This document shows positions 1 to 64,000 of a stretch of 64,000 bases of DNA, in pieces. Origin of the DNA: Schmidtea polychroa (lineage: Eukaryota). Under the pieces are notes generated by a model. It was not told where the DNA came from, searched no databases, and saw only the letters and a list, made by a program, of their open reading frames with translations. Positions within the stretch are counted from its first letter, which is position 1; each line of letters begins with the position of its first letter. The stretch spans positions 11,782,001 through 11,846,000 of the forward strand of contig CM097885.1 in the NCBI GenBank assembly GCA_044892525.1. The letters run 5' to 3'. Made by a program: the position numbers and the translations under genes.

Positions 1-2
1 AT

Positions 3-2312
3 AATTTTACGGGCGTAAAAATTTATAAGTCGTTCACCGGTTTAGATTGTGTCGATCAATTTCTTACTGAAATTGAAATGATAGGGAAATATATTGTAAC
101 TCCTTATTATTATAAAAATTATCAAAAGAAAATGATAATTACAGATGAGTAGGAATTAATGTTTGAAAACAGCACATCATGTTATTTGTGCAATAAGCAT
201 TTAGTTAGTCCAGTTAGGGACCATGATCATTTTACCGGTCTATATCTTGGTGCCGCTTGTACAACTTGTAATCTGTCGAGGCAAATTAGACATACCCTTC
301 CTGTAGTATTTCATAATTTAAAGGGTTATGATCTGCATCATATCTTGAAATTTGGCCTTTCAAAATATCATTCATGGAATATTAGTTGTATTCCTTTAAC
401 TAGCGAGAAATTCCTTAGTCTTTTTGCTAGGATTGACTCATTAACTGTTAAATTTATAGACTCTTGTCAATTTGTCAGCGAGTCTTTAAATAATGCTGTC
501 AAAACTTTATCATCTTTACCATTGACCGAATCAGAATTTCAGGGTACAATAATAACTGCAAAGGGAATTTTTCCTTATGATGCCGCAACTTCATTAGAGG
601 TTTTACATAACACTCATCAGTTACCTCCTATTTGGAAAGATGTGACTCCCGCTGAATATGAGACAGCTCAGCGAATTTGGGTTGAAACTTCATGTACTTC
701 ACTTTTCGATTACATGATGGTTTATTTAAAACTTGATGTTTTCCTTTTAGCCGATTTTTTCCAGCAATTTAGAGCTAAGTCCATTGCTCATAACCGACTA
801 GAGCCATTAAATTTCTTAGGGATTCCAGGTATGTCTTGGAATTCAGCCTTATTAACTTTAAACTCTCCAATTGAGCTCCTCACCGATATGGAGATGTATA
901 ACTTTTTCGAGGGCGGTATCCGTGGCGGACTAACTTTTGTAAATAAACATTATGTAAAAACAGACCCGGATACCGCTTTGCTTTACATAGATATAAATAA
1001 TTTATACGGTTGGGCTTTAAGTCAACCATTACCTTGCAGTGACTTTGAATGGGTTACTGATGATAATTTATTAAATAATATAATTGTTGAATGCACAACA
1101 GTAGATTTAGATCTGCTTGATTATGGTTATACCATAGAAGTGGATTTAGAAATACCGACGTCAATTCACGACAAACTGGACGATCTTCCCGTTGCCGCTG
1201 AAAAGATGTGTGTACCGGGTTCGAGAATAGAGAAGCTGTTGCTTACACACAGCCCCAAGAGGAACTACGTTCTTCATTGGAGGCTTCTACAAATATTTAT
1301 TAAATTAGGTGTTAAAATATTAAAAACACATAGAGCAATTAAATTTAAACAAGATAAAATTTTCAAAAATTATATTAACACAAATACGGCGTTACGAGCA
1401 GCGTCGACAAATAAACTCGATAAAAATTTTTATAAATTATTAAACAACAGTCTTTACGGCAAGACTGTTGAAAATCTTAAAAAACGTATTAATTTACGTC
1501 TGTGTAATTCTTCACAGAGATTATTAACATTCTGTTCGAAACCGACTTTTCGTAAATCCACGAAAATCGATGATGACTTGATTTCGGTTTTATTGAGGAA
1601 GGACATAGTGTGTTTGAATAGACCTAGTTACATTGGTCAAACCGTACTTGATTTATCCAAACTTCGCATGTACCAGCTGCAGTATGAAGAGTTGCAAAAA
1701 TATCGCGATGAATTCAACTGCGAAATTAATATCGTTGCTGGAGACACAGATTCCTTCTTCTTGGAAATTAAACATTGTAGTCTTGACATTCTTTTACCTG
1801 CGATGATTAGAGATCAATTATTAGATACTTCGAATTATGACCCAAATCATCCTTTATATAGTAGGAACCTTGATTCTGTCATTGGTAAATTCAAAGACGA
1901 GAATAAAGGGTTATTATATAAAGATTGGGTGTTCTTGAGACCTAAATGTTACAGTTTGATGGGTGATGAGGAAAGTATGAAGGCTAAGGGGATAAGTATG
2001 AAAGATACTGGACTAACACACCAGTCGTATCTAGATTGCTATATAAATGATAAAATATACACAGTCCCTCAGTTTAGAATAACGTCAAAAAATCACCAAC
2101 TTTTTAGTATTAAAAATAATAAAAGAGCATTGACATGTAGAGATGATAAGCGAAATTGGGTGGATAAAAATCAAAGTTTGGCATATGGCCATTATAGGGG
2201 CGGTGACACCGTTATATTTCTAGATTCAACGGAAGCTATCTCAGCAGATGATACAGATGATTTCCATGATCCAGCAGATGATAATTATTTTGGACATGAT
2301 TATTTTCGATGA
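3..2312 (+). CDS. polB: Protein-primed family B DNA polymerase (Polinton type), 5' part outside window, in-frame TAG at 150-152
   Basis: Motifs RDHDHFTG..GAAC..CN, FHNLKGYD, KGIFPY, YIDINNLYG, KLLNNSLYGK, AGDTDSF, RPKCY and DDKR. The same frame reads PolB-like from base 3 (SFTGLDCVDQF) but is broken by one TAG before the 159 ATG. Confidence 0.93.
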
Positions 2313-2553
2313 TGTGTTTAAATTATTTAATAAATGTATTAGTCATATTGTCTTGAATATTTTTTAACTTTGTGAACAATTTTTATACATTGTGTGTAAT
2401 AATAATATGTTAAAGTTTTGTTAGTTACCTTTACCCAGTGTGTTAATAAATTTTAGTGTATATTTAAAGTATAATTTCTTTGTTAATGTCTTGAATATTT
2501 TTTAGCAGTACATTTGTGACCTTTACCTTTGTGACCTTTGTGAGCAGTACCCA

Positions 2554-3048
<495 letters not shown>

Positions 3049-3564
3049 CATTGCGAGTTGTTGAGCGTGACCAGTACCCTTACGAACAGTACCCATAGAG
3101 GGACAGAATATTTTGTCGGATAGACTCGGAGTATATAGATTAATAATAATTATATGACATTGAAAATGGTCTCGGGAAAACGATAATAACTTTGTCAATA
3201 TTAATGATGATGATACCTTCAATAGCTCATTCGAAAGGTCTTGCACTAGGCTTTAAAATGAGCTATCAATCGATAAAATAAAATGATTGGAACGATAAAC
3301 TTTTGGGCAAACGAAAACCAGGACTCCGCTGGACCACTAATAATATTTTGAATAATAATAATAATTTCACTATGAAAATAAGGTGGTCATCATTTGTTAA
3401 TAACTTTACCGATAATAATGATGATGATACCTTCAATAGCTCATTCGAAAGGTCTTGGATTGAGCTTTAAAATGAGCTATCGATGAATAATTTCCGTTGG
3501 CGGGAACTTTGAAAATATTTAAAAATAAAATAATAATATTTTTTAAAAATAATAATATGACCTT

Positions 3565-3746
3565 GATGAGTCATCACGATGAGTCACCACGATGAGTCAC
3601 CACGATGAGTCATCACGATGAGTCACCACGGTGAGTCACCACGGTGAGTCACCACGGTGAGTCGCCACGATGAGTCATCATGATGAGTCATCACGGTGAG
3701 TCACCACGGTGATGCATCACGATGAGTCATCATGATGAGTCATGGT
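3565..3746. repeat. 13-bp tandem array (14 units) of AP-1-like TGAGTCA palindromes
   Basis: Units G[A/G]TGAGTCA[T/C]CA[C/T] read directly; 12 of 14 have a perfect TGAGTCA. Confidence 0.9.
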
Positions 3747-3822
3747 CTTTGTTTAAAAAATTACCCCCCTCCCCGGGGGTGACTCATATGTCTTTGTTCC
3801 CGACTCCACACAATACCCTACT

Positions 3823-4174
3823 GCTAAGGTTAGAAGAAACCGAGTTAGGAATAGGCAAAGCGAATTAAGGAAATTAGGGAAAAGAAGACATAGAATTAGG
3901 AATACGGAAAGGTGAAAAAGGAACCAAATCAAGCAGAAACCGAGGAAAACGTGGGTCAAGAGAATCTAAAGGAATAAAAGGTGAATATTATCTATTTGCA
4001 AAGCATCAACGCCGAGCGGAGAACCGTTCAAACGGAACTTTGATTATTAATTGTAGAGTGGTGATAAAGAATTGTGAATCTGTTATTTTAATATACGTTG
4101 GGTCGTTTATTGTTTTGATTTAAAGGACACGAGGAGTCATAGGGAACCGACTTAAAGTAATCTAAAACCCAACA
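3823..4174 (+). mobile_element. LTR-like remnant (3' part) abutting the Polinton end
   Basis: Purine-rich, ends in AACCCAACA, and its 3' part resembles the ends of 14517-15473 and 42549-43259. Confidence 0.35.
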
Positions 4175-6709
4175 TAAATATTGTAGAGAAATTAATTCTC
4201 AATTCATTTTATAATTTAATACGTTAATCAAACATAAGACAAATTTTTCAACTAGGTTTTCGTCATTACCAAATTATTTAATCGAAAAGTTATCAACGGC
4301 AAAGTTGTAGAGAAAATTATTTTCTATGTGTTACTTTTTAAATAAAATTTAAAATGTCAATATTAAAAATATTTTCTTTGTTTTAAAAATAAGTTCTTTG
4401 TTCTATTTTTGTGTGTAATAAAATTTAAATGATTTATAAAGGTTTTTTATTTTTTTATAAATTTTTATATTTTCTGTTGAGTGTCAAACAATAGTGGAAC
4501 CGTGAAGCATTTGGACACATAACTTCCATTTATAGTTCATGGACTATGAAAATGTTTCCTAACTATAGGTCATCAAAGTGAGCTCAAATTTTATTAACAT
4601 TAGTCCATTCGACATTTGAAAAAAGATAAAGAACGAAAATAAATAAAGCGAAATTTTTATTTAGTTATTTTATTGCATAGTTACTAATTAGATGTGTCAC
4701 CAAACATTTTTATTTTTAAAAATGAGTGTAGATCCCGAAATATTTGGGAATCACTGCTCTACTTTATCTGAAACAAAAAATGATTACCAGATTTGAGATT
4801 TTGATCACTAAGCTTTAAGGCTAATTTGGCATTTCAGTCAAAAAATGTCCACTTATCGAAATATTAATCAAGTATTGCTTGGTAAACCATATTTGAAGAG
4901 CTTTTTTAAGAGGAATTATTTTTATTGCAAGAACTTGATAAAGAGGTACTCTGATCTGAGTTCTCTTCACTTAACTCAATGAGGCAATCAGTTCAGGGAA
5001 TTGGGTCTGGTTTTCGGTAATATTTGTTATCATTGTTTATCTAAACAAAATTTCTTTGTTCCCAAACAGAAAAAAATGTGTATGACTGATATAATAAGAG
5101 TACAATTTATTAAAAGCTATTTTGTCAAATTACCTTCAGTATTTACTTTATATATTTTCTCGCTCCATTGATAAGTCATATTGTATGAAGAAGATCATGA
5201 AATTGCGAATGTCAGGGTGAAAAATCTTTACTATGTTTTTAGTTGACTAGAAATTTTTGGTCTTTTTTCAGAATGGAAATAAATAAAATATCATCAAAAT
5301 AAAATTATTTTATAATATTTTTTGATAACAAATTAAATTATAAAATATTTTTGTGCAAATATGAATAAAATAATTATCTAAAATAAATGTACTAAATTGC
5401 TATCTTAAAGTTAAATTTTATTATAATAAAATAGTTATTGCTGTTAGAAGACTTTGGAGACTTAAGATTTATTATTATTAAAAACTGATCATCCCTCCGA
5501 AAGAATAAATTATATTGTTAGTCTCTTGAGCAAGATACACACGCATGCATAATACAATATCGCATCTTTGACATTCTGACATACATTGCTTAATATTCAG
5601 TCATAACAATTCAACATCAGTAAATATTATTTCAGATAGGTATTATTTACAATTATCCTAAAATTACCATTTACTATAATTTATTACAATTTATAATTAC
5701 AAATTATTAAAGATTAGGTTTTTATTTAAAGCTTTAGCAATTATAATAATATAAGTGTAAAAACTCTAACAAAAGATAATTAAAATTTAATTAAAGAAAT
5801 AAATAAAACAGAATTAGGATCTAATACATAAAAGTTAAATTGCAATTTAAATGGACTGAGGTTTATTTGATCCCGATGCACAGAATGAAAGTTAACACTG
5901 TTGTATTATTATAAAGAAATCATATTGTACCGGATTTTCTCAAAACTAAGACCATGATCTTACTTTCAAGTGGTCTTACTTTCGAGAAAAAATATGCAAT
6001 ATTCAAAAAAAAATTATTATTTTAGAAATTTTACAATTTTCAAAAAAATTAAATTTTGTTTTAGTAATTTTTAAATTTTTAAATTATCATCCTTTTTATA
6101 TGCAGCATCGTCGTACTCTTCCAGTAAAGAAAAAACTAGAGGCATTTATGTTTTATGAATATTTCAGTAAATTCTTTAATTAATATATTTATCGTTGGAT
6201 TGACATCCCCTTTTAAACAGCATTCTTTTAAATTCATTAGTTGATTTATTTTTACACTATCTACAGCCTGTAATTTAATATCAAAACAATTCATCATTTC
6301 TACGCCTACAATTACACTAGGTTAATTTTATTTGCCACAAATAATCTAATTGCAAATTCTTATCCATAAATCCGCACTTTAATAATATCGTTCCCGTGAC
6401 TTTAAACTTGCTTCGGTTGGCAAAAGTAACACCAATATTACATTTCCATATTTTAATATCATTGCTAATAATTTTTATTCTGCCCTGGATAACCAAAAAA
6501 CAATCCACTTTAATTTTATTTTCTATCCAAATACCTTCATTTTCTCATAAATGATGTTAGGTGCTAATAATCTTTCTTTATTTTCTAAAATTTATTAATT
6601 ATATCAATATTCAATATCTTTTCAACTTTATTTTTTATTTTCGTATTTAAAGTTCATACGTTTGCAATCATTCATAAATACATTTATTTTTAAATCTTTT
6701 TTTCAATTT

Positions 6710-6815
6710 TCACCTCTGATTTCTTTTCAATTGACATTTTATTTATTAGACATTTTGTTACTATGAATCAGTAGACATTAAAAAAAACATCGATAAGTTT
6801 ACTGAGTCATAGTTA
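6710..6815. repeat. Palindromic dispersed repeat (MITE-like), copy 1
   Basis: actatgaatcagta...tactgagtcatagt inverted arms; related copies at about 50618-50757 and 51448-51572. Confidence 0.6.
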
Positions 6816-7634
6816 AGGAATGCAAAGCCGGTAAACGATTAACCGGTTTTACCTGTCAATTTGATTACCGAAATTACCGGTAATTTTGGCAATTTTTTTG
6901 AAATTATTTCAATATTATCCTTGAAAAATAACTTAACTATATTTTAAATTCATATCCGTTATCCAAATTCACCAATTAAAATTATAAGTCCTGAAAATTG
7001 TGTTAATTTGAGGTCATAGTAGAAATTCGTTTCAATTTGTGAAGTTTACATTAGAGTTCATTGTAATTCGGCTATCTTATTTTAAATATTGGTTTAAGTA
7101 TTTCATAATTGTGTTAAATCGTGTCTTGAATCATAGTCAAATAATCTCTAATAAATATTTTTAAATCATCTTTAAATTCATTCATTATGAAAATTTTAAA
7201 ATTCAAATTCAAACATTCTGTATAAATATTACACTTATTTGAACCAATTTAATGGCTCCTAAACATTTTCTTGAAACTGGAGCTTTCCCTTTTAACTATT
7301 CGCCATTTTTCTGAATTTCATTCTGCAGAATTAAATTGCCTTCATTATATCCGGAATCGTACATCGAATTGCCTTGTTTTCGGTGTTTTCTTCTGTTCAA
7401 AAATTGATTTCTGCTTTAATATTGTCAAACTATTTTAACTTCCATTTTAACTTTCTTCAGCTGGCATATTTTACTGTCTTAATTGAGTTTCTTCTGATGT
7501 CTCAGCATTGATACTTGAAAGGATCATTTTTGGAACATTGAGAACATTTTACATTTAGGCATTCTAGTCGAATGTGTCCACACACCTAACATCACAACAC
7601 TTTAAAATGTTTAGCCCCGTTAATATTAATAGAT

Positions 7635-7788
<154 letters not shown>

Positions 7789-8097
7789 TAAATTAGATTA
7801 ATATCTGTATATTTTACATTTTACATTATAATTTTATTTTATTCCATATATGAATTTTCAATTTTTATAATAAATCGCTGTTTTGATGGTGGATATTTTA
7901 GCCACTCGCTATTTTGTGATCGCTATTATTAACGTAAATCATTTAGAAAAAGGAGTATTATTATTTTTAGAGATTATATTCATACAGATCACATACATGC
8001 TTATTTCTCTACATTGCACACAAACACTCCCGCGTCAGTCATCAGACATCGAAGTCATAGTTACATGGCTATATAATTAGTTTGTTATAAATTATTA

Positions 8098-8317
8098 CAC
8101 CCATACCTTGCTATACGGCCGCTCTTTAATTAAGGCGCGTTTTCGATTTACCGCCTAAAATGTTTCGCTATAACGGCATAAAAAAACTTTTTTTCGATGT
8201 CGATATATCTACATGTTGCCAATTTTACGCAAGCGCAATCTCGATTTCATACACGGCTTTTCGCTTTGCGGCCAAGTTTCGTGGAACGTATGTAGGCCGT
8301 AAAGCGAGGTATGGGTG
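8098..8317. mobile_element. Tc1/mariner-pogo-type MITE
   Basis: 23-bp TIRs CACCCATACCT[T/C]GCT[A/T]TACGGCC flanked by TA on both sides. Confidence 0.8.
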
Positions 8318-8327
8318 TATTATATTA

Positions 8328-9928
8328 AGTAGTAGGATATGTCACCTCCAGGACACCCACCTCCCACCAGGAAAAAAATATTAAGCTAAAAAAAGTTTTT
8401 TAAGTTAATAATATGTAGGTCAAGTCAAATGTTTTGAATTTCCACTATTTTCCCATGGTTTTTCGCGAAATTTTTCTAAGTTCATATGAAATTGGACTGA
8501 TTTTATCGATTTTTTCACAAATTTTTCTAAGTTCTTATCTAGGTCAAGTCAACTTTAAACATGTGTCATCTCCAAGACACTATATAAAATAAGTAGGTCA
8601 AGTTAAAATTAAGCAGGTAAAGTTAAAAATAAGTAGGTCAAGTTACTTTAAACATGTGTCACCTCCAGGACACTATATAAATGCAATTAGTGTAATTAGC
8701 TCGTACCATCCACCATTAGATTGGACCCATGGCAAAACCTTACATTCAATAATCTGTAAAAAATAATAATAATAATAATTAAAAGATAAATAAATAAAAT
8801 ACTTCTACAGACAATTGAAGAGGCATTCCTTAACAAATTCGCCATCAGAAAATGCTTCCCCCCCTTAGCTATAGCTACTTTGCAACGACAATTGTTTCTT
8901 GGCATATTAGGCACATTATCCTACTAAAGAGTTCCATTACAAAATAGTCTACAGTCCAAGATGCTCTGAAAAGTCTTCCTTCTGTGTCAATTTTTCATTT
9001 TTTGCTAGTATTCATATTCGTCGCTATTTTTCTCTGTGAAATAAAAAAACATCAGTTAAAAATTGATTAATTTATATTTTTTAACAGCAATATCTTAGTA
9101 AGTAAGTTGAGCAATACGCGTTTTTTTGAAAAAACTACTTGACTGATTCCAGTTCGTGCCGCAGCAGCTGAGAAACGGCTCCTTTTTTTTCTATCTACAG
9201 TGTGAAACAGCTAATTCTACTTGCGGAAGCGTTATAAATGTGATCGTAGTGGCGTCGCTGTAGCACAAATATATTAGTCCTTCAAACCAAAATGTTCACA
9301 CGAAGGTTTAGCAAAATAAATCGATTTTTTTACCTTCACGCAAAAATAGCCATTCGGACATCTTCATGTGCGCGTAAAGTACATTACAGCGTCTTATATC
9401 ATCGTTTGTAATGATTAAAAATTAACGAAAAACATGTAGTGACAAATACTTTTGTGATAACGTTGCGGGCCGCATATAAGACCTCGGCGGGCCACGTGTT
9501 GGACACCTCTGTTATATAGCCGTGACCTACATATTTGTATAGTGTCATGGAGGTGACACATGTTTAAAGTAACTTGACCTACTTATTTTTAACTTGACAA
9601 ACTTACTTTAAAACTATATAGTCGTGACCTACATATTTAAAAAATTATATAGTTTTGACCTTCTTAATTTATATAGTGTCCTGGAGGTGACACATGTTTA
9701 AAGTTAACTTGACCTACATAAAAACTTAGAAAATTTGTGAAAAAATCGATAAAATCAGTTCAATTTCATAAAAACTTAGAAATATTTCGCGATAAACCAT
9801 GGGAAAATAGTTAAAATTCAAAAAATTTGATTTGACCTACATATTTTTAACTTAAAAAAAAATTTTAGCTTAATATTTTTTTCCTGGGGGAGGGGAGGGG
9901 TGTCCTGGAGGTGACATATCCTACTACT
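8328..9928. mobile_element. Non-autonomous mini-Polinton (1.6 kb)
   Basis: Termini AGTAGTAGGATATGTCACCTCCAGGACAC and its reverse complement. Imperfect TIRs of about 350-400 bp. Flanks ATATTA/ATATCA form a 6-bp TSD with one mismatch. Confidence 0.8.
8800..9511 (-). pseudogene. Internally deleted hAT (SPIN/Charlie-like) 5' fragment inside the mini-Polinton
   Basis: Terminus CAGAGGTGTCCAACACGTGGCCCG at 9511. Minus-strand peptides KIDTEGRLFRASWTVDYF..CLICQETIVVAK and IAKGGK/FSDGEFVKECL. Confidence 0.7.
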
Positions 9929-11152
9929 ATATCACCTTACAGACCGTATGTTACAGTTGCAATAGTGGATAAGCAATAATTGTCAAACCAATCCAGAATC
10001 ATATAAATCTGATAAATGCTATATTGATAATTGTAAATTTTTAAATATTAAATTGATTCTGATCATTTTCTGTTTCTTTTCACGCTCACATTCATGCTCT
10101 CAACCATATACTAATTTTTATTATTCTACGAAAATATATTTCATTTACAGTAGCAAAAAAAAATCTTCTATTTTATTGTCCCCTTTGATTTGTTTTGGTT
10201 TTCTTGAATTTTTTTTTATTTTCATTACGACTATTGATTAAAAATATGAAAAATCAAAATATGTTGAAATAGAATAATTTTAACCATTAATTATAAAACT
10301 ATTATCTATCGTAAACAAAATTTCATCTTGATTTTCTAGCTTCAAAATACTTTTACGTCATTTGCATCATCTTCAAAAAACAACTAACAATCTAAATTTA
10401 AAACAAACAACAAATTAAAACAAGAAATGCAATAAAAGAACAAATTTTCCAAAAACTCACAACAAACAAATTTGGCTTTTTCATAAATTCTCAAGTCGAT
10501 TGCCCCATAATTAGACTTAAGTTTCAAAAAATTACAGAAGAAACGAGAATTAATTAAAACTCAATCGAATGCTTCATTTTCTGAGGAAAATACATTCTTA
10601 TTTTGTTTTATCGAGAAATAATCTGACTAAAATTTTGTTTAAATGATCTCCTGATAAAGAAAATCTACGAAAAATGAGGGAAATTAATTGAGAAATTAGT
10701 TGAACAAATCATCCCCTCCATCGAAATCGTTATGCCTGACTGAGTAGTTGCACAATCATTTATTCACTAATGACTATAACTGCGATTTTCAGTTAGATTT
10801 TTCATTTCCAACTTGAATTTATTATCAATTATGATATATAATTACAAGTATAAGTACCCGTATTAAGACTGTTGTATTACGGCCTAGAAAAATTATAATA
10901 AACTTCATGATGTAAAGTACTTTTTAAGCAGATCTTTAATTATTACATGTTTTTAACGATTTGTTCATATGAAGCATAATTAATTAGATTTGTGATAGAA
11001 TTAAAATAATAGATTAAACAATATGGTTTCCAAATTTTTATTACCATTACTATAACTATTAGGGGAAAATTCAAATCAATAAGTTAAATTCATTTAAAAT
11101 AAGTGTTTTATATTTAACATAGTATAAATTGTAATAGAAAGATAGTAAAGTC

Positions 11153-11820
11153 CAAGGACGTAGCTAGGGGAGGGCATTTGTCCACACCCCTCCCAAATAA
11201 ATTATAGATTATCAAATGTATATTAGGGATGAAATATTTTAATAAAACCTTTATTTTGGTTTTTTTATGAGAATTGTATGAGAATAAAAAAACTAAAAAA
11301 AATGGACGAAGAACTTCAAAATTTTTATAACCTTAATTGATTTCTATCAAAAAGATATTGCTTGTAACAAAAAAACTCTTGAATATGAGTTTAAGTTGTG
11401 CTACAAAAAATTTGAAGAAATTAAAATTAATATGTGATCCAATTTTTTATAGAAATATTTATATTCTTCTCACAATATTTTCTACTTTGCCGGTATCAAC
11501 CTGTATAGCAGTGCGTTCTTTTTTATCATTTAAATACCTGAAGTCATATTTAAGAAATACGATGGATGAAAAAGGTTAAACGGTTTGGTTTAGTTATATA
11601 TTCATCAAGACAATAAATAAATCCGGATGAAATACTTTATGAATTAATGAAGGGACAAAGACCAATTAATATTATATTGTAATATATTCTGTGTAATATA
11701 CATTGTTAATAATTAATAATTTGTTAATTATCTTAAAATATTTTTTTCTATTTTTCCGTGTCAACTTTTAACATTGCTCGAAGAATTGCCCTCGAAGCTG
11801 AAATCCTGGCTACGTCCCTG
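11153..11820 (+). mobile_element. Non-autonomous hAT element with a transposase dimerisation-domain remnant
   Basis: TIRs CA[A/G]GGACGTAGC[T/C]AGG and exact 8-bp TSD GTAAAGTC. ORF 11337-11579 reads TLPVSTCIAVRSF..LKSYLRNTM. Confidence 0.88.
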
Positions 11821-14516
11821 GTAAAGTCTCTCTAATTTTCCAACTTTGGGAATTAATTTTTTTGGCTAATTTGAAAGGGGTAAAATATAACTAGTTTTAT
11901 TTATAAATTTCAACACAAAAAAAAACGATTACTCTATTTTTTTTGAAAAAAATTAGATAATTAAAAAGTATATTTATTTCCTAACTAACCAATCTTTTAA
12001 GTTAAAAGGCTGAATAGTTTCAATTATGTAATTACTAATATAATATTATATTTCTAAATTTCGTCAAATGATTAACCAATTTATATTTCAAAAGAAACTT
12101 GGCGAATTTTAGAGACTTTACTGTATGTTTCTATAGTTGGTAAATTATGCTTAATCAGATCGAGAAATGTTGATTTTCAGGTAACATTGAAATAAAATTG
12201 TCAGGTTGTCGATTAAAATTAGAAGATATTGTGAAATCTTTAGTAAATGGTGTCAACAAGTGTCTCAAGGAGTGTAACAATTATTTAAAAATCCGCATTT
12301 TTCAGCAGAAATTTATAAAAGTAACCTCAGAAGGGAAAACAGAGTACAACTTCTCTTTCAAAATCCTTTAATTGCAATTTGTGTCCTAAATTTTGCGAGT
12401 GAATGTAATGCAGGACACCCATTGTACATTAAAATTGTATATTAAAATTGCTTTGAAATCTACACATCGCCAGACTCATCTTCTGACTTCTTGGATGATG
12501 AAACGGCTACACATTAATGATCTCCTTCGCAGCTCGGTGGCTGTAGCTTCCATTCAACTCTGGTGCCAAAAAAAGATCATTTATTAAATTTAATCAAATA
12601 TTTACTCCTTCGCGAAACAAATATTTTTGGCTAGTTGAAATTGTCTTTTAACGATGTACCTGAATAAATTAAATTATTTTACTAGAAATTCTTATTATTA
12701 AAACGGAAGTTTTCTTCATTTTCTGTATTATAAACTATTTGCTGCATAAACTTCTAAGCGCCAAAAACTCCTGCCTTTGGTAATAGGACAGTAATTAAGG
12801 CTGTGTTGAAAATTTGTGTTTATTTTGAATTTATTGTCTTTATTATCTTTAAAATGAAAAAAAATGAAAATAAAGCCTTGGTTTAAAAAATTTCGAAAAA
12901 ACAAAAATATTTTATCAATTGCAATCTCTGAACATCTGTTATAAATTGCCGCTGATTTTGAAAAATGAGAATAACAAGTATTTTAGTAGGGTCGGAAAGA
13001 TCTCAAAGCTGGCCTATATTTCTTTCTATTGTTCTCAAGTATCCTTAATTATGTCAGAAAAAGGACAATTATTATTTTAAATCATTGAAAAGCATTTGTT
13101 TTGTTTACTAAAGCTTAATAATATTTTTCGTTACTTCATTTTTCATAAAAAACTGTAAACTTTTATCTTCACTTTTTAATCGATCTGTTTTATTTTGGTT
13201 TTGAAATTTATTTATAAAATTTTACCTAAAGTTTATTACATCAAAGCGCAATTGATAATGGCTAATTGGACATTAAATAAAATCCAATCAATTGTGCTTT
13301 GTGCTGATTTTAATATTAACGGTAATTTATGTTAAATTTTATGTAATTAAATGATTTATTTGCTTTTTTATTTAATATTGTTAGCCGCGACGAAGATGTA
13401 ATAGGCTCTATTAGAAGCTGCTAGCACATCTTCTAAATTATTTTTTAAATCCGGTTCAAAAGTTAACGACATAATTCCAAGTATTTATTATCTGACATAT
13501 TGTATAATTTTAAACAAATTTTCAGCGTTGAATAAAATATTTTCAAAACCATTTATCAAAATTTAAATATTTAAAATATATTTATTTAAAAATTTTTCAT
13601 TAATAAAACTTCTTTTTTAAAAAGCTATTTTAAATTTTTAATTCAAAAATTTCAACTTAAAAAATCAAATTTAAAAATTATTTAAAAGTTATTTTAATAG
13701 TCAATTATTTACAATTTAAAATTATTTTGATAAATCATTGAAATATTTAACTCAAAGCTGAAAACACCTCACAGGCTCATTTTGGAAATCAAAAGTCATA
13801 AGTTTATTAAACCAAAATCTGAATTTCTGAATTTCTTTTCTTTTCAAATATTTAAACAAAAATTTTTAATCCATTCATCAAAATAAACATTGTTATAAAT
13901 TTTATTTCCTTTTTTTTCAAAATTAAAATTTCTTATATTACATTAAAATTTTATAAAAACTTTCACAAATATTTTTATAAATTCTTACAAATTTGTTAAT
14001 TGCTATTTTAATCAATGGACTGCATATCACAAATATAAATATTTTTATGACTTTATGATTAAAGAGGAAAGATATTTATATATTTATTTTAACATGAACA
14101 AAAATTTCACATTTCTCCTAGAATACCTTGTTTCGTCATATATTTAGGATAGAACCCTTTAATGTGATGATAGGAATTTCTCAAATTACTCTAATCTGGT
14201 TCTTGGAGTTCTACATTAATTGCTTGGCGTATTGCAGAAAACCTATTATTGAAACTTATTCTGCTAAATTCATGAGCTGAGAAAACTTTAATCCTTTCTA
14301 CCTTTTTAATTTTACTAAATACAATCTAGGTGAAGTTTAAAATGGTTAGCATCAGAGATATCATTAAATGTACTCATATTTAATCGTTTTAAAATAAAAA
14401 ATTTGGAATTTATTAAATGTCCAGGAGTTTACTTAATGTTCATTTGTGTGTAATTTTTAATATATAGAATTTGTGAACCGTGCTTGAATTATTTTTCTTC
14501 TAACAGTGAATTTTTC

Positions 14517-15473
14517 TGTTTTTTGAGGATATCTAAATGACAAATTATAAATAAATAAATAAAATTAATTGGGGGAAGATCGTCATGACAAACTGGAAGA
14601 TCTATGGGAACTCAGAAAAGAAAATGGAAGCAAAAAGAAATGAGAAATGAGAAAGAGGAAGGAAACAAAAGAAATCAAAAATGAAAATAAAAACCAAGGT
14701 CAGAACAAATTAATTAGTAGAAAAAGGGGAAAGGAATTTTGGAATCGGGAAAATAGAAAAACAACAATATTCTTATCTCGACAGCTTGTCAGAGAATAAG
14801 GGAAACAAAACAAAAACAGGCCGGAGCCTCAAAAGAAAAAATTAGAAAATATTGCGACAGCTATCAAAGATAACTTGGTCGCAGGGAAAACTGCGAAATC
14901 AGTTTGGAGGAAAAAATGTGGAATTGAAGATAAACTGAAGTTCCACAAATTGACGAGGTATAAAAGGAGGTGGCACAGCAGAAGCAAGCAGAAACTATAG
15001 AGAGGACGATTTAGAAAATTAGGAGAACGTGGGAGAATTGTATCAGCAAACAGTTTGGAGAAACCATTGAGAGAACAATTTGGAAGAAATATTTGAATAA
15101 AATTGATGCAGAGAAACTAAAAAGGAAACAGAAATAAAGAGAATCAGCAAGAGTTTATTCAGTTGATAATAGAATAAAGTTAGGCGAGTAAAACCAAGTC
15201 AAAATCAGAGAACAACCAGTTAAAACCAATTATTAGACCCCTCAGTTGTGAGAAATTTGTCAAATTAAAGTTATACGAGTGTGCTATTCCTCACCATAGT
15301 GTTGTAATAAGCACGGTATAATAGTTAGCTTGTTGAGACAATTGTATCATTGTGAAAATATTTGTGGTATTCAATAAAGTTTTCAGTGTTAATTGTTATT
15401 TGTGGGTCAATCAAAGACACGCTTGGAGTCAGAGTAAAAATTCTAATTTTATCACCAATATAATAACCCAACA
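14517..15473 (+). mobile_element. Solo-LTR-like insertion
   Basis: TGTT...CCCAACA ends, internal TATAAAA and AATAAA. It splits a dispersed repeat (gaatttttc | tatttgtcaatagtgtaagcc). No clear TSD. Confidence 0.45.
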
Positions 15474-15973
15474 TATTTGTCAATAGTGTAAGCCATTATT
15501 TGATGTTATGGATTTAATTAAATGTCACATTTTGACTATGAAACACACACATTTATTATAGATAGGTTTTATTTATATTATTAATCTTTAAATCAATGTC
15601 CATTTAGTCATCTTCAATTGCCTTTTGGTGTAACTTTCAAGAAAAGGTTTTGTTGAGCTGTTGAATATTTATTTTTATTAGTCTTATGCATAGTTAAATT
15701 CAGATCTTTTTTTTGAAAATTTCAGTGTAAAATTTAACACTTGTTAAAAACCAAAGAAAAATATGATAAAAATTTTGAAATTTTTAATTTATATTCACCA
15801 TATGCTATTGGGAATTGGGAACAGCTAAATTGTAAAAATGAAATATAAATTTCAATTGTTGATAAAATTTCTGCCCCAATAATGACTATAAATGAATAAA
15901 AAGTCACGAAACGCTCATTTTATTTTTTGTTTTTTGTTTAAATTGACGTTTTAAGAATTATATTTAGATTTAA

Positions 15974-17690
15974 CTCTAAACCTACCGTGTGCGGTCAAAT
16001 GACCGTTTTTGAAGTTTCGTTTAAAATTTCTTGTATACAACGTTATTGTATCTCCATGTACTTACTGACTTTTCCTATAATATACATACAACTCATTTTT
16101 CAATATTCATAACTTTCTTTATTGTTTACTTTCTGAATTTTTTTTATTGCATGCTTAGTCTACCACGAGCAGTTATTTGACCATTTGAACAATTCATGTT
16201 ATTTTCTACTTTTTTCTTCGGAAAGCGCACTCCTGAAATTGTTTTACAAGTCCACGGTGTAATTGTAGATCTACAGTGTAAACCAGTGATTCCCAAAGTG
16301 ATCTATATTAACCCCCAAGAGTCTACGACAACTTACAAGTAATCCATGTCAGCGAAAAAAATAGGGGTCAATGATAGGGATATCGGTACTTCCGTGTTAT
16401 CTTACCCCCAAAAATTAAATTATAAAATACAATTAAAATAACAATATAAAAAATGAGAGAATACATTATTGATGACGTTATTGAACATGAATTTATTAAG
16501 GCTATCTGTGATTTATGTGATTATGTGAGTTTATGTGGCGCAAACGTGTTCTAAGCAACAGTGCCGATGTGTTCGACACTATTCCCAACGACATTGTGGT
16601 TTTCTGACCACCTGGATGACCATTTACAAACTCTTTACAAACATTTCCTGAGTTTGTAACTGTGATTTAGAAAATAAATATAATAATTATATGTGTTCTT
16701 TTTTAATTTAATTTTTGGGGGTAAAATAACACGGAAGTACCGGGATATCATATAAGCAGGTCGTGACTTTAGTGTTGCCATGAATGGAATAATTTACACA
16801 TACAGATAATATCAATTTTCTTACATAACCCTCAGAAACAGATGTCATATTAGAAAGAGGAACTGATCGGAATAAGCACTAACAAAGAACAATCTTTCAA
16901 AGTTAGTAGAACTATACCCAGATGTCAAAAATACATTGGAAGTTGATCAATTTACAAAAATTCAATATTTATATATTTATATATTTTAGTTTTTACTTTA
17001 TCATTTGTAGGTATATTCTTCCCCTAAAATGACATTCGATTTATTAGACAAAATAAATAATATCGAAGAGGATTATTCGGGAAATGATCAAAAAATGTTC
17101 GATATTGATAATGATGCAGTGGAGAATAATTGTGACTTATTTGACAGCAATACCGACGAAGAGAATATTTTGAATATACGAAGAGGATAAAAAAGAAAGA
17201 TTTATTGTAAGTAGTTGAAACTGCGGTGGACGGAAATGTACGGCAAAAAATAAAAGAAGGGTGTAATCGCGGAAGAGGACCGGTTTATAATATTTTCAAG
17301 GAAATATCAGGGCCGACATGATACGCTAAATGAAATATTATAAAGGACAAAGTTGAGTCGACATTTTCCTTGATTATTAATCATAACATAATTGAACATG
17401 TAAGAAAATATATGGAATTAGAGGCATTTTGAGTGTGGGAAACGAAATGGAATGTATCTATTGCAAATTTATATGCATAAAAATATGGATCCATTATATT
17501 TATGGAACAAGAAATGGGGTCCGTCATCTTTCTTGACAACTATGATTTATTCGGTTTGACAACAGAAGTCAACTCTAAAGTTTGGTACAAATTTATCGAA
17601 AACAGTCAAAACAGTTATAAACCAGGAGCATATTTTTCTATAGATGAACAATTATTTCCAACAAAAACACTTTATAGATTTACTCAATGT
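15974..17690 (+). mobile_element. Decayed piggyBac element (5' end and partial transposase)
   Basis: TTAA followed by CTCTAAACCTACCG..GGTCAAATGACCG. Broken frames at about 17030-17690 include YKPGAYFSIDEQLFPTK. Confidence 0.75.
16385..16741 (+). mobile_element. Merlin-like non-autonomous element nested in the piggyBac remnant
   Basis: About 37-bp TIRs GGTACTTCCGTGTTAT.TTACCCCCAAAAATTAAATT, exact 8-bp TSD GGGATATC, and internal peptide EFMWRKR..F..I.NDI. Confidence 0.8.
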
Positions 17691-18059
17691 GGTCAATCCT
17701 GAGTTTGATTGTCGCGTCTGTGTGTGTTTTGTTCTGAATTTGGATTTTTCATGTGTGCGCACAGACGCGAACAATGTTTTGGAATGGAATTGATTTAGTT
17801 TTTTAATTGTCGATTTGTAGTTTTAGATTTTATGTCGAGTTTTTATTGAATTTATGATTTATTGGAATTTCGAGCAGTTTTTGTTTAAAAGGTTATTACA
17901 CCAAAGCGCATTTGATTATCATTAATGACACATTGATTTAACAATGTCAATTGAGCTTTGTTTTGGTTTTAGTTATATTTTAAGTTTTTATGTTAAAATA
18001 ATGAAAAAAAAGTAAGATATTTATTTGTTTAAATATACATTAAATTTTTCATAGTTCAC

Positions 18060-18620
18060 CTAAAATATCCAGTTTCTTCAAGCATTTAGGGAAGAATCTT
18101 TAATATGTTTATTCAAATGATTATATGATTTTTCAAATTACTATGATCTGGTTTTCGAAGTTCCTCGTTAATTGTTTGGAATATTGCAGTAAATCTGTCT
18201 GCTAAATCCATCAGCCGAAGAAACTTTAGTCCTTACCCCATTTTTAATTTTGCTAAATACACTTTCGACGGGGTTCAAAAATGGATTATATGGCAACTTT
18301 TCAATTTCATTATTCAATGAAGATATATTATTGTGGATGGATGCATTACCGTGGATCAAAATGAATCCAGAGCCATCGTTTCACAGTCAATTCGGTTATA
18401 AATGACTGATATGATTTCTTTTTAAAGAGCCAATAATAATTTGTGAATGGATTAGCTCATCTTTGGATATTGGGACCTTGATTTGTTGGCATATTGTTAT
18501 AAATTCTATTTCCCACTCGTGATCTACCGAATCTTTTGTTCGTCCATGTATTGAAGAGCATTCATCTATGAATTTCTTGAAATGAAATAGTCGATTCTGA
18601 TGAAGTTTCTGACATATTCT
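18060..18620 (-). pseudogene. Tc1/IS630-family transposase remnant
   Basis: GNASIH...LPYNPFLNPVESVFSKIK resembles the DNA.IH...PYSP.LNPIE DDE motif; frames are disrupted. Confidence 0.65.
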
Positions 18621-19141
18621 CACATATTTTTTTATAATTAATTAATTTTAAATTGAATGTCCGTAATGTAAATCAATGTCCTATAGGGTATTTTTTATTA
18701 TAGAAATTTTGTGAACCGTGTTTGTATGTATTTATTTATTTTTCTTCCAACGGCGAATTTTTCTATCTTTCTATAGTGTAATTGCCAATTTAATGTCACC
18801 TTGCTAATTCAATGTCATATTTGGTATGACACACATATATTTATTATAGGTAAGTTAATATTTATATTATTAAATTTGCATATCAATGGCCAATCGATGA
18901 TAATCAATTGCCGATTGGTGTATAATTTATTTATTTTTAAAACCCTCAACAATCAAGTTCCTTGTAACTGGGGTAACACCGTTGAGAGCGTTAAGTGGTC
19001 ATATTAAATGTAATTGAAAGAATTAAAGCTATAAATGTATTTAAAAATATTTTCGTTATAACGTTGCGCCTGATATCGAAAGTACACCAACGATTTAAAA
19101 TCAAGATAAAATACATAGTACAAATAAATTATCGATAACAA

Positions 19142-19957
19142 CTATTTTTCATGAAGTTGTAAATATACATTAACATTTGACTTTAAAAATGGATTAATAA
19201 AAACAAAAAATCCAGAATCTCCTAAAACATTTCGCAGATTAATAATAAATCCTTGATTGTATTTGACAATGCATTTCTTACGTTCATATCGTGTCTGACC
19301 AGAGCGGAATTGAACAATTTGTAACCAAATTATAGACGAGAAAACCACAAAAAAACCAAACCCAACAAATGTCAAAACACCAATGATTGACTGACAAATT
19401 GTCAAACAACCAGTCAATATTAAAAATTGCGGAGCCAAATAGCATCCAATTATTAAGAAATAATTATTGTCAAGAGTTTCAAATACAAATTGTAAATTAT
19501 ACCAATTACAATAAGCCGCTGCAAACCAAACATAGAACAATAAACAAAGAAAATAGCGATAATTTGTCGCCCCAACACAACAGCCGATGAACCAACAATG
19601 ATGATCCCGTCTGATAATACAATTATTGCAAATAGGACACAAATGAGTTCTTGGCAAATGCGGTTTATTACAATTATTGCATGGTTTTGATTGATCTTCG
19701 ATGTTAGTGATGAAGCATTTCATAGAGGAATCAGTTGAAACAGCATAAAAGAAATTTGATAAAACTTGAAACAATATAAATATAGCAAGTGCAATATGTA
19801 TTTCTTTTTGTGTATAATTAAAATAATACAAAATATAAAGCTCATAGCAAAAAGTAAAAGGCACGCCTAAAATTAAACTAGTCATTCCAAAAATATTTTT
19901 GTATGAATTCCGAGTAATAATTTCATTATAGGATCTAGAAAATACAGCAAACTCCAT
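19142..19957 (-). CDS. DHHC palmitoyl-S-acyltransferase (ZDHHC22/24-like), intronless
   Basis: Cys-rich domain CNNC..PRTHLCPICNNCIIRRDHHCWFIGCCVG..NYRYF, flanking TM helices and a GQT.YE motif. Confidence 0.92.
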   Translation of the reverse strand: MEFAVFSRSYNEIITRNSYKNIFGMTSLILGVPFTFCYELYILYYFNYTQKEIHIALAIFILFQVLSNFFYAVSTDSSMKCFITNIEDQSKPCNNCNKPHLPRTHLCPICNNCIIRRDHHCWFIGCCVGATNYRYFLCLLFYVWFAAAYCNWYNLQFVFETLDNNYFLIIGCYLAPQFLILTGCLTICQSIIGVLTFVGFGFFVVFSSIIWLQIVQFRSGQTRYERKKCIVKYNQGFIINLRNVLGDSGFFVFINPFLKSNVNVYLQLHEK

Positions 19958-20339
19958 TATGAAATATTTCTGTTTCCAATATTACACAATTTTAAGACAT
20001 TGACAGCAATTAAAATAAACTACAATTGGAAATTAATTTCAATATTTTTACATTTTTTGAAAAAATTAAACAACGTATTTTATATTGTTTCTCAGAATTT
20101 TAATATTTATTAAAATGAAGTTTAAAAGTTTATGATAAAAATCATAACAAAATAATATTTTTTCTATTAAAATACGTAAATATTTTTTAAAATTTTCTTA
20201 TTAAAATATCTTTAATACAAATTTTAGTTTGATTTTTAAATCTTGAAAAAAAAATTTTGCTTTTTGCTAAAATTAGTTTAGCAGCGTCATTAACAGTAGT
20301 AGTATTTTGGGTTTAAGTTAAAACGGTATGGCATTCACT

Positions 20340-20694
20340 TAGGGTTACCACCTTTTTCTCGACCGATATACGAACACTCAAACCAATTAAAAAAAATAAT
20401 TTAAATAAAAAATCAAATTTATAAGTGTATCTATAACCTACTGAAAATTTTTAAGAGCACAATATTTACCCTTCAGACAAATTGAAGAAAACTCGTTACA
20501 AAAACTTAACTTTAACTTTATTAACAAACAGGTAGTGGCATTAAATTAGCGTAAAACAATATTTTTAGGCTAAATTAATTTTTTTACAAGGGATTTAATT
20601 AATTGAACATTTTAACGTTCGGTCTGGGTGCCAAACGAACAACTCATTTGATTACCTAACTGTTCGTGCGAAAACCGAACGGGTGATAAGCCTA
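20340..20694. mobile_element. hAT-type MITE
   Basis: TIRs TAGGGTTACCA / TGATAAGCCTA and exact 8-bp TSD CATTCACT. Confidence 0.75.
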
Positions 20695-20902
20695 CATTCA
20701 CTACAAAAAAATTTTTGGGAAATTTCTTTAAAAATAACATTTATTTATTACATAGGAAAGTAAGTTTTAAAATCCTTTTTTAAAAACAAAAACTGGATAA
20801 CAAAATTCTAAGATCCAACACAATATTTATTAATCAATTAGATTACAAAATAATAAGTAGTTTTTTTATAAAAAGGAAGAAGTCAATTCTATATAATTAT
20901 AT

Positions 20903-22118
20903 TCAAATGCTGGGATTAAAAATACATTTTGGTAAATAATACGTGTCGAAATACCAATATCTTGTTTTGACGCCCTTCCAAATCTCTGGATCAGCAACGT
21001 CGACCTTGACGGATTCATATTCGCAACTGAGACCGATGCTAAATTGAATGAAACAAACAATAATATTTGACAACAATTTCAACCGATTCCTTACTGATTC
21101 AATTCCAATCGAGTAACCTCACAAGCGACAGCATGAAAGAAAACATTATCCGGACAGAGGCCATTATAGAACGAGTATCTGCCAGTGTGAGGTGCCAACA
21201 AGTTCGGTAGGTGTTCATGGAAATCCCTCAGATCTTGATCGTCCTCCGCGTAAGTGTCGAAGAAAATCCCATCAAAAGTAACGTCAATGGTGTCAACAAC
21301 GTCTTGCCATCGTCCAAAAAGAATTTTGACTCCAGGCTTGCTAGCCCAGCCACTTGATATCAGATGTTGATAGACAGTCGGGTGAGCCTCAATTATGTAA
21401 TGCTCAGTCGGGTTGTGCGATTGGATAGCAGTATCGACAATTCCCATTCCAAACCCAACATTGAGCACCCGGACGGATCTCCTTTGGCATTTATAACTCG
21501 GTTCATCGCTATCGTTTGTTATTTGATTGTCGGCATGGCAAATGAACGCTGCGTGTTTCTCCATTAAATCCTTTTCCCAATCCATCATTACTGCTAGCCC
21601 TTCTGAATCCATTAATTTATCTGATGTATAACTGACTTCCTTGCTCAAATAATTCGAATTCAAAGTCTTTTTTTTGTTCTAATTTTTAATTGAGTTGAAC
21701 TTATTTAAGTCAAGTTATATTACCAAAAGTGCACGTCCTAAAAGCATTTCAGAAATAGTAGCGTGGTGTAATAGAGCATCAATACATTCTTGATGTCCAT
21801 TCATGTGAGCATAATCTCCAGCGCATTTGTATTGTCTATCAACAGCATTCCAAGGAGCTCCTTCTTGTAGAAGAAGCTTAACAATTTCCACACAACCAAC
21901 ACCAGCTGCTATCATTAAAGGACTTACTCCAGTTTTTTGATCCTAAAGTTTTCAATTCAATAAAATAGGATATTAAAATTTACTTGATAAGTAATATCAC
22001 AATCATCTAACTCTATTAAAGTTTTAATGTGTTCGACATCTTTTTCTTCTATTGCTTGAAATAATTTAACTATGGAAGATGTTGGTTTAATTTCTTCGAT
22101 TTCTAATTCCATTTCCAT
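20903..22118 (-). CDS. RMT2: Ankyrin-repeat Rmt2-type arginine N-methyltransferase (GAMT-related), 4 exons, about 357 aa
   Basis: Exons 22118-21984, 21942-21724, 21678-21095 and 21038-20903 join in frame through GT-AG introns of 41, 45 and 56 nt. Motifs: ankyrin GVSPLMIAA..GAPWNAVD, then AVMMDWEK, VLNVGFGMG, IIEAHP, DGIFFDT and WKGVKTRYWYFDTYYLP. Confidence 0.9.
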
Positions 22119-22971
22119 TTTTATATTAAAACTAAAATTATTTAAATATAAAGATTATAAACAATAATTTATTCTAACATGTGCAAATATTTTAAATTGT
22201 TGAATATTTAAACTACCATTTATTTAAATTAATTTTTTTATTATTTGATTCAATAAATTTTAAATATGAAAGTGAAAAAATTAAGCTTATTAAAGCAATG
22301 TTTATTTATATTTGAAATTCAAAACACTTTTAAATTCATTATTTTTATTACTTTAAAATATTTGAATTTGAATACATTTTTGCGTTTTGAGGTGTTTCAA
22401 GTTTGTGTTCACCAAAGAAGTTGTTACTCATGCTATAAGTTTCGATTTTAATTAAACTCGCATAAAATTATATCAATCCATGAAGATGGTGGTCCTTAAA
22501 ACATCCTTTTTGGAACGATAAATTGTCTCATTCGTCGATTTTTTTAACTACTGATAATGGATTTAACGTTTTAATCAAGTGTTTGTGTTTAGTGGTATCA
22601 TTATTTTAGTCGTTTAAGTTACGGATTGACTGCTATGTCTTCCCAAACACCAAATGATTATTAACTACTCTGGCAAGCATTATACTCACTTCCTAACTGT
22701 ACGATTTGTCTTGAAAATGGACACATGACCTTCGTTTCCAAAACTCCACTAAACTGAACTTTCACAAACGGGTTACAGATAGAAAAATTTACGCCATCTT
22801 AACTCTCTAGTTCTTTCATCTTAATCTATTTCTTTTTTTATTTTATACTTATCTCTCTTTCAAGTCGCTTGCTATTAAATTACACTATTTAAGAATTTTT
22901 ACTTTTAAAATTACGATTATCGTTACAAAACATTATTTAGTAAGTAAATTAATATATATGTTATATATATA

Positions 22972-23938
22972 TGTTGGATGACAGAGGAAGAAGAATTGAA
23001 GAGTTTGAACTAACACACTACTATAGAACGGGCAGCAACAAGTTCAGATTCAATATCTACGTGGAACCCAGACAACCAAAGCCGGACAATTCAAAATATT
23101 GACAATTATGTGTTAACTAAATTCATTCATGCTGTGTCATTTGGACTATTCTTTATTTTACTTATTTTATTTCTTTATGATATTATTGGTGTATATATTA
23201 ATTATTTTTATTCTATAGAAGTTTGTACATATTTTTGAGTAGCTGTTAATTTTTATTTAATATATCTTTCCGTATACATTTAATATTTTTATAAAAGGGT
23301 AAATTAAATCATTAATAATTAGTTTTATAAGTAGAGATAAATAATATAATGAAATAATAATAATACTATAAAATAATTAGAAATCTAAATTTTGTTAAAA
23401 TAATGCACGCAAGTTGTAAGGAAAAATAATTGTAATTATTAAATAATAGAGTAAGAAAAACATCTGGTTAAATAATATCTGTTAGAGTATTAAGGAAAAA
23501 CATCTGCTAAAATATATTAAATTCATTTTTTAAGCATACTTAAGAATACTTAAAATATATTAATTAAATTCTTAATCATTTTCTCTTAAAAGAAAAAGTA
23601 TAAATAGCGAGTCAAAATTCATTTTTTTCGCCCCAAAATTTTAACCGCGTTAACATACTAAAAAGGTTAATCCTTATTAGTGCTAAAACTCGAACAGACA
23701 AACAGAAACGTTCAAAAGCCTACACGCAACACAGCAAGAGAATACATAACATTCACACAGTACATACAAGCATATTCGGTTGGATATTTAAAGGATTTTT
23801 GGATTTTTGTAACCTAGCAACAAATTCATATTGGTAAATTTTTCTTTATAATAAAAGTTTTATAAATCACTTTGTCTTTTGATATATTTGTACATATATA
23901 AGAACCAGTAAGTTGAGTGTTCCCGAATATCGAGACCT

Positions 23939-23943
<5 letters not shown>
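22972..23943. mobile_element. Possible LTR-like insertion in a (TA)n tract
   Basis: TGTTG...CAACA ends with TA repeats on both sides; no coding evidence. Confidence 0.3.

Positions 23944-23998
<55 letters not shown>
23944..23998. repeat. (TA)n microsatellite
   Basis: Pure TA run. Confidence 0.95.
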
Positions 23999-24001
<3 letters not shown>

Positions 24002-24599
24002 AATGGATTTGTTAAGTACATTAAGATCATTAGGATGAAAAGATGTACATGCATTAATTAGCTCACTCGCCGGCCTGGGTATCCGTCTTAGTCACTTTTC
24101 GGTTCAGTGTTAATTTCGTTTCATATTTGTCAAACTTTCGACTCGGCTTTCCATCCTTTTTGTCTTGACTTGTTGAGGTCTCAAAGTTGTACTGGCCAAC
24201 AATTATAGATAAATCAAAATAAGTCTTTTAAAAATTTATCAAACTATCAAAACAATTGATTCGGGACAAATATTATTCAAGTATTAGTTTAGTATTCAAT
24301 CAGTAATAAAACCCAACCAAAATATGTGCGTGTTATGTGTTTGTTTATTTTTTATGCTACACTTGCTATATATTGCTTGCAAAAAAGATTTGAAGAACTT
24401 TCTGTCTGTTCATTTATGTTAAAGCCTCCTCGAGATTAATTCTAGAGGGCAACAGTAAAGGTTTAATTTTAGATCAAAAATTATGATTTTGCAACTGTAT
24501 TTATAGTTTTTTTCTTACATGCTTAATATAATTATTGTTTTTATCATTATATTATTGTTGGCGCTTACTAAAAGAACAATCAAAGAAAATGTAGAAGAG

Positions 24600-26230
24600 A
24601 ATTGAAATTATAGGTATAATCATATGCCGTGGTTATCGCAAGGTCCTGTAAGTCGCCACATGATTCGAAACTTCCATACCAAAGTAGCTTCTTCTCCAGA
24701 GTGTTCGTGATTCCTAAAAATGGATCTATTTTCCCCCTCAGTTGTCATCTAAGATTTCGGTCGGAAAATCTCCTTTGAATGCTGACATATTTGAAGTTGA
24801 CTTAAATATTTATAATGATAAAGATTCATTTGATTTCAGTAATTATTTAATAAGAACTGTTTGAATGATTGCGAAACAGGTTTCTCTTTCATTTACTCGT
24901 AACTGATAAATCACGCATCACACCTACGTTTATATATTATCCATACCTCTTTGAAGGGTTCTCATTCATTCAATACTTCAAATATATATCGTACTTTAGA
25001 CAGTTATAATTTCTTGAAATTGCATTTGATCTTTTATTTATCTTGAGGCTAATTGAGTTTTTCTGTGAGACAAAGGAAATATTTGTCTGTTGTCAACATC
25101 AAAAGAATATTAATAGTCTAATTTTTATTGTATGCGAACTAATTTCTCATTCATCTCTATACTTCAAAGCAAGTTAAGGCTGTTCAACAGCTAGGGTAAA
25201 AGGGATTATTTTACGAATCGTATCTCCTCTAAATGAAAATTTCCTTTAAAGTTAGTTAAGAGTGGATAAACGGTATACTCAGTGGTTAGTGTGAAACTTG
25301 TATAATTTGTCTGTGATACAAGTTGGGTGGATATTCTGATCCCGTATATATTTGGCTTCTCTATGTAGACACTGTTTCGCCATAGTTAATTGGATCTATT
25401 ATGTAAAAACGACTTCTGAAAGTTTTGTATAGTAAACTGATATGATTTGCGTTATTGGTGATAAGGTCAGGAGGTTTCTCCCAGATTCCTATGGATTTGC
25501 GGTTCAATTCTGCTTATCTACTGATTTTCACCAATTTCATCCTACTTTTTATTAAGTGGATAGTCTCTTCATAAATCGCTATTTGAGATTATGGTTCTAT
25601 TTATTATCAACTATCTAGATGGAGTTATTATTTTAATGACGGATATGTGGTTCATCTCAGCTATTGAGGGTGGGATTCGGGTTCGTGCATCACAAATTCA
25701 TTATCATTGCTGCACTCAATCTCTACTTATCTTATTTCACTTGGCTCAGATGACATGGAAAAATTCCCTAACTTCAATCTATGACCTACAGCTCTTGTTG
25801 CAAATTCTGGACCATTCACACAACATCGCCAACCATGAAAATCATAACTCTAGTGAATATTTTCCTTACTAATACTCTAATAGAAAACTTAAAAATAATT
25901 TCTACCTATTTACATAAGGAACTAAGTTTTATTAATAATTTTTAGTATACTAATTGGTTTGTAGAGCTGTTAGTATTCGACTCAAAGAAGAAATTTATAT
26001 TTGCAGCAGAATTTTTGTGAATAAAAATTTGAATTTATTGCTTCCTATATCAAATTTTTATGTACCATCATTTCTTAGTATTTCTTATTTTTTGTCTTTC
26101 ATTGTAACCTTGAAATAATTTTGTAAACTTCAACCATCTTGCGCTCCAACTGGTGGATCCGAACCTTTAGTGCTTTAATTTTCACCTGATCCTGTGTGGA
26201 GTGCATTTGTAACTGTTCGATGAGTTTACC
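24600..26230 (-). pseudogene. Heavily decayed non-LTR retrotransposon (RTE-like RT remnant)
   Basis: Minus-strand RGDTI..FTLAVE near 25180-25230 resembles the QGD..SP.LF...E RT motif. Boundaries are uncertain. Confidence 0.35.
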
Positions 26231-27280
26231 TTTCGTTATCTCACAGGGTTTGAACCAGGTGGTCTTCATTCTCTGGCACCAACACTTGAGTTTTTAGAGT
26301 CTCGCCAGAAAAATATATATGTATTATATTTGTATTCGTAGATGTTTTTGTGTTAAGGAAATTTGAAGAGCCCAGCCGAGTCTCCAGTAAATAAACTGTC
26401 TCGGGACACCTGGGGTGAATGTGTGTAATGCTATGTATATGAATCAAAAATAATGACAAAAAATAAAGAATAACCAACAATAACTAATTTTTTAACTCTA
26501 AACTTTTATTACTAAAACAATAAAGAAAAGGACCTTTGATAATTTCTTTTGATTTATTTCGACCAAATGTTTTCGTTCTGAGACTCGAGATTAGGAATTT
26601 AATGAGATTTATTCCAATTGGATTAGTTGCGTACTCGCTCAGGGAATCCAAACTCGAATCGGGGATTTATATACAATTGTATAAATTTATAAAGTTGAAT
26701 GTAGTTAAAATAATAAAAAAACTTAGTTAAATTCTTCCAATTTATTTATACAATCAGCTTCAACCAAATGTTTTCGTTCTGGGACTTGAGATTTGAGATT
26801 TAATGAGATTTATTCCTATTTATTTGTATAGTTACTTTTGTAAATTTTCGCTATGGAAAATAAAAAAAATCAATCACAAAAAATGTTATGCAATTAATGT
26901 AATTAGGATAAATTCCATATAGTTTTTTTTAAATTACAAAAGTGACAAAAATGGCAAAAATTACAATTAATATTAAATTATAACAAACAATAAAAAGCAG
27001 AAAAAATAAAATATGTCAATACATTACAAACTGGATCACTAAATCGGAACAGGCTAATTAATAAGTCACTAAAACACTGGTTATGAAACTGGGTGAGGTG
27101 ACCGCTCCTGTGCTTATTGTTGCTTAAAGGTAAGCTGAAATGGTTATTTAACAATTAAATAGATTGAATTATACATTGAGAAAGATAAAATAAAACTTCA
27201 TTAAGTTGCACTTAAATGTATCATGTTGGTCGTGTCTCCAACATAACCTAGAATACAACTGATTCACTTTGCCATTCGAC

Positions 27281-27375
27281 AGTAGTGAGGAATCTATGCA
27301 CCCCAGCACCCCCACCCTCAAAAAAAACATCGCTATTGACCCATATTTTCCACATTTATATGCTTTTTTACCCCA
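27281..27375 (+). repeat. Left terminal inverted repeat
   Basis: Reverse complement of 41613-41708 apart from one substitution and one base in an A-run. Confidence 0.95.
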
Positions 27376-28219
27376 TATTCTTCACTTTTTTACCCCATAT
27401 TCTTCACTTTTTTTAACTTTTAAACTTTGTCCCCTATTGCCATTAACCCTTAATTTCTTCCCTTAAAAGTAAAAAAGTTCGGAATAGATGTATTTATAGA
27501 TTAGTAATTCCGAGAAAAGGTAACGGGGTGCATAGATTCCTCACTACTTGGTCTTAAGGATTTAATGTTATAAGGATTTAATGTTATAAGAATATCAGAT
27601 TACCTAATTCATAATGATCTAGGTCGCCTGATCACCTTAAGGTTTTGAAAGTTTTAAAAATAAAAAATTTTATGAAAATAGTAAAACTGCTCTGAGAGGA
27701 CAGTGGTATTTTTTTTTTTTTTTTTTTTTTTCACTGTCCCCTCAACAGTTTTTTTTGATCCGGATCATTTTTTTTACTTATCAACCTCTTTCGTTTATCG
27801 AATCTCTTCCAATATACAAGCTGGCCAGACTCATACATCAGAATCAATCCGATAATAGCAGCACGCCTTATTATTCGCTTCTCGCTCACGAAGTCGATTT
27901 CAACGGCGTTTTAAGTGTGCTGCTCGAAAGTACAAATGAATTCGAAAGCGAATCCGAAAGAGGTCCGAAAACAACTGAGAAATAAATGTGCACATTACCG
28001 GGATCGATCCGGGGGAGTTCGAAAGACAGGTGGCGATAATTACCGGTTCGCCACCATCACCCGTTTCAATATTTTTTTTTTCATATTTATGTTTAAAAAA
28101 TAATTAATTAATAAAAAAATAAAATAAAATATACAAGTACTTTATAAATATAAGATACCCACACTATTTTCAATATTATTTTCAAATTTTTAATATTATT
28201 TTATGTTGAAAAAAAAACT

Positions 28220-28293
28220 AACCTCAGATGTGATTTGAACCACTATCCATTTGAACCACTGTGCCAGTCTATTCCCACTGCGCCATCAAGGTT
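28220..28293 (-). ncRNA. tRNA-like RNA polymerase III unit 1 (putative)
   Basis: A-box TGGCGCAGTGG (28285-28275), B-box GGTTCAAATC (28241-28232), terminal stem AACCTTG/TGAGGTT, and a T9 terminator at 28217-28209. Confidence 0.6.
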
Positions 28294-28539
28294 TGAATTT
28301 TTGTCATTTTTTAGACTATAAATAATCGATTCAAGTTCTTTAACTCTTTCCTGTAATTGTTTCATTTTCTTCAATCTTATATCAGCAACATCTACAGCCT
28401 TCATATAAAAATGTCGATACTTTTCATTATCTACCATCAACTCTTTGATGTATTCTAATGGTTCTTCTTCTCTTCTTTTCATTCTCTTATGTTTAACTTC
28501 ATTCAATTCATTTCTCATTCTTTCTTTTAACTCATCCAT
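28243..28539 (-). CDS. Small coiled-coil hypothetical protein
   Basis: 98-aa charged helical ORF with the AAAATG start context used by the other viral genes; its 3' end overlaps Pol III unit 1. Confidence 0.6.
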   Translation of the reverse strand: MDELKERMRNELNEVKHKRMKRREEEPLEYIKELMVDNEKYRHFYMKAVDVADIRLKKMKQLQERVKELESIIYSLKNDKNSNLDGAVGIDWHSGSNG

Positions 28540-28706
28540 TTTTATAAATATTTTTTTATTGGATATATTAATTTTTGGTAGTTAAAACGTTTTTGATCTT
28601 AAATTTCCAAGAGTTGCCGTTGACCAATCACCTTAAAAATTTGTAAAAGTACTAAATCGAGTATGCTGATCAATATTTTGTTTAAAAAAAAATATCGAAA
28701 AAAATT

Positions 28707-28779
28707 GACCAAAATCGAAAATTGAACCCGGTACTCCCGGTGATAAAATTGAAGCCTATTCCCACTCCGCTATAATGGC
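28707..28779 (-). ncRNA. tRNA-like RNA polymerase III unit 2 (putative, degenerate)
   Basis: 73 nt: GCCATTA, A-box TAGCGGAGTGG, T-arm CCGGGTTCAATT, 3' TTTTGGTC, then a T7 run. Shares AGTGGGAATAG with unit 1. Confidence 0.55.
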
Positions 28780-28837
28780 TTACATAATATATTTAATTAA
28801 TCCTATTGTGTGTGTGTGTAAATTTTAATATATAAAA

Positions 28838-30130
28838 ATGAATAACATAAATCTTAAAATTCAAGAAAAAAATAAATTAAATCTTGATTATAATAAAGAA
28901 TTTACTCATGAAATTAAAAAAAATGATATTTTAAAAATCTCTCCAACTTCAGGATCTATTGCAAACTTAAATCGTAGGGGTGATATAGTTTTTCAATCTC
29001 TTCAAACATCAAACCCTATAGATATTTGTAATGCCAAATTATATTATAAAATCGAATTAGAAATTGAAACAAACAAAGATATAACCCTAGAAAATAATTT
29101 CTTTCCAAATTTATTCTCCAACATGAGATTAAAACTAGGATCATCAGAAATTGAAACTGTTTTGCATCCGGGAGTATATTCTACAATGTTAAATTTTATT
29201 TTGACTGGTTGTGATTATAAAAACGAATATGGTGAATTAACAGGTTGGATTCCTGATGTTAATAAAGGGGATTTAGATAAAGATGGTTTAGATGTAAACC
29301 ATGGTTACCATAAAAGAGCTGAACTTTATAAATCTAAAAAATTTGAAGGTTATTTTGAATTAAAACACTTGTTTGGATTCCTTCAAAACTATAATCGTAT
29401 ACTTCATAATGTTTTTATAGAATTCATCTGTAATAGAGTAGAAGGTGATAAAAGATTGTTCTATGGAGCTGTAGATACAAAAGCTAAATTAAAATTATCA
29501 ACACTTGAATTACATATACCTGAATGGACAATAAACCCACATTCTGAGATTAAACTCCTTGAAAGATTAAATTCCAACAAGTCTATAAATGTAAATTATT
29601 TAAATAGAATCTGTAGTGAATTTAGTATGACAGAGGGTTCAACATATTCTATAAAGGTAGCAAATTTAGCATACCGACCAAGATATATCTTGATTGGATT
29701 CAAAGAAGTAGATTCATCTTTCCAAAAAAATAACAACTTGTTTATTCAAAAGATTGGAGTTGATAATTTAAAAACAATCCAAATTCAATTAAATAGTTCT
29801 TATTATCCAATAAATAGAATGGAATTTAATATTGAAAATAATGAAAACATATTCCCATATCTAAATTATATTGAAACATGTTATGATTTCAAAGTTGAAC
29901 CGCAATTAAGTTTAGAAGATTTCAAAAATTTATATTCTATATTTTGTATAAATGTTTCAGACCAAGATGATCGCCTAGCCATAAATAATGTTGATGTTAC
30001 ACTTCATGTAACAAAGGATTCTAATTTTAAAGCTAAAGTATATACATTAATATTAGAAGAAAAGAAAATAGAAATGAAATTATATGGTGGAAAGATTTCA
30101 ATAATCGAAAATGTTAGGGGAGATTCTTAA
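28838..30130 (+). CDS. Major capsid protein (double jelly-roll, Polinton PY/adintovirus hexon)
   Basis: 430 aa, beta-rich, with ENNFFPNLFS.MRL.LG..EIE...PG..ST, GWIPD, RPRYILIGF and IQLNSSYYP motifs typical of Polinton MCPs; gene context supports this. Confidence 0.85.
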   Translation: MNNINLKIQEKNKLNLDYNKEFTHEIKKNDILKISPTSGSIANLNRRGDIVFQSLQTSNPIDICNAKLYYKIELEIETNKDITLENNFFPNLFSNMRLKLGSSEIETVLHPGVYSTMLNFILTGCDYKNEYGELTGWIPDVNKGDLDKDGLDVNHGYHKRAELYKSKKFEGYFELKHLFGFLQNYNRILHNVFIEFICNRVEGDKRLFYGAVDTKAKLKLSTLELHIPEWTINPHSEIKLLERLNSNKSINVNYLNRICSEFSMTEGSTYSIKVANLAYRPRYILIGFKEVDSSFQKNNNLFIQKIGVDNLKTIQIQLNSSYYPINRMEFNIENNENIFPYLNYIETCYDFKVEPQLSLEDFKNLYSIFCINVSDQDDRLAINNVDVTLHVTKDSNFKAKVYTLILEEKKIEMKLYGGKISIIENVRGDS

Positions 30131-30147
30131 TATTTTAACATTTTAAA

Positions 30148-31557
30148 ATGTCTTTAAATAAATATTGGAGATGTGAAACTTGTAATTGTCAAGTTACAAG
30201 ACATCATAAAGCAAGCCATCTTAAAACTAAAAAACATACAGTAGGTGACCTAATTCCACGAGCTGGAGGCGATTTGCAATCTTCAAAAACAACATCTTCA
30301 ATATTAAAACCTTTTACTACAGAAAAATATCCAGGTGAAAGACATTTATTTAAACACAACTATACTGGACCAGGAACAAGATTAGATATTAGATTAGATG
30401 AAAATAATAATCCCAAACAAGTAGAAGAACCAATAAATAGAATTGATCAAGCAGCTTTAAAACATGACATTGCATACAATTCAACAAATCTTAGAGATAG
30501 ACATGTTGCAGATGTGAATTTAATACATGATTTAAATAGTATCCAAAATCCATCAACCCAAGAAAAGATTCAAAGAGCTCTAGTTAAATTAGCAATGAAA
30601 GGTAAGATTTTCATAGGCTTAGGACACAGTCCGATCACCATGGGTGCAAGACTTCCTAGAATAGCAAAAGATGTTGCTTATAAAAAGATTATCGAACAAG
30701 CAGAGATTGAAAGATCCCTCGAGAGTACAGCCAAGACTAGTTTACAAACCCCAACAGAATCAGAAATAAAATATGCAAAGGAATTACACCATGAATTTAG
30801 AAAAAATAAAAAATATTTAAAAGTTCAAGTACATGAAAAAGATCAAACATGGTCTGCAGATTTAGTCTTTATGCCCAAATCATCAGACCCTGAAAAATAT
30901 AAAATAATTTTAACTGTAATAGATTTATATACAAGATTTGCTTTTGCAAGATGTTTAGAAAATAAAACAGGATATTCTATTACAGAAGCATTTGAAAATA
31001 TATTTGAAGAAAATCAAAGAATCCCAAAATATTTATGGTGTGATAAAGGAACAGAATTTTATAACAAAGTTTTTACAAAGTTTTTAAATGAAAATGATAT
31101 AAAATTATATTCAACAGAAAACGAAGGAAAAGCAGTCGTAGTTGAAAGATTAAATAGAACATTAAAAAATAAAATGTGGAAATATTTTACTGCTATTGGA
31201 AAACAAAAATGGAACAATGAATTGTTACAAAAGATTGTAAATGAATATAATAATGATGTACATAGTTCTATAAAATTAACACCTTTAAATGCTTCCATGA
31301 AGCCTGAAACCATTAAAGTGGTAAATATTGAAAATGATGTTATTGAAAAACCAAAGTTTAAAATTGGTGACCGAGTAAGAATATTTAAATATAAAAATAA
31401 ATTTGAAAAAGGATTCACAGCAAAATGGACAAATGAAATTTTTATTATAAATAAAATACATTATACAACTCCAATAACATATAGCATCATTGATTTAAAT
31501 AATGAAAAAATATTAGGTAGATTTTATAATAATGAACTACAGAAAACAGATTTTTAA
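30148..31557 (+). CDS. Retroviral-type (rve) integrase with N-terminal zinc finger and parvovirus-like PLA2 domain
   Basis: CxxC..HLKTKKH; HNYTGPGT...PINRIDQAALKHDIAY; DDE core WSADL / WCDKGTEF / VERLNRTLK; C-terminal KFKIGDRVRI..FEKG...W..E.F. Confidence 0.93.
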   Translation: MSLNKYWRCETCNCQVTRHHKASHLKTKKHTVGDLIPRAGGDLQSSKTTSSILKPFTTEKYPGERHLFKHNYTGPGTRLDIRLDENNNPKQVEEPINRIDQAALKHDIAYNSTNLRDRHVADVNLIHDLNSIQNPSTQEKIQRALVKLAMKGKIFIGLGHSPITMGARLPRIAKDVAYKKIIEQAEIERSLESTAKTSLQTPTESEIKYAKELHHEFRKNKKYLKVQVHEKDQTWSADLVFMPKSSDPEKYKIILTVIDLYTRFAFARCLENKTGYSITEAFENIFEENQRIPKYLWCDKGTEFYNKVFTKFLNENDIKLYSTENEGKAVVVERLNRTLKNKMWKYFTAIGKQKWNNELLQKIVNEYNNDVHSSIKLTPLNASMKPETIKVVNIENDVIEKPKFKIGDRVRIFKYKNKFEKGFTAKWTNEIFIINKIHYTTPITYSIIDLNNEKILGRFYNNELQKTDF

Positions 31558-31568
31558 GTCGACAAGCC

Positions 31569-32360
31569 CTAAAACAAACTTTTCCATATTTCAGCTTCTT
31601 CTCTATCCAAATAAATATAATTATATTTTTCTTTCCAATGATTATCAACAAACATATCAAACATATTCTTATCAGGTTCAACATTTGAAAATAAATCATT
31701 ATAAATCATATTCTTATCACGGCGATCTAATTTAAAAAATATAAAACAATTGGAATTATTTCTTATTGAATTTTTATCTAAAGCATAATATGTTTGAGAT
31801 ATATAAATAACATTACAATTATTATGTCGACCTCGTGTAAAGTAACTCTTTTGAATCTCTTGATTTTTCATATTAACAACATCATCAAATATAACTAGAT
31901 TCTTTTTATCTTTAGGAAGTAAATCACAATGTAAAACATCTTCAGGTTTATTAGAGAATAAAACTTGAATTGCCTCCTGCCCTTCTTCACAAATATAATC
32001 ATTTTTATTACTAATATCTGATTCTAAAATCTTTTCCTTATACCAATCAACCATATCACAAGGTTGAAAAACTTCTTCAGGACACCTATGTTGATTTTTA
32101 AAAATATCAATTATTGCTTTTTTAGTTAATTTATTTTCAAATCCACATTTCAAAAGTTGTAATTCTGGTTGATTTATGGTTGTAGAATAAAAGATTAAAT
32201 TATTATAATCTAAAAAATCATCTTCAAGTAACATTCTCAAAACAAGTACATTCTTTCCACATCCAGAAGAACCAACAATTAATAATCTAAAATTATCAGG
32301 AAATACTTTATTATTAAATTTACTCTTATGTCTATTTAAAATTGGTTTCCAAATATCCAT
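31569..32360 (-). CDS. A32/FtsK-like genome-packaging ATPase
   Basis: Walker A GSSGCGKN, Walker B LVIFDD, TRGRH..NVIYISQ and IRNN. Start placed at the AAAATG at 32360. Confidence 0.92.
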   Translation of the reverse strand: MDIWKPILNRHKSKFNNKVFPDNFRLLIVGSSGCGKNVLVLRMLLEDDFLDYNNLIFYSTTINQPELQLLKCGFENKLTKKAIIDIFKNQHRCPEEVFQPCDMVDWYKEKILESDISNKNDYICEEGQEAIQVLFSNKPEDVLHCDLLPKDKKNLVIFDDVVNMKNQEIQKSYFTRGRHNNCNVIYISQTYYALDKNSIRNNSNCFIFFKLDRRDKNMIYNDLFSNVEPDKNMFDMFVDNHWKEKYNYIYLDREEAEIWKSLF

Positions 32361-32375
32361 TTTGTTTATTATAAA

Positions 32376-32954
32376 ATGACAACTGAAGAATCTTTGCAAG
32401 AATTAATAAATTCAAATAAAAATAAATCAGTAGTAATTGATGGTAAAAAATATTTTATTGGAAAACATGTAAAAGAACAAGTGAGAGCGAAGATCCACGA
32501 AGCTAAAGAAGGTGGCATTCTTCCATTAGCTGCTTTAATACCTGCAATCATTGCTGGTTTATCAGGTGCTGCTGGAATAGCTGGAGGAATTGCAACTACA
32601 GTTCAAAAAGCTAAAGAATCTCAAAAGACAGACCTAGAAAAAGAAAAACTACAAACTGAAATCGATTCAATGAAGAAGGTAGAGCAAGCTAAAGGGGGAG
32701 TGTCCGTTGGAAAGGGTTTCTATCTTAATCCATATGAGGGGAGTCGGCAAAAGTCTCAGGGCAAAGGTCTCTATCTTGATCCTTATAAAGGTAGAGGTTT
32801 AAATGATTTTTTAAAAAATCAAATTTCTACATCTGAATCTTTATCTTCAAAAGATAAAGAAGATTTTAAAAAAATATGTAAATCTTTAAAGAATGGATGC
32901 CTTTGTAAAACTAAAAATGGTAAAGGATTATACTTGAAGCCCTTCGAACTATGA
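32376..32954 (+). CDS. Core/membrane-active protein resembling adenovirus pX
   Basis: GGILPLAALIPAIIAGLSGAAGIAGG resembles adenovirus pX GGILPLLIPLIAAAIGA; three GKG[F/L]YL.P repeats follow. Confidence 0.75.
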   Translation: MTTEESLQELINSNKNKSVVIDGKKYFIGKHVKEQVRAKIHEAKEGGILPLAALIPAIIAGLSGAAGIAGGIATTVQKAKESQKTDLEKEKLQTEIDSMKKVEQAKGGVSVGKGFYLNPYEGSRQKSQGKGLYLDPYKGRGLNDFLKNQISTSESLSSKDKEDFKKICKSLKNGCLCKTKNGKGLYLKPFEL

Positions 32955-32976
32955 TACCATTTTTGATACCATTAAA

Positions 32977-33858
32977 ATGGTATATGAAGAAAGATTAGCA
33001 CTTTTAAAAAAATTACAATCAGAACAAGATAAATATAATAAAAAAGATACAACTCAACATGCTGAATCTATAATATTAAATGAGGTAATAACACAACAAC
33101 AGGGGCCAACAATTAAAGCTATAAAAGAGTTGGAAGATTTCAATGAGCAAGCAAAATTTAAAGAGTTAGAAGATAAAAAACAAAAAATAAAAGAACTAGA
33201 GTGGCAGGATAAAGAAAAAGAATCCAGTGAAAACCATCCTGAAAGAAATCAAAGAAAACGCAGAAGGATTTCTAATGTGGAAGAAGAAGAAATGTTTTTA
33301 AAAACAAAACCTCTTAAAGTTGATCCTAAAATTAGAGATGATTTACCTCCTTCAATTAGACCCACATTTAATACTAATACTGAAGGATATCAAATAATAA
33401 CAATTAATAAACAAAACTTTACTTTATATTCAAATTCAGAAAATAAATCACGTATTCATTCACAAAATGTTTATAATAATGAATATTTAGACTTTGAATT
33501 TACAGATGATTTTTATAGATTACTTTGTGGATATTCTTCAGATGATGTTGAAGAAATTAAAAAATATTTAAATTTAATAAGATTAATAAGAGCTAGTTCT
33601 AAAGCAAAATATATTCAAGATTTAAAGAATTATTTAAATAAAAATGAAAAGGGTTATGTTGTTACAGAGGGAGAGGGATTAATTAGTGAAGGTGGTAAAC
33701 CAAATCCCATCAATCTTTTTATTGAATTAAGAAAACTATTAGCTGCAAGGAAAGCAGGACATAATAATTTAGATTCTGATATTTTAAAGATTTCTAAAGA
33801 TTTGTTAAAACAAGGAATAATTTCAAAAGATAAATTTAATAAGTATACGAAGTTATAA
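32977..33858 (+). CDS. Conserved Polinton/adintovirus protein of unknown function
   Basis: 293 aa; C-terminal G.G...L..LLAA.KAG.N....I..I...L...GII motif that I recognise from Polinton structural gene blocks. Confidence 0.7.
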   Translation: MVYEERLALLKKLQSEQDKYNKKDTTQHAESIILNEVITQQQGPTIKAIKELEDFNEQAKFKELEDKKQKIKELEWQDKEKESSENHPERNQRKRRRISNVEEEEMFLKTKPLKVDPKIRDDLPPSIRPTFNTNTEGYQIITINKQNFTLYSNSENKSRIHSQNVYNNEYLDFEFTDDFYRLLCGYSSDDVEEIKKYLNLIRLIRASSKAKYIQDLKNYLNKNEKGYVVTEGEGLISEGGKPNPINLFIELRKLLAARKAGHNNLDSDILKISKDLLKQGIISKDKFNKYTKL

Positions 33859-33880
33859 ATACGAAGTTTTAAAATACAAA

Positions 33881-34345
33881 ATGACTCCTTCAATATTAGA
33901 TTTTTTAAAAACATTTGGAATAAATGCAAAAACAAATTTTGATTTAAAAGATTATGCAAATTATTTAAATTTAAAAATTAAAATATTAATGAATGATGAA
34001 TTATCAAGTCTGGAGAGTCCCCTGAATATAATAATCAATTATCAAAATTCAAATGAAAAAGGATCTCATTGGGTTTGTATATATAAGAAATCTATCTACT
34101 TTGATTCTTTTGGGATTAAACCTACTAAAGAAGTTGAAGATTATCTCTTGAGGGGTTCTCCGATTGATTCCCCAAATGGTTATACTTTTAACTCTTTACA
34201 AGTTCAACCTTTGAATACTAAAATATGTGGTATTTTAAGTTTATATGTTTTGTATAGATTGAATAAGGGAGAGGGAAAGGGGCATACGCAGGATTTTGAA
34301 TCTATAATTCAAGAAATTTATAATGATCTAGAATCTCTACTATAA
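33881..34345 (+). CDS. Adenain-like cysteine protease
   Basis: IIN...GSHWV, YFDSFG and VQ....ICG provide the His/Asp/Gln/Cys catalytic set. Confidence 0.92.
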   Translation: MTPSILDFLKTFGINAKTNFDLKDYANYLNLKIKILMNDELSSLESPLNIIINYQNSNEKGSHWVCIYKKSIYFDSFGIKPTKEVEDYLLRGSPIDSPNGYTFNSLQVQPLNTKICGILSLYVLYRLNKGEGKGHTQDFESIIQEIYNDLESLL

Positions 34346-34393
34346 GGATTTTTACTATAAGGATTTTTACTATATGAATTTACTACTAAAGAA

Positions 34394-35158
34394 ATGGAGC
34401 TTCACAACCCTCCGGAAGATAATTTTAAAAAAATGGTAAACATAATGTCAGATAAATATTCAAGAACTTTATCTATAAATTCAAAAGAATCAGAGTTTAC
34501 TATAAACTTTCAAGATTCAATTAAATTAGATCAAAATTTAAATTATGAATTGGGGCTATTATGGTTTTGTGCTTATAATACTATTTTTAATATAACTAAA
34601 GATAATAATAAATTTACTATTCAAACTCGTGATGGGCATAAACCAGAAATTATAACAATAGAACCTGGGGTATATGAGATAAAAGATTTAAATGATATAC
34701 TTTCTAAAAAAACAAATGAAGGTATTAAAATTAAAATGGATATACCAACTTCAAAATGTGTAATGACTTTGAAGAATATAAAAATTAGTTTTTTAGATAA
34801 TTGTTTCTTTCACACAGTTTTAGGATTTAAACCTATGGATATAACAATAAAAGAAGATAAAATAATAACATCAGAACATATTATAAAAATAATAAATACA
34901 AACACAATAAATATTCATTGCGATTGTATAACAGGTTCTTATAATAATGGTAAACAAACAAATGTTTTATATTCCTTTCCCTCAAACACAGTTCCTATGG
35001 GATATAAAATAGTTGAAAGAATGAATCCTCCAAATTATTTACCTTTATGTAGAAAATATATAATGGATATTAATTTTAAAATTCTTAATCAAGAAGGAGA
35101 ATTGATTGATTTTAATGGAGAAGAGATTTCAATGTATTTACATTTGAAACAGGTTTAA
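34394..35158 (+). CDS. Minor capsid protein (penton, single jelly-roll)
   Basis: YELGL, NTIFNI..NNKF, I.PG.YEI, INIHCD.I.GSY.NG, P.GYKI.E....P.Y.P and NQ.GELIDFNGE motifs. Confidence 0.88.
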   Translation: MELHNPPEDNFKKMVNIMSDKYSRTLSINSKESEFTINFQDSIKLDQNLNYELGLLWFCAYNTIFNITKDNNKFTIQTRDGHKPEIITIEPGVYEIKDLNDILSKKTNEGIKIKMDIPTSKCVMTLKNIKISFLDNCFFHTVLGFKPMDITIKEDKIITSEHIIKIINTNTINIHCDCITGSYNNGKQTNVLYSFPSNTVPMGYKIVERMNPPNYLPLCRKYIMDINFKILNQEGELIDFNGEEISMYLHLKQV

Positions 35159-35184
35159 CGAAGTCCATTTTAAATTATTAATAA

Positions 35185-36195
35185 ATGAGTTCTTATATTC
35201 CATGTAATAGAGGTGGTGGAACAATAAAAACAGGGTTTAATACAGAAGAAATATTAACTTTAACAGAAAATAAATATATTAATGAAAGAGGTGATTCAAT
35301 GAAGGGTGATTTAATTTTAAATGGACACAAAATAAAAGAATTATCTTTTCCAACTGATGAAGCTGATGCAGTTAATAAGAAATATGTAGATGGTGTTAAA
35401 AAATATACTGATTTAACAACAACAAGAATTGAAAGTTCATTAACAACAAAAATTGATTCAATGGAATCAAAGCTTAATAATATCGAACAACGATTTAATG
35501 ATAAATTTGACAAGTTACAAAGTCTGTTAACTGAACAAGTTGTAAAGTTAAATACTGCTATATTAAATTCTAAAGATAAACAAATTATGAATACTAAATT
35601 TAATACAATATATAAAATAATAAATGAGATGATTACATCATTTAATAAAAGAATTTCAAATTTAGAGTCTCATGGAACACACATTAACACCACACATAGT
35701 ATTAGAAAAAGAGCTGCTGAATTAGAACAGAATAAAACATTATTACCCCATACATATAAACATTTTATAGAACCAAGTTTAATAACAACAAACAGTAAAG
35801 AATGGGGTGTTTTTATGGTTGTAAAAATTATTGATCCTTATTTCTTTTTGTTTGATGATGATAATGAAAGAATGAAATGGTTTGTGAAATGTGATTATAA
35901 TAGTAAGCTTGAAAAGGGTGATGTTATAATGACTAGTTATGATTTACCACACGGAGATTGGTATGTTAATACTCATTCACATGGACTACATAAAGTTAAA
36001 AGTAAGAATATTCATTTTTCTAGTTCACTTGTACAATATATAGATTTAATATTTTATGAAAAAAAGGTTGATGTTGATGAAGTTCGTAAAGCATTGAGAG
36101 AATTGTATAAAGGTATCCTCTCAACAAGAGTTTCTTTTGATATCCGAGTATTGGTGCCAGATGGTGCTCAGAAGAATAAAGTCTTATTTTTTTAA
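35185..36195 (+). CDS. Putative fibre/spike-like protein
   Basis: GDSMKGDLILNGHKIKELSFPTDEADAVNKKYVD (trimeric fibre/adhesin neck-type repeat), then a long coiled coil and a globular C-terminus; lies directly after the penton gene. Confidence 0.6.
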   Translation: MSSYIPCNRGGGTIKTGFNTEEILTLTENKYINERGDSMKGDLILNGHKIKELSFPTDEADAVNKKYVDGVKKYTDLTTTRIESSLTTKIDSMESKLNNIEQRFNDKFDKLQSLLTEQVVKLNTAILNSKDKQIMNTKFNTIYKIINEMITSFNKRISNLESHGTHINTTHSIRKRAAELEQNKTLLPHTYKHFIEPSLITTNSKEWGVFMVVKIIDPYFFLFDDDNERMKWFVKCDYNSKLEKGDVIMTSYDLPHGDWYVNTHSHGLHKVKSKNIHFSSSLVQYIDLIFYEKKVDVDEVRKALRELYKGILSTRVSFDIRVLVPDGAQKNKVLFF

Positions 36196-36203
36196 TTATT
36201 AAA

Positions 36204-36815
36204 ATGGAAGAAGTAAGAGAAGAAAATATTTACCCAGAATTGAGATCATCAGGATATTATTCCGAAGGTCACAAAGGTTCCAAGGCCTCAGCTCCCACAG
36301 AACTTGAAATTATGAGAGTAAAAGAATTTAAATCAGAAACCTTACATTTAAAAGATTTATTAAAGCATTATAAAAAAATTAAAAATAGATGGAATAAAGG
36401 GAATACAGTTTTAAAAGTTATAGGTTATTCTTTAGGATTTGCATCTGCAATATTAACTGTTATTTTACCCATAACTTTACCAGTTGTTACTCTTGCACCT
36501 GTAATACTTGGAAGTATTTCTGTGGCTGATGGTTTCTTAACTGAAATAGTTTCATTATCTTATACTTCTAAAAAGAAAAGTTTATATAGAGAAGTTTGTT
36601 TATCAATAGAATTAGGAATCTCTAAATTATTTTTATTTCAATTAAAAGCTTTGGAAGATGGAATCCTGACAGACGAAGAAATAATGAAATCAAATCAAAT
36701 AATACAAGATATAAAGAATGAGGTTATAAGATTAAAAAGGGAGGGCATGGTGGCTAATGTTATAAGTAATAAAAAAACATCTCGAGAAAAATGGTTAAAG
36801 AATTCTTACTTATAA
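36204..36815 (+). CDS. Putative membrane protein with a hydrophobic hairpin
   Basis: IYPEL..SAP N-terminus, coiled coil, long hydrophobic segment and ALEDG.LTDEE motif. Confidence 0.7.
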   Translation: MEEVREENIYPELRSSGYYSEGHKGSKASAPTELEIMRVKEFKSETLHLKDLLKHYKKIKNRWNKGNTVLKVIGYSLGFASAILTVILPITLPVVTLAPVILGSISVADGFLTEIVSLSYTSKKKSLYREVCLSIELGISKLFLFQLKALEDGILTDEEIMKSNQIIQDIKNEVIRLKREGMVANVISNKKTSREKWLKNSYL

Positions 36816-36893
36816 AATGGGTGTATTTTTAAAAAAGTAGATCAGGTTGCTATAGTTGCTTAAATTAATTGTCGACATTTTATTATTAAAAAA

Positions 36894-37448
36894 TTAAATA
36901 TCGTTGAAAGCCAACCTATGAATCATTAATTTATGATCTTTAAATTCTTTATCACTTAGACCTTTTATATATTCAGGATCAGTATTAAAATATTTAAGTT
37001 CTAAACATATAGGATTAAAAACTTGAGAATATAAAGGTTTCTCGATTTCTCTCTGGGGATAAATAATTTCAACATTATAAATATCAAGATCAGTAATCTT
37101 TGTATCATATAACTTATTCAACTTTTCTAGATTTTTTATTATAGGGATTAAATTATTTCCAATAGGTAGAGTTGTCTTTAAATCACTTAGTATGAATCTC
37201 TTATCATCATAATTTGATAATGATACTTTTTGAGATTCTATCAAGTGAATATCATGGTTTTCACTTTTAAGTTGATGTATTTCATCAATTTTATCTTTAT
37301 GATTTGGGTTTAATGTATCTATATAATCTTGATGAGAAAGATTCTTTGCAACCACTCTCTGTATTCCTTTACATCTGTTATCCTTTAAATTAGTAATATT
37401 TTTTATAATTTCAAAAATGTTATTTTCTTGATTTTTAGTTTCCATCAT
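36894..37448 (-). CDS. Stand-alone paralogue of the pPolB C-terminal (thumb/tail) region
   Basis: Aligns by eye with the last ~165 aa of the adjacent PolB (KGIQ, NYDDKRFILSDLKTTLPIGN.LIPIIKNL, ELKYFNTDPEYI.GL). Has its own TATAAAATG start and stop. Confidence 0.8.
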   Translation of the reverse strand: MMETKNQENNIFEIIKNITNLKDNRCKGIQRVVAKNLSHQDYIDTLNPNHKDKIDEIHQLKSENHDIHLIESQKVSLSNYDDKRFILSDLKTTLPIGNNLIPIIKNLEKLNKLYDTKITDLDIYNVEIIYPQREIEKPLYSQVFNPICLELKYFNTDPEYIKGLSDKEFKDHKLMIHRLAFNDI

Positions 37449-37472
37449 TTTATAGTGTTAAAATTCTAATTC

Positions 37473-40400
37473 TTAGACCAGTCGTAATTGATTTATAATT
37501 ATTTCTGCGGTAATGCTTTTTAACATTAATTTATGTGATTTAAAGTCTTCTGGTGTTAGTCCTTGGATATATTCAGGATCAGTATTAAAATATTTAAGTT
37601 CTATAGGTTTTATATTTTGAACTTGATTATATAAAGGTTTAGGAATTAATATTTCAGGATATTGGATTTCTACTTTAGCAAGTTGAAGGTCTGTAATCTC
37701 TAGGTTATAAATTTCATTTATTTTATCAAGATTTTTTATTATAGGGATTAAATCATTTCCAATAGGTAATGTTGTCTTCAAGTCAGAAAGTATAAATCTT
37801 TTATCATCATAATTTGTTATAGCAATCTTGTTACACTCTTCAAGATATATATTATGTTTCTCTGATTTAAGATGATGGGTTTTAGCAATTTTATTTTTAT
37901 AATTTATATTTAATGAATCTTTATACTCTTGATGTGTGAAGGTTTTTGACACTGATTTTTGAATTCCTTTACTTTTATTTTCTTTATAGCTTTTCGGGTT
38001 TTCAGGGAATGAAGGATATTCAAATGTTCGATCTACTTCAACAGATCCTTCTATTATAAATTTTATTGTATGCTCTTTCATAATTGGTTTGTCTTTCATT
38101 TCAAGAGAATATTGTTTAGGTCTAATAAACACTCCTCCAGTTATTGGAGTATTTGGTTTTTCATCTTTAAAAGTAAACAACTCTCCAGAATTGTTTATTA
38201 ATTTATTTAAGGTTGGATCTTCACGTATTTCTTTTTTTAAATCTTTGCTATATCCTTTTAAAAACATACTATCAGTGTCCATTGCATGCATGGATATTCG
38301 ATCTCCAAAATGTGGTACTAGAACATCATAGTAGGCTTCATACATTTGAAGCTTTGAAAGTTCTAAAATTGAAAACCCTATAAAGATTGGTTTATTATAA
38401 GTTTTTACAGAGTTTTTAATCTCTATGGCTATAAGGTTACTAGAGAATATCTCGGCATTTTTAAATGTGGGCTTTCCAATTATCCGGTTGTACCTATTAA
38501 GGTCTTTGGATGTATTGGTCAAAAGCTCTACACGTGTGTACTTGTCTATATTCTCCATGGTCTTTCCAAAGACCGCATTGTTCAGGAGTTTGTAAATCAT
38601 ATCAAGAAATGCATTTCCAGCTCTCTTTGCTGCATTTCTTTTCAAAATATTTCCCTCTATGAATTTTTTCATAAAAGGGGCTTGTCGAAATTTAATAATG
38701 GAATGTACTTTTTTTAAAACCATTCCATGGGAGAGATAAAACTGAAAGAGTCTATAATGACAAAGGTAATCAGTTTTATCGGTCTGATCGCATAAAAGTT
38801 TTATACAGGGCGATCTATCCTGAGCCATCTGCCAGTCTGAAAGTTCTTCAGTCGAGATCTTTCTTCTTACTGGAGCAAATGGAAAGAATCTTGTCCTGGA
38901 TTTTATTTCATTGGGATATTCAAGATCGCATTCTATGACATATCCATATTGTGAATTCTTTGGTGTTTTTAGAATTTCTTGTATTAATTCCTCAGTGGGC
39001 TCTTCCCAGGTGAACTTGCCAATTGGAAGGTATTGAGTCATTACTCCTGCATATAAAGCTGTTGCATCTATATACATTATTTCAGAAGGATTAGAAAGAC
39101 CTTCCAGTATTTCCTCACGATCTTCTGGGTTTGTTATTTCTACATATAGAGCATCAGTATCTTTGAAAAATTTAGGATAAAGAGTTGTAAAATTATTAGC
39201 ATTTATTTCTCTATTCCCTTGTACTGAAGAAATACCTCCTCTAATATTATGTTTATATACATTAAACATATCAAGGTCAACTAATAATTCAATGGTTTTA
39301 TTTCTTTCTGCTATGTCTTCATCGGTCCATATGCTATATAATAATATATCCCAAGCTAGAGAGGGAGCGGTTATATAATTATAAGGTTTTAATTCAAAAG
39401 CTTTTGAAAATGTCTCGAAGCAATCAGCTAAGATATAAACATCTAAGGAAAGATACATGTCAGTATATTCTCCAAGGTTTCTACAGTTGAAAAGATTCCA
39501 CATTTTAAGTGCACGGGAATATTCCTGATCAGAAATCCCTGATTGTGTTAAAACAGAAAAGAAATCTTCTTGAGCTGGGAGTAATTCATTATATTTTTCA
39601 AAGGAGTCTATATAATCATATGGATAGATTCCTTTTGCTAGACAGGTATTATATTCCTCTAATGGAATATTGTTTTTTAATAACACATGTTCTTTTGTAT
39701 ATTTAAAATCCTCAGGGTTCATAGTTTTTGCAATGCCATCCAAAGACATCCCTAAGAAATTTAAGGAGTCCAAAAACTTAAAGCATCCATATTGAATGCT
39801 TTTATATTTTTCTTTTGTAAGTCCAATAACCTTGAAAGAGTTTTTAGCATTTGCAGCTAGATGTTTAATGAACAGGTGAATATCATAGCCAAAAAGATTG
39901 TGAAATATAAATGGTATGTGTGTTGGTTTTTTACAATTGAGATTACAATTTTTATGGGCCGCTCCTCTGTAATTATTTTCTATTTTAAAATGATCATGGT
40001 CAGGAACCTTTAGTTCACTAGTTGACTCCTCATCCTCAAACTCTTGTTTGCACATCCAGCAGTGTGTTGCATTTTTATATTCTTCCTCTTGTTCTTCTGA
40101 AAAATTCATAGGAAAGTTGGATTTTAATATATAATTCATGTTCTAGATTATTTAAAGTTTCAACAAAATGGTCTAGAGTCTCTTTGTCAGAAGTTCCCCT
40201 AAATGAATATTCTCTAGATTCTACAAGTTCTGGATAATTACTTTTGAAAAACATTTTATAAGCAGAGGGTAATTGTTTTGTTAGTTTTACAGTAGTAGTT
40301 TTTGTTCGTCTTAGTTTTACATTTATAGCTTCAAAATCACAATAAACCACTCCCAATGCTTCTAATAGATTGGAATAGTTTTTAAACCTCATATTAGCAT

Positions 40401-41609
40401 TTTTCTTGTGTGGCATTTTTATTAAAGCAGGTTGATTCTTACAACAGAGTCTCTCATGTTTAATAGCAGCAAGTTTTGAAGTTGAATGATATAAACATCT
40501 TTTACAACATATGCCTCCACGAATGAGTGTGTTTCCTTTCATAAAACTTTGAAAATTCTTTATTAAGATATAATGAAGTTTTTTATCTAACATAGTGCCT
40601 CCGGACGCAGTGCTTTCTGCTTCTGGTTCTAATGAAATGCCTTCTTCTGCTTCCATAACCTTCGGGTGAATACTTTGAACCTCTTCACCATATTCTTCTC
40701 CATCAAACTCTTCGTCTGCTTTACCTTCTTCTAATATTAAAAGATCTACTTCTCTCTTTTCATCTGAGATTTCCATATTAGAAATGTAAATAGGAATAAT
40801 TTGTTTATAATTTTTATTTTTTCTAGTTTTTGTAATTTTGGTTGGAATGAATTGATAAATATTAATTTTAAGATTATTTAATTTTTCAAATGCTGGAACA
40901 TCTTCAATTTTCATTGGGTGGGAAAAATCTTTTGGATATATTAATTCAGATTCATATTCTTCATATTTTTGAACTCTCTGTGGGTTAGTTGCTTGAGGAT
41001 GTAAGTGTGCAAGTATTGACCATTGAAAACATTTATTATCTTTATTCTGTACATTTATAACATGGTTGGAGGTGAATGGTGTATGAATAAAAGATTTAGG
41101 ATTTGGTGGTGCACCTCTCCAGTATTCAATCTCTATGTTTTGAAAAGAGTGGAATCTTAAATTAGATTCTCCTAGTTCTTGTTCCACCTGTTCTTGTTTT
41201 TCTTCCAATTCTTTAGCTATATCATTAACAAGTTTATTTCCTGCTTTTGTAGAAAATAAATATTTATATGAGGTTTCAATTTTTACATCTAGAGGCATTG
41301 CGATCGAATCATCTCCTCTCCAGTATTTTGCATTTCCTGTAAATTTAATTTTTATAACATTAAATCTTGATCTACCAAATTTTTTTATAGCATCATCCAT
41401 TGATGATATTATTTTTTTTTATTTTCTCTTATATATTGCATGATTGATCTGGGTCCTCGTTTTACTTCTGCAATTACATCGGTGTGATTGAAGTCATCCC
41501 AATTAAACTCTAGTTTTTCAGCTTTTTCAGTCATTGAGTTTGAATCAGAATCTTTTGCTTCAAGACCACAATCTTCTATGTGTCTTAAGTAAAAAGATTT
41601 TATCCTCAT
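37473..41609 (-). pseudogene. polB: Protein-primed DNA polymerase B split into three ORFs by two frameshifts
   Basis: ORFs 41409-41609, 40075-41400 (QNKDNKCFQW...HY, YCDFEA) and 37473-40139 (DHDH, FHNL.GYD, KGIYPY, YIDATALY, KLLNNAVFGK, MDTDS, DDKR). Confidence 0.9.
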
Positions 41610-41612
41610 CTT

Positions 41613-41708
41613 TGGGGTAAAAAAGCATATAAATGTGGAAAATATGGGTCAATAGCGCTGTTTTTTTTTGAGGGTGGGGGTGCTGGGGTGCATAGATTCC
41701 TCACTACT
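41613..41708 (-). repeat. Right terminal inverted repeat
   Basis: Ends ...GGGGTGCATAGATTCCTCACTACT. Confidence 0.95.
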
Positions 41709-42548
41709 AAAAGGTGATTTTCTACAATGATTTCCCCAACACGTAGGTAAGTTATTTAGTAACTTGGACTATACATTCACTGCTCTTCCTTTAAAAAAAT
41801 AGGAATAGTCAAAACAAGAATTCTAATGATGACTCTCTCTAACTACACACACCCACATTCGTAGAGAATCTTCTCCTAATCTACCTCCGTATCTCGGTGA
41901 CGTGGCATTAGATGATATCATCTGAGAAATTTCCTCTGCGAATTGGTGACTCAATATTGCCGACGTAGCATTTTATTGTTGGTGAGCTATTGATATTTTT
42001 AATTGCGTGCCACAGAAAAAGCGACGATTTCCAGCTGGTGTATGATTTTTATAAACTTATTTTGACGTGGCAGCCAATCGTGAATGAATTGGCTATTAGG
42101 TTTCACATAACAACAAAAGGTTTTGGTTAAAAGTGAACATAATTACGATAAGGAAAATAGGAAGTACGGATCTTCACATTCTAAAGTAAGCCCATGAACC
42201 CAGAAGCGCGATAGGGCATCATAAGTCTTTGTTATGATGTCCACTTTTTGCTGACGGTCACACACAAAAAGCAGTACTAACGTCACCTGGAACGTTTTGT
42301 TTGTTATCAATAGTTATGTGGAATTACGAAAGGAAATCCAGTGAGATATCAACAACGACCTGATAGTAAAGACATTAATGAGTACAGTCGTAGACTTTCC
42401 CCACTCGAAACGCACCAAAAATATTCGTGTATTTGGTGGGCATAATGCATCCCATAAACTTGTAACTTACAAATGTGATGCATTATTTTTATTTTGAGCA
42501 CATACCAAACACAACTACACTCATGGAAACTTTAGTACTAAATAAAGG

Positions 42549-43259
42549 TGTTAGGGTTGGTCAGAAAATCAAAAAATGTATATATAAAAGGAAGGCATAA
42601 CAAATATTAGAAAAATCAATGAAAAAACAAAATTAATTAAAACTTACAAAAAATCAAAAATCAATATCGGGTATGGTTGAACGCCAAATTGATAGACGAG
42701 TTCAGAAATTAAAATGAAAATTTAATAAGGGGTTCACAGAGAAGGTTAATGCGAAAAAATAAATTAATTAAAATTAATTAATCTTAAATGGGAAACCCGA
42801 TGTGCAGTGAGACCCGATCAATCAGATAAAAGAAGGAATATTCCGAGCGCCAATCTAAAACAAATAAATTTAAATAATTTGGAAACCCTCAAACGTTTAC
42901 CTAGGATCCCTGTTAGATAATTAATTGAAATTCTGTAGATAATTACCATCTCAGAAACAGTATAACAAGAGAGCTCATAAACAGAAAAGCCACCAGTTGG
43001 TCAAGAAACAAAGAGAAGCTAAGAGAATCAGGCGATCAGAGATCAGTGAACGAAATATCGTAATTGGAAAAAATTTAATTCTCGTACCAGAAAAGGTGAT
43101 TGCCCCTCGAGTTACCTACCTTAACGAGTAATAGTTATATTGAGCGAAAGGTGCAAATATAGTGACAAATTGTAATTTGATTGAAATTGAATAAAGTTAT
43201 TCTGTGTTGGGTTTAGATTTATTTTTTAAATAAGAACACTTGAAAAATAAAACCCAACA
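42549..43259 (+). mobile_element. Solo-LTR-like element
   Basis: TGTTAGGGTT...AACCCAACA imperfect inverted ends with AATAAA near the 3' end; no TSD seen. Confidence 0.45.
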
Positions 43260-43634
43260 ATAGTTAAAGAAGGATTTTCGTATAGTACTTTCTTTTACTA
43301 TACCACATACGTCTGGGTAACCTGGAATACATAAATCATCCAACAAAATCAATCAACCGTTAAAAATAGGGACTATCAATATATAAATTTTATATTATAC
43401 TGAAAACCAACTGAAAATATATTTTTAATAACATTTCAAAATTAAAAATAAATAAATTTCTCTGTGAAATTTTTTTGATTTCGTTATTATATCTATAAGT
43501 TCAAAATGAATATTTATATTTTATATGACTATATTTAGTTTTTGTAATTTTTGTATAATGTAAATATGTTATATAATTATCTTGTGTTTTAATTAAGAAA
43601 CCTTTTGAAAAAACCTTTCACACGCCATTAATAA

Positions 43635-44742
43635 ATGGATCAAAATTTAAATTTAACAAAATTTATAAAGAGCCCTGCTACACGCTTATTTTTACTCGGA
43701 GGAGGTCTTATATATGGCATGAGCAAGTCTTTTTATACAGGTAAACTTGATTATCATTTTAATTTAATAACCTACTTGTGTAGTTGATGGTGGTCAAAGA
43801 AGTATTATTTTTAGTAGATTTGGAGGTATTAAAGAAAATATTTATGCTGAAGGACTTCATTTTAGGTTTATAATTTAATGTTGTTATTTAGTTATTATTT
43901 TATATAGAATTCCTGGTATACAATATCCCATTATTTTTGATGTTAGATCTCGTCCTAGAATTGTTTCTTCACCAACTGGTAGTAAAGGTAAGTAGTAAAT
44001 ATAACTTGAAACATCTTATTATGGTTATTATGGATCACAGATTTGCAAATGGTGAATATTTCTTTAAGAGTTTTAAGCAGACCAGATATGACTAAAATTC
44101 CCGATATATATCGAAATATTGGTGAAGACTATGATGAACGAGTGTTACCTTCAATAGCAAATGAGGTTCTGAAAGCTGTTGTTGCAAAATTCAATGCTGG
44201 TCAGTTAATAACTCAAAGAGAACAAGTGTCTTTGTTAATTCGAAAGCTTCTAATAGATCGAGCAAAAGATTTTAACATAATTGTCGATGATGTTTCGATT
44301 ACGGATTTATCATTTTCCAGACAATATAGTGAAGCAGTCGAACGGAAACAAGTATGACAAATTGGGAATATGTTTTGAGTGAGATATAAAAACCACTAGA
44401 TTTCACAACAAGAAGCTCAGCGGGCTCAATTTACTGTAATGCGAGCAAAACAAGAGCGACAGCAAAAAATTGTCAATGCTGAAGGAGAAGCGCAAGCTGC
44501 AGTGTTGATTGGGGACGCGTTGACACAGAGTTCTGGTTATTTGAAATTGCGTAAAATCAAGGCAGCCGAAAAGATCGCGCGAACAGTACAGATAAAATTG
44601 TTTAGAAATTTTATTGATTTTCTCTTTCCAGTTGTCGACTTCTCAAAATAAGGCTTATTTGAATGCAAATACTCTGATGCTGAATTTGAATGAGAAGAGT
44701 TTCAATGAAAGCGTGGAACACATAGGCAAACGATCCAAGTAA
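43635..44742 (+). CDS. PHB2: Prohibitin-2, 6 exons
   Basis: Exons 43635-43740, 43784-43865, 43908-43987, 44041-44351, 44400-44585 and 44632-44742 join in frame (introns 43, 42, 53, 48, 46 nt). Motifs [46 protein letters not shown] and QQEAQRAQF. Confidence 0.95.
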
Positions 44743-45556
44743 AAGTTAGAAATATTTCAACAAATTTTTAGTTCGATTTAAATAAATTTCAAAATGTGTT
44801 GTCTTGATTGGTTGATTTTTATTGGTTGTTAATATTAGATTATTATGCTATCGATTACATAATTGTTTATTTTATTTACTCGGTATAAATGCTTTATTCA
44901 ATTAATATGTAATTAGGGCTTAACCTGTGCTTCATTGCAAAAATGAATTATTGATTTTAGGTGATTCTAGCACTTTCGGATAAAGGAAATATGCAAATGA
45001 GTAAAGCAGATATTGTTACATTCATTATTTGTTTATCGTTTATGTAGAGTATTTCAACCTTTGGATTTTGAAATACGCGCTTCTCGCCCTTAATAAACCA
45101 TTCACGGTGCGATGTGTAGAAGGAAATTTTATATTAAATTCATTGAACAATTATTTTTGAATTTCATTAAAGAAATAATATTAATTCTGTTTTATTTCAT
45201 CAATAAATAATTGTTGACAATTAATTATTACAAGCTCTAAACACTTTCAAAAAAGTTGGTACCAACTTATAGCAAATGACAAAAATTTTATAAACAAACT
45301 ATTAAATTCCCAATCTAACATTAATTAATTTTCTAAATTCGACTAAAAAACAATCGGTTTTTTATATGCCAAAACTATTTACAAAACCATTAAAAATTTG
45401 ATGGAAATATTTCCACTCTATTGCAAAATCCATAAAAACTCAAAATAAAATGCATATTGTGATTACAAAATTGAAAAACAAAAATTTTATATTCGTAATA
45501 ACTTTGAATATATTTTTATAAACTAAATTTGTGAAGTAAAACTTTGAATAAATTTA

Positions 45557-45748
<192 letters not shown>

Positions 45749-47839
45749 TTAATATGAAAACCATTTATAAAATTGAATAAATAAAGTTACAAACTTCATT
45801 TTCTCATAAATGGTGAATTACCTTAACTGTATTATAATTATATTTCTTATTCTTATTTTCGTTTCTTGTTCTCAAAAGAAGAATTCACTTTCATACGATA
45901 AAATAGCTAAACCTTTTTACAAGACAGCAGGAACTGACCACCACGAGACATCTAAATTACTTTGCAAAACCATGAGTTACGCGCACAGCCGACTAATAAA
46001 ACAATTTAAATTAAAACTGAGATAAAATAGGGCCAAATAAAGTCCGATCGATTGCGTTAATAAAATAAATAGACGATCAATATTAATCTAAAAATCATAA
46101 AAAATTATAAAATTTATATTGAATATTAAGTATAGCTGTGAGTCGCGCAGCCGACAGATTTCGATGCAGTGAACGAATGCAGTCTGACGATTATGCAGTG
46201 AAAACGACTCATAACGTGGAAGCTGAGTGAGTACCACGTGTTAATTGATTACTAAATAAACGGATACTTAAAGGCATATATACCAAATGAGTGAACTGCT
46301 AATTAATTGAAGTAATCTGCGAAATTTTTGTCAGTTGTAGTAATAATCAAGTAATAATTATATTAATTAATAAATCTTTTCATATTATCGGAGGTTTGTT
46401 ACTGTTGTCATTAATGCACGCTTGGAATCAGATCAGTAATTGTTTATTATTCTGACTCGCCAGTAAACGAATCCATCAATCTTACGTTTTTGAATTTTTC
46501 TAAATATTAGAACTAACCTAAATCCTTTGATCATTATTATTTTACGCCTAAAATCATCAGAACAGACAAAATTTCACTATTTGAATTTAATTTGAATTTT
46601 CTAAAATAAAAATGAAATTAAAAAATAACATCAGCTACGAATAGTAAGTCACCAATTTTATATCAGTCTAAAAGGGATAATGCACTTGCACATTCAGCCT
46701 TTTGGTTTTCTACACATATGCCCTCTCGTCTTAGAGTGAAGGTTGATTAAATATATCTAGAGAATTGGCCAGAAATTTCCAACATCCCTCCAAAAATAAC
46801 TTTTAAAAACTGTAAATAATTTAATCTTTAATTAGGCAATAAACCAAAATTATTTATATTAAAATAGAAAATATTTGATAATTAATCATACTAATTGACA
46901 TCCTAAACGGCTACAAATGTGCGCCACCAATAGGGCGTTACCGTTCTTGCGTTTTCCTAAAATTTTGCAGATTTCATCAAAACAATTGTTGAGTGAACTA
47001 TTACGGTTAGCATTACTGGCTTCATTTGTAATAATAGAGACGATCTAATTTTGCAAATTTAGTACATGCTCATTTAAATTTTCAATTAAAAACTGTCAAA
47101 AAATATTAAATGAAAACTTACTTAGTGTAGTTAAACGGGATAGGGCTGCAATTTAATATAACGATTGTTTTTTGTAAATTCCAAAACATACTAAAAATAT
47201 TATTATTTTCAAAATAATTGCTGAAATTTAAAATATCTGTAATTTTAGTTTATATAGCAGTTAAAAAGAAATGTTCATGGGTTGTGTAGTGCTTCTGACT
47301 TTCAAATTAATAAATATATTAATTTAATAATTAAATTTCAAATACATTATTAAATTAATTAAATTAAAATACATTGTTTTAATATTCTTATATATCCACT
47401 TTCTTTCAAACATCTACATCTTTTAATCAATAAAAATGTGCTCCTAACTCTACAATTGGAATAATTTGTTAATCAAAGAGATGCTTCACCAATATATCTA
47501 ATGGACATTACGAACGATTAATCTAGTAAAGCTGCTGCTACTACTCCTCGTTGTCAGATCACAGCCAATGTATACTTAAAGGTCAAATAAGCATATCGCT
47601 CGGATCATGGAGACTGCACCGTCGCATTTGATTATTCAAACAACACGAAATCAGGAGAGTCGTATCCAATAAAATGCAATACCATTCCTAAATTCACAAA
47701 TACCAGATACATTATACAAAGATGTGAAATCTAATAAATATATTGAGCCAATTAGTTTTATGTTCCTGCAGGTTGTTTGTAAATGCAGCACCAAAAATGA
47801 AATTCCAAATATAACTAATCTCATCATTGGGACAACCGA

Positions 47840-49130
47840 TAGTGCGCATGTGAAACAACGCCACGGGAGCTCAAGATAGTAGGATAGCTGCAGAAAAGAA
47901 ATTCACAGAATTAAAAAACGGAATTATACAACGTTCCTCTCCTTTGGCCTCTCCCCTCCAAATAGTTAATAAAAAAGACAGATCTTTAAGAATATGTGAT
48001 GACTATTGAGATTTAACAAAATAACAGTATCTGATTCGTATCCAACGCCTTTGATTTCTGATATCCTTCAAAGATTTTCTAACTGATAAATATTTTTTCC
48101 AAATCCCAATGGAACCAAAATCCATCTCGAAAACGGCTGTCACGCGTCTTTCGGACTACGAAAGGCTTCGCTGACATTTCAACGACACATTGACATTGTT
48201 TTGGAAGGTCTGCAACATTCGGTTACATACATCGATGATATCATTGTCCCCTCATCCAATATTGAAACGCATAAGCTACATTTATTCGAAACTCTATCTC
48301 GACTAAATAGATATAAGTTTCAAATAAAACTAGAGAAATGCACATTCTTCATTAAAGACGTGGAGTTCTTGGGACAGCAAATCTAATTGAATTGTATTAT
48401 ACTTTTAGACACGAGTCTAAAAGAAATTAAAAACTTTCCAAAATCAATTATAGTCACTGCACTTCGAAACTTCTTAGGAACATTTATTCCCAAATCTGTC
48501 ATTTATCATTGCTCCATTGACCTTATTAGCTCAAGGTCCTAAGAGTTCGAACATAATTTGGACGGACAAAACTGATAAAGCTTTTCATTCAAAAAAACTC
48601 TTACCATCCTCACGAGGATATTGATCGAAATCTTTTGACATTTTGACAATAATTGATCAAAAAACCAAACAGCCAGAAGACGGCATACCACCCTCAAACA
48701 AATGGCTTGGTAGAAAGATTCCATTGAACAATAAAGAATTCTACGAACACTTTCAAAAACTTACTATTGGTCATGTGGACTTTCCCTTATATTGTTAGGT
48801 TATTTTTGGGTCTAATACTGCTTTAGTGAATGATCTGTTTTACCCAGACTCACAATCATATGACATACACCTTAAAGCAACTCGAAATTACTTTCAAAAC
48901 TTAATACCATGCTGAATTCTTCAGAAAATTTAAATATCCATATACCAAATAATTTTCATGACACATCACATGTCTGGTTGTTAATAGAATGCCCAACATC
49001 TCGTCAACTTCGGTACAGTAGGCCTTTTAAAGTTGTGAAAGCCCGATGGGGAATAACACTATAACTATTATAGTAAGACGAACAACATAAAAATGTTAAT
49101 CTTTGTAAAGTTAAGCTTTCATTTCACATT
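47840..49130 (+). pseudogene. Decayed Ty3/Gypsy pol (RT and integrase remnants)
   Basis: ASPLQIVNKKDRSLRICDDY, DSYPTPLI, TYIDDII, KCTFF..VEFLG and AYHPQTNGLVERFH, with stops and frameshifts. Confidence 0.85.
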
Positions 49131-50617
49131 AAGAACACTTCAAATACCTGATGTAACCATGAAACAGCGAGTTCCACTTCTTTTGTCGGGTACTGTATGT
49201 AGTGATTAACGGAATTAAAATTTAATTATTGAATTTAATTATTGGTGGAATCAAGTACCTAAGATATTTGTTTAAATAACAAATGTTTTGAATAATAATA
49301 AAAGTCTTACACGTTTTATTTGTTTTATTAATCATTACTTATCCGAATTAATCAGCATGTGCAGCAGAGCTTTTAGACATTCTTGGCAACAAAATATCGA
49401 AGGATCAATATTAGATGGATAGAAATACAAAAGTTCAATTGTAAGTGTATTTTTCATTATAGAAATTGTGTGCATCGTGCTTGTGTATATGAATCTATTT
49501 TTCTTACCTCAATAAACTTTTCTTTTCTATAATGTATGAAGATATTTTATGTCATAGGTCTTATTTAATGTCAATTTTGACAATTATAGACATTTATTAT
49601 AGGTGTTTTTTGATTTGTTATTAAAGGTCCTTTCAATAACGTTTTGATCTACAACTCACCAATGTGAGCATTCCTCGATGATAAAGCCCACCATAATATG
49701 CAACATGCAAGATAGAAATTTGTAATTTGAAGCCAGTATTATATTGGGCAGTTCCGATTTTATCAAATATTTAATCAAGCCTTTCTTTATTAACTAAGGA
49801 CATTTAACTGTTGCAAACGGTTGACATGGCTTTAACAGATAATCGCATTTTGTTAGAGTGGTGTAAAAGAAATTTGAATGTGTAAATCGATAAAATATTA
49901 AATATCAATTAAAAATTTGATAAGTAAAAATTGACATATTTCGATGAAGATAGATCTGTACGAATGACAATTAATGAGACGAATACAAATGTAATAATAT
50001 AAAATCAATGAACAGTTCCAAAAAAATATATTCAAAAAATACAAATTAATTAAAAATAAATAATTTAATAGCTTTGTGGGAAACCCGAACGCTAAATGAG
50101 AAAATAATGAGATTAGCTGTTTCTCCAAACTCAAAAGAGACTAATTTTTCTCAATATTAAATTAGCTGAATAGGATCTTTGGGCAGGAAGGAGAAAGGTC
50201 GCTGCACCAAAGGTAAATGCCACCCACATCCTGAAACAAACCTGAATTTTGTTTTGGACTACAAAGAAATCTACTCAACGAATTTCAAAGTTTTCCAACT
50301 CATTCGATTCGGAACAACCTCTTCTTGAAAGTGATTCCAATGATTTACTAGAGAGAAAAAACAATTCAATAAAAAACACAAACATTTAATTTTTATTCTT
50401 ACCAATCCCTCGACATCAAATATTTTCAACTCATTTCGTTTGCAATAACGCCTCTTACAAAGTGATCCCGATGATTTCTAGAAAAAAATTTCAATCAAAT
50501 TTATATATATTTTCTTTAAATTTCTGAATGTTGTTTGAAAAAAATACTTGTAACCAAATAACGTAATATAAGAATATTTTTTTCAAATTTCACCACTGAT
50601 TTCTTTTCCATTGACAT

Positions 50618-50757
50618 TGTATTTATTGAAAAGCTTGACTATGAATCAGTAAATATATCGATATTTTTGATATTCAAAAATTTCAATAAGAATATCAAAG
50701 AATATCAAAAACATCGATATATTTACTGATTCATAGTCAAGTTTTTAATAAATACAA
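50618..50757. repeat. Palindromic dispersed repeat (MITE-like), copy 2
   Basis: About 58-bp imperfect inverted arms cttgactatgaatcagtaaatatatcgat.../...atcgatatatttactgattcatagtcaag. Confidence 0.7.
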
Positions 50758-51447
50758 GATAAATAATGTAACTAAATAATTTGCAATGGAAAAACTAGTT
50801 ACGGCACTAGTTACTACAATCGATCAAAATTTAATTTTTTCCATGTAAAATTAATTTTTGATCAATAATCATAATGAAAATAAATGAAATGTTAAAATGA
50901 AATTTATGTAAAATAATTATAAAATTTCTCAACAATCCAATATTAACAATGTCTTTTAAGATTAAATTTTCGCTTAAAAATATAATTTTATAATTTTTAC
51001 ATGCCGCTCATTTGAATTTTTTAATCTTAAATTTTAGACATTGCAATGAAATATTTTAATTAATCATAATTAATTTGAATTAAAATAAATTTTCCATGAT
51101 TTATATATTGAAATTATCGTAATTGAAAAACTCCATTATAAAATTAAGTTAACAAAAATTAATTCCTCCTCAAAAAATATTTTGTTTTAATTTAAAATCT
51201 GACTAAAAAATTTTTATCATGATTAATATTTCTGTCTGCACTTATCAAATTATTACTTATAAATTAATTTCAAATTTTTCATATGGAACATTAGACACTG
51301 TAATATTATTAATTTTATTTCTCAGAAAAATTAGATGATTTTACTTCAGAAATAAAGTTTGAGAAAATAATTAAATTTTTTAAAATAATATTTAACTGCG
51401 ACAAAAAAAAATTATTAATAAATATAATATTATAAGCACTTTTTCAA

Positions 51448-51572
51448 TTTTAACCACTGCTTTTTTTCAATTGACATTGTATTTATTAAAAAACTTGACG
51501 ATGAATCAATAAAGATATCGATGTTTTTTTTATATCTTTACTGATTCATAGTCAAGATTTTTAAATAAATAC
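51448..51572. repeat. Palindromic dispersed repeat (MITE-like), copy 3
   Basis: Same arms as the copies at 6710 and 50618. Confidence 0.6.
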
Positions 51573-53311
51573 TATTTATAAATATAAAACTTAATTTATA
51601 AGAATTTCTATCGATTTTTAACTCTGATTTCTTTAAAATTGTCAAAACTTAATTTCTAAAACTTAATTTAATTTAATGAATATTTAAAAAAATTTTTAAT
51701 TGAAAAAAATAAACTAAAAATTGAGTCTTATTAAACAGAATTTAGTGAAAATAAATCAAGAAATTATCAGTAATTAGTAAAAATAAAGATAAGTTATATT
51801 TTTAATGTTTTATTTGATTTAACTACTTATTTGATTTTAAAAAACTTTAAATTGATAGACTTCTTGATTGCCAAGGTGACACATTACTTAACCAGTAACA
51901 TAGTACCATGACTAACATATTTAACCTACTTTTAAGAGGTTTATTTCTGATGGTGACACATTTGCCTAATCCTAACCAAAAGGAAACTTTTACTATAGTA
52001 AACCCTTGAATGCGTTGAAGACCCATTTAGAAATTATTGGAGGTTATCAAAATACTTCATATAAAAGAAATAATTTCAAGTTGGAGAAATAGGGAAAACC
52101 GGAGCACAGTGAAAAGTTGAATTCATTTTAGTTTTGATAAGATTGGCCAAATATAAAAAATTCATGAATTTAAAATAGTATTGCATAATAATTTAGCTGG
52201 AGCATTCAATCCCGCGATTTTGGGAATAAAATATAATAATAAAATAGTAAATTATCTTATTTTTATAATATTTAGTGAAGTCTGTCCTAATTAATTTTTG
52301 TTTTAAATGAGTAATAAACAAATAAAAAGTTAAAATAAATTTAAATGCAAATCAAATTTTTCAAAAATGAAAGAGTTTGAAAATATGATAAATTATGAAC
52401 AAATGTTGCAACATTAATGAAATCCAAAAGCAATTTTTCAATAGTCTGAAACTTTTGCAATAAACTGAGATCTGGTATAAATGATGAAACTTTAGATATA
52501 TTATGGTTTTTATGTTCTTTTCTAAAAATCAATAAAAATACATTTATTTAATGAAATCCAATATCTTTAAATCAATAAAAATACATTTATTTAATGAAAT
52601 CCAATATCTTTAAATCAGGATTCCGGGAGAAAAAAACTGCCCGGGATTGTATGTTCTATGTGTCCAGCTATTTATTTCAAAGCTACCCTTTTAAGAATAA
52701 AAACATTGAAATGACAAACATAAATAAATCAAGAAAAGACATTAAGATATTAGAAGACTTAAATAACATTTCTTCAAATGATCTATGTAAGCCACAGAAC
52801 TTTTAGTCTTAAATGAATCCATTTAAAATCAATATTTCGAAAAAAAAACCTTTTATTGTTTAATAACAACAATATTTAAACAAATCAAAACATAATTTGA
52901 GTAGTTTCAATAAAAACAATTAACGCATAAGTAAGGATTTAAACATACAGGCAACATACAATAATAATTTAATTTATATTTTAAAACATCTCACAATCTA
53001 CAAATAAAACAAACAATGGAAGAAAAAAAATTTGTATAATATTATTAACGAAACTTCCAATTCAACATATGCAATTTGTAACGTATTCATTGCAAATAGT
53101 AATACGAAATGTATTAAAAAATCTTATTATGTAATAAAAAACAAACTAATTATTTAATATTTTACATTAAATATTTTAATAAAAATATTCTAAGTGTTGC
53201 CAGACTATTGGAAAACATATTATAATGAAATGTATCAATTGATGTATTTTTTTGTCTGCCTCATAAATTGCATTTACAGAACAATATTGCATTTGAATAA
53301 TGATGATTATG

Positions 53312-53572
<261 letters not shown>

Positions 53573-55815
53573 TAAATTAACGAAAAAATTCAAAATTTGA
53601 TTAAATTTTTGCATCTATAAAAATAATTATATAGAAAAAACTGTCGCAACAAATGATTTAAAAACGAAAAAAACTTCAATTCCAATGACAGTCAGATTTT
53701 TATTCTGAAAATTTGTGAAGTTGAGAAAAAAATTTCCATAGTAAATATTTGTTTGAATTCTCAATAAAAACTCATTCTATATAATAATGAAAATTAAAAA
53801 TCCGAGTTCTGTAAATTAAAAAAAAATTTCTTTTACAATTTTTGTCTTATTTAAAACAACACAAATACTTTTTTATCGATTTTTTAATGACAGGAAAAAG
53901 TTAAACTTTTAAATATTAAAGATAAATTCATTCTGAAAAAAATGTTAAATTATTTTTATTCCATTCTATTTAAACAGATTTTTGAGCATTGTTTCAACGG
54001 AGAAACTAAATTAAACAGCTGCAATTGAATTTTATTTACAATTTAAATAAATATTTTAATTTTATTACCAAAATAAAATATTAAGATTTTTCTGCAAATT
54101 TTTTTCGGTTTCAATTTATTGATTAAAATGTGAAAAATTCAATTTTGAATTACTTGAACCTGATAAAATTTAATTAATTTTTTTTGTAGAAGTTATCAAA
54201 GTCAAGTGAAATAATCAATAAATTTTATTGATTGATGTGATCGTGCTGGAATTGATCGATTGGCAAAGTGATCTTGTTGATCTGTAAAAATTGCCTTAAG
54301 ATATAATAAAATCTATTCATATCACATATTCAAACTCACATAAATTAACAAATACAAATATTAAATAACATTGTTATTTTGTAGAAAAATTAAAATTCAA
54401 AGTAGAAATAATAATTGGATTTTCAATAAATAAATAAAATTTTTGTTGACTTTTTATTTTTTTTATTTTTAATTCAGTTCTTAATTCTATATTTTGTCTA
54501 AAATATTTATAATTTATTTTTATTATTAATTTTCAATTTAGTGTTGGTCATTATAATATTTGATAAGATTTAATTTTTAATTATTGACCATGGAAATATT
54601 AATTTATAAATGATTGAAAAAAAACATACTATGAAAATATTTAATTTCAGTCATTTTTAGGAGTCTGCGTTCAAACCCCCGGTATGCATTACATAATCAT
54701 AATAATCACATACATCATTGCATAATCATCGGTTTTTACACCAAAGGTCAATTAAAGATGGCTAAATGGACATTGATTTAAAGATTAATAATATAAATAA
54801 AACATCTATAATAAATGCCTGTGTGTCATAGGCAAAAAGTGATATTTAATTAAATCTACACCTAATTCCGAAATTTAATAACTTCTATAATCTAAAAAAA
54901 ATCAATAAATATATATTATAGGAACACACAAACTTACCTGTGTGTAGAAATTTATTGTTCCGAAATTTAGTAACTTTATTATAGGTTTTGTGAAGGTGAG
55001 AGAAAAATAACTGAACACACCAACACAAAACACATAATGAAAAATGTATGCAAAATTCTTATATAGGTTTTTGTTCCGAAATAAATAACTGTTAACATAT
55101 TGTTAAAATATAATTATTTTAAAATTATTAAAAAATGCAAGAAAATACTTTTAATTTAGATTCCGACAGCTCTACTTTGAGCTTTAGAGAAAAAGAAGAA
55201 AATACAATGTAAGTTTTATTCATTAAATTACAAAATATTAAAATATTTTATAATATATGTGAAGGCAGCATTTCAAATATTGAAGGTCTTTACAGAAAGA
55301 AAAAAGCCATCGAAAATGAGCTGCAGAAAGAATATTATAAAAATTAAAAAAACTATTTCATTCATGTACGCCAATTTTTTCCTAAATGTCTTAAAAAAAT
55401 AAATGTGTTTGGTGATTACTTTATTTATAAATATAAAAATATCTAACTTACATTTTAACGAAATAATTCCATATTAGTGCATAAAATATCATAAATTTCC
55501 TAAAAAACACCTGAAATTTAATTATTAATATATTTATAAATGATAAATTATAAATGCTGAATAACAGTAATATTTAAGAACTTGAATAATGATCTCATAA
55601 TTATATAAAATCAAAATTCAAGTCTTAAAAGTTACTTGAAATTAAAAAAATTACCTGAAAACCATTTTTAATAAATTGAATAAATTAATAAATAAATTGA
55701 ATAAAAATTGAATAAATAAATTTTTAATAAATTGAAATTTAATAACTTCATTTTCACGTAAATGGTGACTCACCTCAACTGGTGTGCACACCAACGTGAA
55801 TTATAGAGGTTATTA

Positions 55816-55912
55816 AATTTCGGAATTGGGTGTATGACATGAAATAATGGCTTACACTATAGAGTCTATAGTGTAAGCCATTATTTCATGTCATACACCC
55901 AATTCCGAAATT
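55816..55912. repeat. Perfect palindrome with 48-bp arms and a 1-nt spacer
   Basis: 55816-55863 is the exact reverse complement of 55865-55912. Confidence 0.9.
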
Positions 55913-58900
55913 AATAGTATAGACAGTTAGAAAAATTCAATGTTGGAAGAAAAATGAATAACTGCACACAAGCACGGTTCAAAAATTCTATATAAAAAAT
56001 TACACACAATAATACATTAATCAAACTCCTGGATATTTAATAAACTCCAAATTTTTAATTTTAAAACGATGCTAAAACATTTTGCAATTATTTTTGTTTT
56101 CCTATATGACCTTAATATGTGTCCTTGTTTCAAGTAAGGTGTTTATTTTTTCTATTTATAAATTAATTATGTCTTATATTTATGGTTAAACGTATCATTA
56201 TTTATGCGCTTTGGTTGTGTTTGAAATAGTTGTGTTTGAAATTTATTTTTCTTCTTTTCTATAGTATATGCACATAATTTATGCCGGCCAGCTTTAATTT
56301 TTGTCTTTATTTCAAGTAGGTGTTTTTTTTTAAAACCTGAATTTGACTTTATTTATAACTGTCAATTTATTAATGCAAGTTTAAGTAATACTATAAAAAC
56401 ATATATAATACTATATAATACTATAATACAAATTATTTCTACAATAAAAATGTTATCATCGAAAATGCGATACTTTAAAACAGTAAAAATTAAATCCATT
56501 TATTTAATTTCTATAGTAAAATGCATTTCTTTGAAAAATAGAAATTTCCTAAAAAATAAAATCTTCACATTGACTTTTATGACATTGAGCATCAAATTTC
56601 AATTCATTTAAACAAACTAATCAAAAAATTTGAGTTTCTTGTTTAACCTGTAAATTTTACCTAAATATTAATTTTACAAATAATTTTTTAGATTCTAAAA
56701 TTAAATGGGAATTTTTTTATTGAAATTATCAGAAAAAAAACTTTAAAGTGGCAGACATTAACAAAAAATGTTACTTCAATTCTTGTCATAAATAAAAGAA
56801 ATATTTAAATCTATTAAAATAATAAATAAATATATTTTTTTCTCTCTATAAAATAACAAAAGACTTTTGAAAATAATTAGGAATGATATTTATTGTTTGA
56901 TTTAACAGAAATGACATTAAACATAATTTGTTTGTCTTAATCGGATACGCTGTCTATGAAAGACGGATAAGGATGAAATTTAACTGAGATTTCTGTGACT
57001 GATGAAATGTATTTGCATGAGATTGTTTGAAATGTTTTTTTTACCACATTTACTAATAATTAATGACATTTTTAATAAACATTTCTCACTCACTAGATGA
57101 TCTTAATAGAAAAGAAATACACAATGAGTTTATGAGCCAAAATCTTTGAATTAATTACCGAAATCATTTAATTATTGTGAAAAAAATGAAAATTAATAAA
57201 ATAATAAAATTGATAAATTTAAAATTTTAAAATTTTTTATTAGTTTTTATTAATAAAAATTTAATTAAATATTTAAAAAAAAATTTTCATCTTAATTAAA
57301 CATTATTACAAATTTTATTTAGTGTTACATATAAAACTTTTTTTACATATAATAACTTTTGAGGATTTTATACTTTATAAGTTAACTATTTTCTTGCTAT
57401 ATTCCATATATGACATTGCAAAGTTTACTTTAAGCATAAGTCTAATTTATTCTCATGTTAAATTGAAGTTAGTCTCAATAAGTGACCTGAGAACTTCAAG
57501 ATCTATGTCAAAATACCTTCCAACTAGTTACTTAAGATGGTAACTCAACTAACTTCTCTTGAAAGGTTTCATTGGTAACTGCATTCACTAAAGAAAAAAT
57601 AATTTTTGACATTACAAACCCCTCCAAAAAGTTCATTTAGACAAATTGGAGCAAAGTAGTTCACAAGTAAAGAAATCAATCACTTAACGTAAGGATTTCT
57701 TGTGAATTTGTGATGAAACAATGATCAAAATTTTAACAGTCAATAATTTTTTACTACATATCATTTGAACTACCCTAAGCCATGATTTATAACTCATAAA
57801 CAAGCATGTATAATTTGGGAAGGAAATATAAAAGTCGCCCATTTCTCAATTGAACATGCTCAAAATTGACAGCATGAAGCTTTCGTGCTGGAAACGAGCA
57901 CATACGTTAAGTGGTTCAAATTAATGAGTTCAAACAAAATCAGTGAAACAAAACATGAAGTACTTTTTTCTTAAAAGTAAAAACACATTCATATTTAATT
58001 ATCATTCGAAAAGTCCTCCATGAAGACTCTACTGCTAGCTGCTTTTATTTCTTTTACATATTTTTTAGCTAATGTATTTATCTTTCTTTCATTCAGACCT
58101 GCTTATTTCAAGATTTTATCATTTATATCCTGCAAAAATATTGATATTTCAAGCAGTTCTATTTCCTATACAAAAACAGCATTTAAGTTTAACTAACTAC
58201 CCTTAATTAGAGCATGTCGTGACGTGAATAAATCAATGAGTTAAAAGTTTATTTATACAATTTGTATGAGATGTAATTGAATTAGAAATTGTATGTTGAA
58301 TTGTATTTGACTTTGGATTGATTTCGATGATCGATCCGTATTGTGTAATTGTTTCGAAATTTGGAATTATCTTCTTTCTTCTCGTAATTTTTCGTATCGA
58401 CATGTTTTCTAGCTTATTCTTTATATTTAAACAAATATTTGCTTTTTTATTATAATAAATTTTACATAATTTAATAATTAATATAAAATTAACTCTTTCG
58501 AAAATTATGTAAAACAAACTCATTGGAGTGAAATGCAAAAGTTACTAGTATAAAAATTCAATTAAAAAATTAAAAAAAGTTTTTCATATAATATTATTGT
58601 TGAAAATTTCAATTCAATTTCGCTAGGACAGTCACCGCTTCTGACTCGTCATTTCCTTATTGAAATAAATAAAATCCAACAAATCTAAAGATTTATTTCC
58701 ATCAAATACTGGCACAATATATTTATAATTTCAGTTGATGACAGGAAATAAATTTGATTCAATTGAATTAAATTCTCACAAAACTTATTAATTATTAATT
58801 AAATTTGAAACCTTAACCTTTCTTACAAATCTTACTGACACATTTAAAAAGCTCCTATTAAAATTTCGACTGAAATAGCAATTTCTGATCTAAATAAATT

Positions 58901-58940
58901 AGTTTATACTCAGGGCACTCAATAAATTTTGCCATTCAAT

Positions 58941-59373
58941 CAGGGCTGTAACAAGGGTGGTGTGAGCAGTGCAGTCGCACAGGACACACATCTGAAAGGG
59001 ACGCAAAATTGGGATGTAACTTTTTTTAATGTTACCAAAAAATAACAAAATATAAATAAAAGAAATGGGCTACACGAAAAAACGACACACTAACTAGCCT
59101 ATCTTTAACATTGCTGATTGGACTGGTCCATTAGCGTGCCTTCGTAGGTGTGTATTTTGAAAAAGGTTAGTCCACAAAATGGGCTCCTGTCATTTTTTCA
59201 ATTAGCAAATTTTAAGAGCATTACTACCTATTATAATAGCTGGAGATGTATAAATAGTTCACAATTTCAACATATATATTATAATTATTATAGTAGGCTG
59301 TTTTGAATTCGGGTTTTAGGGGCGCCAAATATATGAACCGCACAGGGCGCAATAATGCCTTGTTTCGGCCCTG
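58941..59373. mobile_element. hAT-type MITE
   Basis: TIRs CAGGGC[T/C]G[T/A]AACAAGG and exact 8-bp TSD CATTCAAT. Confidence 0.85.
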
Positions 59374-59589
59374 CATTCAATTTGACTTATACTATTAATT
59401 TAACACGCCGTTGGCGGCGCAGTTCTCACTCTATCGGTATCTTTGATGCCGCCTTTTGGTATGGGACATTAGTAGATGGATTGGGCACCGCTGGCACAGG
59501 GCACCGCTAGCACAGTACCCCCCCCCGTCGTCATATTTTTCAAAAATATGCTAAGTCTAAAAGTACAAATTTTTTTAAACAAAGACATA

Positions 59590-60195
59590 TGACTCATCAA
59601 GGTCATTGAAACAAAGACCATGACTCATAGTATGACTCATCAAAATTCTCAAGGTCATTTAAACAAAGACCATGACTCATCCTATGACTCGTCAAGGTCA
59701 TTTTCAAGGTCGTATGACTCATAATATGACTCATCAAGGTCAAAAAATTTTTTTCAAGGTCATTTAAACGAAGACCATGGCTCATCAAGGTCATTTTCAA
59801 GGTCAAATGAGTCATACTATGACTCATATGACCTTGAAAATTTTTTTCAAGGTCACCTGACTCATCCTGTGACTCATCAAGGTCATTTTCAAGGTCATAT
59901 GCGTCATAGTATGAGGCATATGCCCTTGAAAAAATTTTCTCAAGGTCAAATGACTCATACTATGACTCATATGACCTTGAAAAAAATTTCTCAAGGTCAT
60001 ATGACTCATACTATGACTCATCGACATTTTTTCAAGGTCATATGACTCATACCATGACTCATCAAAAATTTTCAAGGTCATTTTCAAGGTCATCTGAGTC
60101 ATCCTATGACTCATCAAGGTCATTTTCAAGGTCGCATGACTCATCCAAGGTCATTCCAAGGTCATATGAGTCATCGCGATGACTCATCAAGGTCA
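59590..60195. promoter_or_regulatory. Dense array of TGA[C/G]TCA (AP-1-like) and YCAAGGTCA (NR5A/ERR-like) motifs
   Basis: About 20 of each motif by hand count in about 600 bp; function is inferred. Confidence 0.6.
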
Positions 60196-60354
60196 TATTA
60201 TTATTTTTAAAAATATTATTATTTTTATTATTATTTTTAAAAATATTATTATTTTATTTTTAATTTTTTCAAAGTTCCCGCCAACGAAAATTAATAATCG
60301 ATAGCTCATTTTAAAGCTCAATCCAAGACCTTTCGAATGAGCTATATATCTTGT

Positions 60355-60357
60355 TAC

Positions 60358-60432
<75 letters not shown>
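60355..60432. repeat. (TAT)n microsatellite
   Basis: Pure run. Confidence 0.95.
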
Positions 60433-60436
<4 letters not shown>

Positions 60437-60598
60437 CTATATACTCCGAGTCTATATACTCCTAGTCTATCCGACAAAATATTTTGTCCCCCTATGGGTA
60501 ATGCTCACAAGGGTACTGGTCACGCTCAACAAATCAACAAATCAACAAAACATACATTTATTTAAACAATAAAATAATGTAAAATTAACAAAGGTAAA

Positions 60599-61232
60599 CT
60601 AAATATATATAGTATGATATTCATTAATCAGTGTTGAACAGGCTTGACACTTGCGAACATTCTTCTCATGACACTTAGAACAAACAATTACGTGACCACA
60701 CGGTAAATACAAAACCGAAACTCGATTTTCTTTACAAATTGAACAAGTTAAATATCTTTTCTTAACATCTTTCAATTTTTTCGTTAACTTATTTTCAATC
60801 AAATCGGCTTTCGCTATCCATTCATAAATCAATCTACTATATCCAGGTTTCAACCTTAAAAACATACAACTCCAAAAGTATTCATTCAGTGAATCGTTGT
60901 TTACTGCTATTTTTTCTAAGTACATTAAATAACAAGATAACTTTAAAATGGATTTCTCATAATTAAATAAATCAAACAAATATTCAATAGAGGAATGTTT
61001 GAAAATTTTTAAAATATTTATGAGTTGCTTATCACTGTAAGTATCATGATTATTTATAAAATCTTCAAGTGTATTGTTAAAAAATGTCAATGAAATTTCA
61101 GAATAGGCTGGACTTAATTTTTCCTTATTTCTAGTAGGACTTCCTTGCTATAAATGACATATAAAAAAATTGCCAAAATAATAAAGTTACCAAATGTGTT
61201 ACACATTCATCGGTTTTATTTGTATAAATCAT
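60599..61232 (-). CDS. IAP-type C3HC4 RING finger protein without BIR domain, probably 2 exons (about 196 aa)
   Basis: C-terminal CSICKE..VSVLYLPCGHVIVCSKC....RKCQAC...I. Exons 61232-61191 and 61147-60599 join in frame across a 43-nt GT-AG intron. Confidence 0.75.
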
Positions 61233-61369
61233 TATTAATAACTAAATTACTTTTGTTTTTTACATTTATAAAAATTGTGATAACCAATCAAAATAGAGCT
61301 TTCAAAATGTAACCATCAAATGTATAACAATAATAAGCATGACTAGTACCCTTTGCAACCTGTTTAAAG

Positions 61370-61525
<156 letters not shown>

Positions 61526-61532
61526 TTCATTG

Positions 61533-61690
61533 ATATAGCTGCATGCTCACTGCAGACTATATATAAAAATATAGCTGCATGCCCACTGCAGACTATATAT
61601 AAAAAATATAGCTGCATGCCCACTGCAGACTATATATAAAAAACATATAGCTGCATGCTCACTGCAGACTATATATATAAAAAACATATA
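61533..61690. repeat. Four tandem ~37-bp imperfect palindromes
   Basis: ATATAGCTGCA-TGC[T/C]CAC-TGCAGACTATAT repeated 4 times with A-rich spacers. Confidence 0.9.
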
Positions 61691-61917
61691 AAAGTCACCA
61701 TTAAATACTTATAAAATAAACTTAAAAATTATAATAAAACAAACTTAAAAATTCGAAAAATATCTGATTACAAAATTTTATTGAATATATACAAATTTTA
61801 AATCAATATATAAATACAAGTTTTTATACAATTTTTTTATAAATCAAAATAAAAAGTTTTTTTTTTTCAATATATACAAGTTTTTGATCAAAAGTTTCTG
61901 TACAATTCTGAGTTGCC

Positions 61918-63999
61918 CTATTGATCTTCGTCCCATTCGCTGTCGTCAAAACTGGGACTTGGAGCTGCACTGAATTCCTCATCATATTCGCTTAATTCGT
62001 CAACTCCTAAATAATGCCCAAATGCGTAACTTAAGTTTTTTCCTAGCCACGCGCGCTTATCATCATTATTACTTAGGGCAATTTTCGAATTTTTAAAAGT
62101 AAAAAGTTGGTGATTTCTAGTACCTATTCTAGTCTGCGGTACAGAAATCACCTGATTTGAATTATAGCAATTTAGATATGTTTCATGATTTATTGATGTC
62201 CGAGATAATTTAACCCCCTTCGCTTTTACCGTTTCCTTACTACCTAAAAGACTATAACATTTAGGGCGTAAGAAAACCCATTCAGAATACCCTAATCCCT
62301 TGCTCTCATCTTTAAACTTCCCGATGACCGAGTCAAGGTTCCTACTATACAAGGGGTGGGTTGGATCGTAATTTGACGTATCCAATAAATTATCTGAGAT
62401 CATTTGAGGTAATAGAGTTGTTAATTTTAAATTTTTAATTTCTAAAAAGAAACTGTCGGTATCACCGGCAATAATATTAATTATATATTTATATTGGCGT
62501 CTGTACTTCTCCAAATCAATATATTGGAGCTGGTACATCCGCAGTTTAGACAGATCTAGTACTGTTTGACCAATGTAGCTAGGTCTGTCTAAACAAATCA
62601 CATCTTTTTCCAAATGTGCCGCAATCAGATCGTTATCGATTCTTATGGACTTTCTGAAAGTCGGCTTTGAGGAGTATACTATCATCTTTTCGGATGAATT
62701 ACACAACCTCAAATTCATTCTTTTTTTCAAATTTTCAACCGATTTACCGTAAAGAGAGTTATTATACAATTTAAACAAGTCCCTATATATCTCGCTAGTA
62801 GACTGAGATCGTAAAGTGGTGTTGGTGTCTATGTAGGATTTAAAGATAGGTCCTTGTTTAAACTTTATACACCTATGAATATTTACAACAACCGCACCTA
62901 ATTCTATATACAATTTGAGAAGCCTCCAATGAAGAACATAGTTCCTCTTTGGCCAATGCGTAAGCATAAGCTTCTCAACTTTTGAATTAGGTGGGCACAA
63001 CTTTTCCGGCGCAAGCGGAAAATCATTCAAAAAGTCATGCACACATTCCGGAATATCGATATCGACCTCCATAGTATACCCATATGGAAGGTTATCAATA
63101 TCCGTGTTCATACATTCAAGTAAAACATCATTCAAGTTATTATTCACCCAAGAAAAATCACCATACGGAAGATTTTGGCTAAGAGCCCAACCATACAGAT
63201 TATTTATATCAATGTACAATAATTCTGTATCATCTGAAGTAGCCGTGTAATGTTTGTTAACAAATGTTAACCCACCCCGGATACCTCCCTCATAGAAATT
63301 ATACATTTCCATGTCCTGCAGAAGTTCTATTGGTTCCGTTAATGTCATAAGCGCTGAGGCCCATGACATACCGGGAATCCCGTAGAAATTAAGAGGATCC
63401 AGACCATTGTAAGCAATTGCCTTACCGCGGAATTGCTGAAAATAATCTGCGAGGAGGTATACGTCCAATTTTAGGTAGATTAACATATAATCTAACAAAT
63501 TATTACAGTTATGCTGACTCCAAATTAGTTGAGCCTCAGCGTACTGATCTTCCGTAACATCAGACCAAATAGGAGGTAATTCTAAAGTCGATTCAAGAAC
63601 ATCTAAAGAAGTAGCGAAATTATATGGAAAGATACCTTTAGAGTGAATCATCGACCCTTGAAAGACAGACGAAGTCAAAGGAAAAGTAGTTAAGGTTTTC
63701 ACAGCTTTTGCTAAAGAACAATTAACAAATTGCATGCTGTCAATAAAACGAACAGGCAATTTGTTAATATATGCAATTAAAGATATAAATTTTTCTGTAG
63801 AGGTAGGTATAATATTAAGTTCCCAAAGGGGAAAATCACTGAGACCATGTTTTAAAATATGGTGGAGGTCATAGCCTCGTAAATTATGAAAGACAACAGG
63901 TAACAATTTATTAATCCTGCGAGAGACATTGCATTTCCTACATGCCGCTCCGACATATCTACCTGTAAAATGACAATGATCTCTCACAGGATTAATAAT
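61918..63999 (-). CDS. polB: Protein-primed family B DNA polymerase (Polinton type), 5' part outside window
   Basis: RDHCHFTG, FHNLRGYD, KGIFPY, YIDINNLYG, KLYNNSLYGK, AGDTDSF and DDKR. The frame stays open to the window edge. Confidence 0.95.
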   Translation of the reverse strand: MINPVRDHCHFTGRYVGAACRKCNVSRRINKLLPVVFHNLRGYDLHHILKHGLSDFPLWELNIIPTSTEKFISLIAYINKLPVRFIDSMQFVNCSLAKAVKTLTTFPLTSSVFQGSMIHSKGIFPYNFATSLDVLESTLELPPIWSDVTEDQYAEAQLIWSQHNCNNLLDYMLIYLKLDVYLLADYFQQFRGKAIAYNGLDPLNFYGIPGMSWASALMTLTEPIELLQDMEMYNFYEGGIRGGLTFVNKHYTATSDDTELLYIDINNLYGWALSQNLPYGDFSWVNNNLNDVLLECMNTDIDNLPYGYTMEVDIDIPECVHDFLNDFPLAPEKLCPPNSKVEKLMLTHWPKRNYVLHWRLLKLYIELGAVVVNIHRCIKFKQGPIFKSYIDTNTTLRSQSTSEIYRDLFKLYNNSLYGKSVENLKKRMNLRLCNSSEKMIVYSSKPTFRKSIRIDNDLIAAHLEKDVICLDRPSYIGQTVLDLSKLRMYQLQYIDLEKYRRQYKYIINIIAGDTDSFFLEIKNLKLTTLLPQMISDNLLDTSNYDPTHPLYSRNLDSVIGKFKDESKGLGYSEWVFLRPKCYSLLGSKETVKAKGVKLSRTSINHETYLNCYNSNQVISVPQTRIGTRNHQLFTFKNSKIALSNNDDKRAWLGKNLSYAFGHYLGVDELSEYDEEFSAAPSPSFDDSEWDEDQ

Positions 64000-64000
64000 A

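Follow-up and report, generated by a model that had tools for sequence, protein, structure and literature searches.

Are two short tRNA-like units in front of the capsid gene of an endogenous Maverick/adintovirus element small RNAs made by the virus, or do they serve the element, if at all, in another way? The units lie in a 64,000-nt stretch of the Schmidtea polychroa genome (the window), and a preliminary description had proposed them as two paralogous Pol III genes analogous to the adenovirus VA RNAs, acting in counter-defence or as an insulator. Mavericks have so far been treated as protein-coding cassettes, and the viruses in which Pol III RNAs are known comprise adenoviruses, gammaherpesviruses and some retroviruses. 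The proposal was partly supported: the units are real, element-borne and partly host-derived; its insulator half coincides with our best reading, while the VA-like candidate is instead an adjacent 385-nt unit that had not been listed. The statement that no description in Polintons was known also agrees with the literature covered here (including PMC6431247 and bioRxiv 10.64898/2025.12.11.693146, with subscription papers and Repbase outside its scope), the accessible text of which mentions neither non-coding RNAs nor Pol III units for Mavericks.

Pfam matches and inverted ends confirmed the adintovirus setting. The element occupies 14.4 kb (27281..41708, no strand assigned) between inverted ends at 27281 and 41708, and encodes a double-jelly-roll capsid (PF21738), PLA2 and rve integrase domains, an A32 packaging ATPase and a pPolB, broken into pieces in this copy; the major capsid protein gene (28838..30130, forward strand) stands head-to-head with the tRNA-like units. 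Five of five sister element pairs have terminal inverted repeats of 0.4-1.2 kb with AGT ends, and their 6-bp target-site duplication was perfect in three, had one mismatch in another and could not be called in the last; the window copy itself has a right repeat of only ~95 nt and no duplication at its ends. A capsid 20-mer was found in 1,965 genome copies and at 60/60 loci checked, giving a family of about 2,000 copies (all copy counts were taken in a 781-Mb genome with four large contigs).

Several further features of the window and its relatives were recorded. The left terminus (27281..27548, no strand assigned) starts with AGTAGT; its terminal 24 nt recur internally in inverted orientation at 27525-27548 and could fold back. 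A 184-aa ORF (36894-37448 versus 37473-37823) is a diverged duplicate (75% nt) of the C-terminal part of the polymerase. Comparison of L092, L094 and L096 with window positions 37473-41400 revealed two polymerase types, ~71-75% identical at the nucleotide level, with the same capsid module; as these two types and at least two terminal sequences are joined to one capsid module, the subfamilies are mosaics. Part of the polymerase gene of a second high-copy Maverick family (repeats of 0.5-0.9 kb) lies at 159-2312, and this family had no tRNA-like unit in the 5/5 regions searched in the same genome. A tandem array with many ATGACTCAT and TCAAGGTCA words occupies 59597-60175, with a similar 13-bp array at 3565-3742, and a host flank (L101:8331-8429) bears a weak similarity to metazoan SRP RNA, in the latter's 5' part (29.6 bits, E = 8e-4).

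Both tRNA-like units lie on the reverse strand, and their coordinates, box motifs and terminators, together with the flaws already conceded for unit 2, were as reported. Unit 2 (28707..28779) has an A-box at 28772, an imperfect GGTTCAA B-box at 28728 without the conserved C, internal T4 runs and a T7 terminator at 28704-28698. Unit 1 (28220..28293) has an A-box at 28285, a T9 terminator at 28217-28209 and its B-box word twice (28257 and 28241). The terminators are placed as in host tRNA-Lys and tRNA-Arg genes (T6-T7 within 3-5 nt), and the sequence said to be common to both units is an 11-mer found twice in the window. A generic A-box..B-box..T4 pattern, devised after the preliminary description had been read, matched exactly two places in 64 kb, namely units 1 and 2, and had 0 matches in 300/300 dinucleotide shuffles of the element.

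Neither is a functional tRNA gene: ARAGORN found 0 tRNAs in the window and in 12/12 sister loci, Rfam gave 0 matches at the gathering cut-off for either unit, and a cloverleaf with paired acceptor and anticodon stems is missing. Unit 1 may resemble tRNA-Trp, and a pattern searched for such an origin gave 0 matches. The reported pairing of 5' and 3' ends did not exceed chance; neither of the two units folds better than shuffles (z = +0.16 and -0.37), so little can be made of the paired ends. The final codons of a 98-aa ORF that belongs to no known family (28243..28539, reverse strand) overlap unit 1; searches with this ORF yielded no homolog and atlas matches were uninformative. Coding constraint was rejected as the cause of unit-1 conservation, because the variable tail of this ORF, which enters unit 1, ranges from ~80 to 104 aa and many copies lack the ORF altogether.

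A shared-motif pattern had 3,057 genome matches and 0 in a reversed control. Inspection covered fifty matches within the first 26 Mb of contig 1, a sample that missed the rDNA arrays; 49 lay in Maverick sequence and one (L031) in an rDNA spacer. Sixty loci ascertained by their capsid gene comprised 29 with units 2+3+1 (unit 3 is described below), 26 with unit 1 only, two with units 2+1, one with units 2+3, one with units 3+1 and one with none, the 2+1 layout being that of the window copy and its identical duplicate. At least one unit was thus present in 59/60 loci, which supports units that move together with the element; unit 1 was kept in 58/60 and unit 2 was absent from 28/60. Unit 1 lies within the ~1-kb terminal inverted repeat of full copies, inside a 0.9-1.2-kb repeat in 4/5 element pairs and often in tandem, and so faces outward at both ends. 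Together with the repeat's 3' flank it has 2,809 copies (forward-strand matches, 1,376 with the flank versus 1,443 without it in the pattern). Sister copies vary by two or three B-box words or by extra whole units, tandem units being ~233 nt apart, and many copies of differing layout have a unit that begins 44-63 nt upstream of the capsid start.

In other samples, a run bearing a second species label has contigs that cover unit 1 and the neighbouring long unit, and two other runs have contigs in which the sequence joins across units 2+3, indicating that the unit-1-only layout exists elsewhere. IMG/VR gave 0 relatives with DNA context. Among 30 metagenome loci (capsid identity 24-52%), a unit was found in 0/30 by pattern and in none of the 17/30 scanned with Rfam; this is no evidence of absence, since most loci are short and none was shown to reach an element end.

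Most sister copies carry a third, tRNA-Cys-like unit (unit 3), whereas the window copy has none and apparently lost the ~235 nt holding it by recombination between similar trailers. In L014, unit 3 scored 32.4 bits as an Rfam tRNA (cut-off 29) with broken acceptor and anticodon stems, and its fold is modest (z = -3.0). It equals a host tandem array (998 matches) at 13/14 bases through the GCA anticodon, which suggests the tRNA-Cys assignment. Host tRNA genes were also seen in long single-type tandem arrays (Lys with a 424-bp period, Arg, and a Cys-type with a 281-bp period) at G000:C4:76.66 Mb, C140, C333, C474 and C1:269.25 Mb.

Unit 2 in the window is identical at 73/73 positions to the spacer copy in L031 and thus to a host rDNA-spacer module of ~700 copies, which many Maverick loci lack, so that the claim of two paralogous virus-made units is not supported. 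Its core has 1,973 exact genome matches, nearly all accounted for by 1,245 copies tied to the capsid start and by 709 matches, ~13 kb apart, to the non-Maverick junction of L031. Among the 40 5.8S genes listed, 33 have a junction of this type 5.4-5.6 kb upstream on the opposite strand. The L031 spacer array, with ~240-nt spacing, contains a further tRNA-like unit (699 matches), unit 2 and three unit-3 copies, the number of the latter ranging from one to four per array outside L031. Degenerate tRNA-like arrays of this kind, antisense to rRNA and in ~700 repeats, were observed in host rDNA spacers (L031:1258-2300; rDNA contigs C21, C97, C115, C202 and C218) and are themselves unusual; the same literature, within the same scope, contained no report of tRNA-like arrays in a flatworm rDNA spacer. 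Near an rDNA repeat (L218:1-450), a diverged (82-85%) spacer-type unit 3 keeps its box words and a T8 run. Spacer relatives of unit 1 or of the long unit were judged by counts only, in spacers known in part.

The segment common to Maverick and spacer (28580..28826, reverse strand; ~235 nt with unit 3 lost here) coincides precisely with the insert by which copies carrying units 2+3 differ from those lacking them, short words are shared at both of its joints, and empty sites are seen in L184 and L185. These observations favour transfer from spacer to Maverick, and units 2 and 3 were most likely captured from the host. Spacer and Maverick modules differ at only 5/183 and 10/203 flank columns, which points to a recent capture; one diagnostic base in unit 3, together with the flanks, distinguishes the two. 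In the same comparison units 2 and 3 showed no excess conservation over their own flanks (p ~ 0.3 each), and since they vary no less by a significant margin, no selection on them was detected. The divergent subfamily L132, L133 has spacer-type unit-3 pieces near its ends in another position (one L133 piece without an A-box), which suggests a second capture.

Conservation of unit 1 was assessed in 80 haplotypes from 79/80 loci chosen by capsid or hairpin and not by the boxes. Variable columns numbered 1/21 in the boxes versus 20/57 in the rest of the unit (Fisher p = 0.008, with neither columns nor copies independent); compared with the flanks, the boxes were not better conserved (1/21 versus 11/74, p = 0.29; 3' flank alone, 1/37). 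The divergent copies L132 and L133 (capsid 85-87% nt) keep the A-box, B-box and T-run while the middle and 3' stem differ, and the end stems of unit 1 change without compensation. This is how a promoter would be expected to look if the sequence of its RNA were of little importance. Retention of boxes while the rest drifts, as expected of a tDNA/TFIIIC insulator, is seen inside unit 1, but not relative to its flanks nor in units 2 and 3.

We tentatively prefer, with slightly less than even confidence, to regard the short units as type-2 Pol III promoter-plus-terminator modules that would work mainly as DNA, as boundary or open-chromatin sites. TFIIIC would bind their A- and B-boxes, Pol III would make a short, disposable RNA of 75-90 nt, and the occupied site would keep local chromatin open or block the spread of silencing across the element ends and into the capsid-gene start. 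Unit 1 would be the family's long-standing version, its place in the terminal repeat flanking the element on both sides, and unit 2 would have joined it recently, together with unit 3, as a copy taken from the host array. tRNA genes and TFIIIC sites are described as heterochromatin barriers in the accessible text of PMC12409998, and planarian Polintons as piRNA/H3K9me3 targets in that of PMC8532177. This reading is supported by the low variation of the unit-1 boxes within the unit at loci not chosen by boxes, by the exchange of the middle in L132 and L133, and by changes that add B-box words or whole units instead of keeping a fold, no fold exceeding chance. The outward orientation at both ends in 4/5 pairs, the unit near the capsid start across layouts, terminators like those of host tRNA genes and the suggested second capture argue in the same direction. 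Against it stand boxes that are no steadier than the flanks of unit 1, units 2 and 3 that are no steadier than theirs, the 26/60 loci with unit 1 only, the second Maverick family without units, the L133 piece without an A-box, and the defective B-box and internal T4 runs of unit 2.

A possible though not probable alternative is that the units are neutral passengers, units 2+3 being a piece of spacer carried to high numbers by a subfamily that did well, and unit 1 an older acquisition that gene conversion between the repeats has kept uniform. The small flank differences between spacer and Maverick, without excess conservation of the units themselves, the frequency of copies without units 2/3, the contigs joining across them and unit-1 flanks as conserved as the boxes all fit such a history. 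Less easily accommodated are the concentration of change outside the boxes within unit 1, the retention of boxes and terminator around a replaced middle in divergent copies, and the presence of unit 1 in nearly all capsid-ascertained loci.

If a functional RNA is produced here, its source is more likely the adjacent, outward-facing candidate of ~385 nt (27680..28067, reverse strand) inside the terminal repeat, with a head stem, A-tracts, a terminal hairpin and T4/T4/T6 runs. It comprises a B-box-like word (28010-28000), a covarying arm (27923-27858) and a G-U-rich 25-bp hairpin (27855-27795). Folding z-scores in 5/5 copies were -5.9 to -8.0 on the outward strand versus -2.2 to -5.6 on the inward one. 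The hairpin contains 8 G-U pairs, with z = -5.3 on the outward strand versus +1.1 on the other and an energy of -25.8 kcal/mol as RNA versus -5.3 as DNA. Across 129 copies all six common variants keep pairing and breaks occur in 1-2 copies each, a pattern that says little by itself since so many G-U pairs make most transitions safe. More telling is a 7-bp arm in which L132/L133 (one lineage) have changed both sides of four pairs; one further pair is swapped among closer copies. The B-box-like word is nearly invariant; the A-box-like word varies and an internal T4 lies near 27965, which makes a Pol III origin of the long unit a guess. No Rfam family matches the unit; the hairpin 25-mer has 2,992 genome copies, and its arms have no long match elsewhere in the window. 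Contigs of three runs whose RNA status is guessed cover the long-unit region (L148:1833-2055) and the capsid gene, with units 1-3 thinly or not covered and the gap partly in skipped repeats; contig depth cannot rank the parts, so these runs provide no expression evidence.

The hairpin is pre-miRNA-like, and the supplements of PMC3854530 may list it as a known miRNA. In a distant Maverick relative (capsid 50% aa), a hairpin at L063:3889-3810 (reverse strand), in an intergenic gap and followed by T7, matches Rfam mir-754, a planarian miRNA family, with 48.6 bits (E = 9e-7), under the cut-off of 84; it hints that such elements also seed host 'miRNA' families. A family search and one pattern gave no match to mir-754 in the host, an uninformative result.

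The long unit is accordingly placed, as a predicted structure, ahead of units 1 and 2 as a VA- or TMER-like candidate. We regard as conceivable, if doubtful, a terminal-repeat cassette in which a ~385-nt structured Pol III RNA, processed to or acting like a miRNA/VA-type counter-silencing RNA, is flanked by tRNA-like boundary units repeatedly taken from the host rDNA spacer. If such a non-coding cassette is indeed conserved in the terminal repeats, the use of Pol III RNAs by viruses would reach as far as the Maverick lineage. It would also point to a way in which an element of 2,000 copies withstands piRNA silencing, and would mean that rDNA spacers and an endogenous virus have exchanged Pol III units.

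Alternatively, though we think it unlikely, the short units might assist transcription or replication nearby: by raising the local supply of Pol III machinery to the 385-nt RNA, adjusting the capsid promoter that stands head-to-head with them, holding copies near nucleolar or tRNA clusters, or forming polar fork barriers at the element ends. Unit 1 does share the long unit's direction, 140 nt upstream of it, and has a matching copy number (2,809 and 2,992), host copies reside in rDNA on the strand opposite to rRNA, as do the 5S genes carried by yeast rDNA, and a unit abuts the capsid start in several layouts; yet a T8-T9 terminator stands between unit 1 and the long unit. Quite improbable, too, is the idea that the short RNAs are VA-like decoys that titrate Dicer, La or factors of the piRNA pathway. 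In its favour, the transcripts should be discrete, given the intact terminators, templates number in the thousands, and in MHV68 the tRNA-like part alone can act (PMC8223928, in its accessible text). Neither short unit, however, has significant or conserved structure; their stems vary without compensation, the middle is replaceable, unit 2 is host sequence already present ~700 times in the genome, and the three-domain structure given for VA RNA in the accessible text of PMC7589676 is absent. The case for a VA-RNA role of the short units is weak, since neither folds better than chance. Finally, although tRNA-derived units in thousands of copies recall a dispersed host SINE inserted into the element, this is extremely improbable and contradicted by copy contexts (49/50 inspected matches in Maverick and one in rDNA spacer, with unit-2 copies explained by capsid-linked and spacer copies) and by a terminator directly after the head, with no body or tail and no dispersed solo copies with target duplication.

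Among known systems, adenovirus VA RNAs are ~160 nt long and consist of three parts (apical stem, central domain, terminal stem) and inhibit PKR, a kinase that is not known outside vertebrates; units 1-3 are ~75 nt and unstructured (unit 3 modestly structured). Like VA RNAs, units 1 and 2 combine an intragenic box A and box B with an oligo-T run, the B-box of unit 2 being imperfect. The three-domain structure with a GGGU-ACCC central stem is absent from units 1 and 2 (z ~ 0) and from the long unit, which at 385 nt has a different, multibranch fold without an Rfam match and lies in a terminal repeat. Shared with VA RNAI/II are tandem intragenic units ending in a U-run, a related virus lineage and a possible tRNA origin (PMC7589676, accessible text).

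MHV68 TMERs and the Pol III pre-miRNAs of BLV and foamy viruses are likewise degenerate tRNA-like units clustered at a genome end, and the TMER arrangement of a promoter head followed by a pre-miRNA-like hairpin and U-run resembles the 385-nt unit (accessible text of PMC8223928 and PMC4378190). Unlike TMERs, the Maverick tRNA-like units terminate at once and carry no hairpin, so that a tRNA-like head and a pre-miRNA hairpin do not share a transcript in units 1-3; the long unit joins a B-box-like head to its 25-bp hairpin, but that head does not form a cloverleaf, conservation does not extend to its A-box, and the unit is known from sequence and predicted fold.

The element itself agrees with Mavericks/Polintons that have an Alpha-type adintovirus virion module in capsid, rve integrase, ATPase, pPolB, PLA2-like domain, AGT ends and 6-bp target duplication (PMC8502044); the main text of that source notes tRNA gene predictions for MELD viruses alone, whose replicases are different, and leaves Pol III and VA RNA unmentioned. 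Pol III genes within each rDNA repeat are known as 5S genes in yeast and L-type plant rDNA, whereas here the units are degenerate, tRNA-like, arranged in ~240-nt subrepeats and shared with a Maverick. Closest to our preferred DNA-level reading are tDNA/TFIIIC (ETC) barriers and insulators, in which A/B-box sites stand at domain edges and the sequence between boxes is dispensable (PMC12409998, accessible text). Here, by difference, such sites would be carried by a mobile element at both of its ends as well as by the rDNA spacer, and whereas ETC sites are without Pol III, the Maverick units keep both an A-box and a terminator.

Follow-up and report, generated by a model that had tools for sequence, protein, structure and literature searches.

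Why would the integrase of a virus-like element be made as one protein with a phospholipase A2 (PLA2)? The question is raised by an open reading frame (ORF) at positions 30148–31557 (+) of a 64,000-nucleotide stretch of Schmidtea polychroa DNA (contig CM097885.1; hereafter the window), which a preliminary description had read as a zinc finger, a parvovirus-like PLA2 and a DDE integrase in one continuous frame, possibly separated by the element's own adenain.

Architecture of the fused protein

The ORF starts with ATG and continues in a single frame for 469 amino acids, and both enzyme domains lie within it above their Pfam cut-offs (Phospholip_A2_4, PF08398, residues 66–147, 36.8 bits against a cut-off of 23.9; rve, PF00665, residues 229–321, 46.1 bits against 32.6), which upholds the continuous zinc finger–PLA2–integrase frame claimed earlier. 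The PLA2 domain (residues 42–159; 30271–30624, +) is of the parvovirus type and contains in translation everything previously attributed to it, i.e. the calcium loop Y72TGPG76 (30361–30375), the catalytic HD (30463–30468) within H106-D107-x-x-Y110, and the ending MKGKIFIGLG (residues 150–159); with D122, the signature of such enzymes (YxGxG loop, HDxxY and a downstream Asp) is complete. Two glycine motifs flank the domain as candidate protease sites, G40-G41 ahead of D42 (30265–30270, +) and G157-L-G159 between PLA2 and integrase (30616–30624, +). A variable linker (30625–30768, +), 3 to >70 residues long in homologues, leads into the retroviral-type integrase (30769–31554, +) with D238, D299 and E333. 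No match to the Chromo profile was found in the protein, the C-terminus of which lies four residues past a conserved ELQ, and the missing chromodomain is a trait of the clade. The earlier reading of a complete DDE integrase without chromodomain is therefore right as to triad and chromodomain, but 'complete' can refer to the core and C-terminal domain only, because the retroviral HHCC domain is absent as read from the sequence.

The finger (C9-x2-C12-x11-H24-x5-H30; 30172–30237, +) is of the C2H2 type by translation and is modelled as two strands and a helix. Its Cys and His residues are present as described, but it gave no Pfam match and recurs in only 12 of the best 120 homologues (see below), nine of the 120 having a DUF5679-type C4 module instead; weak zf-U1 matches (E 5e-4 to 8e-4, below cut-off) were obtained in three of nine homologues scanned and not in the 469-residue protein. 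The finger is thus optional in the family and, most homologues having neither finger nor C4 module, was rejected as a core component. Another Polinton ORF (L003:176–634) matches the 469-residue protein at 48% over 25 amino acids and possibly carries the same finger.

An alignment-based AlphaFold model of the whole protein (86 sequences; mean pLDDT 85, pTM 0.57) shows the domains as separate, confidently modelled units, and confidence is low only at residues 1–3, 33–49 and 159–169; pLDDT is below 50 in the latter two stretches, pointing to disorder at or just after both glycine motifs. Folded without an alignment, the N-terminal 161 residues reached a pLDDT of 36. The C-terminal part matched the foamy-virus (PFV) integrase (Foldseek E 1e-15; VIA-align Z 21.4, rmsd 4.6, 248 aligned), and residues 42–172 matched the rice PLA2 2wg7 with a middling score (Z 6.7, rmsd 4.4, 101 aligned). 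A sequence search of the PDB with the PLA2 part and with the element's protease returned nothing significant.

Integrity of the junction

A 641-nucleotide contig from run X2, a run that is only partly independent because the study code is shared, spans 30580–31220 with three differences and no gap. No frame-changing indel is listed at 30620–30790 in four runs; run X8 has no coverage of the junction, and run X5 contains two deletion joints of low depth that span the linker. Two sister proteins likewise keep the frame (P0149 and, at 88% identity, P0001), with no stop or frameshift between the domains, so that both the reads and the sister copies bear out the fusion as first described. An assembly artefact or one-off read-through is ruled out by the X2 contig, the homologues and these in-frame sister proteins. 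The window's own junction contains no frameshift signal in 162 nucleotides, its linker having neither an A6 run nor an in-phase slippery heptamer, and this copy is a fixed in-frame form. M165, an in-frame ATG in strong context, was considered as an internal integrase start and rejected, as it is not conserved in P0001.

The host element

Maverick/Polinton elements have terminal inverted repeats with AG...CT ends and are flanked by a 6-bp target-site duplication. The fused ORF lies in a 14.4-kb element (27281–41708) delimited by inverted termini that start AGTAGT (27281–27375 and 41613–41708, AG...CT ends present), and the contigs of run X6 that cover the flanks stop at 27281 on the left and resume at 41708 on the right. 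This element is a Maverick/Polinton (adintovirus), because it combines such termini and the rve integrase with a double jelly-roll capsid gene (28838–30130, +; PF21738, E 2e-25), an A32-type packaging ATPase (31569–32360, −; PF04665, E 1e-8), an adenain-like cysteine protease (33881–34345, +) and a protein-primed DNA polymerase B (PolB; 37473–41400, −; PF03175 on 37473–40139, E 4e-14). The protease contains the H, D, Q and C motifs and matches P0411, a protein that passes PF00770, at 41% over 119 amino acids (E 3e-18); it does not itself match that profile. ORF 34394–35158 has no Pfam match and is named penton by analogy, at 31–33% to same-sized ORFs of related elements. Also without a Pfam match above cut-off are a 293-residue protein with one G-x-G motif (32977–33858, +), a coiled-coil-like protein of 336 residues (35185–36195, +) and a hydrophobic one of 203 residues (36204–36815, +).

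The 6-mers flanking the element differ, i.e. a target-site duplication is absent, which concerns this copy and not the family because the copy looks recombinant. The PolB gene is split into two frames near 40075–40139, a 184-residue ORF (36894–37448, −) duplicates the PolB C-terminus at 59% identity, and the summed contig depth of run X6, which is not a copy number, falls at about 37.5 kb. The duplicated PolB C-terminus, the missing duplication of the target site and the drop in depth suggest a recombinant with a polymerase arm from another family; since PolB also lies in two frames, the copy is probably not autonomous. The 24-nucleotide terminal tip has an internal inverted copy at 27526–27549, 245 nucleotides inside the left end.

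Elsewhere in the window, a second protein-primed PolB ORF (159–2312, +; 717 residues, PF03175, E 4e-29) probably represents a further Maverick, truncated where the window begins. Arrays of GATGAGTCA/TGACTCAT units at 3534–3767 (with a 13-nucleotide period) and 59597–60175 are possibly sub-terminal repeats of other elements, and an ORF of 605 residues (61918–63735, −) has no Pfam match. The genes flanking the element are eukaryotic, comprising a DHHC palmitoyltransferase (19142–19957, −) and a Band 7/prohibitin-like gene (44049–44651, +).

Distribution and origin of the fusion

A search with the full-length protein gave 578 matches among 7240 candidates. PLA2 is fused to the integrase in 116 of the best 120 of these, a list biased towards fusions because the query is itself fused; the remaining four are short at the N-terminus. 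The rarity implied by the preliminary description is contradicted by this count and by the name 'PLA2-Integrase' in a published supplement (see below); it had itself stated that a common and already described fusion would count against its reading, and the fusion is indeed common, its prior description consisting of that label. The PLA2 catalytic residues are conserved in these sequences, which are related and not independent events (H106, 113/113; D107, 112/113; Y110, 114/114; D122, 114/114), and those of the integrase are nearly invariant too. With the integrase alone as query there were 16,853 matches; among the best 150 distant representatives PLA2 was present in 13, so fusion is not required, most of these integrases being unfused. 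In a FastTree of 263 integrase domains, the clade of the window protein has 98 members (92 fused, six unfused or truncated; support 0.99); several further clades contain fusions too, the deep branches of this tree being weak. The PLA2–integrase fusion is a clade-wide, conserved and common trait.

The adintovirus protein PLA2X usually begins with a PLA2 domain, followed by G-x-G, then a basic stretch and finally a pX-like tail. ORF 32376–32954 (+) resembles that tail alone, without PLA2: it is 30% identical over 94 amino acids to the C-terminal half of a stand-alone PLA2X in L071 (E 4e-7), carries seven GG or G-x-G motifs and has a weak Adeno_PX match (E 0.07), so the other half of PLA2X survives as a separate ORF. 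The simplest account of these layouts would be a break of PLA2X at its G-x-G, after which the PLA2 half was joined to the integrase.

Glycine motifs and protease–integrase fusions

Adenovirus protease cuts at (M/I/L)XGG/X or (M/I/L)XGX/G, P4 being relaxed in some cases (PMC4246237, the portion consulted). At the corresponding junction of the fused homologues, Gly occupies P2 in 116 of 116 and P1' in 94, and in 103/116 the P2 Gly is paired with another at P1 or P1'. P1 is Gly in 9/22 sequences in which P1' is not, vs 5/94 of the others (p 7e-5, not corrected for relatedness), an exchange that, judged from the alignment, is the two-pattern behaviour of adenain sites. The adenovirus rule for P4 does not hold, because M/I/L occurs there in only 9/116 and Lys in 71/116 (Phe in the window protein). 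Upstream of the PLA2 domain, GG or G-x-G lies no more than six residues before the position of D42 in 73 of 83 homologues. Among nine PLA2-bearing representatives, four have no G-x-G in the 30 residues closest to the integrase, and their linkers are longer. Within the window's element, a motif scan placed clusters of GG/G-x-G in the 469-residue protein and the core-like ORFs; the capsid, ATPase and penton-like proteins have none.

At PLA2 junctions the G-x-G could be merely inherited, because unfused PLA2X proteins also end their PLA2 domain with it. A second type of fusion bears on this point: an adenain-like protease precedes the integrase in 117 of the best 120 matches, all of them close relatives of one query, and G-x-G is present in the linker of 110 of these 117 vs 16 of 954 windows taken within the integrase itself. 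A G-x-G tail is absent from all 22 stand-alone proteases, although many of them simply end earlier. The motif therefore follows the boundary before the integrase and not the PLA2 fold, being present in protease–integrase linkers and absent from stand-alone protease tails. Protease–integrase fusions occupy three positions in the integrase tree, and no label for them was found in the legible parts of the PMC11071296 supplement files. Members of the adenain–integrase(–chromodomain) family include L004:2740–4251, L034 and L052 among the loci and P0229, P0240, P0194 and P0341–P0459 among the proteins; they have intact protease motifs and a G-x-G-hydrophobic boundary.

The polyprotein with an adenain site at G-x-G that had been proposed thus gains from the invariant P2 Gly, the protease–integrase linkers and the modelled disorder, and loses in its P4. 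The latter would fit better with a protein that stays whole, in which PLA2 and finger would serve as a module for targeting membranes or nucleic acids, taking the integrase through endosomal or nuclear membranes and replacing the missing chromodomain. Linkers of only three residues in many homologues and the lack of a chromodomain throughout the main fused clade agree with such a module. However, a chromodomain is kept in some fusions (P0087, P0108 and P0198), G-x-G marks protease–integrase boundaries where there is no PLA2, and the short proteins P0121 and P0122 end at or just after G-x-G, as a predicted cut product would; a permanently whole protein is in our view distinctly unlikely.

Relatives with a frame change at the junction

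The arrangement of the two genes was followed in 97 loci gathered by integrase patterns, 17 viral and 80 metagenomic (the best 80 of 364 confirmed); a single-protein scan of the viral contigs matched nothing, whereas an alignment scan did match. PLA2 is in frame with the integrase in nine loci, immediately upstream without sharing an ORF in 18, and elsewhere in six, while three loci have the protease fusion; the rest comprise 54 with no PLA2 seen, many of them short or distant, and seven without an integrase start. The 18 upstream cases divide into 15 at −1, two at +1 and one with a stop inside PLA2, so that, where PLA2 lies immediately ahead of the integrase (27 loci), nine junctions are in frame and 17 change frame. 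An A6+ run is present in the linker of 17/17 shifted loci vs 0/9 in-frame ones, and an in-phase slippery heptamer (X XXY YYZ) in the tail of the PLA2 frame in 13/17, the canonical one being absent in four. No ATG precedes the conserved integrase start in 15/17 shifted loci, the first one lying past that start and mostly past the first catalytic Asp; an own ATG is present in 6/6 loci with PLA2 elsewhere. The A7–A8 junctions, from their sequence, may reflect ribosomal or polymerase slippage.

Frame changes at A-runs could also be decay or sequencing slips, the in-frame form alone being functional. Three of the 18 integrases are visibly decayed and 15 whole, in a ranking on integrase match that favoured intact ones, and the stop inside PLA2, the two +1 shifts and the four junctions without canonical heptamer point the same way. 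So does the tree, in which a single clade (support 0.98) mixes shifted and in-frame forms and three further shifted loci fall outside it (L042, L050, L051, L060 and L070 were omitted as broken). Against damage of this kind, none of the 17 A-run linkers is in frame and none of the nine in-frame linkers has an A-run; 15 A6+ runs inside 14 intact integrases carry no frame break, and the PLA2 domains contain none in 5.3 kb. Exact A6 runs stand in slip phase in 5/7 junction cases vs 1/17 inside integrases, and the integrases share only 48–80% identity with one another. L029 and L045 combine A AAA AAC with a 9–12 bp hairpin 5–7 nucleotides downstream (z about −3), although a strong hairpin followed the heptamer in only two of ten loci tested (hairpins only), and the mean z of −0.8 is weak beside controls of −0.5 to +0.3. 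For these relatives, to which alone it applies, we regard decay or sequencing error as unlikely.

Programmed junctions would also affect annotation. In the published annotation of Adinto13074, PLA2X ends just past G-x-G and the integrase is given, shortened, from a Met beyond the first catalytic Asp. If the −1 junctions are indeed programmed, many 'truncated' Maverick integrase annotations would be unrecognised recoding products.

A probable packaged and cleaved precursor

Since the fusion is widespread and relatives join the same genes across a slippery frame change, the integrase is likely loaded as a protease-cut precursor. In the reading that we consider probable on balance, the integrase would be made as the C-terminal part of the 469-residue finger–PLA2 precursor, which would be packaged into the particle through its core-protein part and cut, gag-pol-like, by the element's adenain-like protease at G40-G41 and G157-x-G159, flanking PLA2. 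Once released, the PLA2 would aid membrane escape during entry, and the integrase would accompany the incoming genome for its insertion. Relatives may reach the same end by other routes: PLA2 and integrase could be encoded in different frames and joined by a −1 slip at the A-run, which would make integrase rarer than PLA2, or the protease itself could be fused to the integrase via G-x-G. Packaging, cleavage, entry roles and frameshifting are all predicted here from sequence comparison.

Alternatively, fusion might do no more than co-express two neighbouring genes and set their ratio, the protein being cut in the cell and the integrase left unpackaged. Adjacent separate PLA2 and integrase genes, each with its own ATG, exist in L003 and L027, as do separate neighbouring genes in BK012049 (PMC11071296 supplement, legible part), and most related integrases are unfused. 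Yet the partners chosen, PLA2 and protease, are presumed virion-core proteins, and adenovirus protease works on precursors within the particle (PMC4246237, as far as consulted), which makes mere co-expression quite improbable beside the packaged precursor.

We give an even chance to the wider proposition that a broad group of Mavericks converged on a gag-pol strategy, with the integrase carried on PLA2 or protease, in frame or by programmed −1 slip, and freed at G-x-G. How a Maverick integrase is delivered to the incoming genome is not established in the literature examined, and fusion with protease release offers a testable answer. It would also supply a first candidate recognition motif for Polinton proteases, i.e. 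Gly at P2 within G-G or G-x-G and no adenovirus-type P4.

Comparison with known systems

The bare fusion in the window is only modestly new, because it is common and already labelled; the newer part lies in the frame-changed junctions of relatives and the protease–integrase fusions. The supplement protein file of Buck et al. (2024; PMC11071296), as far as legible, labels 'PLA2-Integrase' in BK066759 (Adinto15303) and BK066529 (Adinto6405), and the consulted main text contains no discussion of that label or of a frameshift or cleavage at the junction, proposing frameshifts for Penton and Hexon-Adenain only and describing a C-terminal chromodomain on the adintovirus integrase. PLA2X is a separate gene in the consulted parts of Starrett et al. 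(2021; PMC8502044), where its status as a virion protein is itself inferred, and the same gene is the separate 'CAP' of Geisler (2018; PMC5803895, part consulted). We found no mention of the fusion in the accessible portions of Yutin (2013), Krupovic (2024), Stephens (2024), PMC12567637 and two preprints of 2026, nor is 'PLA2-integrase' found in the main texts searched, the large supplements of PMC8502044 and PMC11071296 being only partly legible; a literature search on mavirus packaging returned nothing. Within the sources consulted, therefore, the in-frame fusion has been labelled, and its meaning, the frameshift and the protease-fused counterparts were not found described.

Adinto15303 and Adinto6405 share with the window ORF an in-frame PLA2–integrase and a G-x-G before an ELH motif but lack the N-terminal finger. 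Adintovirus PLA2X resembles the window PLA2 in being of parvovirus type, with intact catalytic motifs and an ending K-x-x-x-G-x-G; it is, however, a separate gene with a pX-like C-terminus, whereas in the window PLA2 sits on the integrase and the X half has an ORF of its own. Adenovirus core precursors, as described in the consulted part of PMC4246237, likewise have G-G or G-x-G around the predicted cut by AVP. They differ in having M/I/L at P4, where the fusion homologues mostly have Lys, and in having no integrase.

A parallel in logic is the retroviral Gag-Pol, in which a particle protein precedes the integrase, read in frame or through a slip of the ribosome, and a viral protease releases the parts. 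The Maverick fusions resemble it in a presumed particle protein N-terminal to the integrase, in frame or, in the relatives, likely joined by a −1 slip at A AAA AAC-type heptamers, and in a release likely made by the viral protease. Unlike a retrovirus, the window element belongs to dsDNA viruses with a jelly-roll capsid and a cysteine protease and has no reverse transcriptase, and the N-terminal partner of the integrase in Mavericks is, unlike that in Gag-Pol, a PLA2 or the protease.

Follow-up and report, generated by a model that had tools for sequence, protein, structure and literature searches.

An array of AP-1 and NR5-type words inside the inferred end of a probable Polinton of Schmidtea polychroa: a candidate host-factor enhancer

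Element B, its genes and its inferred terminus

The DNA analyzed here, referred to as the window, is a 64,000-nucleotide stretch of the Schmidtea polychroa genome (GCA_044892525.1, contig CM097885.1, positions 11,782,001 to 11,846,000); all coordinates are those of the window. A prohibitin exon in it is 94% identical to that of Schmidtea mediterranea and 92% to that of Dugesia japonica, which marks the host as a triclad. We infer the outer terminus of element B at an AGTAG (59471-59475, plus strand), rather than reading it outright, since the sequence AGTAGA fits five of the six bases of the (AGT)2 motif and the other end of B lies beyond base 64000, the target duplication likewise being outside the window. 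(AGT)2 is reported as the commonest Maverick end motif (PMC8097293). The layout of this end (AGTAG, 15–45 nt, a C-rich run, an A/T run) is common to B, element C (at 27281 and 41708) and an element at 8328-9928, the latter two having perfect AGTAGT ends. Two copies of a 16-bp terminal word with a GGGCACCGCT core follow at 59483-59514 (plus strand), with relatives at 2552 and 2792 inside the end of the sister element A (5 mismatches each). Just outside the B end, at 58939-59374, lies a MITE whose ends read CAGGGC...GGCCCTG, accompanied by a duplication of 8 bp (CATTCAAT); we take it to be hAT-like.

Two genes of B are visible, both on the minus strand. The 3′ part of a gene for protein-primed DNA polymerase B (pPolB; 61918-63999) runs off the window and is 64% identical in protein and 66% in DNA to the pPolB of A (159-2312, plus strand; PF03175, E 4e-29). 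The B protein itself gave no Pfam match at E 0.001; its best database relatives are 63% identical and most of them carry PF03175, and its close relatives span 52–63%. The second gene encodes a C3HC4 RING finger (60599-60925, 108 aa from the ATG; Pfam PF13920, E 5.7e-10) and has no counterpart in the matching stretch of element A. Its frame (60599-61150) is open upstream as far as a pyrimidine-rich AG, a likely splice acceptor, and the gene is probably spliced. Between the two genes, four 37-bp repeats with a TATATAAA stretch (61533-61683) form a possible, putative promoter. The array described below sits 3′ of both genes, 404 bp from the RING stop codon and 1,723 bp from the pPolB stop.

From the relatives of its visible pPolB and the layout of its inferred end, element B is probably a Polinton/Maverick-type element, in agreement with the first-pass annotation of this DNA, made by eye from the letters, which had placed the array at the end of such an element. 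Integrase, packaging ATPase and capsid families were found within the window in element C only, and none of 8 proteins of the window compared with the cluster collection was present there.

Composition of the array and its candidate binders

Motif counting in 59590-60195 gave 21 TGA[CG]TCA (AP-1) and 21 YCAAGGTCA (19 on the plus strand, 2 on the minus strand), which bears out the earlier estimate of about 20 of each in about 600 bp. In 2,000 dinucleotide-preserving shuffles of the same stretch, the AP-1 site averaged 0.29 with a maximum of 3, and YCAAGGTCA 0.05 with a maximum of 1. The 39 AP-1 sites of the whole 64-kb window comprise these 21, 13 in the end of element A and 5 elsewhere; for YCAAGGTCA the 24 sites divide into 21, 1 and 2.

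A parse allowing mismatches moved the start of the array from 59590 to 59577 and resolved 59577-60195 into a mosaic of three words. There are 25 AP-1-type 9-mers (intact TGASTCA in 21), 24 NR5-type 9-mers (YCAAGGTCA in 21 and YCAAGGYCR in 23) and four copies of AAACAAAGA (three perfect, one with a mismatch), a word absent from the first-pass annotation that we take to be Sox/TCF-like. Words cover 461 of the 606 bases (76%) of 59590-60195. The receptor words had been described as lying in both orientations; both do occur, but lopsidedly, with 21 of 24 pointing inward and 3 outward, and the AP-1 word is palindromic. Likewise, the fused form of the two words exists, but "often fused" overstates it: the fused offset is found at 7/25 AP-1-type words, and in 4 of those 7 as the exact 17-mer. 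Among the joins, AP1-AP1 at 12 bp and NR-AP1 at 10 bp are the most frequent, with 10 cases each.

The words are arranged in five overlapping tandem periods (52, 93, 51, 41 and 30 bp; 79–91% identity), with 17 junction types, inverted modules and nested inverted repeats. The periods, junction types and inverted modules rule out a simple tandem satellite, as had been claimed. Three palindromic modules of ∼41 bp have the order NR>-AP1-AP1-<NR (59797-59837, 59889-59929 and 59940-59980; span 59797-59980). The innermost unit (60167-60195, plus strand) is a 13-bp AP-1 pair fused to an NR5 word.

A 106-aa minus-strand ORF over the array (59824-60144) was discarded as a gene, being merely translated repeat words. 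An Rfam search of 59400-60194 returned 16 matches at E ≤ 0.1, all under the gathering score and 15 of them to generic miRNA-hairpin models, so that no known structured RNA family could be assigned. Among 21 sequencing runs listed, 6 (from two studies; top share 0.82) contained at least half of the words of 57000-60350; these shares do not show the array itself, since it makes up ∼18% of that stretch. No RNA run was listed as containing it, which tells neither for nor against its transcription.

The array words are exact matches to the AP-1/TRE and FTZ-F1/NR5 consensus sequences, TGACTCA being reported as the TRE (PMC13513840) and YCAAGGYCR as the FTZ-F1 consensus (PMC7239656). AAGGTCA is preceded by C in 21/21 cases in array B vs. 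3/13 elsewhere in the window. In the EMSA table for Schistosoma mansoni FTZ-F1 (PMC8673669, supplement S4), 11 of 37 probes were bound; by our count from the table these include 8/8 CAAGGTCA probes and 0/4 G/T-AAGGTCA probes, and the 3 other bound probes carry AAGGTTA. The same study places an FTZ-F1 site at meg-8.3 within repeated sequence, and links FTZ-F1 to the oesophageal gland (PMC8673669). The germline or reproductive role proposed earlier for the receptor words finds no support in the literature consulted. ERR, the other receptor named at that stage beside SF-1/FTZ-F1, is reported to be absent from S. mediterranea and from every parasitic flatworm analyzed, and present in Macrostomum (PMC8363021; PMC11637366). 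S. mediterranea is reported to have one FTZ-F1 (NR5A) and one HR39 (NR5B) (PMC8363021; corrected table in PMC11637366), and an NR5A2 database entry exists for Dugesia japonica. Given the S. mediterranea repertoire, the best candidate binder of the receptor words is an NR5 protein, FTZ-F1 or HR39; ERR is unlikely for S. polychroa. In planarians, jun and fos are wound-induced. AP-1 motifs are reported to gain accessibility after injury in Hydra (PMC8049744). A planarian ATAC study describes motif presence alone as a poor predictor of regulation (PMC10558129).

The sister element A and other element ends

Inside the inferred terminus of element A (3822-3825) lies a sister array (3558-3799, minus strand) of one fused NR5 word, 14 AP-1-type units (12 intact), one outer AP-1 and two Sox/TCF-like words. 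The fused motif occurs once (at 3558, reverse) and AP-1 sites number 13, so the observation that A amplified only the AP-1 part was correct. The units of A are spaced at a 13-bp period, against AP-1 pairs at 12 bp within the mosaic of B. Both elements have the order pPolB end, CCCTATGGG block, (TAA)n, 122-bp block, array. The outer seed is 93% identical between A and B over 29 bp; the inner seed, which is the innermost unit of array B, is 96% identical over 47 bp to A 3586-3540 and is likely the seed common to both arrays. With shared seeds and different fillings, arrays A and B must have expanded separately at the same place. The 122-bp block (B 60226-60345, A 3436-3557) is non-coding and 95% identical, vs. 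66% for the pPolB DNA, which suggests that terminal modules have been exchanged, or that the block is strongly constrained. The A end also contains internal duplications of blocks shared with B (2564-2867/2852-3154, 90%; 3132-3276/3344-3490, 78%) and a short AAAGGTCA repeat at 2509-2539.

The element at 8328-9928 is gene-less, with AGTAGTAG ends, inverted arms 81% identical over about 400 bp and flanks of ATATTA/ATATCA. It carries five copies of a TCACCTCCA word and 9 WAWNTAGGTCA, each oriented inward from the end in which it lies; 1,000 shuffles averaged 0.13 of the latter and never gave more than 2. WAWNTAGGTCA is presumably a ROR/Rev-erb type of site. These receptors are reported missing in flatworms, but when DNA-binding domains are compared the NR1b group falls next to them (PMC8363021).

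Polinton C (27281-41708) encodes a capsid protein (PF21738), an integrase fused to a phospholipase A2-like domain (PF00665, PF08398), an ATPase and a pPolB over two ORFs. It has a 96-bp TIR and no matching 6-bp duplication in its flanks; near 27495-27518 the end recurs in inverted form. This element, complete in the window, has no AP-1/receptor array. It carries a 460-bp internal duplication (36924-37385/37524-37985). Elsewhere in the window, two near-perfect intergenic palindromes of 107 and 142 bp lie at 55811-55916 and 50617-50757.

Searches of viral contigs gave no match to the fused 17-mer, and 15 distant pPolB loci there (26–35% identity) had no array, with 0–4 AP-1 and 0–2 YCAAGG[T]CA sites each. 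AP-1 pairs were found at 12 loci, none with an NR word; 4 of the 12, from one giant-virus bin, encode Met-Thr-His N-termini. Pairs of TCAAGGTCA occurred in at least 122 viral stretches. The 80 examined are mostly Gly-Gln coding repeats (69 in open frames of 100 aa or more), and none has 4 or more AP-1 sites. In metagenome contigs the composite NR-AP1-AP1 pattern was matched once at each of 7 loci, none of which aligns to the array. An AP-1 cluster was present in one of them only (L007): two ∼450-bp inverted repeats (4849-5291 and 10009-10491), 85% identical, hold 17 of the contig's 19 TGASTCA sites, packed as pairs. This contig has no homology to the window, and its terminal repeats would have acquired AP-1-type arrays by convergence. 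A further short, AT-rich contig (L008) has clustered CRE, AP-1, E-box and AGGTCA words at 530-870 and is likewise not homologous to the window.

A proposed terminal host-factor enhancer and its alternatives

The array is a real and unusually clean feature for which enhancer function is plausible. We give a probability of about 55% to the reading that it is a terminal host-factor enhancer of a planarian Polinton/Maverick, working like a baculovirus hr. The anatomy is read directly from the DNA, and from it we infer each functional step as follows. The array would have grown by slippage and template switching between words, giving direct and inverted modules, a process that the self-complementary AP-1 word and the single-stranded intermediates of protein-primed strand-displacement replication would favor. 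Host Jun/Fos-type bZIP dimers and monomers of planarian FTZ-F1 (NR5A) or HR39 (NR5B) would then bind many times, perhaps with a Sox/TCF factor. Bound factors may open the element end and raise transcription of the element genes, either the nearest ones (RING and pPolB) or, should the array be part of a terminal inverted repeat, those at the far end. The injury/MAPK input would come through AP-1 and the cell-type input through NR5, and the array would be retained since its many AP-1 and NR5 sites turn on element genes in certain cells or upon injury.

This reading is favored by an enrichment far beyond the shuffles, the Polinton-type end position and the uniform FTZ-F1-consensus word. Two further points in its favor are that element A multiplied this AP-1 core separately, with a different period and spacer and with variation mostly at the flanks, and that an unrelated AGTAG-ended element has 9 inward WAWNTAGGTCA words. 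It is weakened by the per-event tests given below (p = 0.099 in B, 0.20 in A), by the symmetric destruction of two AP-1 sites, by the lack of an array in the complete Polinton C and by the position of the array 3′ of both visible genes. Planarian Polintons are reported to be desilenced during differentiation, repressed by SMEDWI-2 and major PIWI targets (PMC8532177). Such desilencing fits a host-driven element and shows nothing on this array itself.

The strongest competitor, which we hold to be markedly less probable than the enhancer reading, is neutral expansion: a seed ATGASTCAT next to TCAAGGTCA would have been amplified by slippage and hairpin template switching into a functionless complex minisatellite, whole words persisting as the microhomologies where switching occurs. 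The tandem periods and nested inverted repeats described above are of this kind, and element ends here further contain extended (TAA)n tracts together with a tandem repeat of 37 bp. Like word runs arise in coding repeats of unrelated viruses, as the TCAAGGTCA pairs and Met-Thr-His repeats illustrate. On the other side, both words equal top consensus 9-mers of known factor families, which argues against neutral expansion, as does the expansion of one core at one place in both A and B. Moreover, a different receptor-type word is arrayed and polarized in an unrelated end.

The pattern of changes bears on both readings. The first-pass annotation had stated that cores are kept while spacers vary. 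Per base this is so: 12/416 core bases differ in array B vs. 7/30 AP1-AP1 spacer bases (5/30 after allowing for inversion), but the copies are related by duplication and not independent. Counted per event, it does not reach significance. Distinct changes in the 10 AP-1 pairs of B number 3 in 12 core columns vs. 3 in 3 spacer columns (p = 0.099), and the same test in A gave p = 0.20. A first module test of spacer vs. core (p = 0.01) was discarded, because it double-counted the three palindromic modules and included one half-homologous row. The AP-1 pairs are self-complementary, so that inversion leaves their cores unchanged, which weakens the contrast of core and spacer. In the middle module (59889-59929), two symmetric changes in the pair at 59899 destroy both AP-1 sites and retain the palindrome, a palindrome-keeping change of the kind expected from neutral expansion. 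Variation in array A lies mostly at the R/Y flanks (pi 0.52 vs. 0.05 in the core), and R and Y are complementary in 10/14 units. The symmetric changes in B and the complementary flanks in A fit hairpin-templated change rather than selection for binding. The non-palindromic receptor word is as uniform as the palindromic one (5/216 bases differ) and is inward-polarized, which neutral expansion does not readily account for. Its uniformity hints at selection; it is also compatible with recent expansion of one seed, since copies related by duplication can be uniform, including the C before AAGGTCA, for that reason.

It is improbable, in our estimation, that the array is chiefly an auxiliary replication origin, in which host factors near the terminus would help to load or stimulate the protein-primed polymerase, transcription being secondary. 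NFI and Oct-1 stimulate protein-primed replication at the adenovirus ITR, and auxiliary origin sites known so far are few in number, none much more than 50 bp from the end. The first word of B lies 107 bp from its end and the outer AP-1 of A 37 bp from its own, which would suit an origin; the 53 words of B, however, reach to 725 bp, and element C has none. Baculovirus hrs are reported to be origins as well as enhancers (PMC13513840), and the Polinton end motif to serve protein-primed initiation (PMC8097293).

We likewise consider it doubtful that the words serve a DNA-binding protein encoded by the element (the integrase or another), or act as a hairpin structure in the displaced strand, with the host likeness incidental. 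In DNA transposons, transposases commonly bind subterminal repeats, and the families of ends in the window each repeat a word of their own; yet the word content of A and B differs sharply despite 64% identical polymerases, and the rest of the B genes lie outside the window, leaving no nameable candidate binder. The array strand folds at −113 vs. −54 kcal/mol in shuffles (z −9.7, 20 shuffles), but we rejected this score as independent evidence, since repeated palindromes fold strongly automatically.

The enhancer reading finds its closest parallel in baculovirus hrs, which are reported to be AT-rich arrays, 390–880 bp long, in which imperfect palindromes carry clusters of host bZIP (CRE/TRE) sites; they act as enhancers and origins, with enhancer strength correlating with palindrome and CRE/TRE number (PMC13513840). 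Array B is 620 bp long, rich in palindromes and TREs, with 21 intact TREs and 10 pairs at 12 bp. In contrast, hrs are dispersed in a circular genome, have regular ∼72-bp units with a 30-bp EcoRI palindrome, carry mostly CREs and involve the viral IE1. Array B is subterminal in a linear integrating element, irregular and TRE-only, with NR5 and Sox/TCF-like words in addition. An irregular mosaic with palindromes centered on a 3-nt spacer in a Polinton context is not an hr, and the comparison concerns the proposed function only.

With Polinton/Maverick TIRs, element B shares a nearby pPolB and, at its inferred end, five of six bases of the AGT-type end motif. The distance of the array falls within the reported TIR range of 46–1,447 bp (PMC8097293), the second B end being outside the window. 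TIR-derived repeats of C. elegans Polintons are noted in passing to hold putative transcription factor sites (bioRxiv 2024.01.15.575659). The literature searched, which took in neither Repbase nor most subscription papers, yielded no dense AP-1/nuclear-receptor array in Polinton ends; Repbase descriptions of planarian Polintons and the supplements of that preprint may mention such repeats. FTZ-F1 and AP-1 response elements are single sites in the host promoters studied, against more than 20 of each in 600 bp here. The adenovirus ITR auxiliary origin and the enhancer repeats of polyomavirus, cytomegalovirus and LTRs place host transcription factor sites near an end or origin, and such viral enhancer repeats are often multiplied by tandem duplication and differ between sister strains. 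These systems have far fewer sites, and other factors act at the adenovirus origin.

We tentatively suggest, as a broader and speculative extension from the ends compared here, that planarian Polinton families may carry exchangeable terminal "address" modules of host transcription factor sites. Reshuffled by replication and swapped between sisters, these would set the cell type and stimulus (wounding, fission) of waking. Module types would be AP-1 alone, AP-1 with NR5 and Sox/TCF, and an NR1-type half-site array, and B would be injury-inducible and NR5-gated. The literature searched offered no cis element for planarian Polintons. Array B names two candidate host inputs in a standard regeneration model, and A vs. 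B provides a natural comparison of AP-1 only with AP-1 plus NR5. Viral enhancers built of multiplied host sites are a known principle; what would be new is that one takes this form and sits at the end of a Polinton. A family with many copies would also spread dense wound-responsive sites across the host genome.
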